Positions 1-64,000 of a stretch of 64,000 nt of DNA are shown one piece after another. The notes beneath the pieces were generated by a model. The model searched no databases and had not been told where the DNA came from. It worked only from the letters and a program-made list of their open reading frames with translations. The position numbers and the translations under genes were made by a program. The stretch's first letter is position 1, and each line of letters opens with the position of its first letter. The DNA is from Candidatus Hydrogenedens sp. (GTDB taxonomy: Bacteria > Hydrogenedentota > Hydrogenedentia > Hydrogenedentales > Hydrogenedentaceae), in contig JBMFRC010000012.1 of assembly GCA_049968235.1 (NCBI GenBank), positions 32,001 to 96,000 of the forward strand, given 5' to 3'.

Positions 1-1
1 A

Positions 2-1198
2 TATAAACTTCCTTTCTATGCCAATTTTCCCATAGCCAAAGGAATTATAGAAGCAGATATTAAATTGGGTCTATTTTATATGAATATGGTAAAGGAACTA
101 TTTCCGGGAGAGAACAAACCAACTACAGAAGTAGCATTAGCAAAAATAGAATATACAACATTAATGAACGAGATGCCTCCATTACGATATGTTGCTTTAC
201 ATTGGGATAGTATGTTGTCGAAAGAAGAACAGAATTTAATTTTAACATGGGTGAAATCTACTCGTGCCAAATATTATGCTACGGAGGGTATTCCCGAAAA
301 TCTAAAGGAGGAAGTTGTCCAACCTTTACCCCAAAAAGTAAGTGTTGAAGAGAAGAAAGTAGCACTGGGAAATAAACTGTATCATGATAAAAGATTGTCT
401 AAGGACAATAGTCTTGCTTGTGCAGGTTGTCATGATTTAGGAACGGGAGGCGTTGACCGCAAGAAAACATCAGAAGGCGTTGGAGGAGCCATTGGTCCAA
501 TAAATGCTCCCACAGTTTACAATGCACTATTTAACTTTGTCCAGTTCTGGGATGGCAGAGCAAAAGATTTGCAAGACCAGGCTGATGGTCCCGTTAATAA
601 TCCTATCGAAATGGCTTCCAATTGGGAAGAAGTAACATCGAAACTTAATCAGGATGCGGAATTTACTCAGGCATTTTTGGAAGTCTATCCATCAGGGTAT
701 AACAAAGATAATTTTACAAACGCTATTGCAGAATTTGAAAAGACATTAATAACTCCTAATTCCCGATTCGACCAATTCTTATTAGGTAAAACAGATGCTT
801 TAGATGCCGATGAAAAAGAAGGATATGCTCTTTTTAAGAAATATAGATGTGCTACCTGTCATGTTGGCAAAGCCATGGGTGGACAATCCTTTGAGAAAAT
901 GGGTTTGAAAGCAGATTACTTTAAGGACCGTGGTGGAGAAATAAAAGAAGCCGATTTGGGAAGATATAATGTAACGAAAAGAGAAGAAGATAAACATAAG
1001 TTCAAAGTGCCATTACTTCGCAATATTGCAGTTACACAACCATATCTTCATGATGGTTCTACCGATGACTTACAAAAAGTTGTAAATATCATGCTGAAAT
1101 ATCAGGTAGGTAAACAAGTTCCCAAAGTAGAAGAGGAAAAAATCACAAGGTTCTTAAAAACCCTGACAGGAGAATATCAAGGAAAATTATTACAATAA
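2..1198 (+). CDS. di-haem cytochrome c peroxidase (CCP/MauG family), probably 5'-partial
   Basis: Two CxxCH haem sites (CAGCHD, CATCHV) and the FWDGRA block typical of bacterial di-haem CCP. The frame has no stop from nt 2 to the TTG at 65 (track start). No signal peptide is present in-window although a haem c protein must be exported, so the N-terminus probably lies upstream of the window. Confidence 0.75.
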   Translation, partial: YKLPFYANFPIAKGIIEADIKLGLFYMNMVKELFPGENKPTTEVALAKIEYTTLMNEMPPLRYVALHWDSMLSKEEQNLILTWVKSTRAKYYATEGIPENLKEEVVQPLPQKVSVEEKKVALGNKLYHDKRLSKDNSLACAGCHDLGTGGVDRKKTSEGVGGAIGPINAPTVYNALFNFVQFWDGRAKDLQDQADGPVNNPIEMASNWEEVTSKLNQDAEFTQAFLEVYPSGYNKDNFTNAIAEFEKTLITPNSRFDQFLLGKTDALDADEKEGYALFKKYRCATCHVGKAMGGQSFEKMGLKADYFKDRGGEIKEADLGRYNVTKREEDKHKFKVPLLRNIAVTQPYLHDGSTDDLQKVVNIMLKYQVGKQVPKVEEEKITRFLKTLTGEYQGKLLQ

Positions 1199-1311
1199 AA
1201 ACGCTTTTTATATCGCACCTTGTCAGTATATGAAGGATATATCAGTATATTTGATGACAGAATCAAGTATAGTGGTATTGTATTACAATATAAGTTTATT
1301 CCGATAAGTAG

Positions 1312-1350
1312 TTAGAGGGGCAGATTATATATCGCCCCTCTAATTTTTCT
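1312..1350 (+). terminator. rho-independent terminator after CCP gene
   Basis: 10-bp perfect inverted repeat ttagaggggc(1312-1321)/gcccctctaa(1334-1343) with a 12-nt loop, followed by TTTTTCT (1344-1350). Confidence 0.6.
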
Positions 1351-1400
1351 GTTATCAATGATATATGAGATATTTAACTTATTAAGTAGCATTGTAATTA

Positions 1401-2381
1401 TTAAATAAACATACCTATGACTTCAGCCATGCCTGCATTTACAGGAGGAGTTCCGGCACCAGTTGGGTTTAATGGGTCTTCCGCAACATAACGGATAAAT
1501 TCCACATGCCCATCCATATATAGAACATTGGAACCTCCGGGGATATGATTAAATCCTTCAGGTTTGGTAGAAACATGGTCAAGCATAATCCATACAGAAC
1601 TCTGCGCCTGTGCGGAAGATGCTGGATTATTAATATCTGTAATTAAGAATCTTTCAATACCTTCTCTTAGGCGATATACAGTACTACCACCACCATTACC
1701 ATTACCTGCCGTTACAGTTACATCCTTGTCAACAAGATTAGGCCATTGTGCAGGATTCGCAAAAACAGGAACGAGGGTATTTAGTGCAAGTTCAATAAAT
1801 TGACCGGGTCCGGTTACAGGCTGATTAATTAATGGAGGAACTGCAGGTAGTGTCATCGGATTGTCTGTAGTTTTAGCACGGTCTAAAACCCAGCCGATAT
1901 ATACATAACTTTCGTCTATTGCAGCAGCACCATAGTGTTCGTTAGTGCATAGCCAGCCTGCGGTGTTTTCTCCTGTTGCATCATTAGTAATATCTTTGAT
2001 TGTGCTTTGTGCATCGGATGGACAAAAAATTATTGCCGGATCAGTTAAATATTCCGGATACAAAGTCGTTAAATCGGGACCCATAGCAAGGAATACAGAC
2101 CTTTGAAAAGTGGTGTATGCTGGATTGGCAACATCACAATCTCTATAAATAGGTTGTGAGCCTTCCCTTACGAGAATTCTTGGGAATCTTTCACCTTTTG
2201 ATTCCCCACAATACATTTTGAACACTAATCCCCATTGCTTCAAGTTATTTTGACAACTTGACCTTCTTGCCGCTTCGCGAGCCCTTGCTAACGCAGGCAG
2301 TAAAATAGCAGCAAGAATTCCGATAATAGCAATGACGACTAACAATTCGATTAAAGTAAAACCTTTTTTACTTTTCTTCAT
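1401..2381 (-). CDS. prepilin-type N-terminal cleavage/methylation domain protein, DUF1559 (H-X9-DG) family
   Basis: N-terminus [32 protein letters not shown] is a type IV pilin-like leader plus TM segment. C-terminal [17 protein letters not shown] matches the H-X9-DG motif. This family is massively expanded in PVC bacteria. Confidence 0.8.
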
Positions 2382-2653
2382 ATAGGACCTCCTATCGTTA
2401 GTTTGTTAATTTTTTAATGAAACTATTTAAGATTAAAAATAGAATTATTATAAGAAGAAAAATATGAAAAGTCAAATTTAAATTTTCTTTTCTTTTATAG
2501 TTGTATTGTAGATATTATTATTTGTAAAAGTGAAAATAAGTATCTTTTTTGTTGAAGATTCTTATTTGTTGTATTTTAATAATATTATTATAAATTGATA
2601 AGAATAATGTGTTTTTTGATTATTTTTAATTTAATTAATAGGAAAATTTATTA

Positions 2654-3571
2654 ATGCAAAGAAGAGAACCTATATATTTAAATATTAATAAAGATAAAGA
2701 AGAAGAGTACCTTGAATGGGCAAGAAAATCTCTTCAAAATTGTTATGCATGTCCAAGACACTGTGGTGTTAATAGATATAAAAATCAATCGGGTCATTGT
2801 AAGATAGGTCAGTATGCACGAGTTTCAAGTGCTTTTCCTCACTTTGGGGAGGAATCGTGTTTAGTCGGTTGGCATGGTTCCGGTACAATTTTTTTTAGCG
2901 GATGTAATTTGAATTGTGTTTTTTGTCAAAATTATGAGATTAGCCAGTATCCATCAGGAGCGGAGTGTTCAGCAGAAATTATTGCAGAGATGATGTTAAA
3001 CTTACAGTCTTTAGGTTGCCATAATATCAATCTTGTTACTCCTTCTCATGTAATTCCTCAAATTATCGAAGTGCTGATTATTGCCAAACGAAGTGGATTA
3101 CAAATCCCTATTGTTTATAACACAAATGCTTATGATAATATTGAATCATTAAAAATCCTTGAAAACTGGATTGATATCTATATGCCTGATATAAAATATT
3201 GGGAAGAAGAAACAGCATGTAAATATTCGAATGCTAAAAATTATCCGGATATAGCAAAAGAGTCTATAAAAGAGATGCATCGTCAGGTAGGAGATTTAAT
3301 TATAAATTCTGATGGAATTGCTCAACGGGGATTATTGGTGAGGCATCTTGTGATGCCCGGATTAATTCATGAAACGAAAGAGATTCTGAAATGGATAGCA
3401 TCCGATATTTCTAAAAATACATATATTAATATCATGGGACAATACCGTCCCACATATAAAGTTCCTCATAATCCCTGTTATCTTAAAATTTCTCGAAGAC
3501 CAATGCGTGAGGAAATTGAAGAAGTTATTCATTTTTCCAAATTATGTGGATTAACGAGAATTGCAGAATAA
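2654..3571 (+). CDS. radical SAM protein, PflX-like (putative pyruvate formate-lyase activating enzyme family)
   Basis: CNLNCVFC radical-SAM CxxxCxxC cluster plus an extra N-terminal Cys cluster (CYACPRHCG...HC), as in the COG1313/PflX family; about 305 aa. Confidence 0.65.
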   Translation: MQRREPIYLNINKDKEEEYLEWARKSLQNCYACPRHCGVNRYKNQSGHCKIGQYARVSSAFPHFGEESCLVGWHGSGTIFFSGCNLNCVFCQNYEISQYPSGAECSAEIIAEMMLNLQSLGCHNINLVTPSHVIPQIIEVLIIAKRSGLQIPIVYNTNAYDNIESLKILENWIDIYMPDIKYWEEETACKYSNAKNYPDIAKESIKEMHRQVGDLIINSDGIAQRGLLVRHLVMPGLIHETKEILKWIASDISKNTYINIMGQYRPTYKVPHNPCYLKISRRPMREEIEEVIHFSKLCGLTRIAE

Positions 3572-3574
3572 AAA

Positions 3575-3612
3575 CCCCTTAAACACAAAGTATATTTAAG
3601 GGGTTTTTTTTT
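3575..3612. terminator. bidirectional rho-independent terminator between convergent genes
   Basis: Perfect 9-bp inverted repeat ccccttaaa(3575-3583)/tttaagggg(3595-3603), 11-nt loop, flanked by AAAA upstream and T9 downstream (3604-3612). It lies between the convergent radical-SAM gene (+) and the SGNH hydrolase gene (-). Confidence 0.7.
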
Positions 3613-3620
3613 CTGATTTT

Positions 3621-5843
3621 TTATCTTACATATTGTTTTCTGATATGTAATGCAGAACAGAAAGTCATTACACATACAATTAATACAATTGTTAATGTTG
3701 AACTAACAGGAACTTCATCTGAAATGATAACATGAAATTCATAAGTAGCATTGGTTTTCTGTCCATCATCATATTCACAAATGTATATTCCTGTATCCTC
3801 AATTTGTGCGTTGGGAATCCAGAGGGAACGGCAATGAGTATTTAATCCTCTTTCTTCTAAACTACCATTTAGTTTGGACCAATTAAATGAAGAATTCATA
3901 GATACAGGTTCCGGAACACGCAAGCATATATCAGACCCTGCTTTGAAAATTCCGCCCAATGTTGAAGAAGAATGGCATTCTTCACAATCCGAACCGGGAT
4001 ATACAACAGGATTTAATGCAGAATTAATATATGCCTGTTTTTTCTCTTCATAACTCATATGTGAACGGACAAAATATTCATATTCCTGTTTATTTGTCCA
4101 GCCATCCCCATCCGCATCACCATCAGGACCGAAAAATTGAGGTAGAAGTTGATAGAAGGTAGGAACAATGATATTTACATGTATATTGAAACTGGGGTCT
4201 ATAGCCTGTGCTGCTATAGAAATTACAGTCGGTATCATCGTGGATTCTTGATTACCTAAGGTCATGTATCCTGCTAACATTTGTGGCAAACCATAAAATA
4301 TGGTATTTACGATACTTCCTTCACCACCACAGTCTGTAATCATTCGTTGCATGTTTTGGTTGAAAGCATTCACAGCAATTTGATGACTTATACCGCCATT
4401 GGCAGTAAAATCAATAGATGTATTGTTATAACATTCCGTGATAAGTGAAAATTCTAACGAATCTAACATGCCATTTCCGGAAATAACAATAGGGTCTATA
4501 GATATTTGTCCACCATTCAAATCACATTCTTCAGGACTAAACGAAAGTCCTTCTGCTCCCTGGTCTCCTAATAAAACATAATATGCACTTAAATTTTCAT
4601 GTAAATATTGCATACCTGCTACAATTTCATGGTCAGGTTGCCTTATAAAATCATGATACTCCCAAACGCCGTTATAACAAAAATCTCCATTGCCTTCTGT
4701 ATTTCCCGTGCCGGGTCCTCCTAATGGTTTTGAAGTGCTATCTACAATAGTATCATCATCAATTACACAAAGTGTAACATTTCCTACTGCCCCTGCAGTA
4801 TCTACAACCACATTGTAAACTTGATTACCCTGAACATTATTGACAGATAAGATAGAAAGGGGAGAGGATAAACTATCCTTTGCATTAAAATCAGATGTAT
4901 CAACATTAGAAACAGGTTCACTAAAAGTTACAGAAAAAGTCATTGTATTTCCGTTAGAAGAAATACTATTAATTAAATAAACTTTTGGATAATCCAACCA
5001 TTGACTAATGAATTCCGACATGCATCTCTGGGCTAATATTTTATAACCTGCTTGAGATAAATGTATATCCCCATCAAACAGTCCATCAGGATGAACTAAT
5101 GAACATGGGTCTCCTCCGGGAAAAGGTGTATAGGTGGGATAATTACCTGGATAAGGGACAGAATGAGGGGGCAAATTTGTGGGAGTTGATGTCCCAAAAT
5201 GATATTGCATTAACCCAAGATTATGAACATAATAAACTCGTGGCTTGCTATCTGCCAGAGCCTTTTTGGCTTGTTCAAATCTTACAAAAGCATTTTGCTG
5301 GTCACATATTGAACAACCACCACGGTCTCTGCCTGCAAAAGTATATCCACAAAGAGCAACGCGAATATCGGGACGAACTGAAAGAATTTCATCAATAATA
5401 CCACTCATATAATTTACAATCGTATTAATAATGTATTCTTCCTGGGATGGATTAGAAAGCATATCACAATTCCAACGAGATGTTTGTGGAGTTCCTCGAA
5501 GGAAATCATTTCCTCCTAATGTTATCAATACAATATCAATTGTAGGATATTTTGCTAATTCTTCCTTTACATTTTGAATATAATTATATTCTTCAGGGTA
5601 AAATTCAAATGCTCGTGCTCCCATAATAGCAGTACGACTACCTATCTCTCTTAAATGTTCCATTCCAGGTGTTTCGTTAAAAATTTCTTTAAAGGTTCTA
5701 AATGCCCACATAAAACCAGTCCAACTATCACCGACTAATAGAACCCGTGGAATTTCCTCTTGAGAAAATGCAACAGAACTATCTATGAGAATAAGTAAAG
5801 ATAAGAAACAAATCAAGAATAAACTTAAAATACTATGTTTCAT
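3621..5843 (-). CDS. secreted multidomain SGNH/GDSL-family hydrolase with Ca-binding repeat, Ig-like domain and C-terminal TM anchor
   Basis: Signal peptide. SGNH blocks VLLVGDSWTG (I), LGGNDF (III) and DGDIHLS (V). A DGDADGDGWTNKQE thrombospondin-type-3-like Ca-binding repeat. A C-terminal Ig-like segment (GIYICEY...YEFHV) followed by a hydrophobic stretch LTIVLIVCVMTFCSAL. Confidence 0.65.
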   Translation of the reverse strand: MKHSILSLFLICFLSLLILIDSSVAFSQEEIPRVLLVGDSWTGFMWAFRTFKEIFNETPGMEHLREIGSRTAIMGARAFEFYPEEYNYIQNVKEELAKYPTIDIVLITLGGNDFLRGTPQTSRWNCDMLSNPSQEEYIINTIVNYMSGIIDEILSVRPDIRVALCGYTFAGRDRGGCSICDQQNAFVRFEQAKKALADSKPRVYYVHNLGLMQYHFGTSTPTNLPPHSVPYPGNYPTYTPFPGGDPCSLVHPDGLFDGDIHLSQAGYKILAQRCMSEFISQWLDYPKVYLINSISSNGNTMTFSVTFSEPVSNVDTSDFNAKDSLSSPLSILSVNNVQGNQVYNVVVDTAGAVGNVTLCVIDDDTIVDSTSKPLGGPGTGNTEGNGDFCYNGVWEYHDFIRQPDHEIVAGMQYLHENLSAYYVLLGDQGAEGLSFSPEECDLNGGQISIDPIVISGNGMLDSLEFSLITECYNNTSIDFTANGGISHQIAVNAFNQNMQRMITDCGGEGSIVNTIFYGLPQMLAGYMTLGNQESTMIPTVISIAAQAIDPSFNIHVNIIVPTFYQLLPQFFGPDGDADGDGWTNKQEYEYFVRSHMSYEEKKQAYINSALNPVVYPGSDCEECHSSSTLGGIFKAGSDICLRVPEPVSMNSSFNWSKLNGSLEERGLNTHCRSLWIPNAQIEDTGIYICEYDDGQKTNATYEFHVIISDEVPVSSTLTIVLIVCVMTFCSALHIRKQYVR

Positions 5844-5993
5844 TTTTGTCTCCTTTTTATTTATGTTATGTAATAAAAAACAATAATTAAACTAAATAAA
5901 TTATAGCAATAAAAAAAGAAAAAAATCAATAAAATATACTTAAGAGATATTTTTTTAATAAAAGAAAAAATTTTAATGAAAAGTATTTTAAAT

Positions 5994-6022
5994 TTGACAA
6001 GGAGTAAACAGTGTGCTATAAT
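5994..6022 (+). promoter_or_regulatory. sigma70-type promoter of the rex/hnd operon
   Basis: TTGACA (5994-5999), 17-bp spacer, extended -10 TGcTATAAT (6014-6022). This sits in an AT-rich divergent intergenic region about 80 bp upstream of the rex start. Confidence 0.5.
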
Positions 6023-6040
6023 TTGTTCATAAATTCACAA
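6023..6040 (+). promoter_or_regulatory. putative Rex operator 1 (TTGTTCATAAATTCACAA)
   Basis: 18-bp imperfect palindrome resembling the Rex box TTGTGAA-N4-TTCACAA (right half perfect, outer TTGT/ACAA conserved). It abuts the -10 box. Confidence 0.5.
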
Positions 6041-6066
6041 TTATACTTACAGGTAAGTATATAAAT

Positions 6067-6084
6067 TTGTTTGTAAATTCACAA
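6067..6084 (+). promoter_or_regulatory. putative Rex operator 2 (TTGTTTGTAAATTCACAA)
   Basis: Second copy of the same 22-nt direct repeat (20/22 identical to 6022-6043), 44 bp downstream of operator 1, between the promoter and the rex start. Confidence 0.45.
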
Positions 6085-6101
6085 TTAAAAGTATAAAGTA
6101 T

Positions 6102-6797
6102 ATGGTATCTGAGAAAACAGTAGAAAGATTAAGTTTATACCGCCGAATACTTCAACAATTGAGGGTCGAGAGTAAAGAAACTATAATGTCCCATGAACTT
6201 GCGAATATGTTACACATAAAGCCAGCACAGGTACGCAGGGATATTATGCAATTAGGTTATTCAGGAATACCTAATAGTGGTTATAGAATTCGACCTCTTT
6301 TAGAGAGTATTGCAAATTTTTTAGATTCCCCGTTGCCTCAGAGTGCTGTTTTAGTAGGTGTTGGACATTTAGGACTTGCGTTATTGGCTAACTTTGCAGG
6401 ACGATGGAGGCAATTAGCTATTCGTGCCTCTTTTGATAAAGACCCTGCAAAAGTAGGACAGACTTTTCATGGTTGTCGTTGTTATGCTATGTGTGATTTG
6501 CAAAAAGTAATTGCGGAGACAAAAAGTGTAGTAGGCATCCTGGCAATACCGGGTGAAAGTGCCCAATCTGTTTGTGACCTTCTTGTTCAGTCAGGTATTA
6601 GTGGCGTATTAAATTTTTCCCCATTGCGAATTAAAGTGCCTGATAATGTCTTTATAGAACATGTTGACCTTTCCGCTACGTTTGAAAAAGTTTCGTTCTT
6701 TGCAAGAAGAATGAAACATTATGCAGAAGAAGAAAAACGGAAAGTAGAAAATGAAATTACTGAGGGTGAATACGAAACATTAACAACCAATCAATAA
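6102..6797 (+). CDS. rex: redox-sensing transcriptional repressor Rex
   Basis: N-terminal wHTH (KTVERLSLYRRIL) and Rossmann GxGxxG (LVGVGHLGLAL), typical Rex architecture, with an acidic C-terminal tail. It sits at the head of an NADH-linked hydrogenase operon. Confidence 0.85.
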   Translation: MVSEKTVERLSLYRRILQQLRVESKETIMSHELANMLHIKPAQVRRDIMQLGYSGIPNSGYRIRPLLESIANFLDSPLPQSAVLVGVGHLGLALLANFAGRWRQLAIRASFDKDPAKVGQTFHGCRCYAMCDLQKVIAETKSVVGILAIPGESAQSVCDLLVQSGISGVLNFSPLRIKVPDNVFIEHVDLSATFEKVSFFARRMKHYAEEEKRKVENEITEGEYETLTTNQ

Positions 6798-6823
6798 ATA
6801 AAAAATTTTGTAGGAGATAGAAT

Positions 6824-7348
6824 ATGAATGAAGAATCAAAGCATGCGTGTATGGAAGAAGCAAGTGAAGAAGAACTGCTTGCTCGGCTTGATGAAGTAAT
6901 TGCAGAATATAAGGACAAGCCCGGTGCTCTTATTCCTGTTCTGCAGATTGCTCAGGCTATGTTTGGTTATCTACCCGAAAGTGCATTAAAAAAGATTAGT
7001 TTGGGACTGAACAAACCGTATAGTGAAGTTGCAGGTGTGGTAACATTTTACTCATTCTTTTCAACCCAGCCTCGTGGAAAACATATGATTCGTGTCTGTT
7101 TAGGAACTGCTTGTTATGTCCGTGGTGGCAAACAGGTTCTTTCTGCAATTAAGGATAAACTCCATATTGATGTTGGAGAGACCACGAAAGACCGTATGTT
7201 CTCTTTAGAGGTGGCTCGTTGTTTTGGTGCTTGTGGGCTTGCTCCTGCCATTATGGTGGATAACGATGTGCATCAACGGGTAAAACCTGCCCGAATTCAG
7301 GCTATTTTAGACCAGTATTTAGACAAAAACACAGAAAAAAATAAATAA
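6824..7348 (+). CDS. hndA: NuoE-like [2Fe-2S] thioredoxin-fold subunit of bifurcating hydrogenase (HndA)
   Basis: CLGTAC...CFGAC Cys pattern of NuoE/HoxE/HndA; AGGAGA RBS 8 nt upstream; order hndA-hndB-hndC-hydA. Confidence 0.85.
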   Translation: MNEESKHACMEEASEEELLARLDEVIAEYKDKPGALIPVLQIAQAMFGYLPESALKKISLGLNKPYSEVAGVVTFYSFFSTQPRGKHMIRVCLGTACYVRGGKQVLSAIKDKLHIDVGETTKDRMFSLEVARCFGACGLAPAIMVDNDVHQRVKPARIQAILDQYLDKNTEKNK

Positions 7349-7370
7349 GAAATAAATAAGGAGAAAAGCC

Positions 7371-7742
7371 ATGTCAAATATTATTCATTCTCCAGAAGAC
7401 CTTAATGCTTTACGAGAAAAGGCAATTAAGGACATTGAGATTCGTAATTCACATAAAGATTTGGTGATTACTGTTCACATGGGAACATGTGGTATTGCTG
7501 CGGGTGCCAGAGAAGTATTAAAAAATATCATCTCTGAAATTTCTGCTATAGGTATAACCAATGTTACAGTCCGTCAATCTGGATGTGCAGGTCTCTGCGA
7601 CCGTGAACCCATGATTACGGTTACTCATAAATCCTCCGGTTCTGAATATCGTTATGGAAAATTAAACACGGAAAAGATACGAGAAATTGTGAAACAGCAT
7701 ATTGCAGAAGGTAAACCTGTGATGGAATATTTAATTTCCTGA
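7371..7742 (+). CDS. hndB: small [2Fe-2S] ferredoxin-like subunit (HndB-like)
   Basis: 123 aa; HMGTCGIAAGA...CAGLCDREP thioredoxin-like [2Fe-2S] fold; size and position match HndB of tetrameric Hnd hydrogenases. Confidence 0.7.
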   Translation: MSNIIHSPEDLNALREKAIKDIEIRNSHKDLVITVHMGTCGIAAGAREVLKNIISEISAIGITNVTVRQSGCAGLCDREPMITVTHKSSGSEYRYGKLNTEKIREIVKQHIAEGKPVMEYLIS

Positions 7743-7825
7743 TGAAGAAATACAGGGTAAATTCGGATTCCCATAAAGTGGTTGAGATGAACATGTATAG
7801 CAAAATAAGAAAGAATGATATAGAA

Positions 7826-9271
7826 ATGAAAATGAACATATTACATCTATTTCTTATTTTATTTTTATGTTCATCCGCAACCTTTACTGAAATATCTGAT
7901 TGGGAAACCATCTCACTTTCGGATACAGGAGAAGCATTACAAAATCCCGGCATGGGATGGGTATTACATTTTTACGATAATGTTCCTGAAAATTATGGTT
8001 CTAAATTAGCCCCTTCAGATACTGTTGATGAATTCCCTGCCCTTTCAGTTATTTATTTGCGAATAGCATGGTCGTTTTTAGAACCTGAAGAAGGAAAGTA
8101 TAACTGGTCTATATTGGATACTCCTTCTCAACGATGGATTTCTAAAGGGAAACAAATTGCTTTGCGCATTACCTGTAGTGAAACTCCTATTCCATGGGCG
8201 ACACCAAAATGGGTTTATGAAGCAGGAGCCAAAGGTAATTTCTTCATTCCTACCCAGGGGATAAAAGAAAATGGGACACATTGGGAACCCGAATTTGATG
8301 ACCCTGTTTTCTTGGATAAGTTGGATAATTTTTTAGCAGTGTTAGCAAAGAGATATGATGAAAATCCGGAAATAGCCTTCATAGATATGGGTTCATTAGG
8401 AGTGTGGGGAGAAGGTCATGTATGGCATTCCACACAAAAACATATTTCGACGGAAACCATAAAAAAACACATTGATTTGCACATAAAGCACTTTAAAAAC
8501 ACAATAATTGCTCTAAATGATGACCTTATCACAAATGGGCAAAAATTGGATGTAATTCCCGAAGAGAAAAAAGAACTCCTCAATTATGCTATCAAAAATG
8601 GGTTAACACTTCGCGATGATAGTATTCTTGTTCAGGGTGGAGATAATGTATATTTTAGTGCAAGCCTTGCGGAATACTTCTGGCGAAATAGACCTATCAT
8701 TTTAGAATCTGAACATTATGGACCATCAAAGGCTGAAAGGCATTGGGGGGACGGAAGTAAATATTTACAGGCTGTAGAAGATTACCATGCAAGTTATACT
8801 TCTATTCATTGGTGGCCAAGGGAGTTTTTACAAGAAAACAAAGATTTGATAGATAAAATCAATCTTCGTTTGGGGTATCGTATTGTCCCTACCGAAGTTA
8901 AATGGCAAAAGACAGTAAAAATATCCGAGAAAAAATGGGATATATCCTACCGTTGGGCAAATAAAGGAGTGGCACCTTGTTATCGGGATGTATATCCCAT
9001 TATTACATGGAAAGATGAGAAAGGAGGAATTGTTGCTGTTTTTACAGATGAGACATTTAATCTCAAACAATTACCAATAGGGAAGCAGGATGAATTAAAA
9101 GAAATTGAGGTAAAAAAATCTTTTTTTATTCCTTTTTTATTGAAAGAAGGAAATTATACAGTATTCATTTCAGCGGGTTCTATTACGGGCACGCCTGAAA
9201 TTCAATTACCGTTAAACAACACAGACCATGAAAAAAGATATGTTATAGGTAAAGTTAATGTTGTTTTGTGA
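7826..9271 (+). CDS. secreted glycoside-hydrolase-like TIM-barrel protein (DUF4874/DUF4832, GH42-related)
   Basis: Motifs QNPGMGW and WSFLEPEEGKYNW (the W-x-LEP-x-EG-x-Y block of GH42-like/DUF4874 proteins). The track ORF starts at 7742 (overlapping the hndB stop), but a signal peptide MKMNILHLFLILFLCSSA begins at 7826, so that is taken as the start. The gene looks AT-richer than flanking hnd genes. Confidence 0.6.
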   Translation: MKMNILHLFLILFLCSSATFTEISDWETISLSDTGEALQNPGMGWVLHFYDNVPENYGSKLAPSDTVDEFPALSVIYLRIAWSFLEPEEGKYNWSILDTPSQRWISKGKQIALRITCSETPIPWATPKWVYEAGAKGNFFIPTQGIKENGTHWEPEFDDPVFLDKLDNFLAVLAKRYDENPEIAFIDMGSLGVWGEGHVWHSTQKHISTETIKKHIDLHIKHFKNTIIALNDDLITNGQKLDVIPEEKKELLNYAIKNGLTLRDDSILVQGGDNVYFSASLAEYFWRNRPIILESEHYGPSKAERHWGDGSKYLQAVEDYHASYTSIHWWPREFLQENKDLIDKINLRLGYRIVPTEVKWQKTVKISEKKWDISYRWANKGVAPCYRDVYPIITWKDEKGGIVAVFTDETFNLKQLPIGKQDELKEIEVKKSFFIPFLLKEGNYTVFISAGSITGTPEIQLPLNNTDHEKRYVIGKVNVVL

Positions 9272-9342
9272 AAAAAAATATAAAGATATAAATAAAAACT
9301 TCAGAAATGAAGCATACACAAGTTATGGAAAGGAGAAAAAAA

Positions 9343-12300
9343 ATGAGTCCATTTCGAAGTCATGTATTAATCTGTGCAGGTGCAGGATGCGTGGCATCAG
9401 GTTCGATGGAAGTAAGTTCCGCCTTTTCGGAGGCACTTGCCAAACATGGGCTAAATGAAGAAATTCAAGTAGTCCATACAGGATGTTTAGGACCCTGTGC
9501 TATTGGTCCCGTGGTCGTGATTTATCCAGATGCTATTTTTTATCAAGGTGTTAAAACAACAGATGTTGAAGATATTGTTGTTGAGCATCTGTTAAAAGGT
9601 CGGCCTGTTAGTCGCTTGAATTTCAAATCTACTACCACATCACAAATTATTCCTGCACTGCAGGAGATTGGTTTTTTCAAGCAACAGACAAAGATAGTTT
9701 TAAGGAACTGTGGTATTATAGACCCTACAAAAATTGAGGAGTATATTGCGAGAGATGGGTATCAGGCTTTAGCAAAAGTACTGACAAAAATGACTCCACA
9801 GCAGGTAGTAGAAGAAGTGAAAAAATCTGGACTTCGGGGAAGAGGTGGTGCAGGATTCCCAACAGGTATAAAGTGGGAGTTAACTCAAAAAGCCCACGGA
9901 GATAAGAAATATGTTCTTTGTAATGCTGATGAAGGTGACCCGGGCGCATTTATGGACAGAAGTGTTTTGGAAGGTGACCCCCATAGTGTTATTGAAGCTA
10001 TGATTATAGCAGGATATGCCATTGGTTCTGACCAGGGATATATTTATGTTCGAGCAGAATATCCTTTAGCGGTAGAGAGATTAAATATAGCGATAAAGCA
10101 AGCCAGAGAATATGGTTTGTTAGGTAAGAATATTATGGGAACGAATTTTAATTTCGACCTTGAAATACGAATGGGTTCAGGTGCTTTTGTGTGTGGAGAA
10201 GAAACCGCATTGATGCGTTCTATCGAAGGGAAACGCGGAGAACCCAGACCCCGTCCACCGTTCCCTGCATATAAAGGTTTATGGGAAAAACCCAGTTTAT
10301 TAAATAATGTAGAAACCTATGCAAACATCCCTGTAATTATATTAAAAGGTGCTGATTGGTTTGCTTCCATAGGAACAGGTAAAAGTAAAGGAACAAAAGT
10401 GTTTGCCTTAGCAGGTGCTGTAAACAACACAGGATTGGTCGAAATTCCGATTGGTACACCATTAGGTGAAATTATTTATGATATTGGCGGTGGAATTCCG
10501 CGAGGCAAACAATTTAAGGCAGCGCAAATTGGAGGTCCTTCCGGCGGTTGTATTCCAAAACAACATCTGAATGTGCCGGTAGATTACGAGTCATTACAGG
10601 AATTAGGAGCGATTATGGGTTCCGGTGGATTAATTGTTATGGATGAAGACACATGTATGGTCGATATGGCTCGTTTCTTCCTTGACTTTGTTCAGGATGA
10701 GTCATGTGGAAAATGTGTCCCATGCCGGGTCGGAACGAAAAGAATGTTGGAAATTGTGACAAGGATTTGTGAGGGTCGGGGAGAAGAAGGCGATATTGAA
10801 AAACTTATTGAATTAGGACAACAGATTAAAGATGCATCGTTATGTGGATTAGGGCAGACAGCTCCAAACCCTGTTCTTTCTGCAATACGGCACTTCCGTG
10901 ATGAATTTGAAATTCATATTCGTGAACATAAATGTCCGGCGGGTGTCTGTCCATCTCTTGTTCGTGCTCCTTGTATGAGTGCTTGCCCGGCAAATGTTTA
11001 CATTCCGGGTTTTGTCTCATTAATATCTGAAAAACGATATGCGGAAGCACTTCGTGTGCATCGTGACCAGAACCCCTTTGCATCTGTATGTGCCCGTGTG
11101 TGTTTCCATACTTGTGAGGACAAATGTAGAAGAGCTACTCTGGATGAAGCGGTATCCATACGCGGATTGAAGCGATTTATGGTAGAGCAAGAAGTTACAA
11201 TACAACTACCTGAAATTCGTGAAAATGAACAAAATCTTCGCAAAAAGGTGGCTATTATAGGAGCAGGTCCTGCAGGTCTAACCTGTGCTTATTTCCTTGC
11301 ACGATTAGGCTATCAACCCCGTGTTTTTGAATCTGCACCCAGGCCCGGCGGTATGTTAGTTCAAACAATTCCCGCTTATCGGTTACCCCGAGAAGAATTG
11401 GCTCGAGAAATTCGTATGATAGAAAGAATGGGCGTTGTCATAGAAACTGAAAAAGCCTTAGGTCGTGATTTTACATTACAAAGCCTTCGTGATGATGGAT
11501 ATGAGGCTATTTTTCTCGGAATAGGTGCTCCATCAGGTCAAAAATTGAGAATTCCAGGCGAAGATGCGGATGGCGTTGTCGAAGCCATAGACTTCCTTCG
11601 TGAATACAATCTCCGTGGTTCTGTTCCTGTAGGGAAAAATGTTGTTATTATAGGAGGTGGTAATGCAGCTATTGATGCGGCAAGAACTGCCATTCGTTTA
11701 GGAGCAAAAAAAGCAACGATTCTTTACCGCAGAACAAGAGAAGAGATGCCTGCGTATAAAGAAGAGATCGAAGAAGCAGTTAATGAAGGTGTTATTTTAA
11801 AAATGTTAGTAACTCCACTGGAGATTTTGACAGAAAACGGAAAAGTTGTTGGTGTAAAATGTCAACACATGTGGTTAGGAGAATATGACCGTTCCGGTAG
11901 AAGAAGACCTGAAGCCAAAAAGGGTGAAGAACCCTTTGTTGAAGAAGCAGACCAGGTTATTGCAGCAATAGGGCAAACTGTTGATTTAAAACGTTACCTG
12001 GATGGATTAAATGTTAAGTTAACACCTTCTGGTTTCTTGTGGGTAGACCAATTATATGGTCAGACCTCTATTGAATGGTTATTTGCAGGTGGTGATATTA
12101 GTTCAGGTCCTTCTTCCGTAGCAGAAGCAATCGGTGCTGGTGAAAGAGCTGCAGTTGGAATTGATAAGTATCTTACTGGAGAAGAACATGCTTTCTGGCG
12201 CGAACCCTATATGGTAGATACAGAATTTGACCCAGATTCCGACCCGGTAGATTTCCCAAGAGCAAAAATGAAACTTTTACCTGTTGAAAAGAGGGTACAC

Positions 12301-12414
12301 AACTTTAATGAAGTTGAAATCCCGTTTACGGAAACATTAGCGGTAAGAGAGGCACGCCGTTGCTTACGTTGTGATTATCGTGAAACAAAAATAAGTTTAA
12401 ATACACAACAATAA
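9343..12414 (+). CDS. hndC: NuoF-like flavoprotein subunit (HndC) fused to a GltD/NfnB-like NAD(P)H:FAD oxidoreductase domain
   Basis: N-terminal Trx-like [2Fe-2S] (CAGAGC...CLGPC). NuoF core GRGGAGFPTGIKW (FMN) and ESCGKCVPCRVG ([4Fe-4S]). From about 10930: GltD-type Cys clusters (CPAGVCP...CMSACP, CARVCFHTCEDKC) and FAD/NAD(P) fingerprints VAIIGAGPAGL, VVIIGGGNAAID. The track ORF starts at 9307, but AGGAGA sits 8 nt before the ATG at 9343. Confidence 0.8.
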   Translation: MSPFRSHVLICAGAGCVASGSMEVSSAFSEALAKHGLNEEIQVVHTGCLGPCAIGPVVVIYPDAIFYQGVKTTDVEDIVVEHLLKGRPVSRLNFKSTTTSQIIPALQEIGFFKQQTKIVLRNCGIIDPTKIEEYIARDGYQALAKVLTKMTPQQVVEEVKKSGLRGRGGAGFPTGIKWELTQKAHGDKKYVLCNADEGDPGAFMDRSVLEGDPHSVIEAMIIAGYAIGSDQGYIYVRAEYPLAVERLNIAIKQAREYGLLGKNIMGTNFNFDLEIRMGSGAFVCGEETALMRSIEGKRGEPRPRPPFPAYKGLWEKPSLLNNVETYANIPVIILKGADWFASIGTGKSKGTKVFALAGAVNNTGLVEIPIGTPLGEIIYDIGGGIPRGKQFKAAQIGGPSGGCIPKQHLNVPVDYESLQELGAIMGSGGLIVMDEDTCMVDMARFFLDFVQDESCGKCVPCRVGTKRMLEIVTRICEGRGEEGDIEKLIELGQQIKDASLCGLGQTAPNPVLSAIRHFRDEFEIHIREHKCPAGVCPSLVRAPCMSACPANVYIPGFVSLISEKRYAEALRVHRDQNPFASVCARVCFHTCEDKCRRATLDEAVSIRGLKRFMVEQEVTIQLPEIRENEQNLRKKVAIIGAGPAGLTCAYFLARLGYQPRVFESAPRPGGMLVQTIPAYRLPREELAREIRMIERMGVVIETEKALGRDFTLQSLRDDGYEAIFLGIGAPSGQKLRIPGEDADGVVEAIDFLREYNLRGSVPVGKNVVIIGGGNAAIDAARTAIRLGAKKATILYRRTREEMPAYKEEIEEAVNEGVILKMLVTPLEILTENGKVVGVKCQHMWLGEYDRSGRRRPEAKKGEEPFVEEADQVIAAIGQTVDLKRYLDGLNVKLTPSGFLWVDQLYGQTSIEWLFAGGDISSGPSSVAEAIGAGERAAVGIDKYLTGEEHAFWREPYMVDTEFDPDSDPVDFPRAKMKLLPVEKRVHNFNEVEIPFTETLAVREARRCLRCDYRETKISLNTQQ

Positions 12415-12431
12415 TAAAAGGAGAATAAGCC

Positions 12432-14204
12432 ATGCCAAAATTAACTATAGATGGAATTCCCGTAGAAGTTCCGGAAGGAACAACAATACTTCAAGCGGCA
12501 AAGCAAATAGGATTAAAAATACCGACACTTTGTTATCTTGAAGAAGTTCAAGCCATCGGTGCCTGTCGTGTTTGCGTTGTTGAAGTTGAAGGAGCACGAA
12601 CTTTGGTCGCTTCTTGTGTTGCTCCTGTTGCGGAAGGAATGAAAGTCCATACAAATTCAAAAAGAGCCCGTGAGGCACGAAAAACAGTTGTAGAATTGTT
12701 ACTATCCGACCATGATGGCGATTGCCAGATTTGTGTTCGAAATGAAGATTGTGAACTTCAGGAATTGGCACGAACACTTGGGATAAAGGAAATTCGCTAT
12801 CAAGGTGAGAAGAGAAAACGGATTGTGGATGAAAGCACTCCCGCTGTTGTTCGTGATACATCGAAATGTGTCTTATGTAGAAGATGTATAACGGTTTGCA
12901 ATGAGGTTCAGGGTGTTGGCGGACTGTTCCCACAAAATCGTGGCTTTGAAACGGTAATAGGTCCCGCATTTTGTAGTGATTTGGATGATGTCGTATGTGT
13001 TCAGTGTGGTCAATGTAGTGCGGTTTGTCCTGTGGGTGCTATTGTAGAAAGAGACCAGATTGCGGATGTCTTTTCTGCATTAGATGACCCGACAAAAACA
13101 GTCGTTGTCCAGACAGCCCCTGCAATTCGTGCCGCATTGGGAGAATGTTTTGGTTTACCACCCGGAACTTTAGTAACAGGGAAGATGGTTACCGCACTTC
13201 GTAGACTGGGTTTCCATGCCGTTTTTGATACTAACTTTGCCGCTGACCTTTGTATTATGGAAGAAGGTACAGAACTGCTAACTCGATTGAAGAAAAAACT
13301 GGTAGATGGGGAGAATATTGCTCTTCCTATGTTTACCAGTTGTTCTCCGGGGTGGATTAAGTTTTTAGAACATTTCTACCCGGATATGATTCCAAATGTA
13401 TCTACATGCAAATCCCCACAGCAAATGTTTGGTGCTATAGCAAAGACCTATTATTCCAAGAAAATTGGTAAGAAACCCGAAGATATTGTTGTTGTTTCTA
13501 TTATGCCCTGTACAGCGAAGAAATATGAACATCAGCGTCCCGAGATGAACAGTTCCGGTGTTCGTGATGTGGACTATGTGCTTACAACGCGTGAATTGGG
13601 TCGGATGATAAAACAGGCAGGCATTGATTTTGTAAATCTACCCGATGACAAGCAAGACTCACCATTAGGACTATCCTCTGGTGCTGCGGATATTTTTGCG
13701 AATACCGGGGGTGTTATGGAAGCGGCAATTCGAACTGTTTATGAAATAGTAACAGGACGCGAATTACCATTCGATGGACTTCATGTTGCTCCTATCGAAG
13801 GATTAGAAGGAATCAAGGAAGCCTCCTTGAAGATAGAAAAATGTGTGCCTGAATGGTCTTTCTTAGAAGGGGCTACCGTAAATGTTGCTGTGGCTCATGG
13901 ATTGGGTAATGCCAGAGCATTAATAGAGCGAGTTCGCTCAGGTGAAAAGGCGTATCACTTTATAGAAATTATGACCTGTCCCGGTGGATGTATTGGTGGA
14001 GGAGGACAACCTCGCTTTACAGATAATTCAGTTCGTCTTGCTCGTATTCAGGCCATATACAAAGAGGATGAAGGGAAACAACTTCGTAAGTCCCATGTAA
14101 ATCCTGACATACAAAAATTGTATAAGGAATTTTTAGGACATCCGAATAGTGAAGTTTCACATCATCTATTACATACGCATTACAATCCGAGAACAAAAGT
14201 ATAA
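12432..14204 (+). CDS. hydA: [FeFe]-hydrogenase catalytic subunit, M3-type (HndD/HydA)
   Basis: N-terminal plant-type [2Fe-2S]; His-ligated [4Fe-4S] (HDGDCQICVRNEDC); two ferredoxin-like CxxCxxCxxxCP motifs; H-cluster motifs L2 MPCTAKKYE and L3 EIMTCPGGCIGGGGQP; L1 is present as FTSCSPGW, which is non-canonical. Confidence 0.9.
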   Translation: MPKLTIDGIPVEVPEGTTILQAAKQIGLKIPTLCYLEEVQAIGACRVCVVEVEGARTLVASCVAPVAEGMKVHTNSKRAREARKTVVELLLSDHDGDCQICVRNEDCELQELARTLGIKEIRYQGEKRKRIVDESTPAVVRDTSKCVLCRRCITVCNEVQGVGGLFPQNRGFETVIGPAFCSDLDDVVCVQCGQCSAVCPVGAIVERDQIADVFSALDDPTKTVVVQTAPAIRAALGECFGLPPGTLVTGKMVTALRRLGFHAVFDTNFAADLCIMEEGTELLTRLKKKLVDGENIALPMFTSCSPGWIKFLEHFYPDMIPNVSTCKSPQQMFGAIAKTYYSKKIGKKPEDIVVVSIMPCTAKKYEHQRPEMNSSGVRDVDYVLTTRELGRMIKQAGIDFVNLPDDKQDSPLGLSSGAADIFANTGGVMEAAIRTVYEIVTGRELPFDGLHVAPIEGLEGIKEASLKIEKCVPEWSFLEGATVNVAVAHGLGNARALIERVRSGEKAYHFIEIMTCPGGCIGGGGQPRFTDNSVRLARIQAIYKEDEGKQLRKSHVNPDIQKLYKEFLGHPNSEVSHHLLHTHYNPRTKV

Positions 14205-14223
14205 GATAAGATTTAATAATAAA

Positions 14224-14247
14224 GGGGAGTGTGAGTGAGCACTCCCC
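14224..14247 (+). terminator. weak hairpin after hydA (possible attenuating terminator)
   Basis: GGGGAGTG/CACTCCCC 8-bp stem with an 8-nt loop, but no downstream U-tract. Confidence 0.3.
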
Positions 14248-14329
14248 ATACAATCCTATGAAGTTGTATAATAGGAATATAGGTAGGAGTAAGTAGGTTT
14301 ATGAGTGTCTAATATTTAGGAAAGAAAAA

Positions 14330-14725
14330 ATGGAAAATAAAATTATAATGGTCGTTGATGATGATATTGATGTTCAGGATTTCTGTAAAATTGTATTAGG
14401 AAGAGAGGATTATCAGGTTATAACATTTTCCAACTCAGAGAGTGCACTCGAATATTTATCGTCGAACACTCCCTCTGTAATTATTACCGATTTAATGATG
14501 GGTGGAATTGATGAGGGTGTCCAATTTGTTAATAAGATTAGAGGATTCGATAATGAGAAGGCAAAAATTCCAATTATAATGATTACAGGCATAAATTCAA
14601 AATTAGGATATGACATCACTCCCCGTTCCGATGAAGAAAAAAAACAAATGAAAATCGATGAATTTATATCAAAACCTTTAAATCCAAAACAGTTAATAAC
14701 AGCACTAAAAAAAGTAATCAAATAG
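14330..14725 (+). CDS. single-domain response regulator (CheY-like receiver)
   Basis: VVDDD acidic pocket, phospho-acceptor Asp in ITDLMMGG, conserved Lys in ISKPL; 131 aa, no output domain. Confidence 0.75.
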   Translation: MENKIIMVVDDDIDVQDFCKIVLGREDYQVITFSNSESALEYLSSNTPSVIITDLMMGGIDEGVQFVNKIRGFDNEKAKIPIIMITGINSKLGYDITPRSDEEKKQMKIDEFISKPLNPKQLITALKKVIK

Positions 14726-14777
14726 AAATTTGTTTCGTATAGATACTGTTTAATTTATAAATATAAGGAAATGAGTT

Positions 14778-16175
14778 ATGAGTTCAAATGTAGAAACTGT
14801 TCCTATTAATGAGGAATTTATTTTTGATACTTTAAAAAATAGTGTCAAGAAAGATGCGGTTTACATCAAAGAAATTCTTGCAAAAGCCCTTGAATTAAAG
14901 GGATTAGATGCGACAGAAGTAGCCACGCTTGCAACAATAAGTGACCCTGACCTGTTAAAAGAACTTTTCGATACAGCCCGAAAAGTCAAAGAGGAGATTT
15001 ACGGTAAACGATTAGTTCTTTTTGCCCCACTTTATGTATCAAATCTTTGCAAGAATGAATGCTTATATTGTGCTTTCCGTAAAAGTAACAAGATGGTTCG
15101 TAGAAAAGCATTGACACAAGAAGAAGTCCGTAGAGAGGTTGAAACATTGGTTGACCAGGGGCATAAACGCATTCTATTAGTGGCAGGCGAGTCCTATCCT
15201 TCCGAAGGATTTGATTATGTTATTCATTGTATCGAAACAATATATAGTGTAAAGCGGGATAGGGGAGAGATACGACGCGTAAATGTGAATATAGCACCCT
15301 TATCGTTAGAGGAATTTAAAAGGCTGAAATCAGCAAAAATTGGGACATATCAGTTATTTCAAGAAACATACCACAGAGAAACATACCAAAAAGTCCATGT
15401 AGGTGGACTTAAAAAGGATTTTGACTGGAGAATTACCGCTATGGACCGTGCTATGAAAGCTGGCATTGATGATGTGGGTGTTGGCGTTCTTTTTGGCTTA
15501 TTTGATTGGAGATTTGAAATACTTGCTTTAATGCAACATATTAAACATTTAGAAGATACCTTCGGTGTAGGATGTCACACGATAAGTGTACCTCGCCTTG
15601 AACCTGCTATAGGTTCAGACCTGGCTTCACATCCCCCTTATCCGGTATCAGACCTTGATTTCAGAAAAATTGTAGCTATACTAAGACTTGCTGTGCCCTA
15701 TACAGGAATAATAATGTCCACTCGTGAAACTCCCAATATACGAAGAGAAACCTTTGCACTGGGTGTATCACAAATATCAGCAGGCAGTAGAACGAATCCA
15801 GGTGGGTATACAGGCAGTGAAGAAGAGGATATGAGCCAATTCTCATTAGGTGACCATCGCAGTCTGGATGAGGTTATTCGTGATGTTACAAAATTAGGTT
15901 ATATCCCATCCTTCTGCACGGCTTGTTATCGTTTAGGCAGAACAGGTGCTGACTTTATGGACCTTGCCAAGCCGGGTCTTATCAAGAACCATTGTGAAGT
16001 TAATGCTTTAAGCACTTTTGCTGAATATCTGGAAGATTATGCATCCTCCGAAACAAAACAAATAGGTTGGGCAAAGATTGAGGAAATTTTAAATACAATG
16101 CCTGAAGTTCGGAAAAAACGTACCGAAGGGATGTTGGCTCGTGTAAAAGCCGGTGAACGGGATGTATATGTGTAA
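14778..16175 (+). CDS. hydG: [FeFe]-hydrogenase H-cluster radical SAM maturase HydG
   Basis: CKNECLYCAF radical-SAM motif (ThiH-like) plus C-terminal CTACYR...NHC (Cx2Cx22C) auxiliary cluster motif; 465 aa. Confidence 0.9.
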   Translation: MSSNVETVPINEEFIFDTLKNSVKKDAVYIKEILAKALELKGLDATEVATLATISDPDLLKELFDTARKVKEEIYGKRLVLFAPLYVSNLCKNECLYCAFRKSNKMVRRKALTQEEVRREVETLVDQGHKRILLVAGESYPSEGFDYVIHCIETIYSVKRDRGEIRRVNVNIAPLSLEEFKRLKSAKIGTYQLFQETYHRETYQKVHVGGLKKDFDWRITAMDRAMKAGIDDVGVGVLFGLFDWRFEILALMQHIKHLEDTFGVGCHTISVPRLEPAIGSDLASHPPYPVSDLDFRKIVAILRLAVPYTGIIMSTRETPNIRRETFALGVSQISAGSRTNPGGYTGSEEEDMSQFSLGDHRSLDEVIRDVTKLGYIPSFCTACYRLGRTGADFMDLAKPGLIKNHCEVNALSTFAEYLEDYASSETKQIGWAKIEEILNTMPEVRKKRTEGMLARVKAGERDVYV

Positions 16176-16180
16176 ATCTT

Positions 16181-17602
16181 ATGTCAGACTACCGAATTGA
16201 AACCGACTTATTGGGTGAAAAAAAGATACCTGCGGATGTCTATTGGGGTATACATACTGCTCGTGCAGTAGAAAATTTTCCTGTTTCCCGACTCTCGGTT
16301 CATTCAGAATTAATCCAATCTTATGGAATTGTAAAACTTGCATGTGCAAAAATAAATTATTCGTTAGGATACTTATTACATCCTCCTGATAAATCATCTG
16401 CCATATTTAACGCTTGCGAAGAAGTAGCAATTGGTAAATGGAATGACCATATTATCGTGGATGCTCTACAGGGTGGAGCAGGAACCAGCACAAATATGAA
16501 TATTAATGAGGTTATTGCCAACCGTGCCCTAGAAATATTGGGCTTACCACGGGCAAAATATGACATTATTTCCCCATTAGATGATATAAATCTTCACCAA
16601 TCGACTAACGATACTTATCCTACCGCCCTGAAACTTGCTACGATAAGGATGTTAAGAAAATTAGAATCAGAAATTATTCTTCTTTTAGAGACATTTCAAA
16701 CACTTGAAAAACAATTTTCGGACATAGTAAAAATTGGAAGGACAGAACTTCAAGATGCAACGCCTATTACATTAGGTAGGGAGATGGGTGCTTATGCAGA
16801 TGCCCTAGTAAGAGACCGTTGGCGTATCTATAAGTGTGAAGAAAGATTGCGAGTAGTTAATTTAGGAGGCACCGCAATAGGAACAGGTTTAGGAGCACCA
16901 AGGGATTATATTTTCCGTGTTGTAGATAATCTGCGAGAGTTATCAAATATCGGTTTTTCGCGAGCAGAAAATTTAGTAGATGCAACTCAAAATCTCGATG
17001 TATTTGGGGAAGTATCAGGTATCATTCGTTCCTATGCCATAACGCTTAATAAAATAGCCAATGATTTGAGACTAATGTCATCCGGACCCGAAGCAGGTCT
17101 CCGTGAAATTCAACTTCCACAATTACAAGCGGGTTCATCTATTATGCCAGGGAAAGTGAACCCTGTTTTGCCTGAAGCGGTATGCCAGGTTGCAATGCTA
17201 ACATTTGGATTCGACCAGATTATCACATATGGCTGTTCTTCCGGAAACCTTGAACTAAATCCTTTTGTCCCTTTGATTGCTCATTGTTTGTTAAATATGA
17301 TTGAAATGTTAACAAATGTAACAAAATTATTTACGGAAAAATGTATTAAAGGAATTTCGCCGAACCGAGAGGTTTGTGTTTCCTATGTGAATAATTCTAC
17401 AGCAACTCTAACCGCACTTATACAGAAGATAGGATATGAAAAAGCATGTATGATTGCTAAAAAAACAAGTAATTTGAAAAAGAGTATTCGAGAAATTGTA
17501 TTGGAAGAAGGAGTTTTGACTCCTGAAGAATTTGATACTCTTTTAAGTCCTGAGTCCGTTTGTAAATTAGGATTTGTTGACACCAGTAATGAGATAGATT
17601 AG
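16181..17602 (+). CDS. aspartate ammonia-lyase / class-II fumarase family lyase
   Basis: Fumarate-lyase signature GSSIMPGKVNPV; N-terminus similar to AspA (DLLGEKKIPADVYWGIHTARA); 473 aa. Confidence 0.8.
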   Translation: MSDYRIETDLLGEKKIPADVYWGIHTARAVENFPVSRLSVHSELIQSYGIVKLACAKINYSLGYLLHPPDKSSAIFNACEEVAIGKWNDHIIVDALQGGAGTSTNMNINEVIANRALEILGLPRAKYDIISPLDDINLHQSTNDTYPTALKLATIRMLRKLESEIILLLETFQTLEKQFSDIVKIGRTELQDATPITLGREMGAYADALVRDRWRIYKCEERLRVVNLGGTAIGTGLGAPRDYIFRVVDNLRELSNIGFSRAENLVDATQNLDVFGEVSGIIRSYAITLNKIANDLRLMSSGPEAGLREIQLPQLQAGSSIMPGKVNPVLPEAVCQVAMLTFGFDQIITYGCSSGNLELNPFVPLIAHCLLNMIEMLTNVTKLFTEKCIKGISPNREVCVSYVNNSTATLTALIQKIGYEKACMIAKKTSNLKKSIREIVLEEGVLTPEEFDTLLSPESVCKLGFVDTSNEID

Positions 17603-17611
17603 GAAGGAAAT

Positions 17612-18865
17612 ATGCTTAGAGCATCACCAAAATCATTTCGACTGCATATTGGTTTTTTTGGTAGAAGGAATGTTGGAAAATCCAGTTTACTTAATGCAAT
17701 TACACGACAAAATGTCTCAATTGTTTCTGAATCCGCAGGAACCACAACAGACCCCGTGGAAAAACCTATGGAACTACTACCTTTAGGTCCTGTTCTATTC
17801 ATTGATACTGCGGGCATTGATGATATAGGTGCTTTAGGAGAATTACGGATACAAAAAACAAGACAAATTTTTGACCGAACCGATGTTGCGGTTGTTGTTA
17901 CAGAAGCCGGTATATGGGGAGAATTTGAGGAAGGCTTGTGTAATGAGTTTAAGTCAAGAAATGTTCCTATCGTAGTTGTGTTTAACAAAGTGGACCTGCA
18001 TGAACCTGATGAAACATTGTGTAATAGGTTGAAAAATGAGAAAATTCTATATGTAAAGACTATTGCATCAAAGCAGGATGGTATTAGTGAACTCAAAAAT
18101 GCACTTATTTCTTCAGCCCCCGATGATTTTATAAATAGTCCAACGATTTTAGGAGATTTGGTAGCTCCTGGTGAATTGGCTGTGCTTGTCGTGCCTATAG
18201 ATAAAGAAGCACCTAAAGGAAGACTTATTATGCCTCAGGTTCAATCCATCCGTGATTTGTTAGATAACGATGCTATGTGTGTTGTCGTAAAAGAAAGAGA
18301 ACTCCGGCGAATTTTAGAACAATTAAAAATTCTTCCAAAGATTGTTGTTACTGATTCCCAGGCATTCTTAAAAGTCGTCGCAGATACTCCTTCCAATGTA
18401 TGGGTTACAAGTTTTTCAATATTATTTTCAAGATTCCGCGGAGATTTAATTACACAGGTGGAAGGAACACTTGCTATCGAATCATTGAAACCCGGAGATA
18501 AAATACTTATTGCAGAATCATGCTCGCATCACCCTATTGCCGATGATATAGGAAGGGTTAAAATACCAAGATGGTTAATGCAATATATCGGTGGAAAATT
18601 AGAATTTGATACTGTTCAGGGAAATGATTTTTTTTCAGATTTAACAAAATATAAAATGGTTATACACTGTGGAGCATGCACACTCAATCGCCGTGCTATG
18701 TTAAATCGTATTATGCATTGCAAAAAACAAGGGATACCAATAAGTAATTACGGGTTAACTATAGCCTATTCTTTAGGTATCCTCGAAAGGGCATTAGAAC
18801 CATTCCCATCCGCATTGGAAATATATAAACAGAAAACAACAAAAAAGTTGCAAAACATTAAATAA
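17612..18865 (+). CDS. hydF: [FeFe]-hydrogenase maturation GTPase HydF
   Basis: G1 GRRNVGKSS; C-terminal CSHHP...HCGAC Fe-S binding motif characteristic of HydF; 417 aa. Confidence 0.85.
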   Translation: MLRASPKSFRLHIGFFGRRNVGKSSLLNAITRQNVSIVSESAGTTTDPVEKPMELLPLGPVLFIDTAGIDDIGALGELRIQKTRQIFDRTDVAVVVTEAGIWGEFEEGLCNEFKSRNVPIVVVFNKVDLHEPDETLCNRLKNEKILYVKTIASKQDGISELKNALISSAPDDFINSPTILGDLVAPGELAVLVVPIDKEAPKGRLIMPQVQSIRDLLDNDAMCVVVKERELRRILEQLKILPKIVVTDSQAFLKVVADTPSNVWVTSFSILFSRFRGDLITQVEGTLAIESLKPGDKILIAESCSHHPIADDIGRVKIPRWLMQYIGGKLEFDTVQGNDFFSDLTKYKMVIHCGACTLNRRAMLNRIMHCKKQGIPISNYGLTIAYSLGILERALEPFPSALEIYKQKTTKKLQNIK

Positions 18866-18873
18866 AATAAAAC

Positions 18874-19926
18874 ATGGATAAAAAAAATATTATTAATTGG
18901 CTTCGTGAAAAAAACGAAGATAAATTAAACGAACTATGGGAATTGGCGGATTCTATCCGCAGTAAATATGTAGGAGAAGAGGTGCATCTTCGAGGTTTGA
19001 TAGAAATATCAAACTATTGCAAAAAAAACTGTCTATACTGTGGAATACGAATTTCTAATAGAAAATTAACCCGATATAGAATGGAAGACAGCGAGATTTT
19101 GGAATGTGTGGAATTTGCCAAAAGAAATGGCTATGGAACAATAGTCCTTCAATCCGGCGAAGACCCCGATTTTACAAAAGAAAAAATCGCCGAATTAATT
19201 AGAAAAATAAAAGAAAATGCAAATGTGGCTATTACATTAAGTTTAGGAGAGCAGGAAAAACACACATTAGAATTATGGAAATCTGCCGGAGCCAATCGTT
19301 ATCTTCTTCGTTTTGAAACCTCAGATGAAATCCTATTTAAAAGAATCCATTCGTCAGAACAAGCAAAAAGTTTAGAGAATAGAATTAAACAACTAAAAAT
19401 ACTTAAACAATTAGGCTACGAAGCAGGAAGTGGGATAATGATTGGAATACCCTATCAAACTTATGAAAGCATCGCTAATGATATCCTACTTTTCAAACAA
19501 TTAGACCTTGATATGATAGGAATAGGACCATACATTCCTCATCCCGATACACCTTTAGGACAGGAATATCTTAATAAATATAAAAAAGATGATGAAAAAT
19601 TTGTCCCAAACACAGAATTAATGACATATAAAGTCCTTGCATTAACCCGAATTATATGTCCAACCGTAAACATTCCTGCCACCACTGCCCTTGCAACTGT
19701 GAATACACGAGAAGGTCGCATTTTAGCCCTGAAGAGGGGAGCCAATGTTATCATGCCGAATCTCACTCCACCAAAATATAAAAAATTGTATGAAATTTAT
19801 CCAGGTAAATCGTCTGCTGATGAACCTCCAGAAATTATTCATCAAAGTATAATGAAGATTATAGAAAAGGCAGGAAGAAAAGTAGGAACAGGGATGGGAA
19901 ATCGCAAAAAAATCATAGATATTTAA
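18874..19926 (+). CDS. hydE: [FeFe]-hydrogenase radical SAM maturase HydE
   Basis: CKKNCLYCGI CxxxCxxC; BioB-like length (350 aa); sits in the hydG-hydF-hydE cluster. Confidence 0.9.
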   Translation: MDKKNIINWLREKNEDKLNELWELADSIRSKYVGEEVHLRGLIEISNYCKKNCLYCGIRISNRKLTRYRMEDSEILECVEFAKRNGYGTIVLQSGEDPDFTKEKIAELIRKIKENANVAITLSLGEQEKHTLELWKSAGANRYLLRFETSDEILFKRIHSSEQAKSLENRIKQLKILKQLGYEAGSGIMIGIPYQTYESIANDILLFKQLDLDMIGIGPYIPHPDTPLGQEYLNKYKKDDEKFVPNTELMTYKVLALTRIICPTVNIPATTALATVNTREGRILALKRGANVIMPNLTPPKYKKLYEIYPGKSSADEPPEIIHQSIMKIIEKAGRKVGTGMGNRKKIIDI

Positions 19927-20553
19927 TATAAACATATATTGATTAATCAGCAAAAAATAATTGCTAACATTCAATAGAATATCTTTCTACGTAACACAAA
20001 CGCCCTACCTGTTTTTTTTAATGTTCAATTCTTTCCTCCATATCCTCTGTGATTCATTTATTTTCCAAATGTAAGTGTAGTGGGAGCATCCCTGCTCCCT
20101 TAAAAAAATAAACATTGATATGCAATCTATCCATTTGGTAGCAAGGATAAGTCTGTTACATACATTCACTCTTCAGGGCAGACGCATGGGTCTGCTACTA
20201 CAAATAATTCCTCACGGGCAGGAGTGCCTATGGTAATTTATAAGACATAATTTTTTTTAAGTTGTTAGGAATATCTGTGTTCTTTTTAAGATTAAATTGT
20301 CTCAAAACTTTATTCTTCATCTTTTATACATCTACATCCTCCACATAAAGAATTATGCCAAGAAATACGCAAATTGTAATATATGAATTACAGAAGAGCT
20401 TTGGACATAAAGGATAAAGAGAATTTATGGATAGATAACAAGGTAATTTATAAAAGGAAAGATATGATTAAAGTTTGTTATAATATTACCCCTTCTTGAT
20501 GAAATAAAATTGTAAAGAGTAAGATTATATTTATAAATAAGAAAGGAAATGCA

Positions 20554-21966
20554 ATGCCAAAAAACATTTATGAAAAGATATGGGATGCACATTTGGTTCA
20601 TACACCTGATGACCAGGACCCTATTATCTATATCGACAGGCACTATATCCATGAAGTAACATCACCGCAAGCATTTGAAGGACTAAGAATTACTGGTAGA
20701 AAAGTGCGTCGTCCTGATTTGACTTTTGCTACGATGGACCATAATATACCGACAACGAATCGTGATAAACCGATTGCAGACCCGATGTCTGCGTTACAGG
20801 TAGAGACATTAAAAAATAATTGCAAGGAATTTGGTATCCAGTGTTTTGATATGTATGACCCACGAAATGGGATAGTTCATGTTGTGGGTCCGGAGTTAGG
20901 ATTAACACAACCAGGGATGACGATTGTTTGTGGAGATTCTCATACTTCAACACACGGTGCTTTTGGTGCACTTGCGTTTGGTATTGGAACAAGTGAAGTG
21001 GAGCATGTCCTTGCTACGCAAACATTATTGCAAAGAAAATCTAAGACAATGGAAATTCGTATCACAGGCAAACTACCTATAGGTGTTACTGCAAAAGACC
21101 TTATTATGCATATTATCGGGAAAATAGGAACAGATGGTGGCACGGGTTATGTAATTGAATACACAGGAGAAGTTGTTAGAAACCTTTCTATGGAAGGTCG
21201 TATGACTTTGTGCAATATGACCATAGAGGCAGGTGCACGAGCAGGGCTAATTTCTCCTGATGAGACGACTGTGAAATATTTATTAGGAAGACCTTATATT
21301 CCAAAACATATCCCCGAAGAAGAACTGATAAAACTCTGGTTGTCATGGGCATCTGACTCTGGCTGTTCTTATGATAAAACAATAATTATTAATGCTAAGG
21401 ATGTAGAACCGCAAGTAACATGGGGAACATCTCCCGAAATGGTTGCTCCTATTTCAGGCAGAGTTCCTGTGTTAAATGAGATACAGGATACAAACCGCAG
21501 AAATGCGGTTAACAAAGCCCTCCAATATATGGGTCTTGAAGAAGGAACTCCTATCGAAGCCATCGAAGTCGATAAGATATTTATTGGTTCCTGTACAAAT
21601 GGAAGAATTGAAGATTTACGAGAAGTGGCAAAAGTTGTGAAGGGTTATAAAGTTAACCAAAGAATAAAGCAGGCAATAATTGTTCCAGGTTCGATGTTAG
21701 TAAAGGGACAAGCAGAACAGGAAGGATTACACAATATTTTTATAGAAGCAGGTTTTGAATGGAGAGAACCAGGTTGCTCCATGTGCCTCGCAATGAACGA
21801 TGACCGATTAAATCCGGGGGAACGTTGTGCCTCCACTTCAAATCGTAACTTTGAAGGTCGTCAAGGTAAAGGAGGACGCACACACCTTGTTAGTCCAGCC
21901 ATGGCTGGAGCCTGTGCTATTACTGGACATTTCGTTGATATTCGCAAATGGAAATTTAATGAATAA
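20554..21966 (+). CDS. leuC: 3-isopropylmalate dehydratase large subunit
   Basis: Aconitase-family motifs ([27 protein letters not shown]); followed by leuD. Confidence 0.9.
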
Positions 21967-21980
21967 AAGGAGATAGAACA

Positions 21981-22580
21981 GTGGAGAAATTTACTGTATT
22001 AAAAGGAATTGTCGCACCTTTAGATGCGAGAAATGTGGATACAGACCAGATAGTTCCGAAACAATTTTTGAAACGAATACAGAGAACAGGTTATGAAGAT
22101 GTCCTTTTTTATGATTGGCGTTATCTCAATGATGGGAAAACACTCAATCCGCAATTTGAGATGAACGCACTACGTTATAAAGGTGCTACTATTTTATTGA
22201 CACGTGACAATTTCGGTTGTGGTTCATCACGCGAGCATGCACCATGGGCATTAAAAGATTATGGTTTCCGTTGTATTCTGGCTATTTCATTTGCTGATAT
22301 TTTTTACAATAATTGTTTTAACAATGGAATTTTACCCATTACTCTTTCTCTGGAAGTTATTGAACAACTTTTTATAGAAGTTCGTTCGCAAGAAAATTAT
22401 ATGTTAGAAATAGATTTAGTAAATCAATTAATTACAAAACCGGATGGAAAACAGATTCATTTTGACATCCATTCGTTTCTTAAAGAGCGTTTATTAAATG
22501 GATGGGACCAGATAGGTCTTACATTACGATATGAACAATTAATAAGCGAATTTGAACAAAAGCATCCACTGAAATTGTGA
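21981..22580 (+). CDS. leuD: 3-isopropylmalate dehydratase small subunit
   Basis: Aconitase swivel-domain protein about 200 aa ([18 protein letters not shown]) immediately downstream of leuC. Confidence 0.9.
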
Positions 22581-22610
22581 AAAACATGATTTAAGAAAGG
22601 AGAAAGGAAC

Positions 22611-22910
22611 ATGCCTTTATACACATATCAGGTAATTCACAAAGATGGTAGCGAAGGTGAGATTATCGAGGTGTTTCAAAAGGCAGGTGAGCCTCCTTTA
22701 CAATTTCATCCACAAACAGGCGAAAAAGTAATTCGGATATTTAAGCCTGCACATATTGCAGGTTGGGCTAATGAACGGATGGCAAAACAAATGTTAAGTG
22801 ACAAAAACCTTGCTGAAAAAGGTTTTGCAAAGTATGTTCGCTCAGGTAAAGGTTATTATGAAAAGACAACAGGAAAAGAAGGACCCCCAACAATCAATAT
22901 AAATGACTGA
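22611..22910 (+). CDS. hypothetical small protein, Cys-less FmdB-like N-terminus
   Basis: Starts MPLYTYQV like FmdB-family zinc ribbons (MPxYxY) but has no Cys residues; strong RBS GGAGAAAGGAAC. Confidence 0.4.
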   Translation: MPLYTYQVIHKDGSEGEIIEVFQKAGEPPLQFHPQTGEKVIRIFKPAHIAGWANERMAKQMLSDKNLAEKGFAKYVRSGKGYYEKTTGKEGPPTININD

Positions 22911-22989
22911 TACTGAGTTTGATTATACACATATTACTTTTATATGCTTTATTAAAATCTACATGAATACCAATTTAGGAGGATAAAGA

Positions 22990-23493
22990 ATGAAAAGTAT
23001 AAAAAGATATTTTTCAACAGTAGTAATTATAATGTTGCTTTCTACTTTACTAATGTCTTTGGGATGTGGTTCTATGCCATGGAAAAAGAAAAATGAGCAA
23101 CCTCCTCCTGTCGAATTATTAGATGAAACAAAAACGGAAAACACAAACACATTACCGGGAGAAGGTACTACTCTTGTTCCGGGACCACAACGATTTAAAG
23201 ATGTTCCATTACCGGATAAAGTAAAAGAAGATTTTGACCGCTCTTATGTCTATGAATCAAGCACATTACAGGTAGGCAGGATGGTGTATTCTATTCGTGC
23301 CGATGCCAATGATGTAGCACAATTTTATGTAAAAGAATGTCCCAAATATGGTTGGAAATTAGATAATGTAATACAAGGTGATGGAGTGCAGTTAAATTAT
23401 TCTAAAGAAGGTAAAAAATTACAGGTAAATGTTCGACCTCAGGGAATTGGAAGACCCAAACAGTTAGTTTTAATTTTAACACCGTCAGAATAA
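22990..23493 (+). CDS. hypothetical lipoprotein
   Basis: Signal peptide ending in a lipobox-like LMSLGCGS; Pro-rich linker then a globular domain; RBS GGAGGA. Confidence 0.5.
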   Translation: MKSIKRYFSTVVIIMLLSTLLMSLGCGSMPWKKKNEQPPPVELLDETKTENTNTLPGEGTTLVPGPQRFKDVPLPDKVKEDFDRSYVYESSTLQVGRMVYSIRADANDVAQFYVKECPKYGWKLDNVIQGDGVQLNYSKEGKKLQVNVRPQGIGRPKQLVLILTPSE

Positions 23494-23503
23494 AATTACT
23501 TCG

Positions 23504-24013
23504 ATGAAAATAATAAGAAATAGAAAATTAAGAGAATCATATTTTAAAGGTGTTCTATTTGTTTTTTCTTTACAATTATCTCTTTTTCTTTTCTCCTGTG
23601 GAACCATAAAAAAAATAGATATTCCTCTTATAAATAGAAATTCTTCTACGGAGCAGGAAAAAATCGCTACCATTTTAGATACAGTAGAAAAACTAATAGA
23701 GCGGAAACAGGTAAAAAAAATAATGGTTTATGTTTCTCTTGAATATCGAGATGAACAAAATCGAAAATATAATGATATTAGAGAATATCTTCAAAGTATA
23801 GTTAGAGATTACAGAGTAATTCGAATTACAAGAGCAACTCCGGATATAAAAATAGACGGGAACACTGCAACGGTTATAGATACCTTTGGAACAGTTGCAG
23901 AACCTTATGACCCGGTTCAAGGCGTTCCTGTGAATGTGCAGGGTAAAGTTATTATTTCCCTGCAAAAAGAGCCTGATGGCTGGAAAATTAAATCGTGGAG
24001 TCCACTTTTGTAA
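23504..24013 (+). CDS. hypothetical secreted/lipoprotein, NTF2/SnoaL-like fold suspected
   Basis: Hydrophobic N-terminus with FLFSCGT lipobox-like Cys; C-terminal ...ISLQKEPDGWKIKSWSP resembles NTF2-like domains. Confidence 0.4.
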   Translation: MKIIRNRKLRESYFKGVLFVFSLQLSLFLFSCGTIKKIDIPLINRNSSTEQEKIATILDTVEKLIERKQVKKIMVYVSLEYRDEQNRKYNDIREYLQSIVRDYRVIRITRATPDIKIDGNTATVIDTFGTVAEPYDPVQGVPVNVQGKVIISLQKEPDGWKIKSWSPLL

Positions 24014-24084
24014 TTTTATTCTGACCACTCTTAATTATTATAATCCATAACCTTAGAAACAATAAAAGAAGGGAATTTGTATCT

Positions 24085-24906
24085 ATGCCTATTCGCAGAC
24101 AGAAAAAAAGAAAAACGGAAGTAAAAGACATTATACCCAACATTGATGAACCCAAGAATCAACTACTTCTTTGGTGGTCACACATTAGAGAAAACTTATA
24201 TTTATATATCTTTTCAACATTGTTTATCCTTTTATGTGTTGTAATAGGGCTAATTTATGGTTCATACAATAATTGGAAAAGTAAGGACATTATGACCCGC
24301 TATGCCAGTGCTGTCCTTAAAGAAGATTTACAGGAAAAATTAGATGCTCTAAAACCTCTTGTGGATACAAATTCATCGTTAACCCCAGAAATTCTTTATG
24401 TTTACGCAGAGACTGCTTTTACATTGGGAAAAATTGATGAAGCGGAGACTATATGGAAAAAACTTTGTGATAAATACCCTCAGTCCGAATGGGTTCCCAA
24501 TGCAAAAGAAGGACTGGGCTATTTAGAAGAATTAAGAAAGAATTATGATAATGCTATAAATATTTACAGAGAAATAAAAGAAAAATGGGGTAATTCGTTT
24601 ATAGCAAAAAGACAATCTTTTAATATTGGACGGGTGTTAGAAGCAAAACAAGATTTACAAGGTGCTATAGAAGCATATAAAAAACAAGAAGAGGAATTCC
24701 CTGAATCATCAATTGGAAACAAGGCAAAATCGGCTCTTGAAAAAATAAAAAGTGAACACCCGGAACTATTTCCTGAGGAAAAGAAAGAAGAAACCCCACA
24801 AGATACAACAAAGAAAGAGTTAAAAGAAAATACTGCCAGTTTACCAGCAGATACTACTACAAAAGAACAAGAAAATACTCCACCTCCACAACAAAATCAG
24901 CAATAA
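24085..24906 (+). CDS. membrane-anchored TPR-like protein with low-complexity C-terminal tail
   Basis: N-terminal basic region plus one TM helix; TPR-like helical repeats (YAETAFTLGKIDEAETIWKKL...); C-terminus rich in K/E/T/P/Q. Confidence 0.5.
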   Translation: MPIRRQKKRKTEVKDIIPNIDEPKNQLLLWWSHIRENLYLYIFSTLFILLCVVIGLIYGSYNNWKSKDIMTRYASAVLKEDLQEKLDALKPLVDTNSSLTPEILYVYAETAFTLGKIDEAETIWKKLCDKYPQSEWVPNAKEGLGYLEELRKNYDNAINIYREIKEKWGNSFIAKRQSFNIGRVLEAKQDLQGAIEAYKKQEEEFPESSIGNKAKSALEKIKSEHPELFPEEKKEETPQDTTKKELKENTASLPADTTTKEQENTPPPQQNQQ

Positions 24907-24967
24907 AATTAATTTTTCAATATAATCTACATTAAATAAAAACATATCATCAGGGGTCTTTACGATT

Positions 24968-27769
24968 ATGAATCAAGAGAAAAAAACTATTCATGTAGTT
25001 GTCAACACACATTGGGATAGAGAATGGGTTTATCCATTTGAAGAAACGCGATTATTATTGGTTGAGTTTATGGACCAATTAATCCAAATTTTAAAAAATG
25101 ACTCGGATTTCCATTCTTTTACATTGGATTCACAAACGGTGTGTCTTGAAGATTATCTCGAATTGAGACCTGAGAAAAGAGAAGATATTGTAACCTTGGT
25201 TAAATCTGGAAAACTTATAATCGGTCCGTGGTATTCTCTGCCAGAAGAATTTATTGTTAATGGCGAATCATTAGTTCGTAATCTATTAATTGGGCATCGT
25301 GTCGCTCAATCTTTCGGAAAAGTTTCAAAAATTGGATATACTCCTTTCAGTTATGGGCAAACTTCTCAAATGCCACAAATTTATAACGGGTTTGGTATAG
25401 ATACCATTATTTTTTATCGCGGGATTAATACCCCTAAAAGCGAATTTATTTTTGAAGGAGCCGATGGTTCAAGATTATTAGGGATGCGCTTTGGGTGTTT
25501 GAGTCGTTTTAGTTATTACATTTATGTTTATAGAGTGTTGCGATACGGTTCAGACGATGTTTATGCTTTTTATAATTGGGATAGGGGGGCTGGTCCTTTC
25601 CGTCTTGCCTCATCTAACAGACCTCGGGCTCATTATTATATTACAGACCCTTCCAACAAAATGTGGAATGTAGAACCCATTCGGGAACAACTACAGAAAT
25701 TAATTAAAGATGAGTCCCAACATTTCACTACGCCTCATATATGTTGTATGGAAGGGTTTGATAGTTCAGCACCGGATGAAAAAGAGTCCGAAATTATTAA
25801 ATTATGTCAAAAACTTCTAACAGACCATGAAATTCGTCTATCAAATTTAGAAGAATTTATGAACGCAATGCGTAAATATGTAAAAAATCCCCCAGTAATT
25901 TATGGGGAAAGTAGAGACCCGGGAGCAACAGGGAAATGGACACACCTTATGGGAGATGTTATTAGTGCCCGATTCCGTGTTAAAAAGGCAAACCACCAAT
26001 CGGAGATGATTTTACAAAGGGGAGCGGAACCTTGGTGTGCCATATCAAATATATTAGGTAAAGAATATTTTAGAAGTGCATTGACAAGAGCATGGAAACT
26101 TTTACTACAAAATCATCCCCACGACACAATCACAGGTGGTGGTATAGACCAGATGGAAAAAGATGCTATATCAAGAGCAGAGCAAGTGTCTATTATAAGT
26201 GATGGACTAATGCGTCGAGCACTTCAGCATGTTTATTCCCGTATTAATTTATCTGATATATCACCTAAAGAAAGTGTTCTGGTTGTTTTTAACTCAAGTC
26301 CTTTTGAGCGACAACAAGTCATATCCACATATATTGATATACCAGATAATATGGGTTATGAATCATTCCAGATTATAAATCCAGATACTAACACACCATG
26401 TAAGTTACAAATACAACAACAATTTGAAACAGGGACACTTGTAAGAAATCTTCAGGATATTTCTATTGAATTGAGGTCAAAACGATTCTTAACTTATATA
26501 GATGTGGGAAATATACCAGCATTAGGTTATAAAACTTTCTATATTAAGCCTGCTGAAGATACGCCCGTTACGGAGGACAACAATATCTATAAATCTCCAT
26601 TTATACTTGAAAATGAATACCTTTTAGTTTCTTTTAATAATGATGGAACTTTTGACCTTCTAAACAAAGAAACAAATGATAAGTTTTATAATTTGCATTA
26701 TTTTGAGGATACCGGAGAAACAGGACATTCTTGGATACACATGGAACCTGATGAAAATGAAACGATATATTCTCATGGAAGCCCTGCTAAATTTGTTGTA
26801 GAAGTTACGGGTCCCTTATTATCTCGTGTTAGAGTTGATTATGTGTTAATGATACCATCCGGTCTTGAAAGAGATATAACCGAATTGGACAGAGAAGCAG
26901 AGAAAAATCATACGCAAAGAAAAAAAGAAAAAGTAGCATTAGAAATTTCAAGTTATTTTACTTTAAGAAAAGGTAGTCGTCAATTAGAAATTATCACAAA
27001 AGTAAAAAATAATGCTAAAAACCACCGATTAAGAGTTATATTCCCTACAGGTATAAAAAAAGCGACACATAGTTTTGCAGAAGTTGCGTATGATGTCGTT
27101 AAAAGACCTATTCATATTTCTCCGGAGAATCCCTATTACGGTAAGCCAAATCCCCAATACCCGATGCATCGTTTTGTAGATGTATCAGACGAAAGGATGG
27201 GGCTTGCAATATTAAATAACTCGGGGTTAAGAGAATATGAAGTTATGGATGAACCTATACATCCAGTTGCCATAACACTTTTCCGTGCATTTACATTCAG
27301 AAATGCACCTATTTTCGGAAGGTGGGATGTCTATCCGGAAATGGAATTATCTCAGTGTTTAGGAGAACTTGAGTTTTCTTACGCTGTTTACCCACACAAA
27401 GGAAACTGGGAAAATGGTGTTATTAAGGAAGCGGAAAAACTAAATGTAAACTTAGAACCTGTTCAGGCAGGTCCAATAAAAGGAGGTTCATTGCCTCTAT
27501 CCTATAGTTTTATAGAGATAGAAGGAAGTAATTTACAGGTTAATGCCATAAAAATAGCAGAAGATAAAGAGAAAACTTTGATTGTAAGATTCTTTAATCC
27601 TTCGGATAAAGAAGTGATAAGCACTATAAAATTCGGTTTTCCTGTGCAAAGTATATGGATGACAAATTTGAATGAAGAAGCAATCAAAAAAATCTCAGAA
27701 AAGGAACAAACAGTAGAAATAAAAATTAAAGCGAAAAAGATAATTACTTTAGCGATTGAATTTATTTAA
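24968..27769 (+). CDS. glycoside hydrolase family 38 alpha-mannosidase
   Basis: N-terminal HVVVNTHWDREW and GPWY...EF blocks of GH38; 933 aa; no signal peptide, so cytoplasmic. Confidence 0.8.
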   Translation: MNQEKKTIHVVVNTHWDREWVYPFEETRLLLVEFMDQLIQILKNDSDFHSFTLDSQTVCLEDYLELRPEKREDIVTLVKSGKLIIGPWYSLPEEFIVNGESLVRNLLIGHRVAQSFGKVSKIGYTPFSYGQTSQMPQIYNGFGIDTIIFYRGINTPKSEFIFEGADGSRLLGMRFGCLSRFSYYIYVYRVLRYGSDDVYAFYNWDRGAGPFRLASSNRPRAHYYITDPSNKMWNVEPIREQLQKLIKDESQHFTTPHICCMEGFDSSAPDEKESEIIKLCQKLLTDHEIRLSNLEEFMNAMRKYVKNPPVIYGESRDPGATGKWTHLMGDVISARFRVKKANHQSEMILQRGAEPWCAISNILGKEYFRSALTRAWKLLLQNHPHDTITGGGIDQMEKDAISRAEQVSIISDGLMRRALQHVYSRINLSDISPKESVLVVFNSSPFERQQVISTYIDIPDNMGYESFQIINPDTNTPCKLQIQQQFETGTLVRNLQDISIELRSKRFLTYIDVGNIPALGYKTFYIKPAEDTPVTEDNNIYKSPFILENEYLLVSFNNDGTFDLLNKETNDKFYNLHYFEDTGETGHSWIHMEPDENETIYSHGSPAKFVVEVTGPLLSRVRVDYVLMIPSGLERDITELDREAEKNHTQRKKEKVALEISSYFTLRKGSRQLEIITKVKNNAKNHRLRVIFPTGIKKATHSFAEVAYDVVKRPIHISPENPYYGKPNPQYPMHRFVDVSDERMGLAILNNSGLREYEVMDEPIHPVAITLFRAFTFRNAPIFGRWDVYPEMELSQCLGELEFSYAVYPHKGNWENGVIKEAEKLNVNLEPVQAGPIKGGSLPLSYSFIEIEGSNLQVNAIKIAEDKEKTLIVRFFNPSDKEVISTIKFGFPVQSIWMTNLNEEAIKKISEKEQTVEIKIKAKKIITLAIEFI

Positions 27770-27780
27770 TAAAGATATTA

Positions 27781-28881
27781 TTATCCAACTTCTACCTTTT
27801 CGGTGATATTCAAACAGTTTAATATTTCCTTTTCATTCGGTTCTACGGTAATGGGCTGTTCAGCCACAGCAACGGCATTATCTGGGTCTTTCAACCCATG
27901 TCCAGTTAATATACAAACAATTTGCAGTTTCTCGGAGGCAAAAGGTTTCTGATTATCAAAATATCCATTTTCTGCAAGTTTAATAACTCCTGCAATACTT
28001 GCAGCACTTGCAGGTTCTACAAAAACGCCCTCAGTTCGCGCTAATAATTTATAAGCATTGCGAATTTGCTGGTCGGTAACCATTCCAATAACGCCACCCG
28101 ACTCATCCCTTGCGTTTTCTGCACCTTTCCAACTTGCGGGATTCCCTATACGAATAGCCGTTGCAAATGTTTGAGGATTTTCAACAGGATGTCCGAGGAC
28201 AATGGGTGCAGAACCTGAAGCTTGAAATCCTAACATTTTAGGTAAGTTTTTTGACCTTCCTGCTTGATAATATTCTTTATATCCTTTCCAATATGCCGTT
28301 ATATTCCCTGCATTACCTACGGGCATACATTGAAAATCAGGAGCAAAACCATTAAAAGAGTCAACTATTTCAAAAGCACCTGTTTTTTGTCCTTCAATAC
28401 GGTAGGGATTTACAGAATTTACAAGTGCTATGGGGTGGTCATTACATATTTTACGTACCAATCGTAACGCATCATCAAAGTTCCCTTTTATCTGTATAAC
28501 TTTTGCTCCATGTATCATGGCTTGTGATAATTTACCCAGAGCAATTTTCCCTTCAGGTATTAGAACTGCACATTGAAGTCCTGCCCGTGCTGAATATGCT
28601 GCTGCAGAAGCAGATGTATTTCCGGTGGACGCACACATAACTACTTTGTACCCCTCCTCTCTGGCTTTTGTAACTGCAACCGTCATACCTCTATCTTTAA
28701 ATGAGCCTGTTGGGTTCATGCCTTCATATTTTAACCAGATATTTATATGAGGGTGTATCGCAGAACTTAATGCAGGAGCCTGGATTAAAGGAGTTCCACC
28801 TTCATTTAAGGTAACAATGGGTGTGTTAATTCCTACGGGTAGAAATTCACGATAGCGTTCAATGATACCGATGTTTTGCAT
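27781..28881 (-). CDS. thrC: threonine synthase
   Basis: PLP-lysine motif GSFKDRG; 366 aa; downstream of hom in the same orientation. Confidence 0.9.
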
Positions 28882-28901
28882 AAAATTACTCCATTATATA
28901 T

Positions 28902-30185
28902 TTATTGTAATACTCTTATTACATGTGTCGGTTCAACAATACAATCTAATTGGTCTATATCTGTTACAGCACTTTGAAGACTTGATTCAATCGATTCATG
29001 AGTCATAATAATCACATGAACAGGAAGTTCTTTATGGTATGATAAAGTCTCTTTTTGGTGACATGAAGAAATACTGACTTGATGTTTTCCAAGAATCGTG
29101 CATATTTGCCCTAATACACCGGGATAGTCCTTAGTTGTGAAACGGAGATAATAGCGACTCCGAAGCAATCCCATATCACGAACATTGAGATTATGATAAT
29201 AAATAAAAGGCGGAAGGGAAGGGGATTCTTTACGATAAGCAAGGTCTAACAAATTGCTAATTACCGCCGTTGCTGTAGGGAATCTTCCTGCTCCTTTGCC
29301 ATAATATAATGTGGGTCCAGCAGAATCACTTTCAACATAAACTGCGTTAAACTCATTTCGAACCGATGCTAATAAATGGTTTTGTGGAACAAGAGTGGGA
29401 TGGACACGTGCTTCAATTTCCCCATTTACTTTACGGATAATTGCAAGTAGTTTAATGACATATCCCATTTCGTTGGCATAATCAACATCATTATGGGTAA
29501 TCTTTGTAATTCCTTCTACATAAATTTTATCAAAGGGTACAGGAGTACCAAAGCATAAACTTGCAAGAATCTGGCATTTGTGTGCGGTATCAAATCCTTC
29601 TATATCCAAATCAGGTGGTGTTTCTGCATACCCATTTGCTTGTGCTTCTTTTAACACAGGTTCAAAATCCAATCCCTCGTAGGTCATTCGGCTGAGGATA
29701 TAATTACATGTCCCGTTAACGATTCCATATATAGATTCTATATGAGTAGTGGATAAAACTTCTTTTAGTGTTTTAATAATTGGAATAACACCGGCTACTG
29801 CCGCTTCATATTTCAACTCTTTTCCTGATTCCTGTGCTATTTTACATAATTCATCACCATATTTAGCCAGAAGCATCTTATTGGCGGTTACTACATGTTT
29901 TCCTGATTTTAATGCTTTGATAATAAAAGTTTTTGCAGGTTCCAATCCTCCTATAAGTTCACAAACGACATCAATATCCGGGTTGTTTATAAGTGTATCA
30001 ATATCGGAGGAGACAGTAACATTGCTTAAATCAAAAGGCTTTAACAAATTGGGTTTTATTTCAACGATATGTTTTAATTCTAATTCTACCCCTGTTTGAT
30101 TTTTTATATGTTCATAATGATTCAAAAGAAGGTGGATTACCCCACCTCCTACAGTACCTGCACCAATAACACCAATTTTCAGTTT
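28902..30185 (-). CDS. hom: homoserine dehydrogenase with C-terminal ACT domain
   Basis: NAD-binding KIGVIGAGTVGGGV; ACT domain at the C-terminus. The track ORF extends to 30203, but the Met of MKLKIGVIG at 30185 is preferred. Confidence 0.85.
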   Translation of the reverse strand, partial: KLKIGVIGAGTVGGGVIHLLLNHYEHIKNQTGVELELKHIVEIKPNLLKPFDLSNVTVSSDIDTLINNPDIDVVCELIGGLEPAKTFIIKALKSGKHVVTANKMLLAKYGDELCKIAQESGKELKYEAAVAGVIPIIKTLKEVLSTTHIESIYGIVNGTCNYILSRMTYEGLDFEPVLKEAQANGYAETPPDLDIEGFDTAHKCQILASLCFGTPVPFDKIYVEGITKITHNDVDYANEMGYVIKLLAIIRKVNGEIEARVHPTLVPQNHLLASVRNEFNAVYVESDSAGPTLYYGKGAGRFPTATAVISNLLDLAYRKESPSLPPFIYYHNLNVRDMGLLRSRYYLRFTTKDYPGVLGQICTILGKHQVSISSCHQKETLSYHKELPVHVIIMTHESIESSLQSAVTDIDQLDCIVEPTHVIRVLQ

Positions 30186-30229
30186 CATTAAACAACTCCT
30201 CATTCATAAAGCAATTATTAAAGGCAAAG

Positions 30230-30484
30230 TTATTCTTCTTTAATATTTATTATACATATAGGATTATCAGGACTAAAAAACTGCCCCTCCTCAATAAAAA
30301 CCTTTTTCAGTATTCCGGATACCGGTGCTGTGATAACATATACTGCTTTATCCGTGCATATTTCTACAAGTTCCATACCTTTTTCCACAGATTCTCCTAC
30401 TTTGAACAACCATTGGGATATTTGAACTTGTAAATCATTTTCTTCAGGTTTGGCTTCTTCTGGAATATAAACCTTATAATCCAT
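30230..30484 (-). CDS. stand-alone lipoyl-domain (biotin/lipoyl attachment) protein
   Basis: 84 aa; lipoyl-lysine context CTDKAVYVITAPVSG (ETDKA-like) in a hybrid barrel; directly downstream of lipA. Confidence 0.6.
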   Translation of the reverse strand: MDYKVYIPEEAKPEENDLQVQISQWLFKVGESVEKGMELVEICTDKAVYVITAPVSGILKKVFIEEGQFFSPDNPICIINIKEE

Positions 30485-30489
30485 GATTG

Positions 30490-31371
30490 CTATTCCTCTT
30501 GTTCTTTACACCAAAAATCGGCATGATACGAACTTCTAACTTCGGGACCTGCAATAACTTTTAATGATAGATTCTTTCCTGCCCACTCTTCATAAAAACG
30601 AAATTCATCAGGGGATATAAAATTAGATACAGGCAATTGTCGGGGTGTAGGTTGTAGATATTGTCCAATAGTAACTATTGAACAACCAACACTGTCAAGG
30701 TCTTTTAATGTTTGTAAAACTTCATCCTGAGTTTCAGATAAACCTACCATAATACCGGATTTTGTCTTTGTTACCCGCGATATTTCTTTAACTTTATTCA
30801 GGACAGATAAAGAAACCTGATAGGAACATTTTTTATCTCTTACAATAGGGTGTAATCGTTCAACAGTTTCGAGATTATGAGAAAAAACATCGGGATTTGC
30901 TTTAAGAATCGTTTCTAATGAAGACATATTCCCTTGAAAATCAGATACAAGAACTTCAACTTTTCTTTTGGGGAATACTTTTTTGAGAGATGAGACAATC
31001 TCAAAAATATGATTAGCTCCACCATCTAACAAGTCATCTCGAGTTACCATTGTTAAAATAATATATTGTAACCCCATTACCTCGACAGCCTTTAATATTT
31101 TATCTTTTTCAAAAGGGTCCGGTGATAACGGTTGTCCTTTTTTCACTGCACAAAATGAACATCTGCGAGAACATATATCACCAAGAAGTAGAAAAGTGGC
31201 TGTTTTACGCGACCAGCATTCTGCTCGATTAGGACATAAAGCACTTTTACAAACGGTAGATATTCCTAACTCTTCTAATAAAGAAGAAACCTGCTTTATT
31301 CCATTTGTATCAGGAACTCTAAAACGTATCCATTTAGGAAATGATTTCTTTGTATATGTTTTGCAGTCCAT
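30490..31371 (-). CDS. lipA: lipoyl synthase
   Basis: N-terminal CPNRAECW auxiliary cluster motif plus radical-SAM CSRRCSFCAV; 293 aa. Confidence 0.9.
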   Translation of the reverse strand: MDCKTYTKKSFPKWIRFRVPDTNGIKQVSSLLEELGISTVCKSALCPNRAECWSRKTATFLLLGDICSRRCSFCAVKKGQPLSPDPFEKDKILKAVEVMGLQYIILTMVTRDDLLDGGANHIFEIVSSLKKVFPKRKVEVLVSDFQGNMSSLETILKANPDVFSHNLETVERLHPIVRDKKCSYQVSLSVLNKVKEISRVTKTKSGIMVGLSETQDEVLQTLKDLDSVGCSIVTIGQYLQPTPRQLPVSNFISPDEFRFYEEWAGKNLSLKVIAGPEVRSSYHADFWCKEQEE

Positions 31372-31497
31372 AGGTATGTCTCGTGAGTTGAATTGAAAAG
31401 GAATTATATCATGAATATGTAAAGATGATAAAATGTTTCATATTTGATATAATTAATATCCATAATACAAAATAAATTTAAACTCGTCTAAAAGGAT

Positions 31498-32247
31498 TTG
31501 ATAATGAGCAAGGACGAGGAAAAAAAAGAATCAAAAAGTTTATTTGGGAAACTACGGTTTGGGAATTTAAATGAGGTCTGGTCTGCAAATCGCAAACCTC
31601 AAGAAGAGATTGTAAAACCACAGGAAAAAGTAGAAGAGAAAAAGACCGTAGTTCCACAAGAGCCTACTCGTCAGATAGTTAAAGAAAATGAATCTATAAC
31701 AATCTCAAAACCCCAAAAAACAGGACTTAAAATTATGGTTATTCCCGAGAATGTTTATATTGAAGGTTCCATTAGAGGTGAATGTGATTCGGAAATATAT
31801 GGAAAAATAAATGGAAATATCCAAATAAAAGGAAATCTCGTGTTGGGGAAAACAGCAGAGGTAAAGGGAAGTATTAAATCGATGTCCGCTTCTATTGATG
31901 GTATTGTCGAAGGAAAAATTGAAACTACCAACGATGTAGAAATTGGTCCTAATAGTAAAATTCAAGCAGAATTAATATCAGGACAGAAGATAATTGTATC
32001 CGGACAGGTCAATGGAAGTATTTGTGCAGAAGTTGGAGTAAAACTTCAACAATCTGCAAAATTAAATGGTGATATAATAGCGTTAAAGTGGTTTAGCATT
32101 CAGGAAGGGGCTGTTTTTAATGGAAATTGTTCTATGAAGCGAACAGAACAGACCCCAAAACCTCAACCAACAGAACAACCTAAAAATATTCAACAATCCA
32201 GTCCTTCTGTTCATGTCAATCTACAAAATCAACAAATAAAAAAGTGA
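31498..32247 (+). CDS. bactofilin-family cytoskeletal protein
   Basis: Repetitive beta-helical bactofilin (DUF583) pattern (IEGSIRGECDSEIYGKINGNIQIKGNLVLGKTAEVKGSI...) with disordered N- and C-terminal tails. Confidence 0.7.
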   Translation: MIMSKDEEKKESKSLFGKLRFGNLNEVWSANRKPQEEIVKPQEKVEEKKTVVPQEPTRQIVKENESITISKPQKTGLKIMVIPENVYIEGSIRGECDSEIYGKINGNIQIKGNLVLGKTAEVKGSIKSMSASIDGIVEGKIETTNDVEIGPNSKIQAELISGQKIIVSGQVNGSICAEVGVKLQQSAKLNGDIIALKWFSIQEGAVFNGNCSMKRTEQTPKPQPTEQPKNIQQSSPSVHVNLQNQQIKK

Positions 32248-32325
32248 AATTAGGGGTTACTATTAACTTTTTCTATATCTTAATCGTATCTATAATAAAA
32301 TATAGAAAAAAGAAAGGAGAGAAAT

Positions 32326-33027
32326 ATGCCAATATATATGTTTCATCCTGCTGATTTGTTGATTATTCCCGCTGCATTATTTGCAATCTGGGCACAACTA
32401 AAAGTAAAAAGTACCTACCAGAAATATGCTTCTATGCCTACACAACGAAAAATAACAGGTCTAGATGTAGCACGATGGATACTTCAAAGAGAAAATATCC
32501 ATGATGTTGATGTCGAAATTACAGAAGGAGAATTAACAGACCATTTTGACCCAATAAGCAAAAAGGTCCGTTTATCTGAACCTGTATATTATGGTGATAG
32601 TATTGCTTCAGTAGGAATTTCTGCCCATGAATTAGGACATGTTATACAGCATGCAAGGAATTATGCTCCTATGCAGGTTCGACAATTTATTTATCCAGTA
32701 AGTTCATTAGGTTCAAACCTCGCTTTCCCGTTAATTATATTTGGTATTCTTTTAACTTATCTAGGTATTCATGCACAATGGCTAATTAGCGCAGGAATCT
32801 ATATGTTTTCTTTAGCAGTTTTGTTTACAGTTATTACCTTACCTGTTGAATTCAATGCGAGCAAAAGAGCCATAAAAATACTATCCGATGGAAGATTACT
32901 TACAGAAGAAGAGTTAGATGGAGTTCGTGCAGTATTAAGTGCAGCCGCATTAACTTATGTCGCTGCAGCCGCAACTGCAATATTACAATTAATTCGACTA
33001 TTAATAATTTTTAGAGGCCGTGAATGA
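32326..33027 (+). CDS. YugP-type membrane zinc metallopeptidase
   Basis: HELGHVIQH zinc motif; about 230 aa with flanking TM helices, as in the COG2738/YugP family. Confidence 0.7.
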   Translation: MPIYMFHPADLLIIPAALFAIWAQLKVKSTYQKYASMPTQRKITGLDVARWILQRENIHDVDVEITEGELTDHFDPISKKVRLSEPVYYGDSIASVGISAHELGHVIQHARNYAPMQVRQFIYPVSSLGSNLAFPLIIFGILLTYLGIHAQWLISAGIYMFSLAVLFTVITLPVEFNASKRAIKILSDGRLLTEEELDGVRAVLSAAALTYVAAAATAILQLIRLLIIFRGRE

Positions 33028-34178
33028 TATTCCTGCAAAAATGCAGAGAAAAAATAATAATTCTTCTTACGATTTTAATTTTAACTGCTATTTTTATTCC
33101 TGTAATAGGCGAAGAAGTATCCGAAGCTATCCGTATTCGTGCTGAAGGTTATGCAGAAGGTCCTTCGTATCTGGTTCGACAGATGGCATTAGGGGAAGCA
33201 CAAAAAAACGCTATAGAAAAGTATCTCCTTTCAATCTTATCTGAAGAGCATCTAAAATATTTAAATCCCTTACTTAATAAATCATCTCTTTATATAATAT
33301 CGTTTAAAATCTTAAACGAAAATACAACAAATGATAAATCTGTTGTCGAATTAGATGTTGAGATAAATGATGAATTAATAAACAAAGATATTACAACACT
33401 ATTAATCCCTTACAGAACTGACCTACCCACAATTTCAATGTACATACTTGATTTATATACACAAGATAAGAATTCAAATTTTTTAGAGTGTATAAATGCC
33501 TATGAAGTTATAGAAAAGAAACTAACTAACCTTAAATTTTCAGTTAAAAAAACAAATATTGAGAACAATTATAGTAAAAGTGACATTTTTCAATTAATAG
33601 AAGATGGACTGGCAGGGAAAAAAAAGATTGCTATGAGTCAGGATTCTGATGTTTTTGTTCTGGGAGTAAATCAATACGAAATCATTGGAGATATTTATAA
33701 TACCCAGATGCAAAAAGTTCGATGTAATCTTACCTTAGAATTATTTAGAGTATCTGATGGGAAACTATTGGATGCTTTTACCGTATCTGCCTCTGTTCAA
33801 GGTAAAAATTCTTCAGATGCACAGAAACAATCTGCGGAAGATTGTGCCTTAAAATCAATTCAAAAAATAATTACCTGCTCTTTTTTATCAACACTGAATT
33901 GTCCAAAAAACATAAAAGATGTCTTTCTTTATTTTGATAATTTTAACGACAAAAATCTAATAAAGAAGATTATAGATTATCTGGAAGTAGTTACCTATGG
34001 AGGTAAAACAGAACTGATTTTTGAGACACCTAAAAGAACAAAGTATTTATTAATGTTTGATGGTCCTATAGTTCATATAGTTGATTCCATTTATAATAAC
34101 AACCAACTAAAGAACAAGATTATTATAAAAAAAGTAGTAGACCGTGATATTTATTTGATAAATTCTAATAGCAATTAA
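33024..34178 (+). CDS. hypothetical secreted/membrane-anchored protein
   Basis: ATGA overlap with the upstream yugP-like gene; N-terminal hydrophobic segment; no recognisable catalytic motif; Asn/Lys-rich. Confidence 0.4.
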   Translation: MIFLQKCREKIIILLTILILTAIFIPVIGEEVSEAIRIRAEGYAEGPSYLVRQMALGEAQKNAIEKYLLSILSEEHLKYLNPLLNKSSLYIISFKILNENTTNDKSVVELDVEINDELINKDITTLLIPYRTDLPTISMYILDLYTQDKNSNFLECINAYEVIEKKLTNLKFSVKKTNIENNYSKSDIFQLIEDGLAGKKKIAMSQDSDVFVLGVNQYEIIGDIYNTQMQKVRCNLTLELFRVSDGKLLDAFTVSASVQGKNSSDAQKQSAEDCALKSIQKIITCSFLSTLNCPKNIKDVFLYFDNFNDKNLIKKIIDYLEVVTYGGKTELIFETPKRTKYLLMFDGPIVHIVDSIYNNNQLKNKIIIKKVVDRDIYLINSNSN

Positions 34179-34768
34179 TTTCTATCAAGTTCACTTTCTA
34201 TGGTTTCAATAACTTTGGAATCGTCAGGCTTTACTTTGGGTTCAAAACGGGCTACTGTTTTACCATCTTTGCCAATGAGAAATTTTGTAAAATTCCATTT
34301 GATACTTCCGTCAAAAGGAGCATTATCTTTAGATGTAAGAAATTTGTACAGAGGACAAATATCGGAACCGTCAACAGAAACTTTTTCAAATAAAGGAAAT
34401 GATATTTTATAGTTAATGTCACAAAACTTTTTAATCTCTTCATTACTTCCAGGTTCTTGATTCATAAAATTATTTGCAGGAAATCCAAGAATAACAAAAC
34501 CACGGTCTTTATATTTCTGATATAGACTTTCTAATTGTTGATATTGCGGTGTAAAACCACACCGCGACGCAGTATTAACAATCATGACAACTTTCCCTTT
34601 ATATTGTTGCAAATCTACCTCTTGACCCTCTATGGACTTAACCTTAAATTTAAGAGGTGTGTCTTGAGACCTTTGTTCTGCAGTTATATTCTTTTGTGGT
34701 AGGAAACTAAACACAAAAGAAACTAACAAACTGAATATAAATCTGTAAAGTAAATAAATATTTTTCAT
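34175..34768 (-). CDS. glutathione peroxidase (Cys-type), secreted
   Basis: NTASRCGFT (catalytic Cys encoded by TGT, not TGA), FPANNF and WNFTKFL GPx blocks. The signal peptide starts at MKNIYLL (34768); the track ORF extends to 34810. Confidence 0.85.
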   Translation of the reverse strand: MKNIYLLYRFIFSLLVSFVFSFLPQKNITAEQRSQDTPLKFKVKSIEGQEVDLQQYKGKVVMIVNTASRCGFTPQYQQLESLYQKYKDRGFVILGFPANNFMNQEPGSNEEIKKFCDINYKISFPLFEKVSVDGSDICPLYKFLTSKDNAPFDGSIKWNFTKFLIGKDGKTVARFEPKVKPDDSKVIETIESELDRN

Positions 34769-34873
34769 TATTTTTTCTCCTAAAATATTTGACTTCTCAT
34801 ATAGTAACAAAAAACTTATAACTACTATTTCACAATAAATAGAAAGTTACAAATAACATCAACACAAATATAA

Positions 34874-37396
34874 ATGATAAAATTAGATATAAAAAAAGAA
34901 GGGAAGAATATGACAGTTAATAAGAAGACAATACATTTAATTGGACATGCCCATATAGACCCGGTATGGTTATGGAGATGGACAGAAGGTTATACTGAAG
35001 TCCGAAGTACTTTTCAGAGTGTAATTAACTTAATGAAAGAATACCCCGAATTTAAGTTTACTTCAAGCAGTTCCTGTTTTTATGAATGGATTGAAGCATC
35101 AGAACCAGAATTATTACAAGAAATTAAGAAAAGGGTTGAAGAAAGAAGATGGGAAATTACAGGAGCTTTTTATGTAGAACCCGATTGTAATATTCCTTCC
35201 GGAGAATCATTTGTTCGACATGGTTTATATTCCCAACGATTGTTCCAAAGATTATTTAATAAAAAACCAAAAGTTGCATTTGCTCCAGATAGTTTTGGAC
35301 ATGCAGGAACATTGCCCCAAATATTGAGTAAATTAGGAATAAAATACTATATTTATATGAGACCTTCACCTGGTAAAGAAAAAGAGTATCCTGATGGGAC
35401 CACATTTAAATGGGTTTCCCCTGATGGCACACATATAATTACATCAGTAATCCCTGAGAGTTATGGTGGTGAGTATGAAGAAGTATTCCAAAAAATTGAA
35501 AATATAGAAAAATATCCGTATTGGAATAAAAACCAACAAGAATTCTTATGCTTTTTTGGAGTTTGTAATCACGGAGGAGGTCCTACACGAATAACATTAG
35601 AAAACATTCAAAACAAACAAAAGAAAATAAAAAAATACAAATCACAATTTTCTACACTTGAAGAATATTTCAATCAAATAATAAAAAAACAAAAAAATAT
35701 ACCTGTTATAAAAGATGAACTACAACATCACGCAAGAGGATGTTATAGTGTCCTATCAGATATAAAAAAATTAAACAGACAATTAGAACATAAAATACTT
35801 ATGGCAGAAAGATGTGCCACAGCAGGATGGTTATTGAAAGAGACAAAATACCCGGAAACAGTATTTGAAGCAATCTGGAAAGATTTGTTATTTAATCAAT
35901 TCCACGATATTTTAGCAGGAACAAGTATTATAGAAGCCTATCAAGATACAAGAGACCAGTTAGGTGCGGGAAGGCATAGAGCAGATATAATTATCAATCT
36001 AACAATACAGAAGATTGCGAAGAGCATCAATACACAAGGTGAAGGAAACGCTATTGTTGTTATAAATCCTCTTGCCTGGCCTGTTAAACAACCCGTAATT
36101 GTTTCTGAAATAATATCTCGCAATATATGCACCCGGGAGGGAGATATAGAATTGATAAATGATGAACAAATCTGCTGTTCTATTCAAACTATACAATCAA
36201 GTAGACCTGGTTCAAAGAAGTATGTATTTATCGCAGAAGTTCCTTCTTTGGGGTATAGGGTGTATTATGCCCGACAGGAGTGTGAAGAACATAAGAAAAT
36301 TCACAAATTAAAAATTAAGCCCCATACTATTCCATGTCCACCAATAATAGATAAGAACCGTTTAGAAAATAATTTTTGGAATATAGAGTTTGATTTTGTT
36401 CGTGGAGGTATTTCTCGTTTATATGATAAAACACATAAAATTGATGTAATTAAACATTTAGGAATGCCTATTTCTTTAGTAGATGCTTCAGATACATGGA
36501 GCCATGATGTATCAGAATATCGTGTAGAAACGGGGAAATTTACTCTTACGGATATGGTAATAAAAGAAAGAGGTGAGGTCCTTGCCAGTATGGTTCAGGA
36601 ATTTCAATACAATCAATCAAAGGTTATACAAGAAGTTATATTATATAAAGACATAGAAGATATAGATATTCATTTGACTATACTCTGGTTAGAAAAATAT
36701 AAAGTATTGAAATGGCTTGCGGATACAAATATTCTCAATGGAATAGCTACTTATGAAGTTCCTTATGGTATTCAAATTCGTCCTTGTAATGGGGAAGAGG
36801 AGGTAGGGCAACAATGGATAGACCTATCTGGAGATATTGATGGGAAATCCTATGGGCTATCAGTTATTACCGATAGCAACTATGGTTACGATATTAAAGA
36901 AGGTATTATCCGAATAACACTTTTACGTAGTCCTGCTTATGCGCATCATGACCCAGAAAGATATCACGTTTCGAGTAATTACCCTATTATAGACCAGGGA
37001 TGGAAAGAAATGAGACTTAGGCTTATTCCACATACTGGTAGTTGGAAAGATACGAGAGTTATAAAATCTGCATGGGAACTTAATGTTCCTCTAATAGCAC
37101 AATATGAGCATTCCCATCCGGGGAGAAGAGGTCTTCAAGCCACATTATTAGGAACAGAAGCAGAGAACATTCTTATTTCTGTTGTTAAGAAAAGTGAAGA
37201 TGGCAATGACTTAATCATAAGGGCTTATGAAACTCATGGTAAAGAAACATTTACAAACTTACACCTTACCTTTGCACAATTTGTTCATCCGCTCAAATTC
37301 AGCCCTTTTGAAATTAAAACAGTGAGGATTAATCTCAGCAAGAAAGAAGTAATAGAAACAAACCTTTTGGAAGAGATAAACAATGGAGAAGATTGA
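34874..37396 (+). CDS. glycoside hydrolase family 38 alpha-mannosidase (second copy)
   Basis: HLIGHAHIDPVWLW GH38 N-terminal block; 840 aa. Alternative start at 34910 (MTVNKK), which is preceded by GAAGGGAAG. Confidence 0.8.
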   Translation: MIKLDIKKEGKNMTVNKKTIHLIGHAHIDPVWLWRWTEGYTEVRSTFQSVINLMKEYPEFKFTSSSSCFYEWIEASEPELLQEIKKRVEERRWEITGAFYVEPDCNIPSGESFVRHGLYSQRLFQRLFNKKPKVAFAPDSFGHAGTLPQILSKLGIKYYIYMRPSPGKEKEYPDGTTFKWVSPDGTHIITSVIPESYGGEYEEVFQKIENIEKYPYWNKNQQEFLCFFGVCNHGGGPTRITLENIQNKQKKIKKYKSQFSTLEEYFNQIIKKQKNIPVIKDELQHHARGCYSVLSDIKKLNRQLEHKILMAERCATAGWLLKETKYPETVFEAIWKDLLFNQFHDILAGTSIIEAYQDTRDQLGAGRHRADIIINLTIQKIAKSINTQGEGNAIVVINPLAWPVKQPVIVSEIISRNICTREGDIELINDEQICCSIQTIQSSRPGSKKYVFIAEVPSLGYRVYYARQECEEHKKIHKLKIKPHTIPCPPIIDKNRLENNFWNIEFDFVRGGISRLYDKTHKIDVIKHLGMPISLVDASDTWSHDVSEYRVETGKFTLTDMVIKERGEVLASMVQEFQYNQSKVIQEVILYKDIEDIDIHLTILWLEKYKVLKWLADTNILNGIATYEVPYGIQIRPCNGEEEVGQQWIDLSGDIDGKSYGLSVITDSNYGYDIKEGIIRITLLRSPAYAHHDPERYHVSSNYPIIDQGWKEMRLRLIPHTGSWKDTRVIKSAWELNVPLIAQYEHSHPGRRGLQATLLGTEAENILISVVKKSEDGNDLIIRAYETHGKETFTNLHLTFAQFVHPLKFSPFEIKTVRINLSKKEVIETNLLEEINNGED

Positions 37397-37835
37397 AAGA
37401 ATTGAAGAAATATGCTTATCTGTTCTTAAAGAAAGCCAGGACCCCTGGGTTCCCTTAGATATATTGATTCAGAAATGTAAGGAAATGATAGGAGAAGATA
37501 GAGTTGATGAATCGATAATTGTTTCATTTCTAAAAAATCATCCTGAAGTAAAGATATTTGCCCCGCTTTTTCCGGATATTCAAGAAATGAAAAGTGTATT
37601 GGTAGAGAAGGGATTAAAAATACAACCCATAGTTATCTTAAAAAGGCGATTACCTGACGAAAAAGATATTTTTTTATGGATGTATAAACATTTAGAAAAT
37701 TTATTGGTTATGCTTGGGAATATGGAAAAAGAAGCAAGAACAGAAACAAAAAAACAACAAATCGGTATAGTTATAGATAAAACAAAAAAATTATTAGAAA
37801 AACTGAAAAATTTAGCCAGTAGAAAAAATACATAG
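37383..37835 (+). CDS. hypothetical protein
   Basis: 150-aa ORF overlapping the mannosidase stop by 14 nt; K/E-rich C-terminus; no identifiable motif. Confidence 0.4.
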   Translation: MEKIERIEEICLSVLKESQDPWVPLDILIQKCKEMIGEDRVDESIIVSFLKNHPEVKIFAPLFPDIQEMKSVLVEKGLKIQPIVILKRRLPDEKDIFLWMYKHLENLLVMLGNMEKEARTETKKQQIGIVIDKTKKLLEKLKNLASRKNT

Positions 37836-37838
37836 AAT

Positions 37839-39194
37839 ATGTTATTAATGGGTTTTTTATATACATTTATTTTCATGGAACCGGAAGTAATAACCTTGAA
37901 TTTGTCTCCAGTAATTCGTGATATTATTGTAGAAGATATAAATGGGGATGATAAGAAAGATTTGATTGTCTTTTCTTCAGAAGAAGATGGATACGAAAAG
38001 AAATTAACAATTTATTATCAGCGAACAGAGACGCCCAAATTTGATAAAAACTATTCATTCAGTTCCCGGATAAATGTGCCATGTTCTGTGATATTTCCAA
38101 CAAAAATAAAAAACAATCATAATTTTCTCGTTATTGCAAATAGTGAAAATCTTCATGTTTACAAGTTTGAAAAAGATGTAATGTCGTTGGAGGACACAGT
38201 ACAGTATCTCAATGCCTTTTCATATAACGCAAAAGAGCCTGTAGTTATGCGTGATATATCGTTTGATTTAGATAATGATGGTACTGATGAATGGTTTATT
38301 CCAACTTCAAAAGGGGTTACAATATTTAAAGATTTATCACCAATTTCAGAAATAGATTTCCATATATTCCATGAAATCTATTCAGGTAATAACATGACAC
38401 TTTTTTATCAATTTCCTGTAATATATCCACTAAAAAAGAGTAAAGAAAATCCAAAACCGGTCAGTTTTTTAGGTGATAAAGAAATAACGTTTGCATACGG
38501 AGAAAATTGGAAGTTAACAAAAAAAATAAAGATAGAAAGAAAAAATCCAGAAAAGTGGGATTCAACATATAGATTGGGAGATATAAATAATGATGGGTTC
38601 CCCGATATTTTATTTACCGAAACACAAGGTACAATAAATTTAAAGACAATACTTTACATATATATATCAGAGGGAGCGTATAAATATCCAGCAAATCCAC
38701 AATTTGAATATAAAATAAAAGGTGCAGTTTCTTTGCCTATTATAAAAGATATAAATAATGACGGTAAAGATGATTTAATACTTTTCAATATTCCTTTAGG
38801 TTTGACAAATTTCATAAACTTCTTTTTGAGAGGTAAAATGTCTGTTGAGACAAAGGTATTTTTAGCAAATACTAATTATCTCTCTTCAAAACCTGATTAC
38901 CAGACAACGATGACTATGGATGCTCCGGACGGAAAAGACCAGATTGCTTACGCAATAGATGACTTTTCAGGTGATGGTATTCTTGATATTGCCTATGGAC
39001 AATCTCAAAATACAATACAAATCAACATAGGTCTGCAAGAGGGAAATTTGAAAACGAAACAATGGACAAAAGTGAGTGTTCCTGCATTCGGTATTATAAG
39101 AACAAGTTATATAAATGATAATAAGAGTAAAGATATAATTATATACCGTCCAACAGGTAAAAATAAGGAACGAGTAGATATTATCCTTTTTTAA
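37839..39194 (+). CDS. FG-GAP/VCBS-like repeat (beta-propeller) protein
   Basis: Repeated Ca-binding loop-like motifs DINGDDKKDLIVF, DLDNDGTDEWFI, DINNDGFPDILF, DINNDGKDDLILF, FSGDGILDIAYG spaced about 50-60 aa apart. Confidence 0.55.
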   Translation: MLLMGFLYTFIFMEPEVITLNLSPVIRDIIVEDINGDDKKDLIVFSSEEDGYEKKLTIYYQRTETPKFDKNYSFSSRINVPCSVIFPTKIKNNHNFLVIANSENLHVYKFEKDVMSLEDTVQYLNAFSYNAKEPVVMRDISFDLDNDGTDEWFIPTSKGVTIFKDLSPISEIDFHIFHEIYSGNNMTLFYQFPVIYPLKKSKENPKPVSFLGDKEITFAYGENWKLTKKIKIERKNPEKWDSTYRLGDINNDGFPDILFTETQGTINLKTILYIYISEGAYKYPANPQFEYKIKGAVSLPIIKDINNDGKDDLILFNIPLGLTNFINFFLRGKMSVETKVFLANTNYLSSKPDYQTTMTMDAPDGKDQIAYAIDDFSGDGILDIAYGQSQNTIQINIGLQEGNLKTKQWTKVSVPAFGIIRTSYINDNKSKDIIIYRPTGKNKERVDIILF

Positions 39195-39217
39195 AGCTCG
39201 TAATAAACCATAGTTAG

Positions 39218-42345
<3,128 letters not shown>

Positions 42346-42357
42346 AAGGAAAAGACG

Positions 42358-43125
42358 GTGTCAAAAGAAGTTATTCTTAAAGTAGAGTCACTGCAGGTAC
42401 AATACGGAGATAGAGTAATCTTAAAAGATGTATCCTTTGAAGTCTACTCAGGAGAAATATTTTTAATCGTAGGGGGTAGTGGTTGCGGGAAAACAACATT
42501 ACTAAAAGCAATATGTGGCTTACTGAAACCAACAAATGGTAATGTCTATATCCAGGGACAAAATATAACTTTGCTGGACGAAGAAGAATTACAAAAAATA
42601 CAGCAGAATATTGGTATCGCCTTTCAATCAAGTGGTTTAATTAATTCTATTACTATAGGTGATAATGTAGCATTACCGCTTAGAGAATATGGTATGGTTG
42701 ACCCACATATTCTTAATGAAGTAGTCCGCATTAAGTTAAGTTTAGTTGGATTGGCAGGAATTGAAGATAGGATGCCCGAAGAATTATCAGGTGGAATGAA
42801 AAAACGAGCAGGATTAGCACGTGCATTAGCATTAGACCCCCCCTTGGTGTTTTTCGATGAACCTTCGGCAGGTTTAGACCCTATTATTGCCTGCGAATTA
42901 GATGAATTGATTATAAATTTAAGAAATCTTTTAGGAATAACCTTTATTATTGTAAGTCATGAACTTGAGTCCATTAAGAAAATTGCTGATCGTATTCTAA
43001 TGCTTGATGAAGGACATGCAATTTTTTGTGGTACTATGGAAGAAGTAAAATATACTTCTATACCAAAAGTTAAACAGTTTTTTGAAAGAAAACCTAATGA
43101 ACAAAAATATGTATTTATACACTAA
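42358..43125 (+). CDS. mlaF: ABC transporter ATP-binding protein (MlaF-like)
   Basis: Walker A GGSGCGKTT, signature LSGGMKKRAGLARAL, Walker B LVFFDEPSAGLD. Confidence 0.85.
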   Translation: MSKEVILKVESLQVQYGDRVILKDVSFEVYSGEIFLIVGGSGCGKTTLLKAICGLLKPTNGNVYIQGQNITLLDEEELQKIQQNIGIAFQSSGLINSITIGDNVALPLREYGMVDPHILNEVVRIKLSLVGLAGIEDRMPEELSGGMKKRAGLARALALDPPLVFFDEPSAGLDPIIACELDELIINLRNLLGITFIIVSHELESIKKIADRILMLDEGHAIFCGTMEEVKYTSIPKVKQFFERKPNEQKYVFIH

Positions 43126-43160
43126 TTATTATTCATATAAAAAATCACAAGGATAAAACA

Positions 43161-44150
43161 GTGGCTACCCGTAAACAAAAATTTCAGGTATTTATATTTC
43201 TCTTTGTTTGTTTGTTAATAACTCTTATGATTATTTATTTCGTCTCAGGTATGTACAGTAATTATGGCATTCAATACTGGATTGAATTTGACGAGTCGGT
43301 ATTAGGGGTGTATGAGGGTGGAGTTGTTGAATATTTAGGTGTGCCTGTCGGTAAAGTGGAAGAAATTAGAGTAAGTTCTGAAGGCAAACCAATTGTTGTA
43401 GTTAACATAGACAGCAAAAAAGTAACGCTTCATGAGGGAGTTGAAGCCAATATCGTGATTTATAGTCTTGCAGCAGGAACAATGGCAATTTCACTCAGTG
43501 GAGGAAATCCTCAATCCCCAATCCTTCCGCCGGGGAGCAAAATACCTGCACGCCGTTCTACAATTTCAGCAGTGAGTTCGAGAATTGAAGAACTTATGGA
43601 TGACATGAAAAATATATTGTCACCATTAAAAACAGGCCTTGAAGGGATAAAATCAGGGGATATAACAGAGATAGCAAAAAAGGTAGATAAAGTATTAGAA
43701 AAAGGAGAAACTCTTTTAGATGATTTACAAAAGACAGTGAAAAATATTAATGCAACGATAGAAAAAATAGAACCCCAAATAAGTCAAACGATGAATAGCG
43801 GAGAACAGACTGTCCATAAAATCAAACAACTTTCTGAAAAGGCAGATAAACTTGTTACCGTTATTACAGAAAAAACGGAACAATTAGATATCCAAAAGAT
43901 GCAGAATAATCTGAACTCAACAATTGAGAGAATAAAAAATCTTTCCGATAATGTCGATGGATTAGTCTCTGAATTAAAGGATATTACAAATACAGCCTCT
44001 TATAAGGCAGATAACATAGAATTTTCTTTCCAAAAAACCTTGCAGGAGATTAACTATACATTAGAATCGCTTAGAAATTTACTCGAATCAATTCGCAAAA
44101 ATCCTTCTTCTCTCGTTAGAGGTAAGGTAGTAGATAAGGAGGGAAAATAA
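43161..44150 (+). CDS. mlaD: MCE-domain substrate-binding protein (MlaD-like) with coiled-coil C-terminus
   Basis: N-terminal TM helix then MCE domain (VYEGGVVEYLGVPVGKVEEI); long heptad-like C-terminal region. Confidence 0.75.
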   Translation: MATRKQKFQVFIFLFVCLLITLMIIYFVSGMYSNYGIQYWIEFDESVLGVYEGGVVEYLGVPVGKVEEIRVSSEGKPIVVVNIDSKKVTLHEGVEANIVIYSLAAGTMAISLSGGNPQSPILPPGSKIPARRSTISAVSSRIEELMDDMKNILSPLKTGLEGIKSGDITEIAKKVDKVLEKGETLLDDLQKTVKNINATIEKIEPQISQTMNSGEQTVHKIKQLSEKADKLVTVITEKTEQLDIQKMQNNLNSTIERIKNLSDNVDGLVSELKDITNTASYKADNIEFSFQKTLQEINYTLESLRNLLESIRKNPSSLVRGKVVDKEGK

Positions 44151-44152
44151 TC

Positions 44153-44758
44153 ATGAAAAAGAAAATACCTTATAATTTTATTTTAGTGACCCTTTTTTCT
44201 ATAGGGTTTAGTGGATGTTTAACACCCGTAAAAACAGAATATTCTATTAAATATTATATCAATCCTAATATAGGTGAAATGAAAGGGGAGTATACAGGGC
44301 TAATTCTTGCAATTCGAGGATTAGGATATACAAGGTCGATTACAAATTATGTGACATTTTTAGAACAAGGAAAATTATATTATAGAGAAGGATTGGAATG
44401 GGCAGAACACCCTGTTGAAGTTATTGAAAGACTTTTAATTAAAACTATCGAAAAAACAGGTAGATTTCAAGATGTATCCAACAGTATAGAAATTAAAAAT
44501 CCAGACCTAATTTTAACAGGAGAGATAGAACAGTTTTACTGTGTGAGAGAAAATAATTCAGAAAAAGTTCTTGTATCCTTAAATATAAGAATAAGGGATA
44601 GAAAAACAAATAAGATTGCATTTAGCAAAGAATTTGTAGTCGAAAGACTATTTGATAGCAAAAATGAGTATATTAATGATGCAATAAACAATGCTCTTGC
44701 GGAATTGTCCCAAAAGATACAGGAAGAAATTAATAAGGCAGAATTTGAAAGAATATAA
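44153..44758 (+). CDS. ABC-type transport auxiliary lipoprotein (DUF330/PqiC-like)
   Basis: Lipobox GFSGC; about 200 aa; overlaps the mlaD stop (ATGA arrangement), consistent with the Mla/Pqi accessory lipoprotein. Confidence 0.6.
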   Translation: MKKKIPYNFILVTLFSIGFSGCLTPVKTEYSIKYYINPNIGEMKGEYTGLILAIRGLGYTRSITNYVTFLEQGKLYYREGLEWAEHPVEVIERLLIKTIEKTGRFQDVSNSIEIKNPDLILTGEIEQFYCVRENNSEKVLVSLNIRIRDRKTNKIAFSKEFVVERLFDSKNEYINDAINNALAELSQKIQEEINKAEFERI

Positions 44759-44814
44759 TCGGATAATTATTTGTTTAATTATAAAAGTTAATAATTGTTT
44801 GAGAAAGAATAGTA

Positions 44815-46125
44815 ATGTTATTTGTTTATAATTTTATATATATTATTAGTGAAATGGCTCCTTACCTGCTATTTGGATTTTTAGTAGCCGGCGTTCTGTC
44901 TCAAATTATCCCAACTTCATGGGTCCAACAACATCTGGCAGGTAGAGGATATTCACCTATAATAAAAAGTGCAATGATAGGAATCCCTTTACCACTCTGT
45001 TCCTGTGGAGTAATCCCTGTAATGGCTTCATTACGAAAGCAAGGTGCTAATATTCCCGCAATGCTATCCTTTATCTTATCCACACCCCAGACAGGTGTGG
45101 ATTCCATACTGGCTACCTATGCTTTATTAGGTTTACCTATGGCGATATACCGACCCTTTATAGCATTAATAACAGCCCTTTTAGGTGGTTCTATTTACTA
45201 CTGGACAAGCAAAAAAGAAATAGAACAAGAAACAGAAAAATTAGAGATGGAAAAAGAAACAATCCGTAAAGATACATATATAAAATACAAAGCCAATATA
45301 ATTCATATCCTATCTGAAAGTATCCATTATGGCTTTATCACCTTACCCCATGAAATTTCTCGGACGCTTCTCTTTGGTATTTTTATAGCAGGTATAATAA
45401 CTACCTTTATTCCACCCGGCATTATTACTAATTTTTTGAATATTGGAGTATTGCAAATATTTATAGCAATATTAGTAGGTATTCCTATTTATGTTTGTGC
45501 AACAGCATCCATTCCAGTTGCACTTAGTCTCATTTATTTAGGGGCTTCTCCCGGTTCGGCACTTGCTTTTCTTATCGCAGGACCTGCAACAAATATTGCA
45601 ACCATCTCCGTAGTTAAACAGTTTTTAGGTAATAAAGCAGTAGTAATATATATACTTACTATGGTTTTTTCTGCCCTATTTTTTGGTATTACATTTGATT
45701 ATTTAGTTGATTTATTCCCATTTTTTAATATTTCACATATACAACATATTCAACATTCGAGTGAAATATTTCATCATCCATTAAAAATATCATCATTGAT
45801 ATTGTTTGTTCTTATACTCATATTAAGTCTTCTCAACATAGACCCATGGGTCTATATAAAAAAAGCAACAAAGGAAAATTCACAGACAAACGGTTATATA
45901 AAAGTAAAAATCAACGGAATGACATGTAACCATTGTGTTCAAAGAATTTCTACATTAATAAAAAATATTTCTAATGTTGTGGATATAAATATATCTCTTG
46001 AGGATAAAACAGCAATTATTTATGGAAATCCATCATTAGAAGAGGTTAATCGCGTTCTTAATCTAGAAGGGTATTCCGCCGAAATAGATGAAAATAAAAT
46101 AGCATGTGATTGCAATTGCCACTAA
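44815..46125 (+). CDS. SO_0444/DUF318-type permease fused to C-terminal heavy-metal-associated (HMA) domain
   Basis: Multi-TM permease with CSCG motif; C-terminal GMTCNHC HMA fold and terminal CDCNCH Cys/His cluster. Confidence 0.65.
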   Translation: MLFVYNFIYIISEMAPYLLFGFLVAGVLSQIIPTSWVQQHLAGRGYSPIIKSAMIGIPLPLCSCGVIPVMASLRKQGANIPAMLSFILSTPQTGVDSILATYALLGLPMAIYRPFIALITALLGGSIYYWTSKKEIEQETEKLEMEKETIRKDTYIKYKANIIHILSESIHYGFITLPHEISRTLLFGIFIAGIITTFIPPGIITNFLNIGVLQIFIAILVGIPIYVCATASIPVALSLIYLGASPGSALAFLIAGPATNIATISVVKQFLGNKAVVIYILTMVFSALFFGITFDYLVDLFPFFNISHIQHIQHSSEIFHHPLKISSLILFVLILILSLLNIDPWVYIKKATKENSQTNGYIKVKINGMTCNHCVQRISTLIKNISNVVDINISLEDKTAIIYGNPSLEEVNRVLNLEGYSAEIDENKIACDCNCH

Positions 46126-46136
46126 ATATAAAATTC

Positions 46137-47609
46137 TTATTTCACTTCTAAGATATTCGGAGGAAGTTCCTGCAATATAGATTTAACGCCACTTTGAAAA
46201 CTATTGTTTATAGTTTCTTTAATAAGAATATTTGAAATTTCATTATTTATCTGATTTAATGAATTTAATAAATCAAAATTAGGGTACTTTCCGGAAAAAT
46301 TCTTTGCACTCTCCAGTAATTGCCCTTTCAGTTCTTGAATTCTTGCATTAACAATACGAATTCCCTTATTTTTTTGCTGATTTTCTAAAGGAAATTCATC
46401 AGATACTTCATCATAAGTAGCTAAAGCTTGCCTTAGAAGAACGATAGATTCAGCAATTCTTCCAGTTAATGCCTCTTGTTCTGCTGTGCTTTGTAGTTTT
46501 TCTGCTCTTTCCAGTGCATCTTTTGTTTGTGCTAATCGTGCATCTCGTTCTTTTATACTATGTTCTGCTTCCAGTCGTAGTCTTTCTGCTTCAGGATGTA
46601 ATGGGTCTGCAGAAATAGCATTATTAAATAATTCTAAAGCCTCTTCTAATTTTTTGGTTTCCAACGCTTTATTCCCCCGCTCCACATAGAAATCCGCTAT
46701 TTTCCTTGAAATATCTTTCCGATTTGGATTTAAAGCCAGAGCATTTTTGTATAGTTCAATAGCAAGTTCATTAATATCCATTCCAATAAGAACATCCGCT
46801 ATCTGGATATACATATCTTCTGTAAAAGGCACTAAATCATTCAATTTTTGCATATTTGCTTTTATCTCTTCCTCATTTCCCCTTTTAGCATAAAACAGTC
46901 CACCCTGTAAGGCATAATCCCTGAGGGTTACCTCACTTACATTACTTACTACCTGCCCCGGAATTAATATAGTAAACCATACATCCGCTACAGCATTTAA
47001 TGATATACTAACGCATTCAGAAAGGGTAGTAGATGCTGTTCCCTTAAATCCAATATTGGATTTATATTCCTGTTCAAATATCTTATCTCTTGATAGAATT
47101 TGCCGTTTAAGCTGGGAAAAATATACAGGAGGGTTTACTTTTTGTCGGGCAGTTGTACGTAATGAAACATTTTCTATCATTTTTTCGACATCAGAATTGT
47201 AAAGGATTCTAATGGTTGGGTCTGCATCTTGTAGAGGAGATGTAGCCTGTACTATCAGTTTCCCCAAAACACCAAGGCGGAATGCATAATAGGGGTCAAT
47301 TCTTTTCGGTTTAACTGCAATTAATAAATTCATTTCTGATTCAATGGCTTGAATAAGGTTTGTTTTTGCAGTTGGGACAATCATATAAAAAGTCTCATCT
47401 GTAATAGCCGCTCCATTTTTTATTTCATTTTCCAATTTTTTTAACGACGCATTTAACTCTTTATCAATTAAATGTATTGCATTACTGACTATTGATATTT
47501 GAGAAGTGGGACCCCATGAATAACATGTAAAAGAAATAAGAAAGAAAATAAAGAAAAAATTATATTTTATTTTTTTCATAATTCTACAATCCTTATTGTG
47601 TTGTAGCAT
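46137..47609 (-). CDS. secreted TPR-repeat protein
   Basis: Signal peptide; TPR-like helical repeats (ELYKNALALNPNRKD..., LELFNNAISADPLHPEAE...); coiled-coil C-terminus. Confidence 0.45.
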   Translation of the reverse strand: MLQHNKDCRIMKKIKYNFFFIFFLISFTCYSWGPTSQISIVSNAIHLIDKELNASLKKLENEIKNGAAITDETFYMIVPTAKTNLIQAIESEMNLLIAVKPKRIDPYYAFRLGVLGKLIVQATSPLQDADPTIRILYNSDVEKMIENVSLRTTARQKVNPPVYFSQLKRQILSRDKIFEQEYKSNIGFKGTASTTLSECVSISLNAVADVWFTILIPGQVVSNVSEVTLRDYALQGGLFYAKRGNEEEIKANMQKLNDLVPFTEDMYIQIADVLIGMDINELAIELYKNALALNPNRKDISRKIADFYVERGNKALETKKLEEALELFNNAISADPLHPEAERLRLEAEHSIKERDARLAQTKDALERAEKLQSTAEQEALTGRIAESIVLLRQALATYDEVSDEFPLENQQKNKGIRIVNARIQELKGQLLESAKNFSGKYPNFDLLNSLNQINNEISNILIKETINNSFQSGVKSILQELPPNILEVK

Positions 47610-49131
47610 TTGTTTGAGATGGAGTGGGATTATTTACAAGGGTTTGTTCTATTTGTTCAATTAAAACTTCGATTTCTGCAGTTGAATAATTGGGAACTGT
47701 ATTTTTAACAATCTGAATATATGTCTTTAAGTGTTTTAATCCTTCTGAAAGAACACCCTTTTGGATATAAAGCAAACCATTTTCTAAATAAGCCGGTGCA
47801 TAGTTGGGGTCTTTTTGAATTGCATTCGCAAAACATTGTTGAGCAAAGGTGGAGTCGTTATTTACCAATGCAATTCTACCCTCAATAAGATAACACCGGG
47901 GAGTTTGTTGTCCCTTATTCTTTATACTTTGTATCAATTCAGTCGCTTTACTTATATTATCCTGCTGGAAATATATTAACGCCAGGTCTAAAGAGGCATC
48001 ATTGGAATAATTTCCTTCCGAATTTTTTATTTTTTCTAATTCTATAATAGCTTCCGTTGTAAGTCCTGAATTAAGCAATGTTAAAGCATATAAATAATTG
48101 AGTACGGATGGAAGTTTTTCCCTATTTTTTAATGACTGTAATATTTGTAAGGTTTTATTGTTATCACCCGATTTTAATACCTGACACGCAAGAAGAGCCT
48201 TTTCCGTATCACTTAATTCCTGAATATTTTTTTCAATTGTTACAAGATATTCTTGTCTATTCTGTTCATTTTTCATTTTTTCAGATAAAATCAAAAGAAG
48301 TAATGCAGTTCTGGGAGATATGTCCTTATCCCTGATTAAATTTAATACTTCACTATAGTTACCTTGAGAAAGTAATAAAGCAATAATACCACTTTTGTTT
48401 ATTTCTGAACCAGCGGATAACGAAAATAATTGTTCAAAATTAGTGATATTTGAGATATTTCCTTCTCCGAGAAGATTTAGAAGTTTTAAATCATTTCTTT
48501 CCGGATATTTCTCAATTAATTTTTTTATATATTTTAATTGTTGTTCCTTATCATTCTTCTTTGTTGAAGCAAGCAAAGCGAGCCAGATAACATCATTGTC
48601 TTTATCATTTATAGTTATAACCTTATCAAATTCTGTCAATGCCTCATCTATTTGATTGTTATTCAGATAAAGTTTTCCTAAAACCAGATGTGCACGAAGA
48701 CTTTGAGGATTTTTAGCAATGTATTTCTGCAAAATATCAATAGCACCTAATACATTTGTTTGACTGAGGTTTATCGCACTTGCGATAGGGTCGTAAGTAA
48801 TGTAGATAATCCCAAAACCTACGATTAGTAATAAAAAAATAACAACAAGTCCATATAAGAAATATTTTTTGTTGATAGATGGTAAGATATTCTTTTTATC
48901 CTTAGGCGGTTCTGCTAATATTTTTGTTCCTGTAAGAAGGTTTGTCCCGCAGTAGATACAAATTATATCTGTTTTATTAACGGGTGATTTACAATTGGGG
49001 CAGATACCCTGCAACTTAGGTTCGGTATTGGTTTGAATAGGTATTGTAGATGCTTTGATAGGTGCTCCACAGTGGGGGCATTGTGTTGTGTTTTCATTTA
49101 TTGGTTTTTCGCAAAACGGACATTGGGACAT
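47593..49131 (-). CDS. double zinc-ribbon, single-pass membrane TPR protein
   Basis: N-terminal CPFC...CPHC and CPNC...CIYC ribbons, one TM helix (LYGLVVIFLLLIVGFGIIYI), then a long TPR-like periplasmic region. Confidence 0.5.
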   Translation of the reverse strand: MSQCPFCEKPINENTTQCPHCGAPIKASTIPIQTNTEPKLQGICPNCKSPVNKTDIICIYCGTNLLTGTKILAEPPKDKKNILPSINKKYFLYGLVVIFLLLIVGFGIIYITYDPIASAINLSQTNVLGAIDILQKYIAKNPQSLRAHLVLGKLYLNNNQIDEALTEFDKVITINDKDNDVIWLALLASTKKNDKEQQLKYIKKLIEKYPERNDLKLLNLLGEGNISNITNFEQLFSLSAGSEINKSGIIALLLSQGNYSEVLNLIRDKDISPRTALLLLILSEKMKNEQNRQEYLVTIEKNIQELSDTEKALLACQVLKSGDNNKTLQILQSLKNREKLPSVLNYLYALTLLNSGLTTEAIIELEKIKNSEGNYSNDASLDLALIYFQQDNISKATELIQSIKNKGQQTPRCYLIEGRIALVNNDSTFAQQCFANAIQKDPNYAPAYLENGLLYIQKGVLSEGLKHLKTYIQIVKNTVPNYSTAEIEVLIEQIEQTLVNNPTPSQTNATTQ

Positions 49132-49134
49132 AAG

Positions 49135-49347
49135 TTATTCCTTTAAATCTTTGTGAGAATGTTCTGTTTGATGAAGCATAGAAGTATAATCTTGTTCAAT
49201 CCTTTTATCACAGTGTTTACAATATGTCCTGCTAATAACATTACGCTTTCCACAAAACTTGCACTTAGGGAAGAAAAGAGAAGGTACAGTTATAAAGGTA
49301 ATGAATAAAGTAATGCTAACCATTATAAACAAGTAACCTAAACGCAT
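49135..49347 (-). CDS. small membrane protein with C-terminal zinc ribbon
   Basis: 70 aa: TM helix plus CKFCGK...CKHCDK; 3 nt upstream of the next gene in an apparent three-gene operon. Confidence 0.4.
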   Translation of the reverse strand: MRLGYLFIMVSITLFITFITVPSLFFPKCKFCGKRNVISRTYCKHCDKRIEQDYTSMLHQTEHSHKDLKE

Positions 49348-49429
49348 TTCTACATTTATTCTCCTTTTATATTCTATAAAATCTCTTTACAGAATTATAA
49401 CTCTATATGTATATATCAAATATAAATAT

Positions 49430-50209
49430 TCAGGGAATTATTTCCTCAACAGAATTAACAATTCGTGTTGGGAGATATGGATATTTCTCTACATCTTCGA
49501 TTTTTGTTACCCCTGTAAGAACAAGTATTGTCTCTACACCTGTTTGAATACCAGCAACAATATCCGTATCCATGCGGTCTCCGATAATTACTGTATTTTC
49601 TGAATGCACCCCCAGGTAATTCATAGCACTTCTCATCATAAATGGATTGGGTTTACCTATGTAAAAAGGCGCCCTACCCGATGCTTTTTCTATAAGTGCG
49701 GCCATAGCCCCACAAGCAGGAACAATCCCCGATTCCGTCGGACCTAAAGGGTCGGGATTGGTCGCTATAAACTTTGCTCCATTGCGTATCAATCGGACAG
49801 CCCATGTAATTTGGTCAAAATTAAAGTTGGAGGATTCACCCAGAATTACATAATCGGGATTATATTCCGTAATAACATATCCTGCCTGGTGTATCGCAGT
49901 AGTAAGTCCACTTTCACCCAATACATAAGCAGTTCCATTGGGTTTCTGCATTTTTAAAAACATACCTACCGCCATAGCGGATGTAAAAATGTTGGTAGAA
50001 GGTATTTCAAGTTTATGAACTTTTAACCGGTGAGATAAGTCCTCAGGTGTAAATTTAGGATTGTTTGTGAGAACCAAAAATTTACATTTATTTTCAATTA
50101 ATCGTTCTATAAATTGATTGGCACCTGGTATAATTGTATTTCCCTTTACTAAAACACCATCCATATCAATAAGATAGTTTTTTGTAACTTTATTTGTGAT
50201 ATTACTCAT
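49430..50209 (-). CDS. HAD-IIA family sugar-phosphatase (NagD-like)
   Basis: Motif I LIDMDGVL; HAD-IIA length (259 aa); catalytic GDRMDTD motif IV. Confidence 0.8.
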
Positions 50210-50323
50210 TTATGAACTCCAGTTATATTTTAATAAGACATTTGATATAATCAATAAAAAAAGATGATGATATATTACCAAATTTTCACTATAACACCAA
50301 AAGTTTTTGTGGGAGATAGAAAA

Positions 50324-50761
50324 ATGAAAGTAATAAATATATCAGCTTTGATAAGTATAGGAATAATCCTACTTTTATGCTGTTCTGCTTGTAGAACTAT
50401 CGCAGGACAACCCTCTATAAAAACTGCTGAGATTATCCCAGTGGAAATATCTCCTGGAGAGAATGCAATCATACAGACAGTTATAAAAGATAAGCATCAT
50501 TTAATACAAAAAGTAGAAGCAGTAATAAAAGAAGACCCCAGAATAAAACTTAAACTTAGAGATGATGGCGTTGAACCAGATAAAAAAGCAAATGATGGAA
50601 TATGGGTTTTGAAAGTAGATGTTCCTCAAGAAGCACCGTTAGGAAATTATAAATTAGAAATTATGACCTATACGAAAGATGGTTCACCAGTTAAAATAAA
50701 AAATAAAAATGGAGAAGTAGTAAATTTAGCGACAGAAATACCTGTAATCATAAAAAAATGA
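50324..50761 (+). CDS. hypothetical lipoprotein with Ig-like/DUF11-like beta domain
   Basis: Signal peptide MKVINISALISIGIILLLCCSAC preceded by GGGAGA RBS (the track ORF starts at 50264); small beta-rich domain. Confidence 0.45.
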   Translation: MKVINISALISIGIILLLCCSACRTIAGQPSIKTAEIIPVEISPGENAIIQTVIKDKHHLIQKVEAVIKEDPRIKLKLRDDGVEPDKKANDGIWVLKVDVPQEAPLGNYKLEIMTYTKDGSPVKIKNKNGEVVNLATEIPVIIKK

Positions 50762-50779
50762 AGAATATAAACATATCGG

Positions 50780-52069
50780 ATGTATATTAGTCTTATTATA
50801 TACTTTTGTGTATTTGCTCAAAATGCAGGGAATACTACTTGTTGCCCAAACATATTAATCATATCTGTAGATACCCTTAGGGCAAACCACTTATCTTGTT
50901 ATGGTTATGAATATCTCACTTCACCCAATATAGACAAACTTGCCCAGGAAGGAGTTGTATTCGATAATTGCATTACTGAAGTTCCTCTTACATGTCCTTC
51001 TTTTTCTGCAATGTTTACCTCTAAATTCCCCAGAACAATCGGTGTAACAAGGAATGGATTAGGCATTTCAAAGGGTGAAATAACCATCACAGAACTATTT
51101 AAAGAAAAAGGGTATTTCACTTTTTGTGTGCAGAGTAATTGGACATTAAAAGCAAAGTTAAGCGGATTAAATAAAGGTTTTGATGTTTATGATGATGATT
51201 TCCATGTAAAAAGGTGGGGAATTTTTTCACCGGAACGAATCGCTGACGAAGTAACTCGGAAATCTATTGATATTCTAAACAAACTTCCTGAAAATAAACC
51301 CTTTTTCGGTTGGGTCCATTATAGTGACCCTCATGCTCCGTATCATTTCCATAAGGAGTATAATGTCCACCGTGAGAAAAAGGAAAAAATAAGTGATAAG
51401 AAATATAATAAAGTAAAATCTTATGATTCAGAAATAAGGTTTACAGATGAACAAATCGGCGTTTTACTTAAACACATTCCTGAAAATACAACAATTGTCT
51501 TTGTTGCAGACCATGGTGAAAGTTTATACGAACATAATTATCTGGGACATGGGAGAAAACTGTATCAGAACGAAGTAAGAATACCTTTTATAATCGTTTC
51601 TTCGAAGATTAAAGCAAGACGGACAGATATACCTGTAAGAGGAATTGATATAGGTCCTACAATTTTAGGTATAGCAGGTATACACAAAACTAAAAGTATG
51701 TTAGGAAAGGATGTGCTTAATGAAAATATAAATAAAGAAAGAGTTAGGGTAATTGAGACTTATGGTGGTGCAGTTCCCAAGATACCTATTTTAAGGTCTT
51801 TAATGAAAAAATCCGGTCCAATTATGCAATCGGTTATAGTTGAAAATTGGAAGTTAATCGTAAAAAATGACAGAAAAGAACTCTATAATATTGCAGAAGA
51901 CCCCGAAGAACTCAACAATATAGGGAAAAAATATCCAGAAAAAGTTTTGGAACTTCAAAAAGTAATTAAAAAATGGACAGAAAACACACCTATAAATACA
52001 AGAAAAGATGAACAAAAGTTATCAGAGGAAGATTTAGAAGTTCTTCGTTCTATGGGTTATTTACAATAA
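50780..52069 (+). CDS. sulfatase-family (alkaline-phosphatase superfamily) hydrolase with non-canonical active-site motif
   Basis: N-terminal ISVDTLRANHLSCYGY and metal-binding blocks of sulfatases. The expected C-x-P-S-R formylglycine motif reads T-C-P-S-F (50990-51004). Confidence 0.7.
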   Translation: MYISLIIYFCVFAQNAGNTTCCPNILIISVDTLRANHLSCYGYEYLTSPNIDKLAQEGVVFDNCITEVPLTCPSFSAMFTSKFPRTIGVTRNGLGISKGEITITELFKEKGYFTFCVQSNWTLKAKLSGLNKGFDVYDDDFHVKRWGIFSPERIADEVTRKSIDILNKLPENKPFFGWVHYSDPHAPYHFHKEYNVHREKKEKISDKKYNKVKSYDSEIRFTDEQIGVLLKHIPENTTIVFVADHGESLYEHNYLGHGRKLYQNEVRIPFIIVSSKIKARRTDIPVRGIDIGPTILGIAGIHKTKSMLGKDVLNENINKERVRVIETYGGAVPKIPILRSLMKKSGPIMQSVIVENWKLIVKNDRKELYNIAEDPEELNNIGKKYPEKVLELQKVIKKWTENTPINTRKDEQKLSEEDLEVLRSMGYLQ

Positions 52070-52077
52070 AAGACTCT

Positions 52078-55000
52078 TTATTTGCCTCGCCACCCTTTAT
52101 CCGGGATACTACAAGCAGACCATTTGTTCACATATGTCCCTTCTTTCTCTCTTGCACGAATCCAGTAATAGTAAACGACAGGGATTATTTTACTCCCTGA
52201 GCAGGAAAAGCCTTTTTTAATCACAGGGATTTCTGCTGTATAGTCACAATAATAGGGGAGAGAGGATATTCCAAGGGAGATAGCGGTATTACAATTATCT
52301 TCCTTGTTTCTTAAAACTTCAAACTCATATTTACTTTTATCATTATCTATTTCCCACTCTATTAATACATATTCAGAGTATTTGCCATCGGATGCAGTAA
52401 CATGATACGGAACAGGAATAACAGAAGGGACTTCCCCTTCTTTTTCCCCTTCTGAAATTCCTTCCAACTCACCTTCTTTAAGAATAGTTCCTTCACCTGA
52501 ACTATCTCCTTCCATAACTCCTTCATTTATCCCTTCATATATCCCTTCACCTATACCTTCAAATACACCTTCGGTTATTCCCTCATGCGTTCCTTCCCAT
52601 ATCCCTTCTCCCTCGTTTATTCCTTCATTTATTCCTTCTATTACTCCTTCTTCGGGACCTTCGGTTATACCTTCATATCCACCTTCCACTGAACCTTCTC
52701 CATCTGGATTCCCTTCTTCAATTACAGGCTCTGGGTCAATATAATCCGGAATACCATTGTTATTTTTATCTTCGGTCCCTTCTATATAATCCGGAATACC
52801 ATCATTATCACTATCGATATCGAGAAGATTAGGTATGTTATCACCATCGGTGTCGTCAATTCCCTCTACAATGTCAGGAATTCCATCTTTATCTGTGTCT
52901 TCAGATGTAATAATAGGTATAAATTGTAATCTATTATTTTTAGGATTATGCGTGATAAAAGAAAGTAAACCATAAGTATTGTATTTAAAATAATTTTCAT
53001 TAATGATGGATATATAAGCAAATAGGTTATTATGTGCGAAGGAAAATACATTTGATATATATTCTGATTTAATTTGAAAAGACTTTTCTTTTAGGTTATA
53101 TATAAATCTCTTTTTAGGTTGGCTGGGTATTTGCTCCGGTACCTGGTCAATATTTACAGGTATATCTTTAATAAATCTTGATTCACAAAAAAATCCGATA
53201 GTGCTATTATCGTTATCTAATTTTAAATCGCTTGCTTTAACACCGAGAACCATTACATTAGATTTAAATAAATTAACATCAAATTCGGAAGCATTAAAAA
53301 TATTTAATGGATATTGGACTTTAGCATCATCTTTTAAATTGGAAAGGACAGAAACAAACACATCAGAAGAAAGGGGAGGACTATCCCCGGAATAGGTTGT
53401 GGAATTATAAAGAGAATAGTCTGTTTTTCCGTCATTGTCGGCATCAATATAAATTATAAAATGAACCTGATTCGGAGAACTCCATGATGAATAAGTAGAA
53501 ACTAAAAAGTAAATTGAGGCATCTTCAATATTTCTCCCCTCAGGTAAATAAAATAAATTATCAGTAACTCCTAAATATTGAATATCTGCACAGGACATAT
53601 ATACAGGAAGATAATTTTGTCTTTTACTTATACCTTTTGATTCAAAAAAAGATATAAATGCACTTAAATCATAAGGGAAATTTTCACCTGTATATAATTC
53701 TCTACCCTCAACAGATAAGGATGCTGTATTTGATGTAGATAAATCTAAATAGGATGGATATAAATTCAGGTTGGCAGTAGGTTGAATTTGAGCATATAGC
53801 GGAAGATATAAGATATTGTTGTTGGTTGTATCTTTTAAAGAAAGTATTCCACTCAATTCACTAATCCACGAGCGATTGGGTTCATTATAACGGAAATCCA
53901 GAGAAGGGTCTCTATCATGTTTTAGCAACGATATATTTATATTTAGTAGAACCGGTAGGTCGGCAAACGAACCTGGACTTATAGTTGAGGAGATATTTTG
54001 GGGTAAAACAATATCTACACCTGAGATTGTTGTTCTTGGTAAATAAGATAATTCAAAACTTTTAGGTTGCATTGAACGATTTTCAATACGAATCCATCTC
54101 TCTTCCGACATTGACTCATAGACCTCCTGAGTATCAAATGTAAGAGAGACTAAATAAGGATTATCTTTGTCATAAAATAAAAAATCTGTGATTATACCAT
54201 TAGAAAAATTGTTTCTACCTGCTCCTCCTATTTGTGGAGGAGCATAAATAGTCTCTCCTGTTTTATATAAATAAGTATCATATGTCGCATTATTTATCAA
54301 TATCGTTTTTATATTCTGGGCAGTTAATTCAGGTTTAATTTCCATTAACAAAGCGGAAAGTCCCGAGATATGTGGGGCAGACATGGATGTTCCCGAACTT
54401 AAACGATTAATAGGGTTAGAACCTAAATTTGCCGAATAAATATGTAACCCGGGAGCAGATATATCCGGTTTTAATACGATTTTCCCTGTGGAATACATAG
54501 CAGGTCCGCGTGAAGAAAAATAGGCAATTCGCGAAGGGATATTTCCTGTTAAACTTGTATCAGCATCTTCACATGCGGAAACTGCAATAACACTTTCTGC
54601 CGAAGCGGGTGTCCCGAGTGAAAAGAAAGCATCCCCTCGATTTCCTGCAGAGACAACAATTAAAATGCCTACTTTTGACGCATTATTACAAGCAACTGCC
54701 TCAGGAGTATCCGAAAAACCGAAGTCTTCACCTAAAGATAAATTTAATACATCTAAATGGTCTGAGAAATCATTATCCTGATTAGGGTCAATAGCCCATT
54801 CAATAGCAGGTATCAATATTTCGCTTTTAGGTGCATTAGAGAATATTTTTAAAGCATAGAGTTCTGTTTGGGGTGCAACACCGGGATAGACAGAAAAAGG
54901 ACAATTGATAACTTGTTGTGTGTATCCTGATGTATAAGTTATACCATTCAATACGCCGTAACCACCAATGATGCCAGCGACATGTGTCCCATGTCCATGT

Positions 55001-55695
55001 TGGTCAAAAGGGTCAGGGTCGGGAATAGGTATATTTTTCCCATATACTTCAGGGTCATAATCTTCCCCTACAAAATCGTATCCACCTGCTATTTTCTTTG
55101 TAGGAAATGGCACATCCCCTATGATAGTTGGGTCGTTGTTCCTATAATCTTGCTGTATCCCAGAGCCTCCAAAATCTTTATGTATATAATCAATTCCCGT
55201 GTCAATAATACCGACCTTTATCCCTTTTCCTGTGGCTCTATAATTACTCCATACCGTAGGTGCCCCTGTAAAAGGCAAACTCTTTGATAAACTAATACTT
55301 ACACGGGATAAAGGATAAATTGCTTTTATATCGTTATCTGATTGCAATTTTTGAACATGGTCTAATTCCAGATATGCACCAATTCCGTTAAATACTTTTT
55401 GAACAGTAAAAAGTATATTTTCTTCAACACTTTTCTTTTTTGTAATTTTGTTTATAAATGCCTTTTGTTCGTCTTCGATTTTTTTTATATATTCTTTAAT
55501 CTGTATAGAATTTTCAGTTGATAATGTTTTGTCCATTTTTAATTGAGAAAAATATTCGACGCCACATGGAGTATTTAACTCAATAATAACGGGGATACGA
55601 TCTGTAGATGAAGCGTTATATATACTAAAAAAAAGTACTAATATAAAAGCAATAATTAAGATTTTTGCTTTTGAGAATAAGCAGTGGTTTTTCAT
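52078..55695 (-). CDS. giant secreted subtilisin-like (S8) serine protease with I9 propeptide, thrombospondin-type-3 Ca-binding repeats, acidic EGxx tandem repeats and C-terminal Ig/FN3-like domain
   Basis: Catalytic triad blocks [31 protein letters not shown]. The signal peptide is at MKNHCLF...; the track ORF extends to 55770 but would overlap the divergent CDF gene. DxDxDGxxD repeats. Confidence 0.8.
52440..52720 (-). repeat. in-frame tandem EG(x)(x) coding repeat (about 20 units) inside subtilase gene
   Basis: Protein [56 protein letters not shown]...; the DNA shows degenerate ccttc-rich 12/18-nt periodicity. Confidence 0.6.
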
Positions 55696-55755
55696 GCTAT
55701 AATAAAAAATTCTATTTATTGTAATTATATAAACAATAACTATCACTTCTACATT

Positions 55756-56658
55756 ATGCCACAAATTCACTATGATAAGAATTATAAAAAACAGTTAACA
55801 CAAGTTACATTATTAGGTTTAATACTTAATATAACACTGGTTGCTTTCAAGGTTTGTGTAGGTTATATTACACGAAGTCAAGCCCTTATTGCGGATGGTA
55901 TACACAGTCTTTCCGACGCAATAACAGACCTCGCTGTGATACTGGGAGAACCTTTTTGGACAGCACCTGCTGATATGGACCATCCCCATGGACATGGAAG
56001 AATAGAGATGATAATCACAATACTCATTGGCCTTTTACTTGGGGCAGTTGGTCTATTATTGGGTTTTCAGGCTATAAAATCTATTATTTCGTTTGAAAAA
56101 GAAAAAATTATATACTCTTTACCTATGACGATTGTTGCATTTATATCTGTAGTTACAAAAGAAGCATTATATCAGTATACCGTCTTTGTAGGTAAAAGGA
56201 TACATTCTTCGGCGGTTATAGCAAATGCATGGCATCATCGTTCTGATAGTCTGAGTTCAATCCCTGTGGTAATTGCAGGGATTGCAATTATGGTTAATCC
56301 TGCATATAGTATTTTAGACTCCATAGGTGCTTTAATAGTCTGTGTTCTAATTATATACTCTGCATATCGGATAATTATTCCCATGTTGAATATTTTGGTG
56401 GATAGCGGTATTACAGAGGAAGAAATGTCACGATTAAACGATATTGCTTCATCTATAGATGGAGTAAAAAGTATCCATGCAATAAGAAGTCGTAATATCG
56501 GCGGGGGATTTGCTATAGATTTGCATGTATTGGTTGACCCCCAGATGTCAGTCTTTGATGGGCATATCATAGCAGGAAAGGTAAAACATGCACTTTTAGA
56601 AAAAGGTCAAGATATTGTAGATGTTCTTATTCATATTGAACCTTATGAAAAAAAATAA
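55756..56658 (+). CDS. cation diffusion facilitator (CDF) family metal efflux transporter
   Basis: Six TM helices with HSLSDAITD and HHRSDSLSS motifs; cytoplasmic C-terminal domain. The start is taken at MPQIHYD (55756); the track ORF from 55684 overlaps the subtilase gene. Confidence 0.8.
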
Positions 56659-56679
56659 CAATATATTGATAAGTAAAGA

Positions 56680-57815
56680 TTAAAATACTTGAAAAATAGC
56701 ACATTTAAGATATGATAATTCAGGCATGATTAAAATTTCGGGATGGTCCGGTGAAGCACCATGCTGTTCTAATAACCGTATATCTCTCGACTCATTTCTC
56801 GATGCCCTTTTAATAATCTCACGAAAATCGGAAAATGAAATAAAATGAGAACAAGAACAAGTAATAAGAAACCCTCCCTTTTTTATATGTTTCATTGCTA
56901 TAGAATTAATTCTCTGATATTTCAAGAATGCTTTTTTAAAATCGTTTTTTTTCTTTGCATAAGCAGGTGGGTCTAATATAATTACATCAAAATCTTCTTT
57001 CAAATTTTGTTGGAAATATTCCTCAACATCAATATTATAAAAATCTGCATAATGGATATATTTGTTAATTTCTAAATTTTTTTTTGCTATATCAATGGCT
57101 TCTTTAGAAGAATCTACTCCTATAACATATTTTGCGCCCGCCTGAATACTATGACATGTCCACAATCCCACATAACAAAAACAATCAAGAATTTTTGCTT
57201 CTTTTGTATATTTTTGTGAATAGAGGTAATTAAGTCTCTGGTCAAGAAAAAGCCCCGTTTTTTGTGCCTTTTTGATAGGAACAATAATATTGAGTTTATT
57301 TATATTGCATACAATCTCATTGGGGATATCTGGGAATAAGTCTTCTTGTAGTTTGTTGTATACATGTTGGATACCCTCGAATTTTTTTATTGCTTCTAAT
57401 AAATAATGACTATAGACATTGTAAAACTTACATTGAGAATTTATAATGACTATCGATTGGTATCTATCAACAATAAGCCCTGGCAGTTTGTCACTTTCTG
57501 CATGTATCCAGCGATAAATATCGGAATTACTGAATAATTTGTTTCTAAGGTGTAGAGCGGTAGATAATCGCTTTAAGAAAAAATGGGTATTTATTTCTTC
57601 TTGATGATAGGTTAATACGCGGGCAAAAATATTTCCTTCTGCCTGGTAAAACCCTCTACAAATGAAACGACCCTTCAAATTATATATATCAACAATATCT
57701 CCGTCATTAACAGGTTCATATTTTAATATTTCATTTTTATATACCCATAAATGTCCGCGCAATATTCTTTTTTCTTCATTTTCTTTTATACAAGCAGTTG
57801 GTATATGTTTATTCA

Positions 57816-57816
<1 letters not shown>
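56680..57816 (-). CDS. class I SAM-dependent rRNA methyltransferase (RlmI/RlmK-like, PUA + MTase)
   Basis: N-terminal PUA-like region; MTase motifs ILDCFCYVGLW and VIILDPPAYAKKK; its start overlaps the atpC stop by 1 nt. Confidence 0.75.
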
Positions 57817-59635
<1,819 letters not shown>

Positions 59636-59642
59636 TTAAATC

Positions 59643-60518
59643 CTATTCCATTGATTCTGTCCCACTTATTACTTCCAACATCTCTTTCGTGATAAGTTCT
59701 TGCCTGGTTTTATTAAAAACTACTCTCAGATTTTGTAAAGTTTCCTCTGCATTTTTAGTTGCAACTTCCATGGCTTGCCTTCGGGCTAATTGCTCGCAGG
59801 CTAATGATTCATGAAAAATACGATGCATCTCGGAAATCAAAAATAATTCACAAGTTCGCGTTACGACATCATCGATATGGGGTTCTATAAGCCAATTATA
59901 TTGCTTTATATTTTCAGGATTATCCTGATTTCCCTTAATAGTGAGAGGTAGTAATTGCTCCATTTCTATTTTTGTAGTATAAGAAAGACCTAATTTTGTA
60001 TAAATAATAAATACAGAATCGGTAACACCATTTATAACATACCTTGATAATTCATGAACCAAAGATGAGACTTTATCCAGAGAATAATCTTCAAAAAAAT
60101 TACGATATGATTTCTTTACGGATATATGGTGGTATTTAAATGCGTCATTACCTTTATTACCTAAAGAAATTAAATCTATATTTTTACCGTGAAACATATT
60201 TTTTAATATATCTTTTGTCTTTTGGACAATAGCAGTATTAAAACCACCGCATAAACCGTGGTCACTTGTGATTACCAGAATGGATATATTTTGAATTGTT
60301 TTTCGGGGCGAAATTAGAGGATGATTGGGTTGAAAGTCAGATAAAGTATTAAGATATTGCCATAATTTATTTAATTCATCAGGAAGAATCCGACTTACAA
60401 TAAGGGCGTTTTGGGCTCGTTTGAGCCGAACCGTCGCAACCATTTTAATTGCTTTTGTTATTTTCTGGGTGTTTTCGATTGTATTTATTTTGTTCCGTAA
60501 CTCTTGGATGCTACTCAT
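59643..60518 (-). CDS. atpG: F1Fo ATP synthase gamma subunit
   Basis: N-terminus [28 protein letters not shown] is a typical gamma subunit; the start is taken at 60518 (the track ORF begins 21 nt upstream and would overlap atpA). Confidence 0.9.
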
Positions 60519-62044
60519 AAATGTGCACCTTCTTTCCATTTCTCAGAAAGGAAACGATGAATAAGGTTATCCATCTGATTTTGAATTTCATCTGTCCATT
60601 TGTTATTTGTTCCGAGATATTCATAAAGAGAGGGATTTTCTGTTTTTATATAGGCAATTAATTCCTTTTCAAATCGAGGTAATGCATTCACTGATATATT
60701 ATCAAGCATTCCGGAAATACCAGCATGAATAATAATAATTTCATCGGCTAATGGAAGGGTTTCAAAACGATTTTGAACCAAAATTTTTGTAAGCCTTTTA
60801 CCCCTTTCCAATTGAGCCTTTGAGGATTCATCAAGTTCACTTCCAAATTGAGCAAATACCTCTAATTCACGGTACTGTGCCATTAAAACACGCAATGTTC
60901 CCGCAATCTTTTTCATAATAGGGGTTTGTGCAGAACCACCTACACGGGATACACTAATTCCAGGATTTATCGCTGGTCGTATCCCTGAATGAAATAGAGA
61001 TGATTCCAAGTATATTTGTCCATCTGTTATCGAAATCACATTTGTTGGAATGTAGGCAGAAACATCTCCTTCCTGGGTTTCAATAATAGGAAGAGCAGTT
61101 AAAGTTCCCCCCCCTAAAGAAGGGTGAAGACAAGCAGATCTTTCCAGTAAACGGCTGTGTAAATAGAAAATATCACCCGGGTAAGCTTCCCTTCCCGGTG
61201 GTCTCCTTAGTAATAGAGATATTTGACGATAAGCACTTGCATGTTTTGATAAATCATCATAAACAATAAGAACATGCTTACCTTTATCACGAAAATACTC
61301 TCCAATCGCACAACCTGAAAAAGGAGCCAAATATTGCATTGGGGCAGGTTCTGAAGCCGTTGCGGAAACAACAACTGTATATTTCATTGCACCGTAGTTT
61401 ATAAGGTCACTTACAATTTGTGCCACTGTTGAACGCTTTTGTCCTATAGCCACATAGATACAAATAATATCTTTATCTTTTTGATGTATGATAGTATCGA
61501 TGGCTATGGATGTTTTACCTGTTTGTCTATCTCCAATTATTAATTCACGTTGTCCTCTACCGATAGGTACCATAGAATCAATGGCTTTTATACCTGTATG
61601 TAGGGGTACAGTTACGGGTGTTCTATCAATAATGCCCGGGGCAATTCTTTCAACTGGATAATGTTCTTCCGCTTGAATAGGTCCTCCAGTATCAACAGGC
61701 TCACCAATGGCATTAACTACACGACCCAAAATGGATTCTCCAACAGGAACAGAGGATATTCTCCATGTTCTTTTAGCAACATCACCTTCTTTTATTAGTT
61801 CGTAATCGCCGAGAAGTATAATCCCTACATGGTCTTCTTCTAAACTAAAAACAATTCCTTTCACTCCATGGGGCAAAACAATTAATTCCCCTATAAAAGC
61901 ATTTTCTAATCCAAATACACGAGCAATCCCATCACCGCTTTGAATAACTGTTCCTGTTTCTGAAACATCAATAGCACTCGAATATAGACTTATTTGTTGT
62001 TTGATAAGGTTGGTAATCTCATCAATTCGCGGATTATATGACAT
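60515..62044 (-). CDS. atpA: F1Fo ATP synthase alpha subunit
   Basis: Walker [10 protein letters not shown]; 509 aa. Confidence 0.95.
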
Positions 62045-62606
62045 GGATAGAAATTTCCTTTTTCATAATTTCTTCTTTTAACTTTTCCAATTGCGTCCTA
62101 TAACTAAAATCGAAAGAAAAACCATAGAAATGGATAATAATTCCTCCTAATATACCCGGATTAATATGCTTTATCAGTCGCACTTTTTTTTCAGTAAATC
62201 GTTCCAGTGTTTTAATAAGCGATTTTTCAGATTCTTCAGGTAAATGTGTTGCAGTTGTAACTTCAACTTCAATTCTATTTAACCAGGGGTCAATTTTATC
62301 TGAAAATACTTTTGATATTTCTCTTATTATTCCGACACGATTATGTTTTACAAGAAAGTTAGCAAAATTTCTAAAATATTCAGGAGAATCAGTAATGTCA
62401 AGAATTTGATTTAGTACCTTCTTTTTTAGTTCAAAAGGAATAACTGGATTAGTTAGAAAAGTAAGGAGTTTCGGTTCTCTTTTTAATAAATATGTAAGTA
62501 GCTGATAAGTTTTATTCACTTTAATGAGGTCTTTTTCGTCTTTTATAAAAGACTTCAGAGCCTCTGCATATCTTTGGGCTAATCTATTTCGTACTGTAAA
62601 GTTCAT
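62034..62606 (-). CDS. atpH: F1Fo ATP synthase delta (OSCP) subunit
   Basis: 190-aa helical protein between atpF and atpA; OSCP-like N-terminal helices. Confidence 0.75.
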
Positions 62607-62621
62607 TTCCTTTTCCCAAAT

Positions 62622-63407
62622 TTATGAAATCATAGTTATCAAAAAATTGAATTTTTCAACGGTCTGTGCCAATCGTTCTGGTGTCTCTGTTGCCATTAAT
62701 TCTTGTTCAGCCTTTTTTATTGATTCTTCTATGAGTTGCTTTTTTACTTCATTAATACAATGCAAGATTGCTTCTCGTTTTCTTGTTTCCAATAAAAATT
62801 TAATTTGTTCTAAAGCCTGTTGGTTTTGAGTTTCAATTTCAGATAGTCGTTGAGCCAGAAAGGATTCTTTGTAATACTCCTTTTCTTTTATTACTGATGG
62901 TAGCGTTTGGTAAACATTCTTTGCCTCTTCCATTTCTTTACTACTTTGTCGTATACGATTATCAATTTCATTTTGTTTGTCTAATATATGCCTCTGGTAG
63001 GTATGTATGTAATCCAGTAAAGGTTTCCAGCCAAAGTGAAAAACAATAAAAATAATAATAAAAAAATCTAATGTTTTGAACCACAATGTGTAATAAAAAA
63101 TTCTGTTTTTCTCTTTAAGAAAATCAGGACTTTTTTCATAGTTTAATGCAAAATGAAATTTATCCAATTCTTCAGGTGTCCCTTTATATAAATGGGGTCT
63201 CTGTAAAAATTTGTAATAATTAGCATTTTTACGAATTTCTTTATAAATACCATGTTCCTTTTCATATTTTTGCAAATAATTTTTTGATAAATTAGGTGAA
63301 TGAAAAAAATAAATTCCCCCTATTATACCTATAAGGTAAAATATTAAAATCCTTATAAAGAATTTCTTATGTTGACCTAAAAAATTCGTTTTTGTTGTAA
63401 CAGGCAT
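62622..63407 (-). CDS. atpF: F1Fo ATP synthase b subunit with extended N-terminus
   Basis: TM helix FFIIIFIVFHFGWKPLL followed by a long coiled coil, but preceded by about 95 extra residues that include another hydrophobic segment. Confidence 0.65.
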   Translation of the reverse strand: MPVTTKTNFLGQHKKFFIRILIFYLIGIIGGIYFFHSPNLSKNYLQKYEKEHGIYKEIRKNANYYKFLQRPHLYKGTPEELDKFHFALNYEKSPDFLKEKNRIFYYTLWFKTLDFFIIIFIVFHFGWKPLLDYIHTYQRHILDKQNEIDNRIRQSSKEMEEAKNVYQTLPSVIKEKEYYKESFLAQRLSEIETQNQQALEQIKFLLETRKREAILHCINEVKKQLIEESIKKAEQELMATETPERLAQTVEKFNFLITMIS

Positions 63408-63808
63408 TGGATTATCTTCTCTGATAACATTTCTGCATGTGTTTTAATCTCTATATTATTCATACAAAATTGTTTTTCTAATTCATTTCGGAAAAGGATT
63501 AGTTGCTCATGTGCTTTTTTTTGTTCCTTTTCAATTAATGCTCTTTGTTGAATGTAGGCATCATGTATCGTATTATCTATTTTGAGATCAAGTGCTTTTT
63601 GAACCTGTTCTATTTTTCTTTTGTAATCTTCCCTAAACTCTTTTGTCTTCTGATTTATACTTTCAATTTCAGTTTCTTTTTTTTGGAAATAATCTTCTCG
63701 TTCTTTAATTGTTCGCAAAAGGGGCTTCCAGATATATTTCCTTGCAACAATAAAAAATAGAAGGAATAAAATAAATTCAATGAATAATGTTAAGTTTATA
63801 CTAATCAT
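63377..63808 (-). CDS. atpF2: F1Fo ATP synthase b' subunit
   Basis: 143 aa: TM helix (LFIEFILFLLFFIVARKYIWKPLL) then coiled coil; overlaps the atpF start. Confidence 0.7.
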   Translation of the reverse strand: MISINLTLFIEFILFLLFFIVARKYIWKPLLRTIKEREDYFQKKETEIESINQKTKEFREDYKRKIEQVQKALDLKIDNTIHDAYIQQRALIEKEQKKAHEQLILFRNELEKQFCMNNIEIKTHAEMLSEKIIQCLLQQKRIF

Positions 63809-63819
63809 ATATCACAGAT

Positions 63820-64000
63820 TTACACCATAAAGAAAAGGATAATAATTGCTATTACCAATGCATATATAACAACCGATTCTGTAACGGCTTGACCTATTAT
63901 CATTGTTCGTGTTACAAGTCCCGTTGCTTCAGGATTCCGTGCTACTCCTTCACACGCCTTTCCTGCTGCATAGCCTTCGGAAAGAGCTGCTCCTAAACCT
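63820..64000 (-). CDS. atpE: F1Fo ATP synthase c subunit (3' part; gene continues beyond window)
   Basis: Minus-strand translation ends ...[33 protein letters not shown], a c-subunit helix 2 with the conserved acidic residue context; the ORF is open to the window edge. Confidence 0.8.

What the first reader, a model, noticed from the sequence alone, without database searches (positions are those of the whole stretch)
14330..17602. Receiver-only response regulator and an AspA-family ammonia-lyase interleaved with hydA and the hydG/hydF/hydE maturase genes
Gene order is hydA - CheY-like receiver - hydG - aspartase/fumarase-family lyase (GSSIMPGKVNPV) - hydF - hydE. Intergenic gaps are 6-55 nt, so the arrangement looks operonic. 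An ammonia-lyase sitting between two H-cluster maturases is not explained by central metabolism here. As inference only: it could supply ammonia or fumarate chemistry linked to azadithiolate-bridge biosynthesis, or it could be a hitch-hiker. The receiver domain suggests a phosphorelay input on hydrogenase maturation in addition to Rex.
Basis: inference. Interest (0 to 1): 0.5.

Follow-up and report, generated by a model that had tools for sequence, protein, structure and literature searches.

The report
Hydrogenase operon with aspartase and receiver
A hydrogen-enzyme operon from an uncultured Hydrogenedens bacterium carries an aspartase-like gene wedged between the cofactor-assembly genes, a link already published in 2024 as a probable ammonia supply for the cofactor, plus a small signalling protein from a family that nearly always sits in hydrogenase operons.

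Summary
The + strand reads rex, nuoE-like, fdx-like, GH-like, hydB/gltD fusion, hydA, receiver-only regulator, hydG, AspA-like lyase, hydF, hydE. Gaps from the receiver to hydE are 52, 5, 9 and 8 nt. The hydA-to-receiver gap is 125 nt and holds a GC hairpin.

The lyase is not an ordinary housekeeping AspA. Of its 80 closest relatives in species-representative genomes, 77 lie within 10 kb of hydG, hydF or hydE. They form one clade (NJ bootstrap 88/100), separate from E. coli AspA, Bacillus AspB and FumC. All aspartase substrate-binding and catalytic residues are kept. The ammonia-supply idea was published in 2024 (PMC11736057), and the hydG-aspA-hydF order was noted by 2012. That part is correct but already known. 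The published experiment used E. coli AspA, not a hyd-clade enzyme.

The receiver has every phosphorylation residue and no output domain. It belongs to a family of stand-alone receivers. All 11 sampled members sit in hydrogenase operons. In Acidobacteriota and Planctomycetota these include a hydrogenase-domain/histidine-kinase fusion and a receiver-kinase hybrid. No kinase lies in this window. I found no description of this receiver family in the literature searched.

The parts
5994..6022 (+). Consensus sigma-70-type promoter (TTGACA, 17 nt, TG-TATAAT) upstream of rex. It is the likely start of the whole operon.
   Evidence: 12 of 12 hexamer matches with an extended -10. This is a consensus match only. 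Transcription was not tested.
6102..6797 (+). Rex-type redox-sensing repressor
   Evidence: PF06971 Put_DNA-bind_N plus PF02629 CoA_binding.
6824..7742 (+). Two thioredoxin-like [2Fe-2S] proteins: a NuoE/HydC-like protein (6824-7348) and a small ferredoxin-like protein (7371-7742).
   Evidence: PF01257 at 1.9e-51 and 2.8e-5.
9307..12414 (+). HydB-like NuoF flavoprotein fused to a GltD-like NAD(P)H oxidoreductase (1035 aa)
   Evidence: Complex1_51K, NADH_4Fe-4S, Fer4_20 and Pyr_redox_2.
12432..14204 (+). HydA, the catalytic [FeFe]-hydrogenase subunit
   Evidence: Fe_hyd_lg_C and Fe_hyd_SSU. NF040763 scores 907 bits, above its cutoff. The H-cluster motifs TSCSPGW, MPCTAKKYE and EIMTCPGGCIGGGGQP are present.
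14224..14247 (+). GC-rich hairpin (GGGGAGTG, 8-nt loop, CACTCCCC) in the 125-nt hydA-to-receiver spacer. No T-run follows on the + strand.
   Evidence: A role as partial terminator or mRNA-stability element is inferred.
14330..14725 (+). Stand-alone response-regulator receiver (131 aa, no output domain)
   Evidence: PF00072 only. D10-D12, D54, T86 and K115-P116 are invariant or nearly so in the family; family members are embedded in hydrogenase operons.
14778..16175 (+). HydG radical-SAM maturase
   Evidence: TIGR03955 at 540 bits, above the cutoff of 312.
16181..17602 (+). AspA-family lyase of the hyd-linked clade (473 aa)
17612..18865 (+). HydF GTPase scaffold
   Evidence: TIGR03918 at 557 bits, with HydF_dimer and HydF_tetramer domains.
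18874..19926 (+). HydE radical-SAM maturase
   Evidence: TIGR03956 at 331 bits, above the cutoff of 255.

Best explanation
This is one long hydrogenase operon of a Candidatus Hydrogenedens genome: rex, hydC-like, fdx-like, GH-like, hydB/gltD, hydA, receiver, hydG, lyase, hydF, hydE.

The lyase is a working aspartate ammonia-lyase from a subclade that is inherited together with hydG, hydF and hydE. It converts L-aspartate to fumarate plus NH4+. It is co-expressed with the maturases so that ammonium is available locally for building the dithiomethylamine (azadithiolate) bridge of the H-cluster. In the published model the route runs through the T-protein and aminomethyl-lipoyl-H-protein to HydF.

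The receiver is phosphorylated on Asp54 by a hydrogen- or redox-sensing kinase encoded elsewhere in the genome. Having no DNA-binding domain, it acts as a phosphoryl shuttle or sink, or by binding a protein partner.

Shown here: gene content, order and spacing; clade membership; conservation of catalytic residues; conserved synteny.
Shown by others: aspartate plus E. coli AspA can donate the bridgehead nitrogen in vitro.
Inferred: that this clade's enzyme does so in vivo; the identity of the receiver's kinase; the receiver's target.
For: Lyase:
- Of the 80 closest relatives (59-86% identity, many phyla), 77 have hydG, hydF or hydE within 10 kb.
- hydG is directly upstream in 58 of 68 evaluable loci. 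hydF is downstream in 59 of 67. hydA is in view in only 16 of 52. The gene therefore travels with the maturases, not with the structural enzyme.
- The relatives form one NJ clade, bootstrap 88/100, separate from E. coli AspA and Bacillus AspB.
- All AspB substrate and catalytic residues are invariant in the 82 clade members: T101, S140, T141, N142, T187, S318, S319, M321, K324 and N326.
- NCBIfam places it in the aspartate ammonia-lyase subfamily above the cutoff.
- PMC11736057 reports aspA enrichment near hydF. It also shows 15N transfer from aspartate to the bridgehead when E. coli AspA is added to a defined maturation system.

Receiver:
- The acidic pocket, phospho-acceptor Asp, Thr and Lys-Pro are all conserved.
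- All 11 sampled family members lie in hydrogenase operons.
- In L034, L063, L075, L090, L091, L175 and L176 the receivers flank a hydrogenase-domain/HisKA/HATPase fusion and a receiver-kinase hybrid, between hydA and the maturase genes.
Against: - No enzyme of the hyd-linked clade has been assayed. The published experiment used E. coli AspA, which is only 44% identical to this protein.
- The lyase scores below the strict AspA equivalog cutoff: TIGR00839, 516 against 681.
- The AspB His188 position is Glu here and Gln in most of the clade.
- I could not check whether these genomes also carry a canonical AspA. The gene could therefore be the only, housekeeping, aspartase.
- No glycine-cleavage genes and no histidine kinase are present in the 64-kb window.
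- In relative L003 the receiver has decayed to a pseudogene, so it is dispensable there.
- Co-transcription across the 125-nt hairpin spacer was not shown.
Confidence: 0.6

Rival explanations
1. The lyase is a metabolic passenger. It is the cell's ordinary aspartase, placed in a hydrogen-metabolism operon because aspartate or fumarate catabolism is coordinated with hydrogen production. Fumarate could act as an electron sink, or aspartate could be fermented to acetate plus H2. On this view it has no role in cofactor assembly.
For: - The catalytic residues are those of a standard aspartase.
- The P. carbinolicus genome paper proposed exactly this for its hydG-aspA-hydF cluster (PMC3543383).
- Pagnier et al. 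also mention fumarate as an anaerobic electron acceptor.
- I could not exclude that this is the only aspartase in the genome.
Against: - The gene keeps its place between or next to hydG and hydF even where hydA is not within 10 kb. hydA is in view in only 16 of 52 loci, against a maturase in 77 of 80.
- The hyd-linked genes form a clade separate from canonical AspA.
- E. coli aspA sits beside dcuA, not hyd genes.
Confidence: 0.2
2. The hyd-linked lyase has diverged to a different substrate or role. It might act on a maturation intermediate, channel ammonia directly to HydF or HydG by protein contact, or serve as a fumarase.
For: - It forms a distinct clade, bootstrap 88/100.
- It scores below the AspA and FumC equivalog cutoffs.
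- It has clade-specific substitutions: His before QSTND, LGRE in place of LGQE, Glu176, Met202 and Asn356 in window numbering.
- Its tightest neighbour is hydG, in 58 of 68 loci.
Against: - Every residue known to bind aspartate or catalyse elimination in AspB is invariant.
- It carries Thr141, the aspartase type, not the Ser typical of fumarase C. It also lacks the His188 typical of fumarase C.
- No fusion of the lyase to any Hyd protein was found among 150 cluster representatives.
Confidence: 0.12
3. In this genome the receiver is a leftover of a larger sensing module that was lost. It no longer has a function tied to the hydrogenase.
For: - The window and L025 keep only one receiver. L034, L063 and L075 have a receiver, a sensor-kinase fusion, another receiver and a receiver-kinase hybrid at the same place.
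- The receiver is a pseudogene in L003.
- No kinase is present in the window.
Against: - The receiver is intact, with all catalytic residues.
- It is 73-89% identical among Hydrogenedens-group relatives, which indicates purifying selection.
- Orphan receivers commonly pair with kinases encoded elsewhere (general knowledge of two-component systems).
Confidence: 0.2

Closest known systems
aspA genes in hyd operons, as described by Pagnier et al., J Biol Chem 2024 (PMC11736057). Noted earlier in Pelobacter carbinolicus (PMC3543383) and in Sulfurospirillum cavolei and Desulfovibrio vulgaris (PMC4794192).
   Same: - An AspA-family gene lies between hydG and hydF.
- The proposed role is as an ammonium source for the dithiomethylamine bridge.
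   Different: - Those papers identify the gene by annotation or Pfam domain only. The 2024 paper contains no phylogeny or clade analysis.
- Here the hyd-linked genes form their own clade, distinct from the E. coli AspA used in the experiment.
- In this sample the closest neighbour is hydG more often than hydF.
Bacillus sp. YM55-1 aspartase AspB (PDB 1J3U) and E. coli AspA (1JSW)
   Same: - Same fold family, with 47% and 44% identity.
- Same SS loop (GSSIMPGKVNPV).
- All substrate-binding and catalytic residues are conserved.
   Different: - Position 188 is Glu here. It is His in AspB and Gln in E. coli AspA.
- The protein has the clade-specific HQSTND and LGRE motifs.
- The genomic context is the hyd maturases, not dcuA.
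Putative sensory [FeFe] hydrogenases linked to histidine kinases ('group C1' in the HydDB/Greening classification, cited from my own knowledge), and the [NiFe] regulatory hydrogenase with the HoxJ kinase.
   Same: In related loci the receiver family flanks hydrogenase-domain/HisKA/HATPase fusion proteins. In L092 it lies next to [NiFe] small and large subunits followed by a PAS kinase.
   Different: - The window has only the receiver, with no sensor hydrogenase or kinase.
- The known [NiFe] system ends in a DNA-binding regulator (HoxA). These receivers have no output domain.
Single-domain response regulators such as CheY, Spo0F and DivK
   Same: - A receiver domain alone with a complete phosphorylation site.
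- It is expected to act by protein contact or phosphorelay.
   Different: - The nearest solved structures are receiver domains of OmpR/PhoB-type regulators, at about 90 bits. Family members score 140-190 bits.
- The family has its own D[LV]MM motif after the acceptor Asp and a longer segment between the beta4 and beta5 strands.
- No characterised orthologue was found.

Membership tests
Aspartase/fumarase superfamily (Pfam Lyase_1 plus FumaraseC_C) | Lyase_1 domain, C-terminal FumaraseC_C domain and the GSSxMPxKxNP signature loop | tested here: met
   PF00206 at 269 bits and PF10415 at 60 bits. The loop is GSSIMPGKVNPV.
Aspartate ammonia-lyase, strict equivalog (NCBIfam TIGR00839) | Whole-protein score at or above the curated cutoff of 681.2 bits | tested here: not met
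   516 bits.
Aspartate ammonia-lyase subfamily (NCBIfam NF008909 / PRK12273) | Whole-protein score at or above the cutoff of 510 bits | tested here: met
   629 bits.
Aspartase active site (AspB numbering) | T101, S140, T141, N142, T187, S318 (catalytic base), K324 and N326 present. His or Gln at position 188. | tested here: met
   all are invariant in the 82 clade members. Position 188 is Glu in the window and Gln in 65 of 82. Glu also occurs in 2 of the 46 canonical-clade sequences. The residue roles are taken from my knowledge of the AspB literature.
Aspartase enzymatic activity | Reversible deamination of L-aspartate to fumarate plus ammonium | not testable with these tools
   Needs an enzyme assay.
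Class II fumarase (FumC) | TIGR00979 score at or above 664.75 bits, the QSSND motif and His188 | tested here: not met
   420 bits. The motif is QSTND and position 188 is Glu.
hyd-linked AspA-like clade (defined here) | Falls in the clade of lyases adjacent to hydG, hydF or hydE, and is itself flanked by hydG and hydF | tested here: met
   clade of 82 tips, bootstrap 88/100. A maturase gene is within 10 kb in 77 of 80 loci.
Response-regulator receiver domain (PF00072) | Receiver fold with acidic pocket, phospho-acceptor Asp, conserved Thr/Ser and Lys | tested here: met
   68.6 bits against a cutoff of 30.2. D10-D12, D54, T86 and K115-P116.
Stand-alone (single-domain) response regulator | No output domain | tested here: met
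   The protein is 131 aa and the receiver domain covers residues 6-126. There is no other Pfam hit.
Hydrogen-sensing two-component module (sensor hydrogenase-kinase plus receivers) | A hydrogenase-domain/HisKA/HATPase protein, or another histidine kinase, encoded with the receiver | tested here: not met
   No kinase or second hydrogenase domain is present in the 64-kb window. Such proteins are present in the related loci L034, L063, L075, L090, L091, L175 and L176.
H-cluster maturase set HydE/HydF/HydG | All three equivalog models above their cutoffs | tested here: met
   TIGR03956 at 331 against 255, TIGR03918 at 557 against 326, TIGR03955 at 540 against 312.

The most novel reading that the evidence does not exclude
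The receiver belongs to an undescribed family of stand-alone receivers dedicated to hydrogenases. It would be the output of hydrogen-sensing phosphorelays, which start from hydrogenase-domain kinases, GAF kinases or [NiFe] sensor-kinase pairs. It would act directly on the hydrogenase complex or on the maturases rather than on DNA. Together with a maturation-specific aspartase paralogue, it would form a conserved enzyme, sensor, maturase and nitrogen-donor super-operon found in several phyla.
Probability: 0.3. Interest if true: 0.6.

Novelty: new member of a known kind. Interest (0 to 1): 0.38.

Why it matters
The origin of the bridgehead nitrogen of the [FeFe]-hydrogenase cofactor is a live question. 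The published evidence for an aspartase route rests on E. coli AspA. This work shows that the aspartase genes actually found in hyd clusters form their own lineage, inherited with hydG and hydF across many phyla. That lineage is the right protein to test in defined maturation assays and in knockouts.

The receiver result points to a little-studied signalling layer. A family of output-less receivers is nearly always embedded in hydrogenase operons, often beside hydrogenase-domain kinases. Studying it could show how bacteria sense hydrogen and tune hydrogenase synthesis or activity.

Tried and rejected
- Gene fusions between the lyase and Hyd proteins: I looked among 150 cluster representatives. 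The long proteins turned out to be fusions with cNMP-binding, peptidase S51, malic enzyme, CoaE or eukaryotic zinc-finger domains, not Hyd proteins.
- Glu at the AspB His188 position as a clade marker: rejected. It is limited to the Hydrogenedens group and some outliers, and most of the clade has Gln like E. coli AspA.
- Histidine kinases or a second hydrogenase domain in the window: none found by Pfam on all large ORFs or by tblastn with five kinase queries.
- Receiver-centred scan of metagenome contigs with degenerate patterns: it mostly returned generic receivers on short contigs, with about 15 of 80 next to [FeFe] hydrogenase genes. It is therefore not a clean enrichment statistic. Some of the remainder lie next to [NiFe] hydrogenase or HypD/HypE genes.
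- Single-sequence search with the receiver: it found only 10 close relatives. A profile search was needed.
- Generic Rex-operator pattern search: no better than chance.
- Rfam scan of 5000-24000: no hits.
- First bootstrap attempt: timed out. It was redone with a faster NJ.
- Literature searches for hydrogenase-operon receivers: nothing specific found.
Full report
**Observation**

The region is as described. On the + strand lie the following genes:
- HydA, 12432-14204: NCBIfam 'NADH-dependent [FeFe] hydrogenase, group A6', 907 bits.
- A 131-aa protein that is only a response-regulator receiver domain, 14330-14725.
- HydG, 14778-16175.
- A 473-aa Lyase_1/FumaraseC_C protein with the loop GSSIMPGKVNPV, 16181-17602.
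- HydF, 17612-18865.
- HydE, 18874-19926.

Gaps from the receiver onwards are 52, 5, 9 and 8 nt. The gap between hydA and the receiver is 125 nt and holds a perfect 8-bp GC hairpin without a downstream T-run.

Upstream, the same strand carries a Rex repressor, two thioredoxin-like [2Fe-2S] proteins, a glycoside-hydrolase-like ORF and a NuoF/GltD fusion. All follow a perfect sigma-70-type promoter at 5994-6022. The lyase is 100% identical to a GenBank protein of a Candidatus Hydrogenedens MAG.

**Is the lyase an ordinary AspA?**

No.

*Synteny.* A scan of one genome per species returned the 80 closest relatives, at 59-86% identity. They come from Hydrogenedentota, Prolixibacteraceae (Bacteroidota), Planctomycetota, Acidobacteriota, Chlorobiota, Bacillota, Verrucomicrobiota and others. 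I mapped the window's proteins onto these loci with tblastn:
- A maturase gene lies within 10 kb in 77 of 80 loci. Two of the three exceptions are short or truncated contigs.
- hydG is directly upstream in 58 of 68 evaluable loci.
- hydF is downstream in 59 of 67 loci, and immediately downstream in 23.
- hydA is in view in only 16 of 52 loci.

The gene therefore travels with the maturases rather than with the structural hydrogenase.

*Phylogeny.* I built a neighbour-joining tree from these sequences, 150 representatives of 50%-identity clusters from a 1.8-billion-protein library, E. coli AspA and FumC and Bacillus AspB. The hyd-linked sequences form one clade of 82 tips, with bootstrap 88/100 on a 162-taxon subset. 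Canonical AspA (E. coli, AspB) forms a neighbouring group, and fumarase-C-type sequences lie further out.

*Family scores.* The window protein is 47% identical to AspB, 44% to E. coli AspA and 40% to E. coli FumC. It passes the NCBIfam aspartate ammonia-lyase subfamily model but not the strict AspA or FumC equivalogs.

**Is it still an aspartase?**

Very probably.
- Every residue that binds substrate or catalyses elimination in AspB is invariant across the clade: T101, S140, T141, N142, T187, S318, S319, M321, K324 and N326. It has the aspartase-type Thr141 rather than the fumarase-type Ser.
- Position 188 is His in AspB and Gln in E. coli AspA. It is Gln in most of the clade and Glu in the Hydrogenedens group.
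- Clade-specific changes are His before QSTND, LGRE for LGQE, Glu176, Met202 and Asn356. None of them is one of the substrate-binding or catalytic residues listed above. I did not map them onto a structure.

**What is known**

- The hydG-aspA-hydF order was noted in Pelobacter carbinolicus in 2012, with a catabolic explanation.
- It was noted in Sulfurospirillum cavolei and Desulfovibrio vulgaris in 2016, as unexplained.
- In 2024 Pagnier et al. reported that 79% of authentic hydF genes have aspA, ilvA or sdaA within 20 ORFs, with aspA the closest. They also showed that E. coli AspA plus 15N-aspartate labels the dithiomethylamine nitrogen in a defined maturation system.

That paper contains no phylogeny and did not test a hyd-linked enzyme. 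The finding that hyd-linked lyases form a separate lineage is a modest addition. It also names the right protein for future tests.

**The receiver**

It has the full phosphorylation site (D10-D12, D54, T86, K115-P116) and no output domain.

*Close homologues.* Homologues at 73-89% identity are confined to the Hydrogenedens group.

*More distant homologues.* These occupy the same or nearby positions in hyd operons of Planctomycetota and Acidobacteriota. In L034, L063 and L075 the segment between hydA and the maturase genes encodes four things:
- a receiver;
- a protein fusing ferredoxin and [FeFe]-hydrogenase H-domains to HisKA and HATPase_c;
- another receiver;
- a receiver-kinase hybrid.

The fusion in L034 has TTPCP where catalytic enzymes have TSCCP. 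That would fit a sensor rather than a catalyst. I checked this in that one sequence only.

*Profile search.* A profile of these receivers retrieved a large family of 126-127-aa stand-alone receivers. I looked up the genomic context of 11 members chosen for long contigs, and all 11 lie in hydrogenase operons:
- Five are the first gene of receiver-hydC-hydB-hydA operons. Three of the five have a divergent rex plus GAF-kinase pair upstream, and a fourth has a GAF kinase downstream of hydA.
- Five lie in operons ordered hydA, receiver, sensor-kinase fusion, receiver, receiver-kinase hybrid, then the maturase genes with the lyase.
- One, a tandem receiver, lies next to [NiFe] small and large subunits followed by a PAS kinase and a receiver-kinase hybrid.

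*Pattern-based metagenome scan.* This looser scan gave mostly generic receivers, about 15 of 80 with [FeFe] genes. Two of the others lie beside [NiFe] hydrogenase or HypD/HypE genes.

*Limits.* The window contains no kinase. In relative L003 the receiver is a decayed pseudogene. The nearest solved structures are ordinary OmpR/PhoB-type receiver domains. Literature searches found no description of this family.

**Mechanism proposed**

The operon is probably transcribed from the promoter upstream of rex. The hairpin after hydA may set the ratio between structural and accessory transcripts. Both points are inferred.

The lyase makes ammonium and fumarate from aspartate at the time and place the maturases are made. 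This feeds the aminomethyl-H-protein route to the bridge on HydF. The steps are inferred from synteny, conserved residues and the published in vitro result.

The receiver takes a phosphoryl group from a hydrogen- or redox-sensing kinase encoded elsewhere. It then passes the phosphoryl group on or binds a protein target. This is inferred from the architecture of related operons.

**Rivals**

- The lyase is a metabolic passenger.
- The lyase has a diverged function.
- The receiver is a functionless remnant.

Each is weighed in the Rival explanations section.

**Verdict**

The lyase interpretation is right in direction but already published. The receiver is the fresher part. It is a member of a hydrogenase-linked family of stand-alone receivers whose kinase partner and target are unknown here.

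Noticed in passing
window 7742-9271 (+): A 509-aa ORF with weak Glyco_hydro_42 and DUF4832 matches sits inside the hydrogenase operon, between the small [2Fe-2S] protein and hydB/gltD. Its start overlaps the previous stop. It is conserved at 71-76% identity at the same place in L001-L003. I have no explanation for a glycoside-hydrolase-like gene there.
   Followed up: partly
window 9307-12414 (+): The NuoF-type flavoprotein subunit is fused to a GltD-like NAD(P)H oxidoreductase (1035 aa). Similar fusions of about 1090 aa accompany hydA in the Acidobacteriota loci L090, L091, L175 and L176, and also in L025 and L058.
   Followed up: partly
window 12432-14204, HydA residues about 299-309: The first H-cluster motif reads TSCSPGW instead of the textbook TSCCPGW. 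The solved Acetobacterium woodii HydA1 (PDB 7Q4V) has the same TSCSPGW, so this is a known variant among characterised enzymes.
   Followed up: partly
window 6021-6042 and 6065-6086 (+): Two 22-nt direct repeats (ATTTGTTCATAAATTCACAATT and ATTTGTTTGTAAATTCACAATT) lie just after the consensus promoter at 5994-6022, the first one overlapping its -10 element. Each ends in a TTCACAA half-site like a Rex operator. A generic Rex-box pattern search was not above chance.
   Followed up: partly
window 14224-14247 (+): A perfect 8-bp GC-rich hairpin lies in the hydA-to-receiver spacer. On the + strand it is preceded, not followed, by the A/T-rich run, so it is not a canonical intrinsic terminator.
   Followed up: partly
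window 19927-20553: A 627-nt non-coding stretch lies between hydE and leuC. It has a hairpin at 20082-20099 (GGGAGCA, tccc loop, TGCTCCC). There is no Rfam match.
   Followed up: partly
L034 2875-4920; L063 3678-5675; L075 4619-6616; also L090, L091, L175, L176: These proteins fuse ferredoxin and [FeFe]-hydrogenase H-domains to HisKA and HATPase_c. They are flanked by stand-alone receivers and a receiver-kinase hybrid, all between hydA and the maturase genes. In L034 the first H-cluster motif is TTPCP.
   Followed up: partly
L013 14031-15890; L049 14278-15996; L060 13250-15007; L061 14148-15914; L065 5202-6950: A 572-619-aa protein strongly similar (219-245 bits) to the sensor hydrogenase-kinase fusions lies directly downstream of hydE. 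It may be another sensory hydrogenase type. I did not annotate its domains.
   Followed up: no
L003 8137-8576: In this relative the receiver gene between hydA and hydG has decayed. Recognisable fragments (KKIVIVADD, ITDLIMGE) are split by stops and frameshifts.
   Followed up: yes
L092 1497-8783; L096 5960-9634; L100 5772-8417: Members of the same receiver family lie next to [NiFe]-hydrogenase small and large subunits with PAS or GAF kinases, or next to HypD and HypE. The family is therefore linked to hydrogenases in general, not only the [FeFe] type.
   Followed up: partly
L006 12142-14102 (-) and the same place in about 15 other Prolixibacteraceae loci: A conventional two-component pair lies on the opposite strand between the lyase and hydF. 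It consists of a kinase of about 421 aa and a regulator of about 229 aa.
   Followed up: no
P0121 (1420 aa, top hit of the representative search): This long protein has cyclic-nucleotide-binding domains and two tandem lyase domains. It is the best-scoring cluster representative for the window lyase. Its context is unknown.
   Followed up: partly
L076 10001-11452: This is the one close relative of the lyase (59% identity, Armatimonadia MAG) with 10 kb on each side and no hyd gene in view.
   Followed up: no
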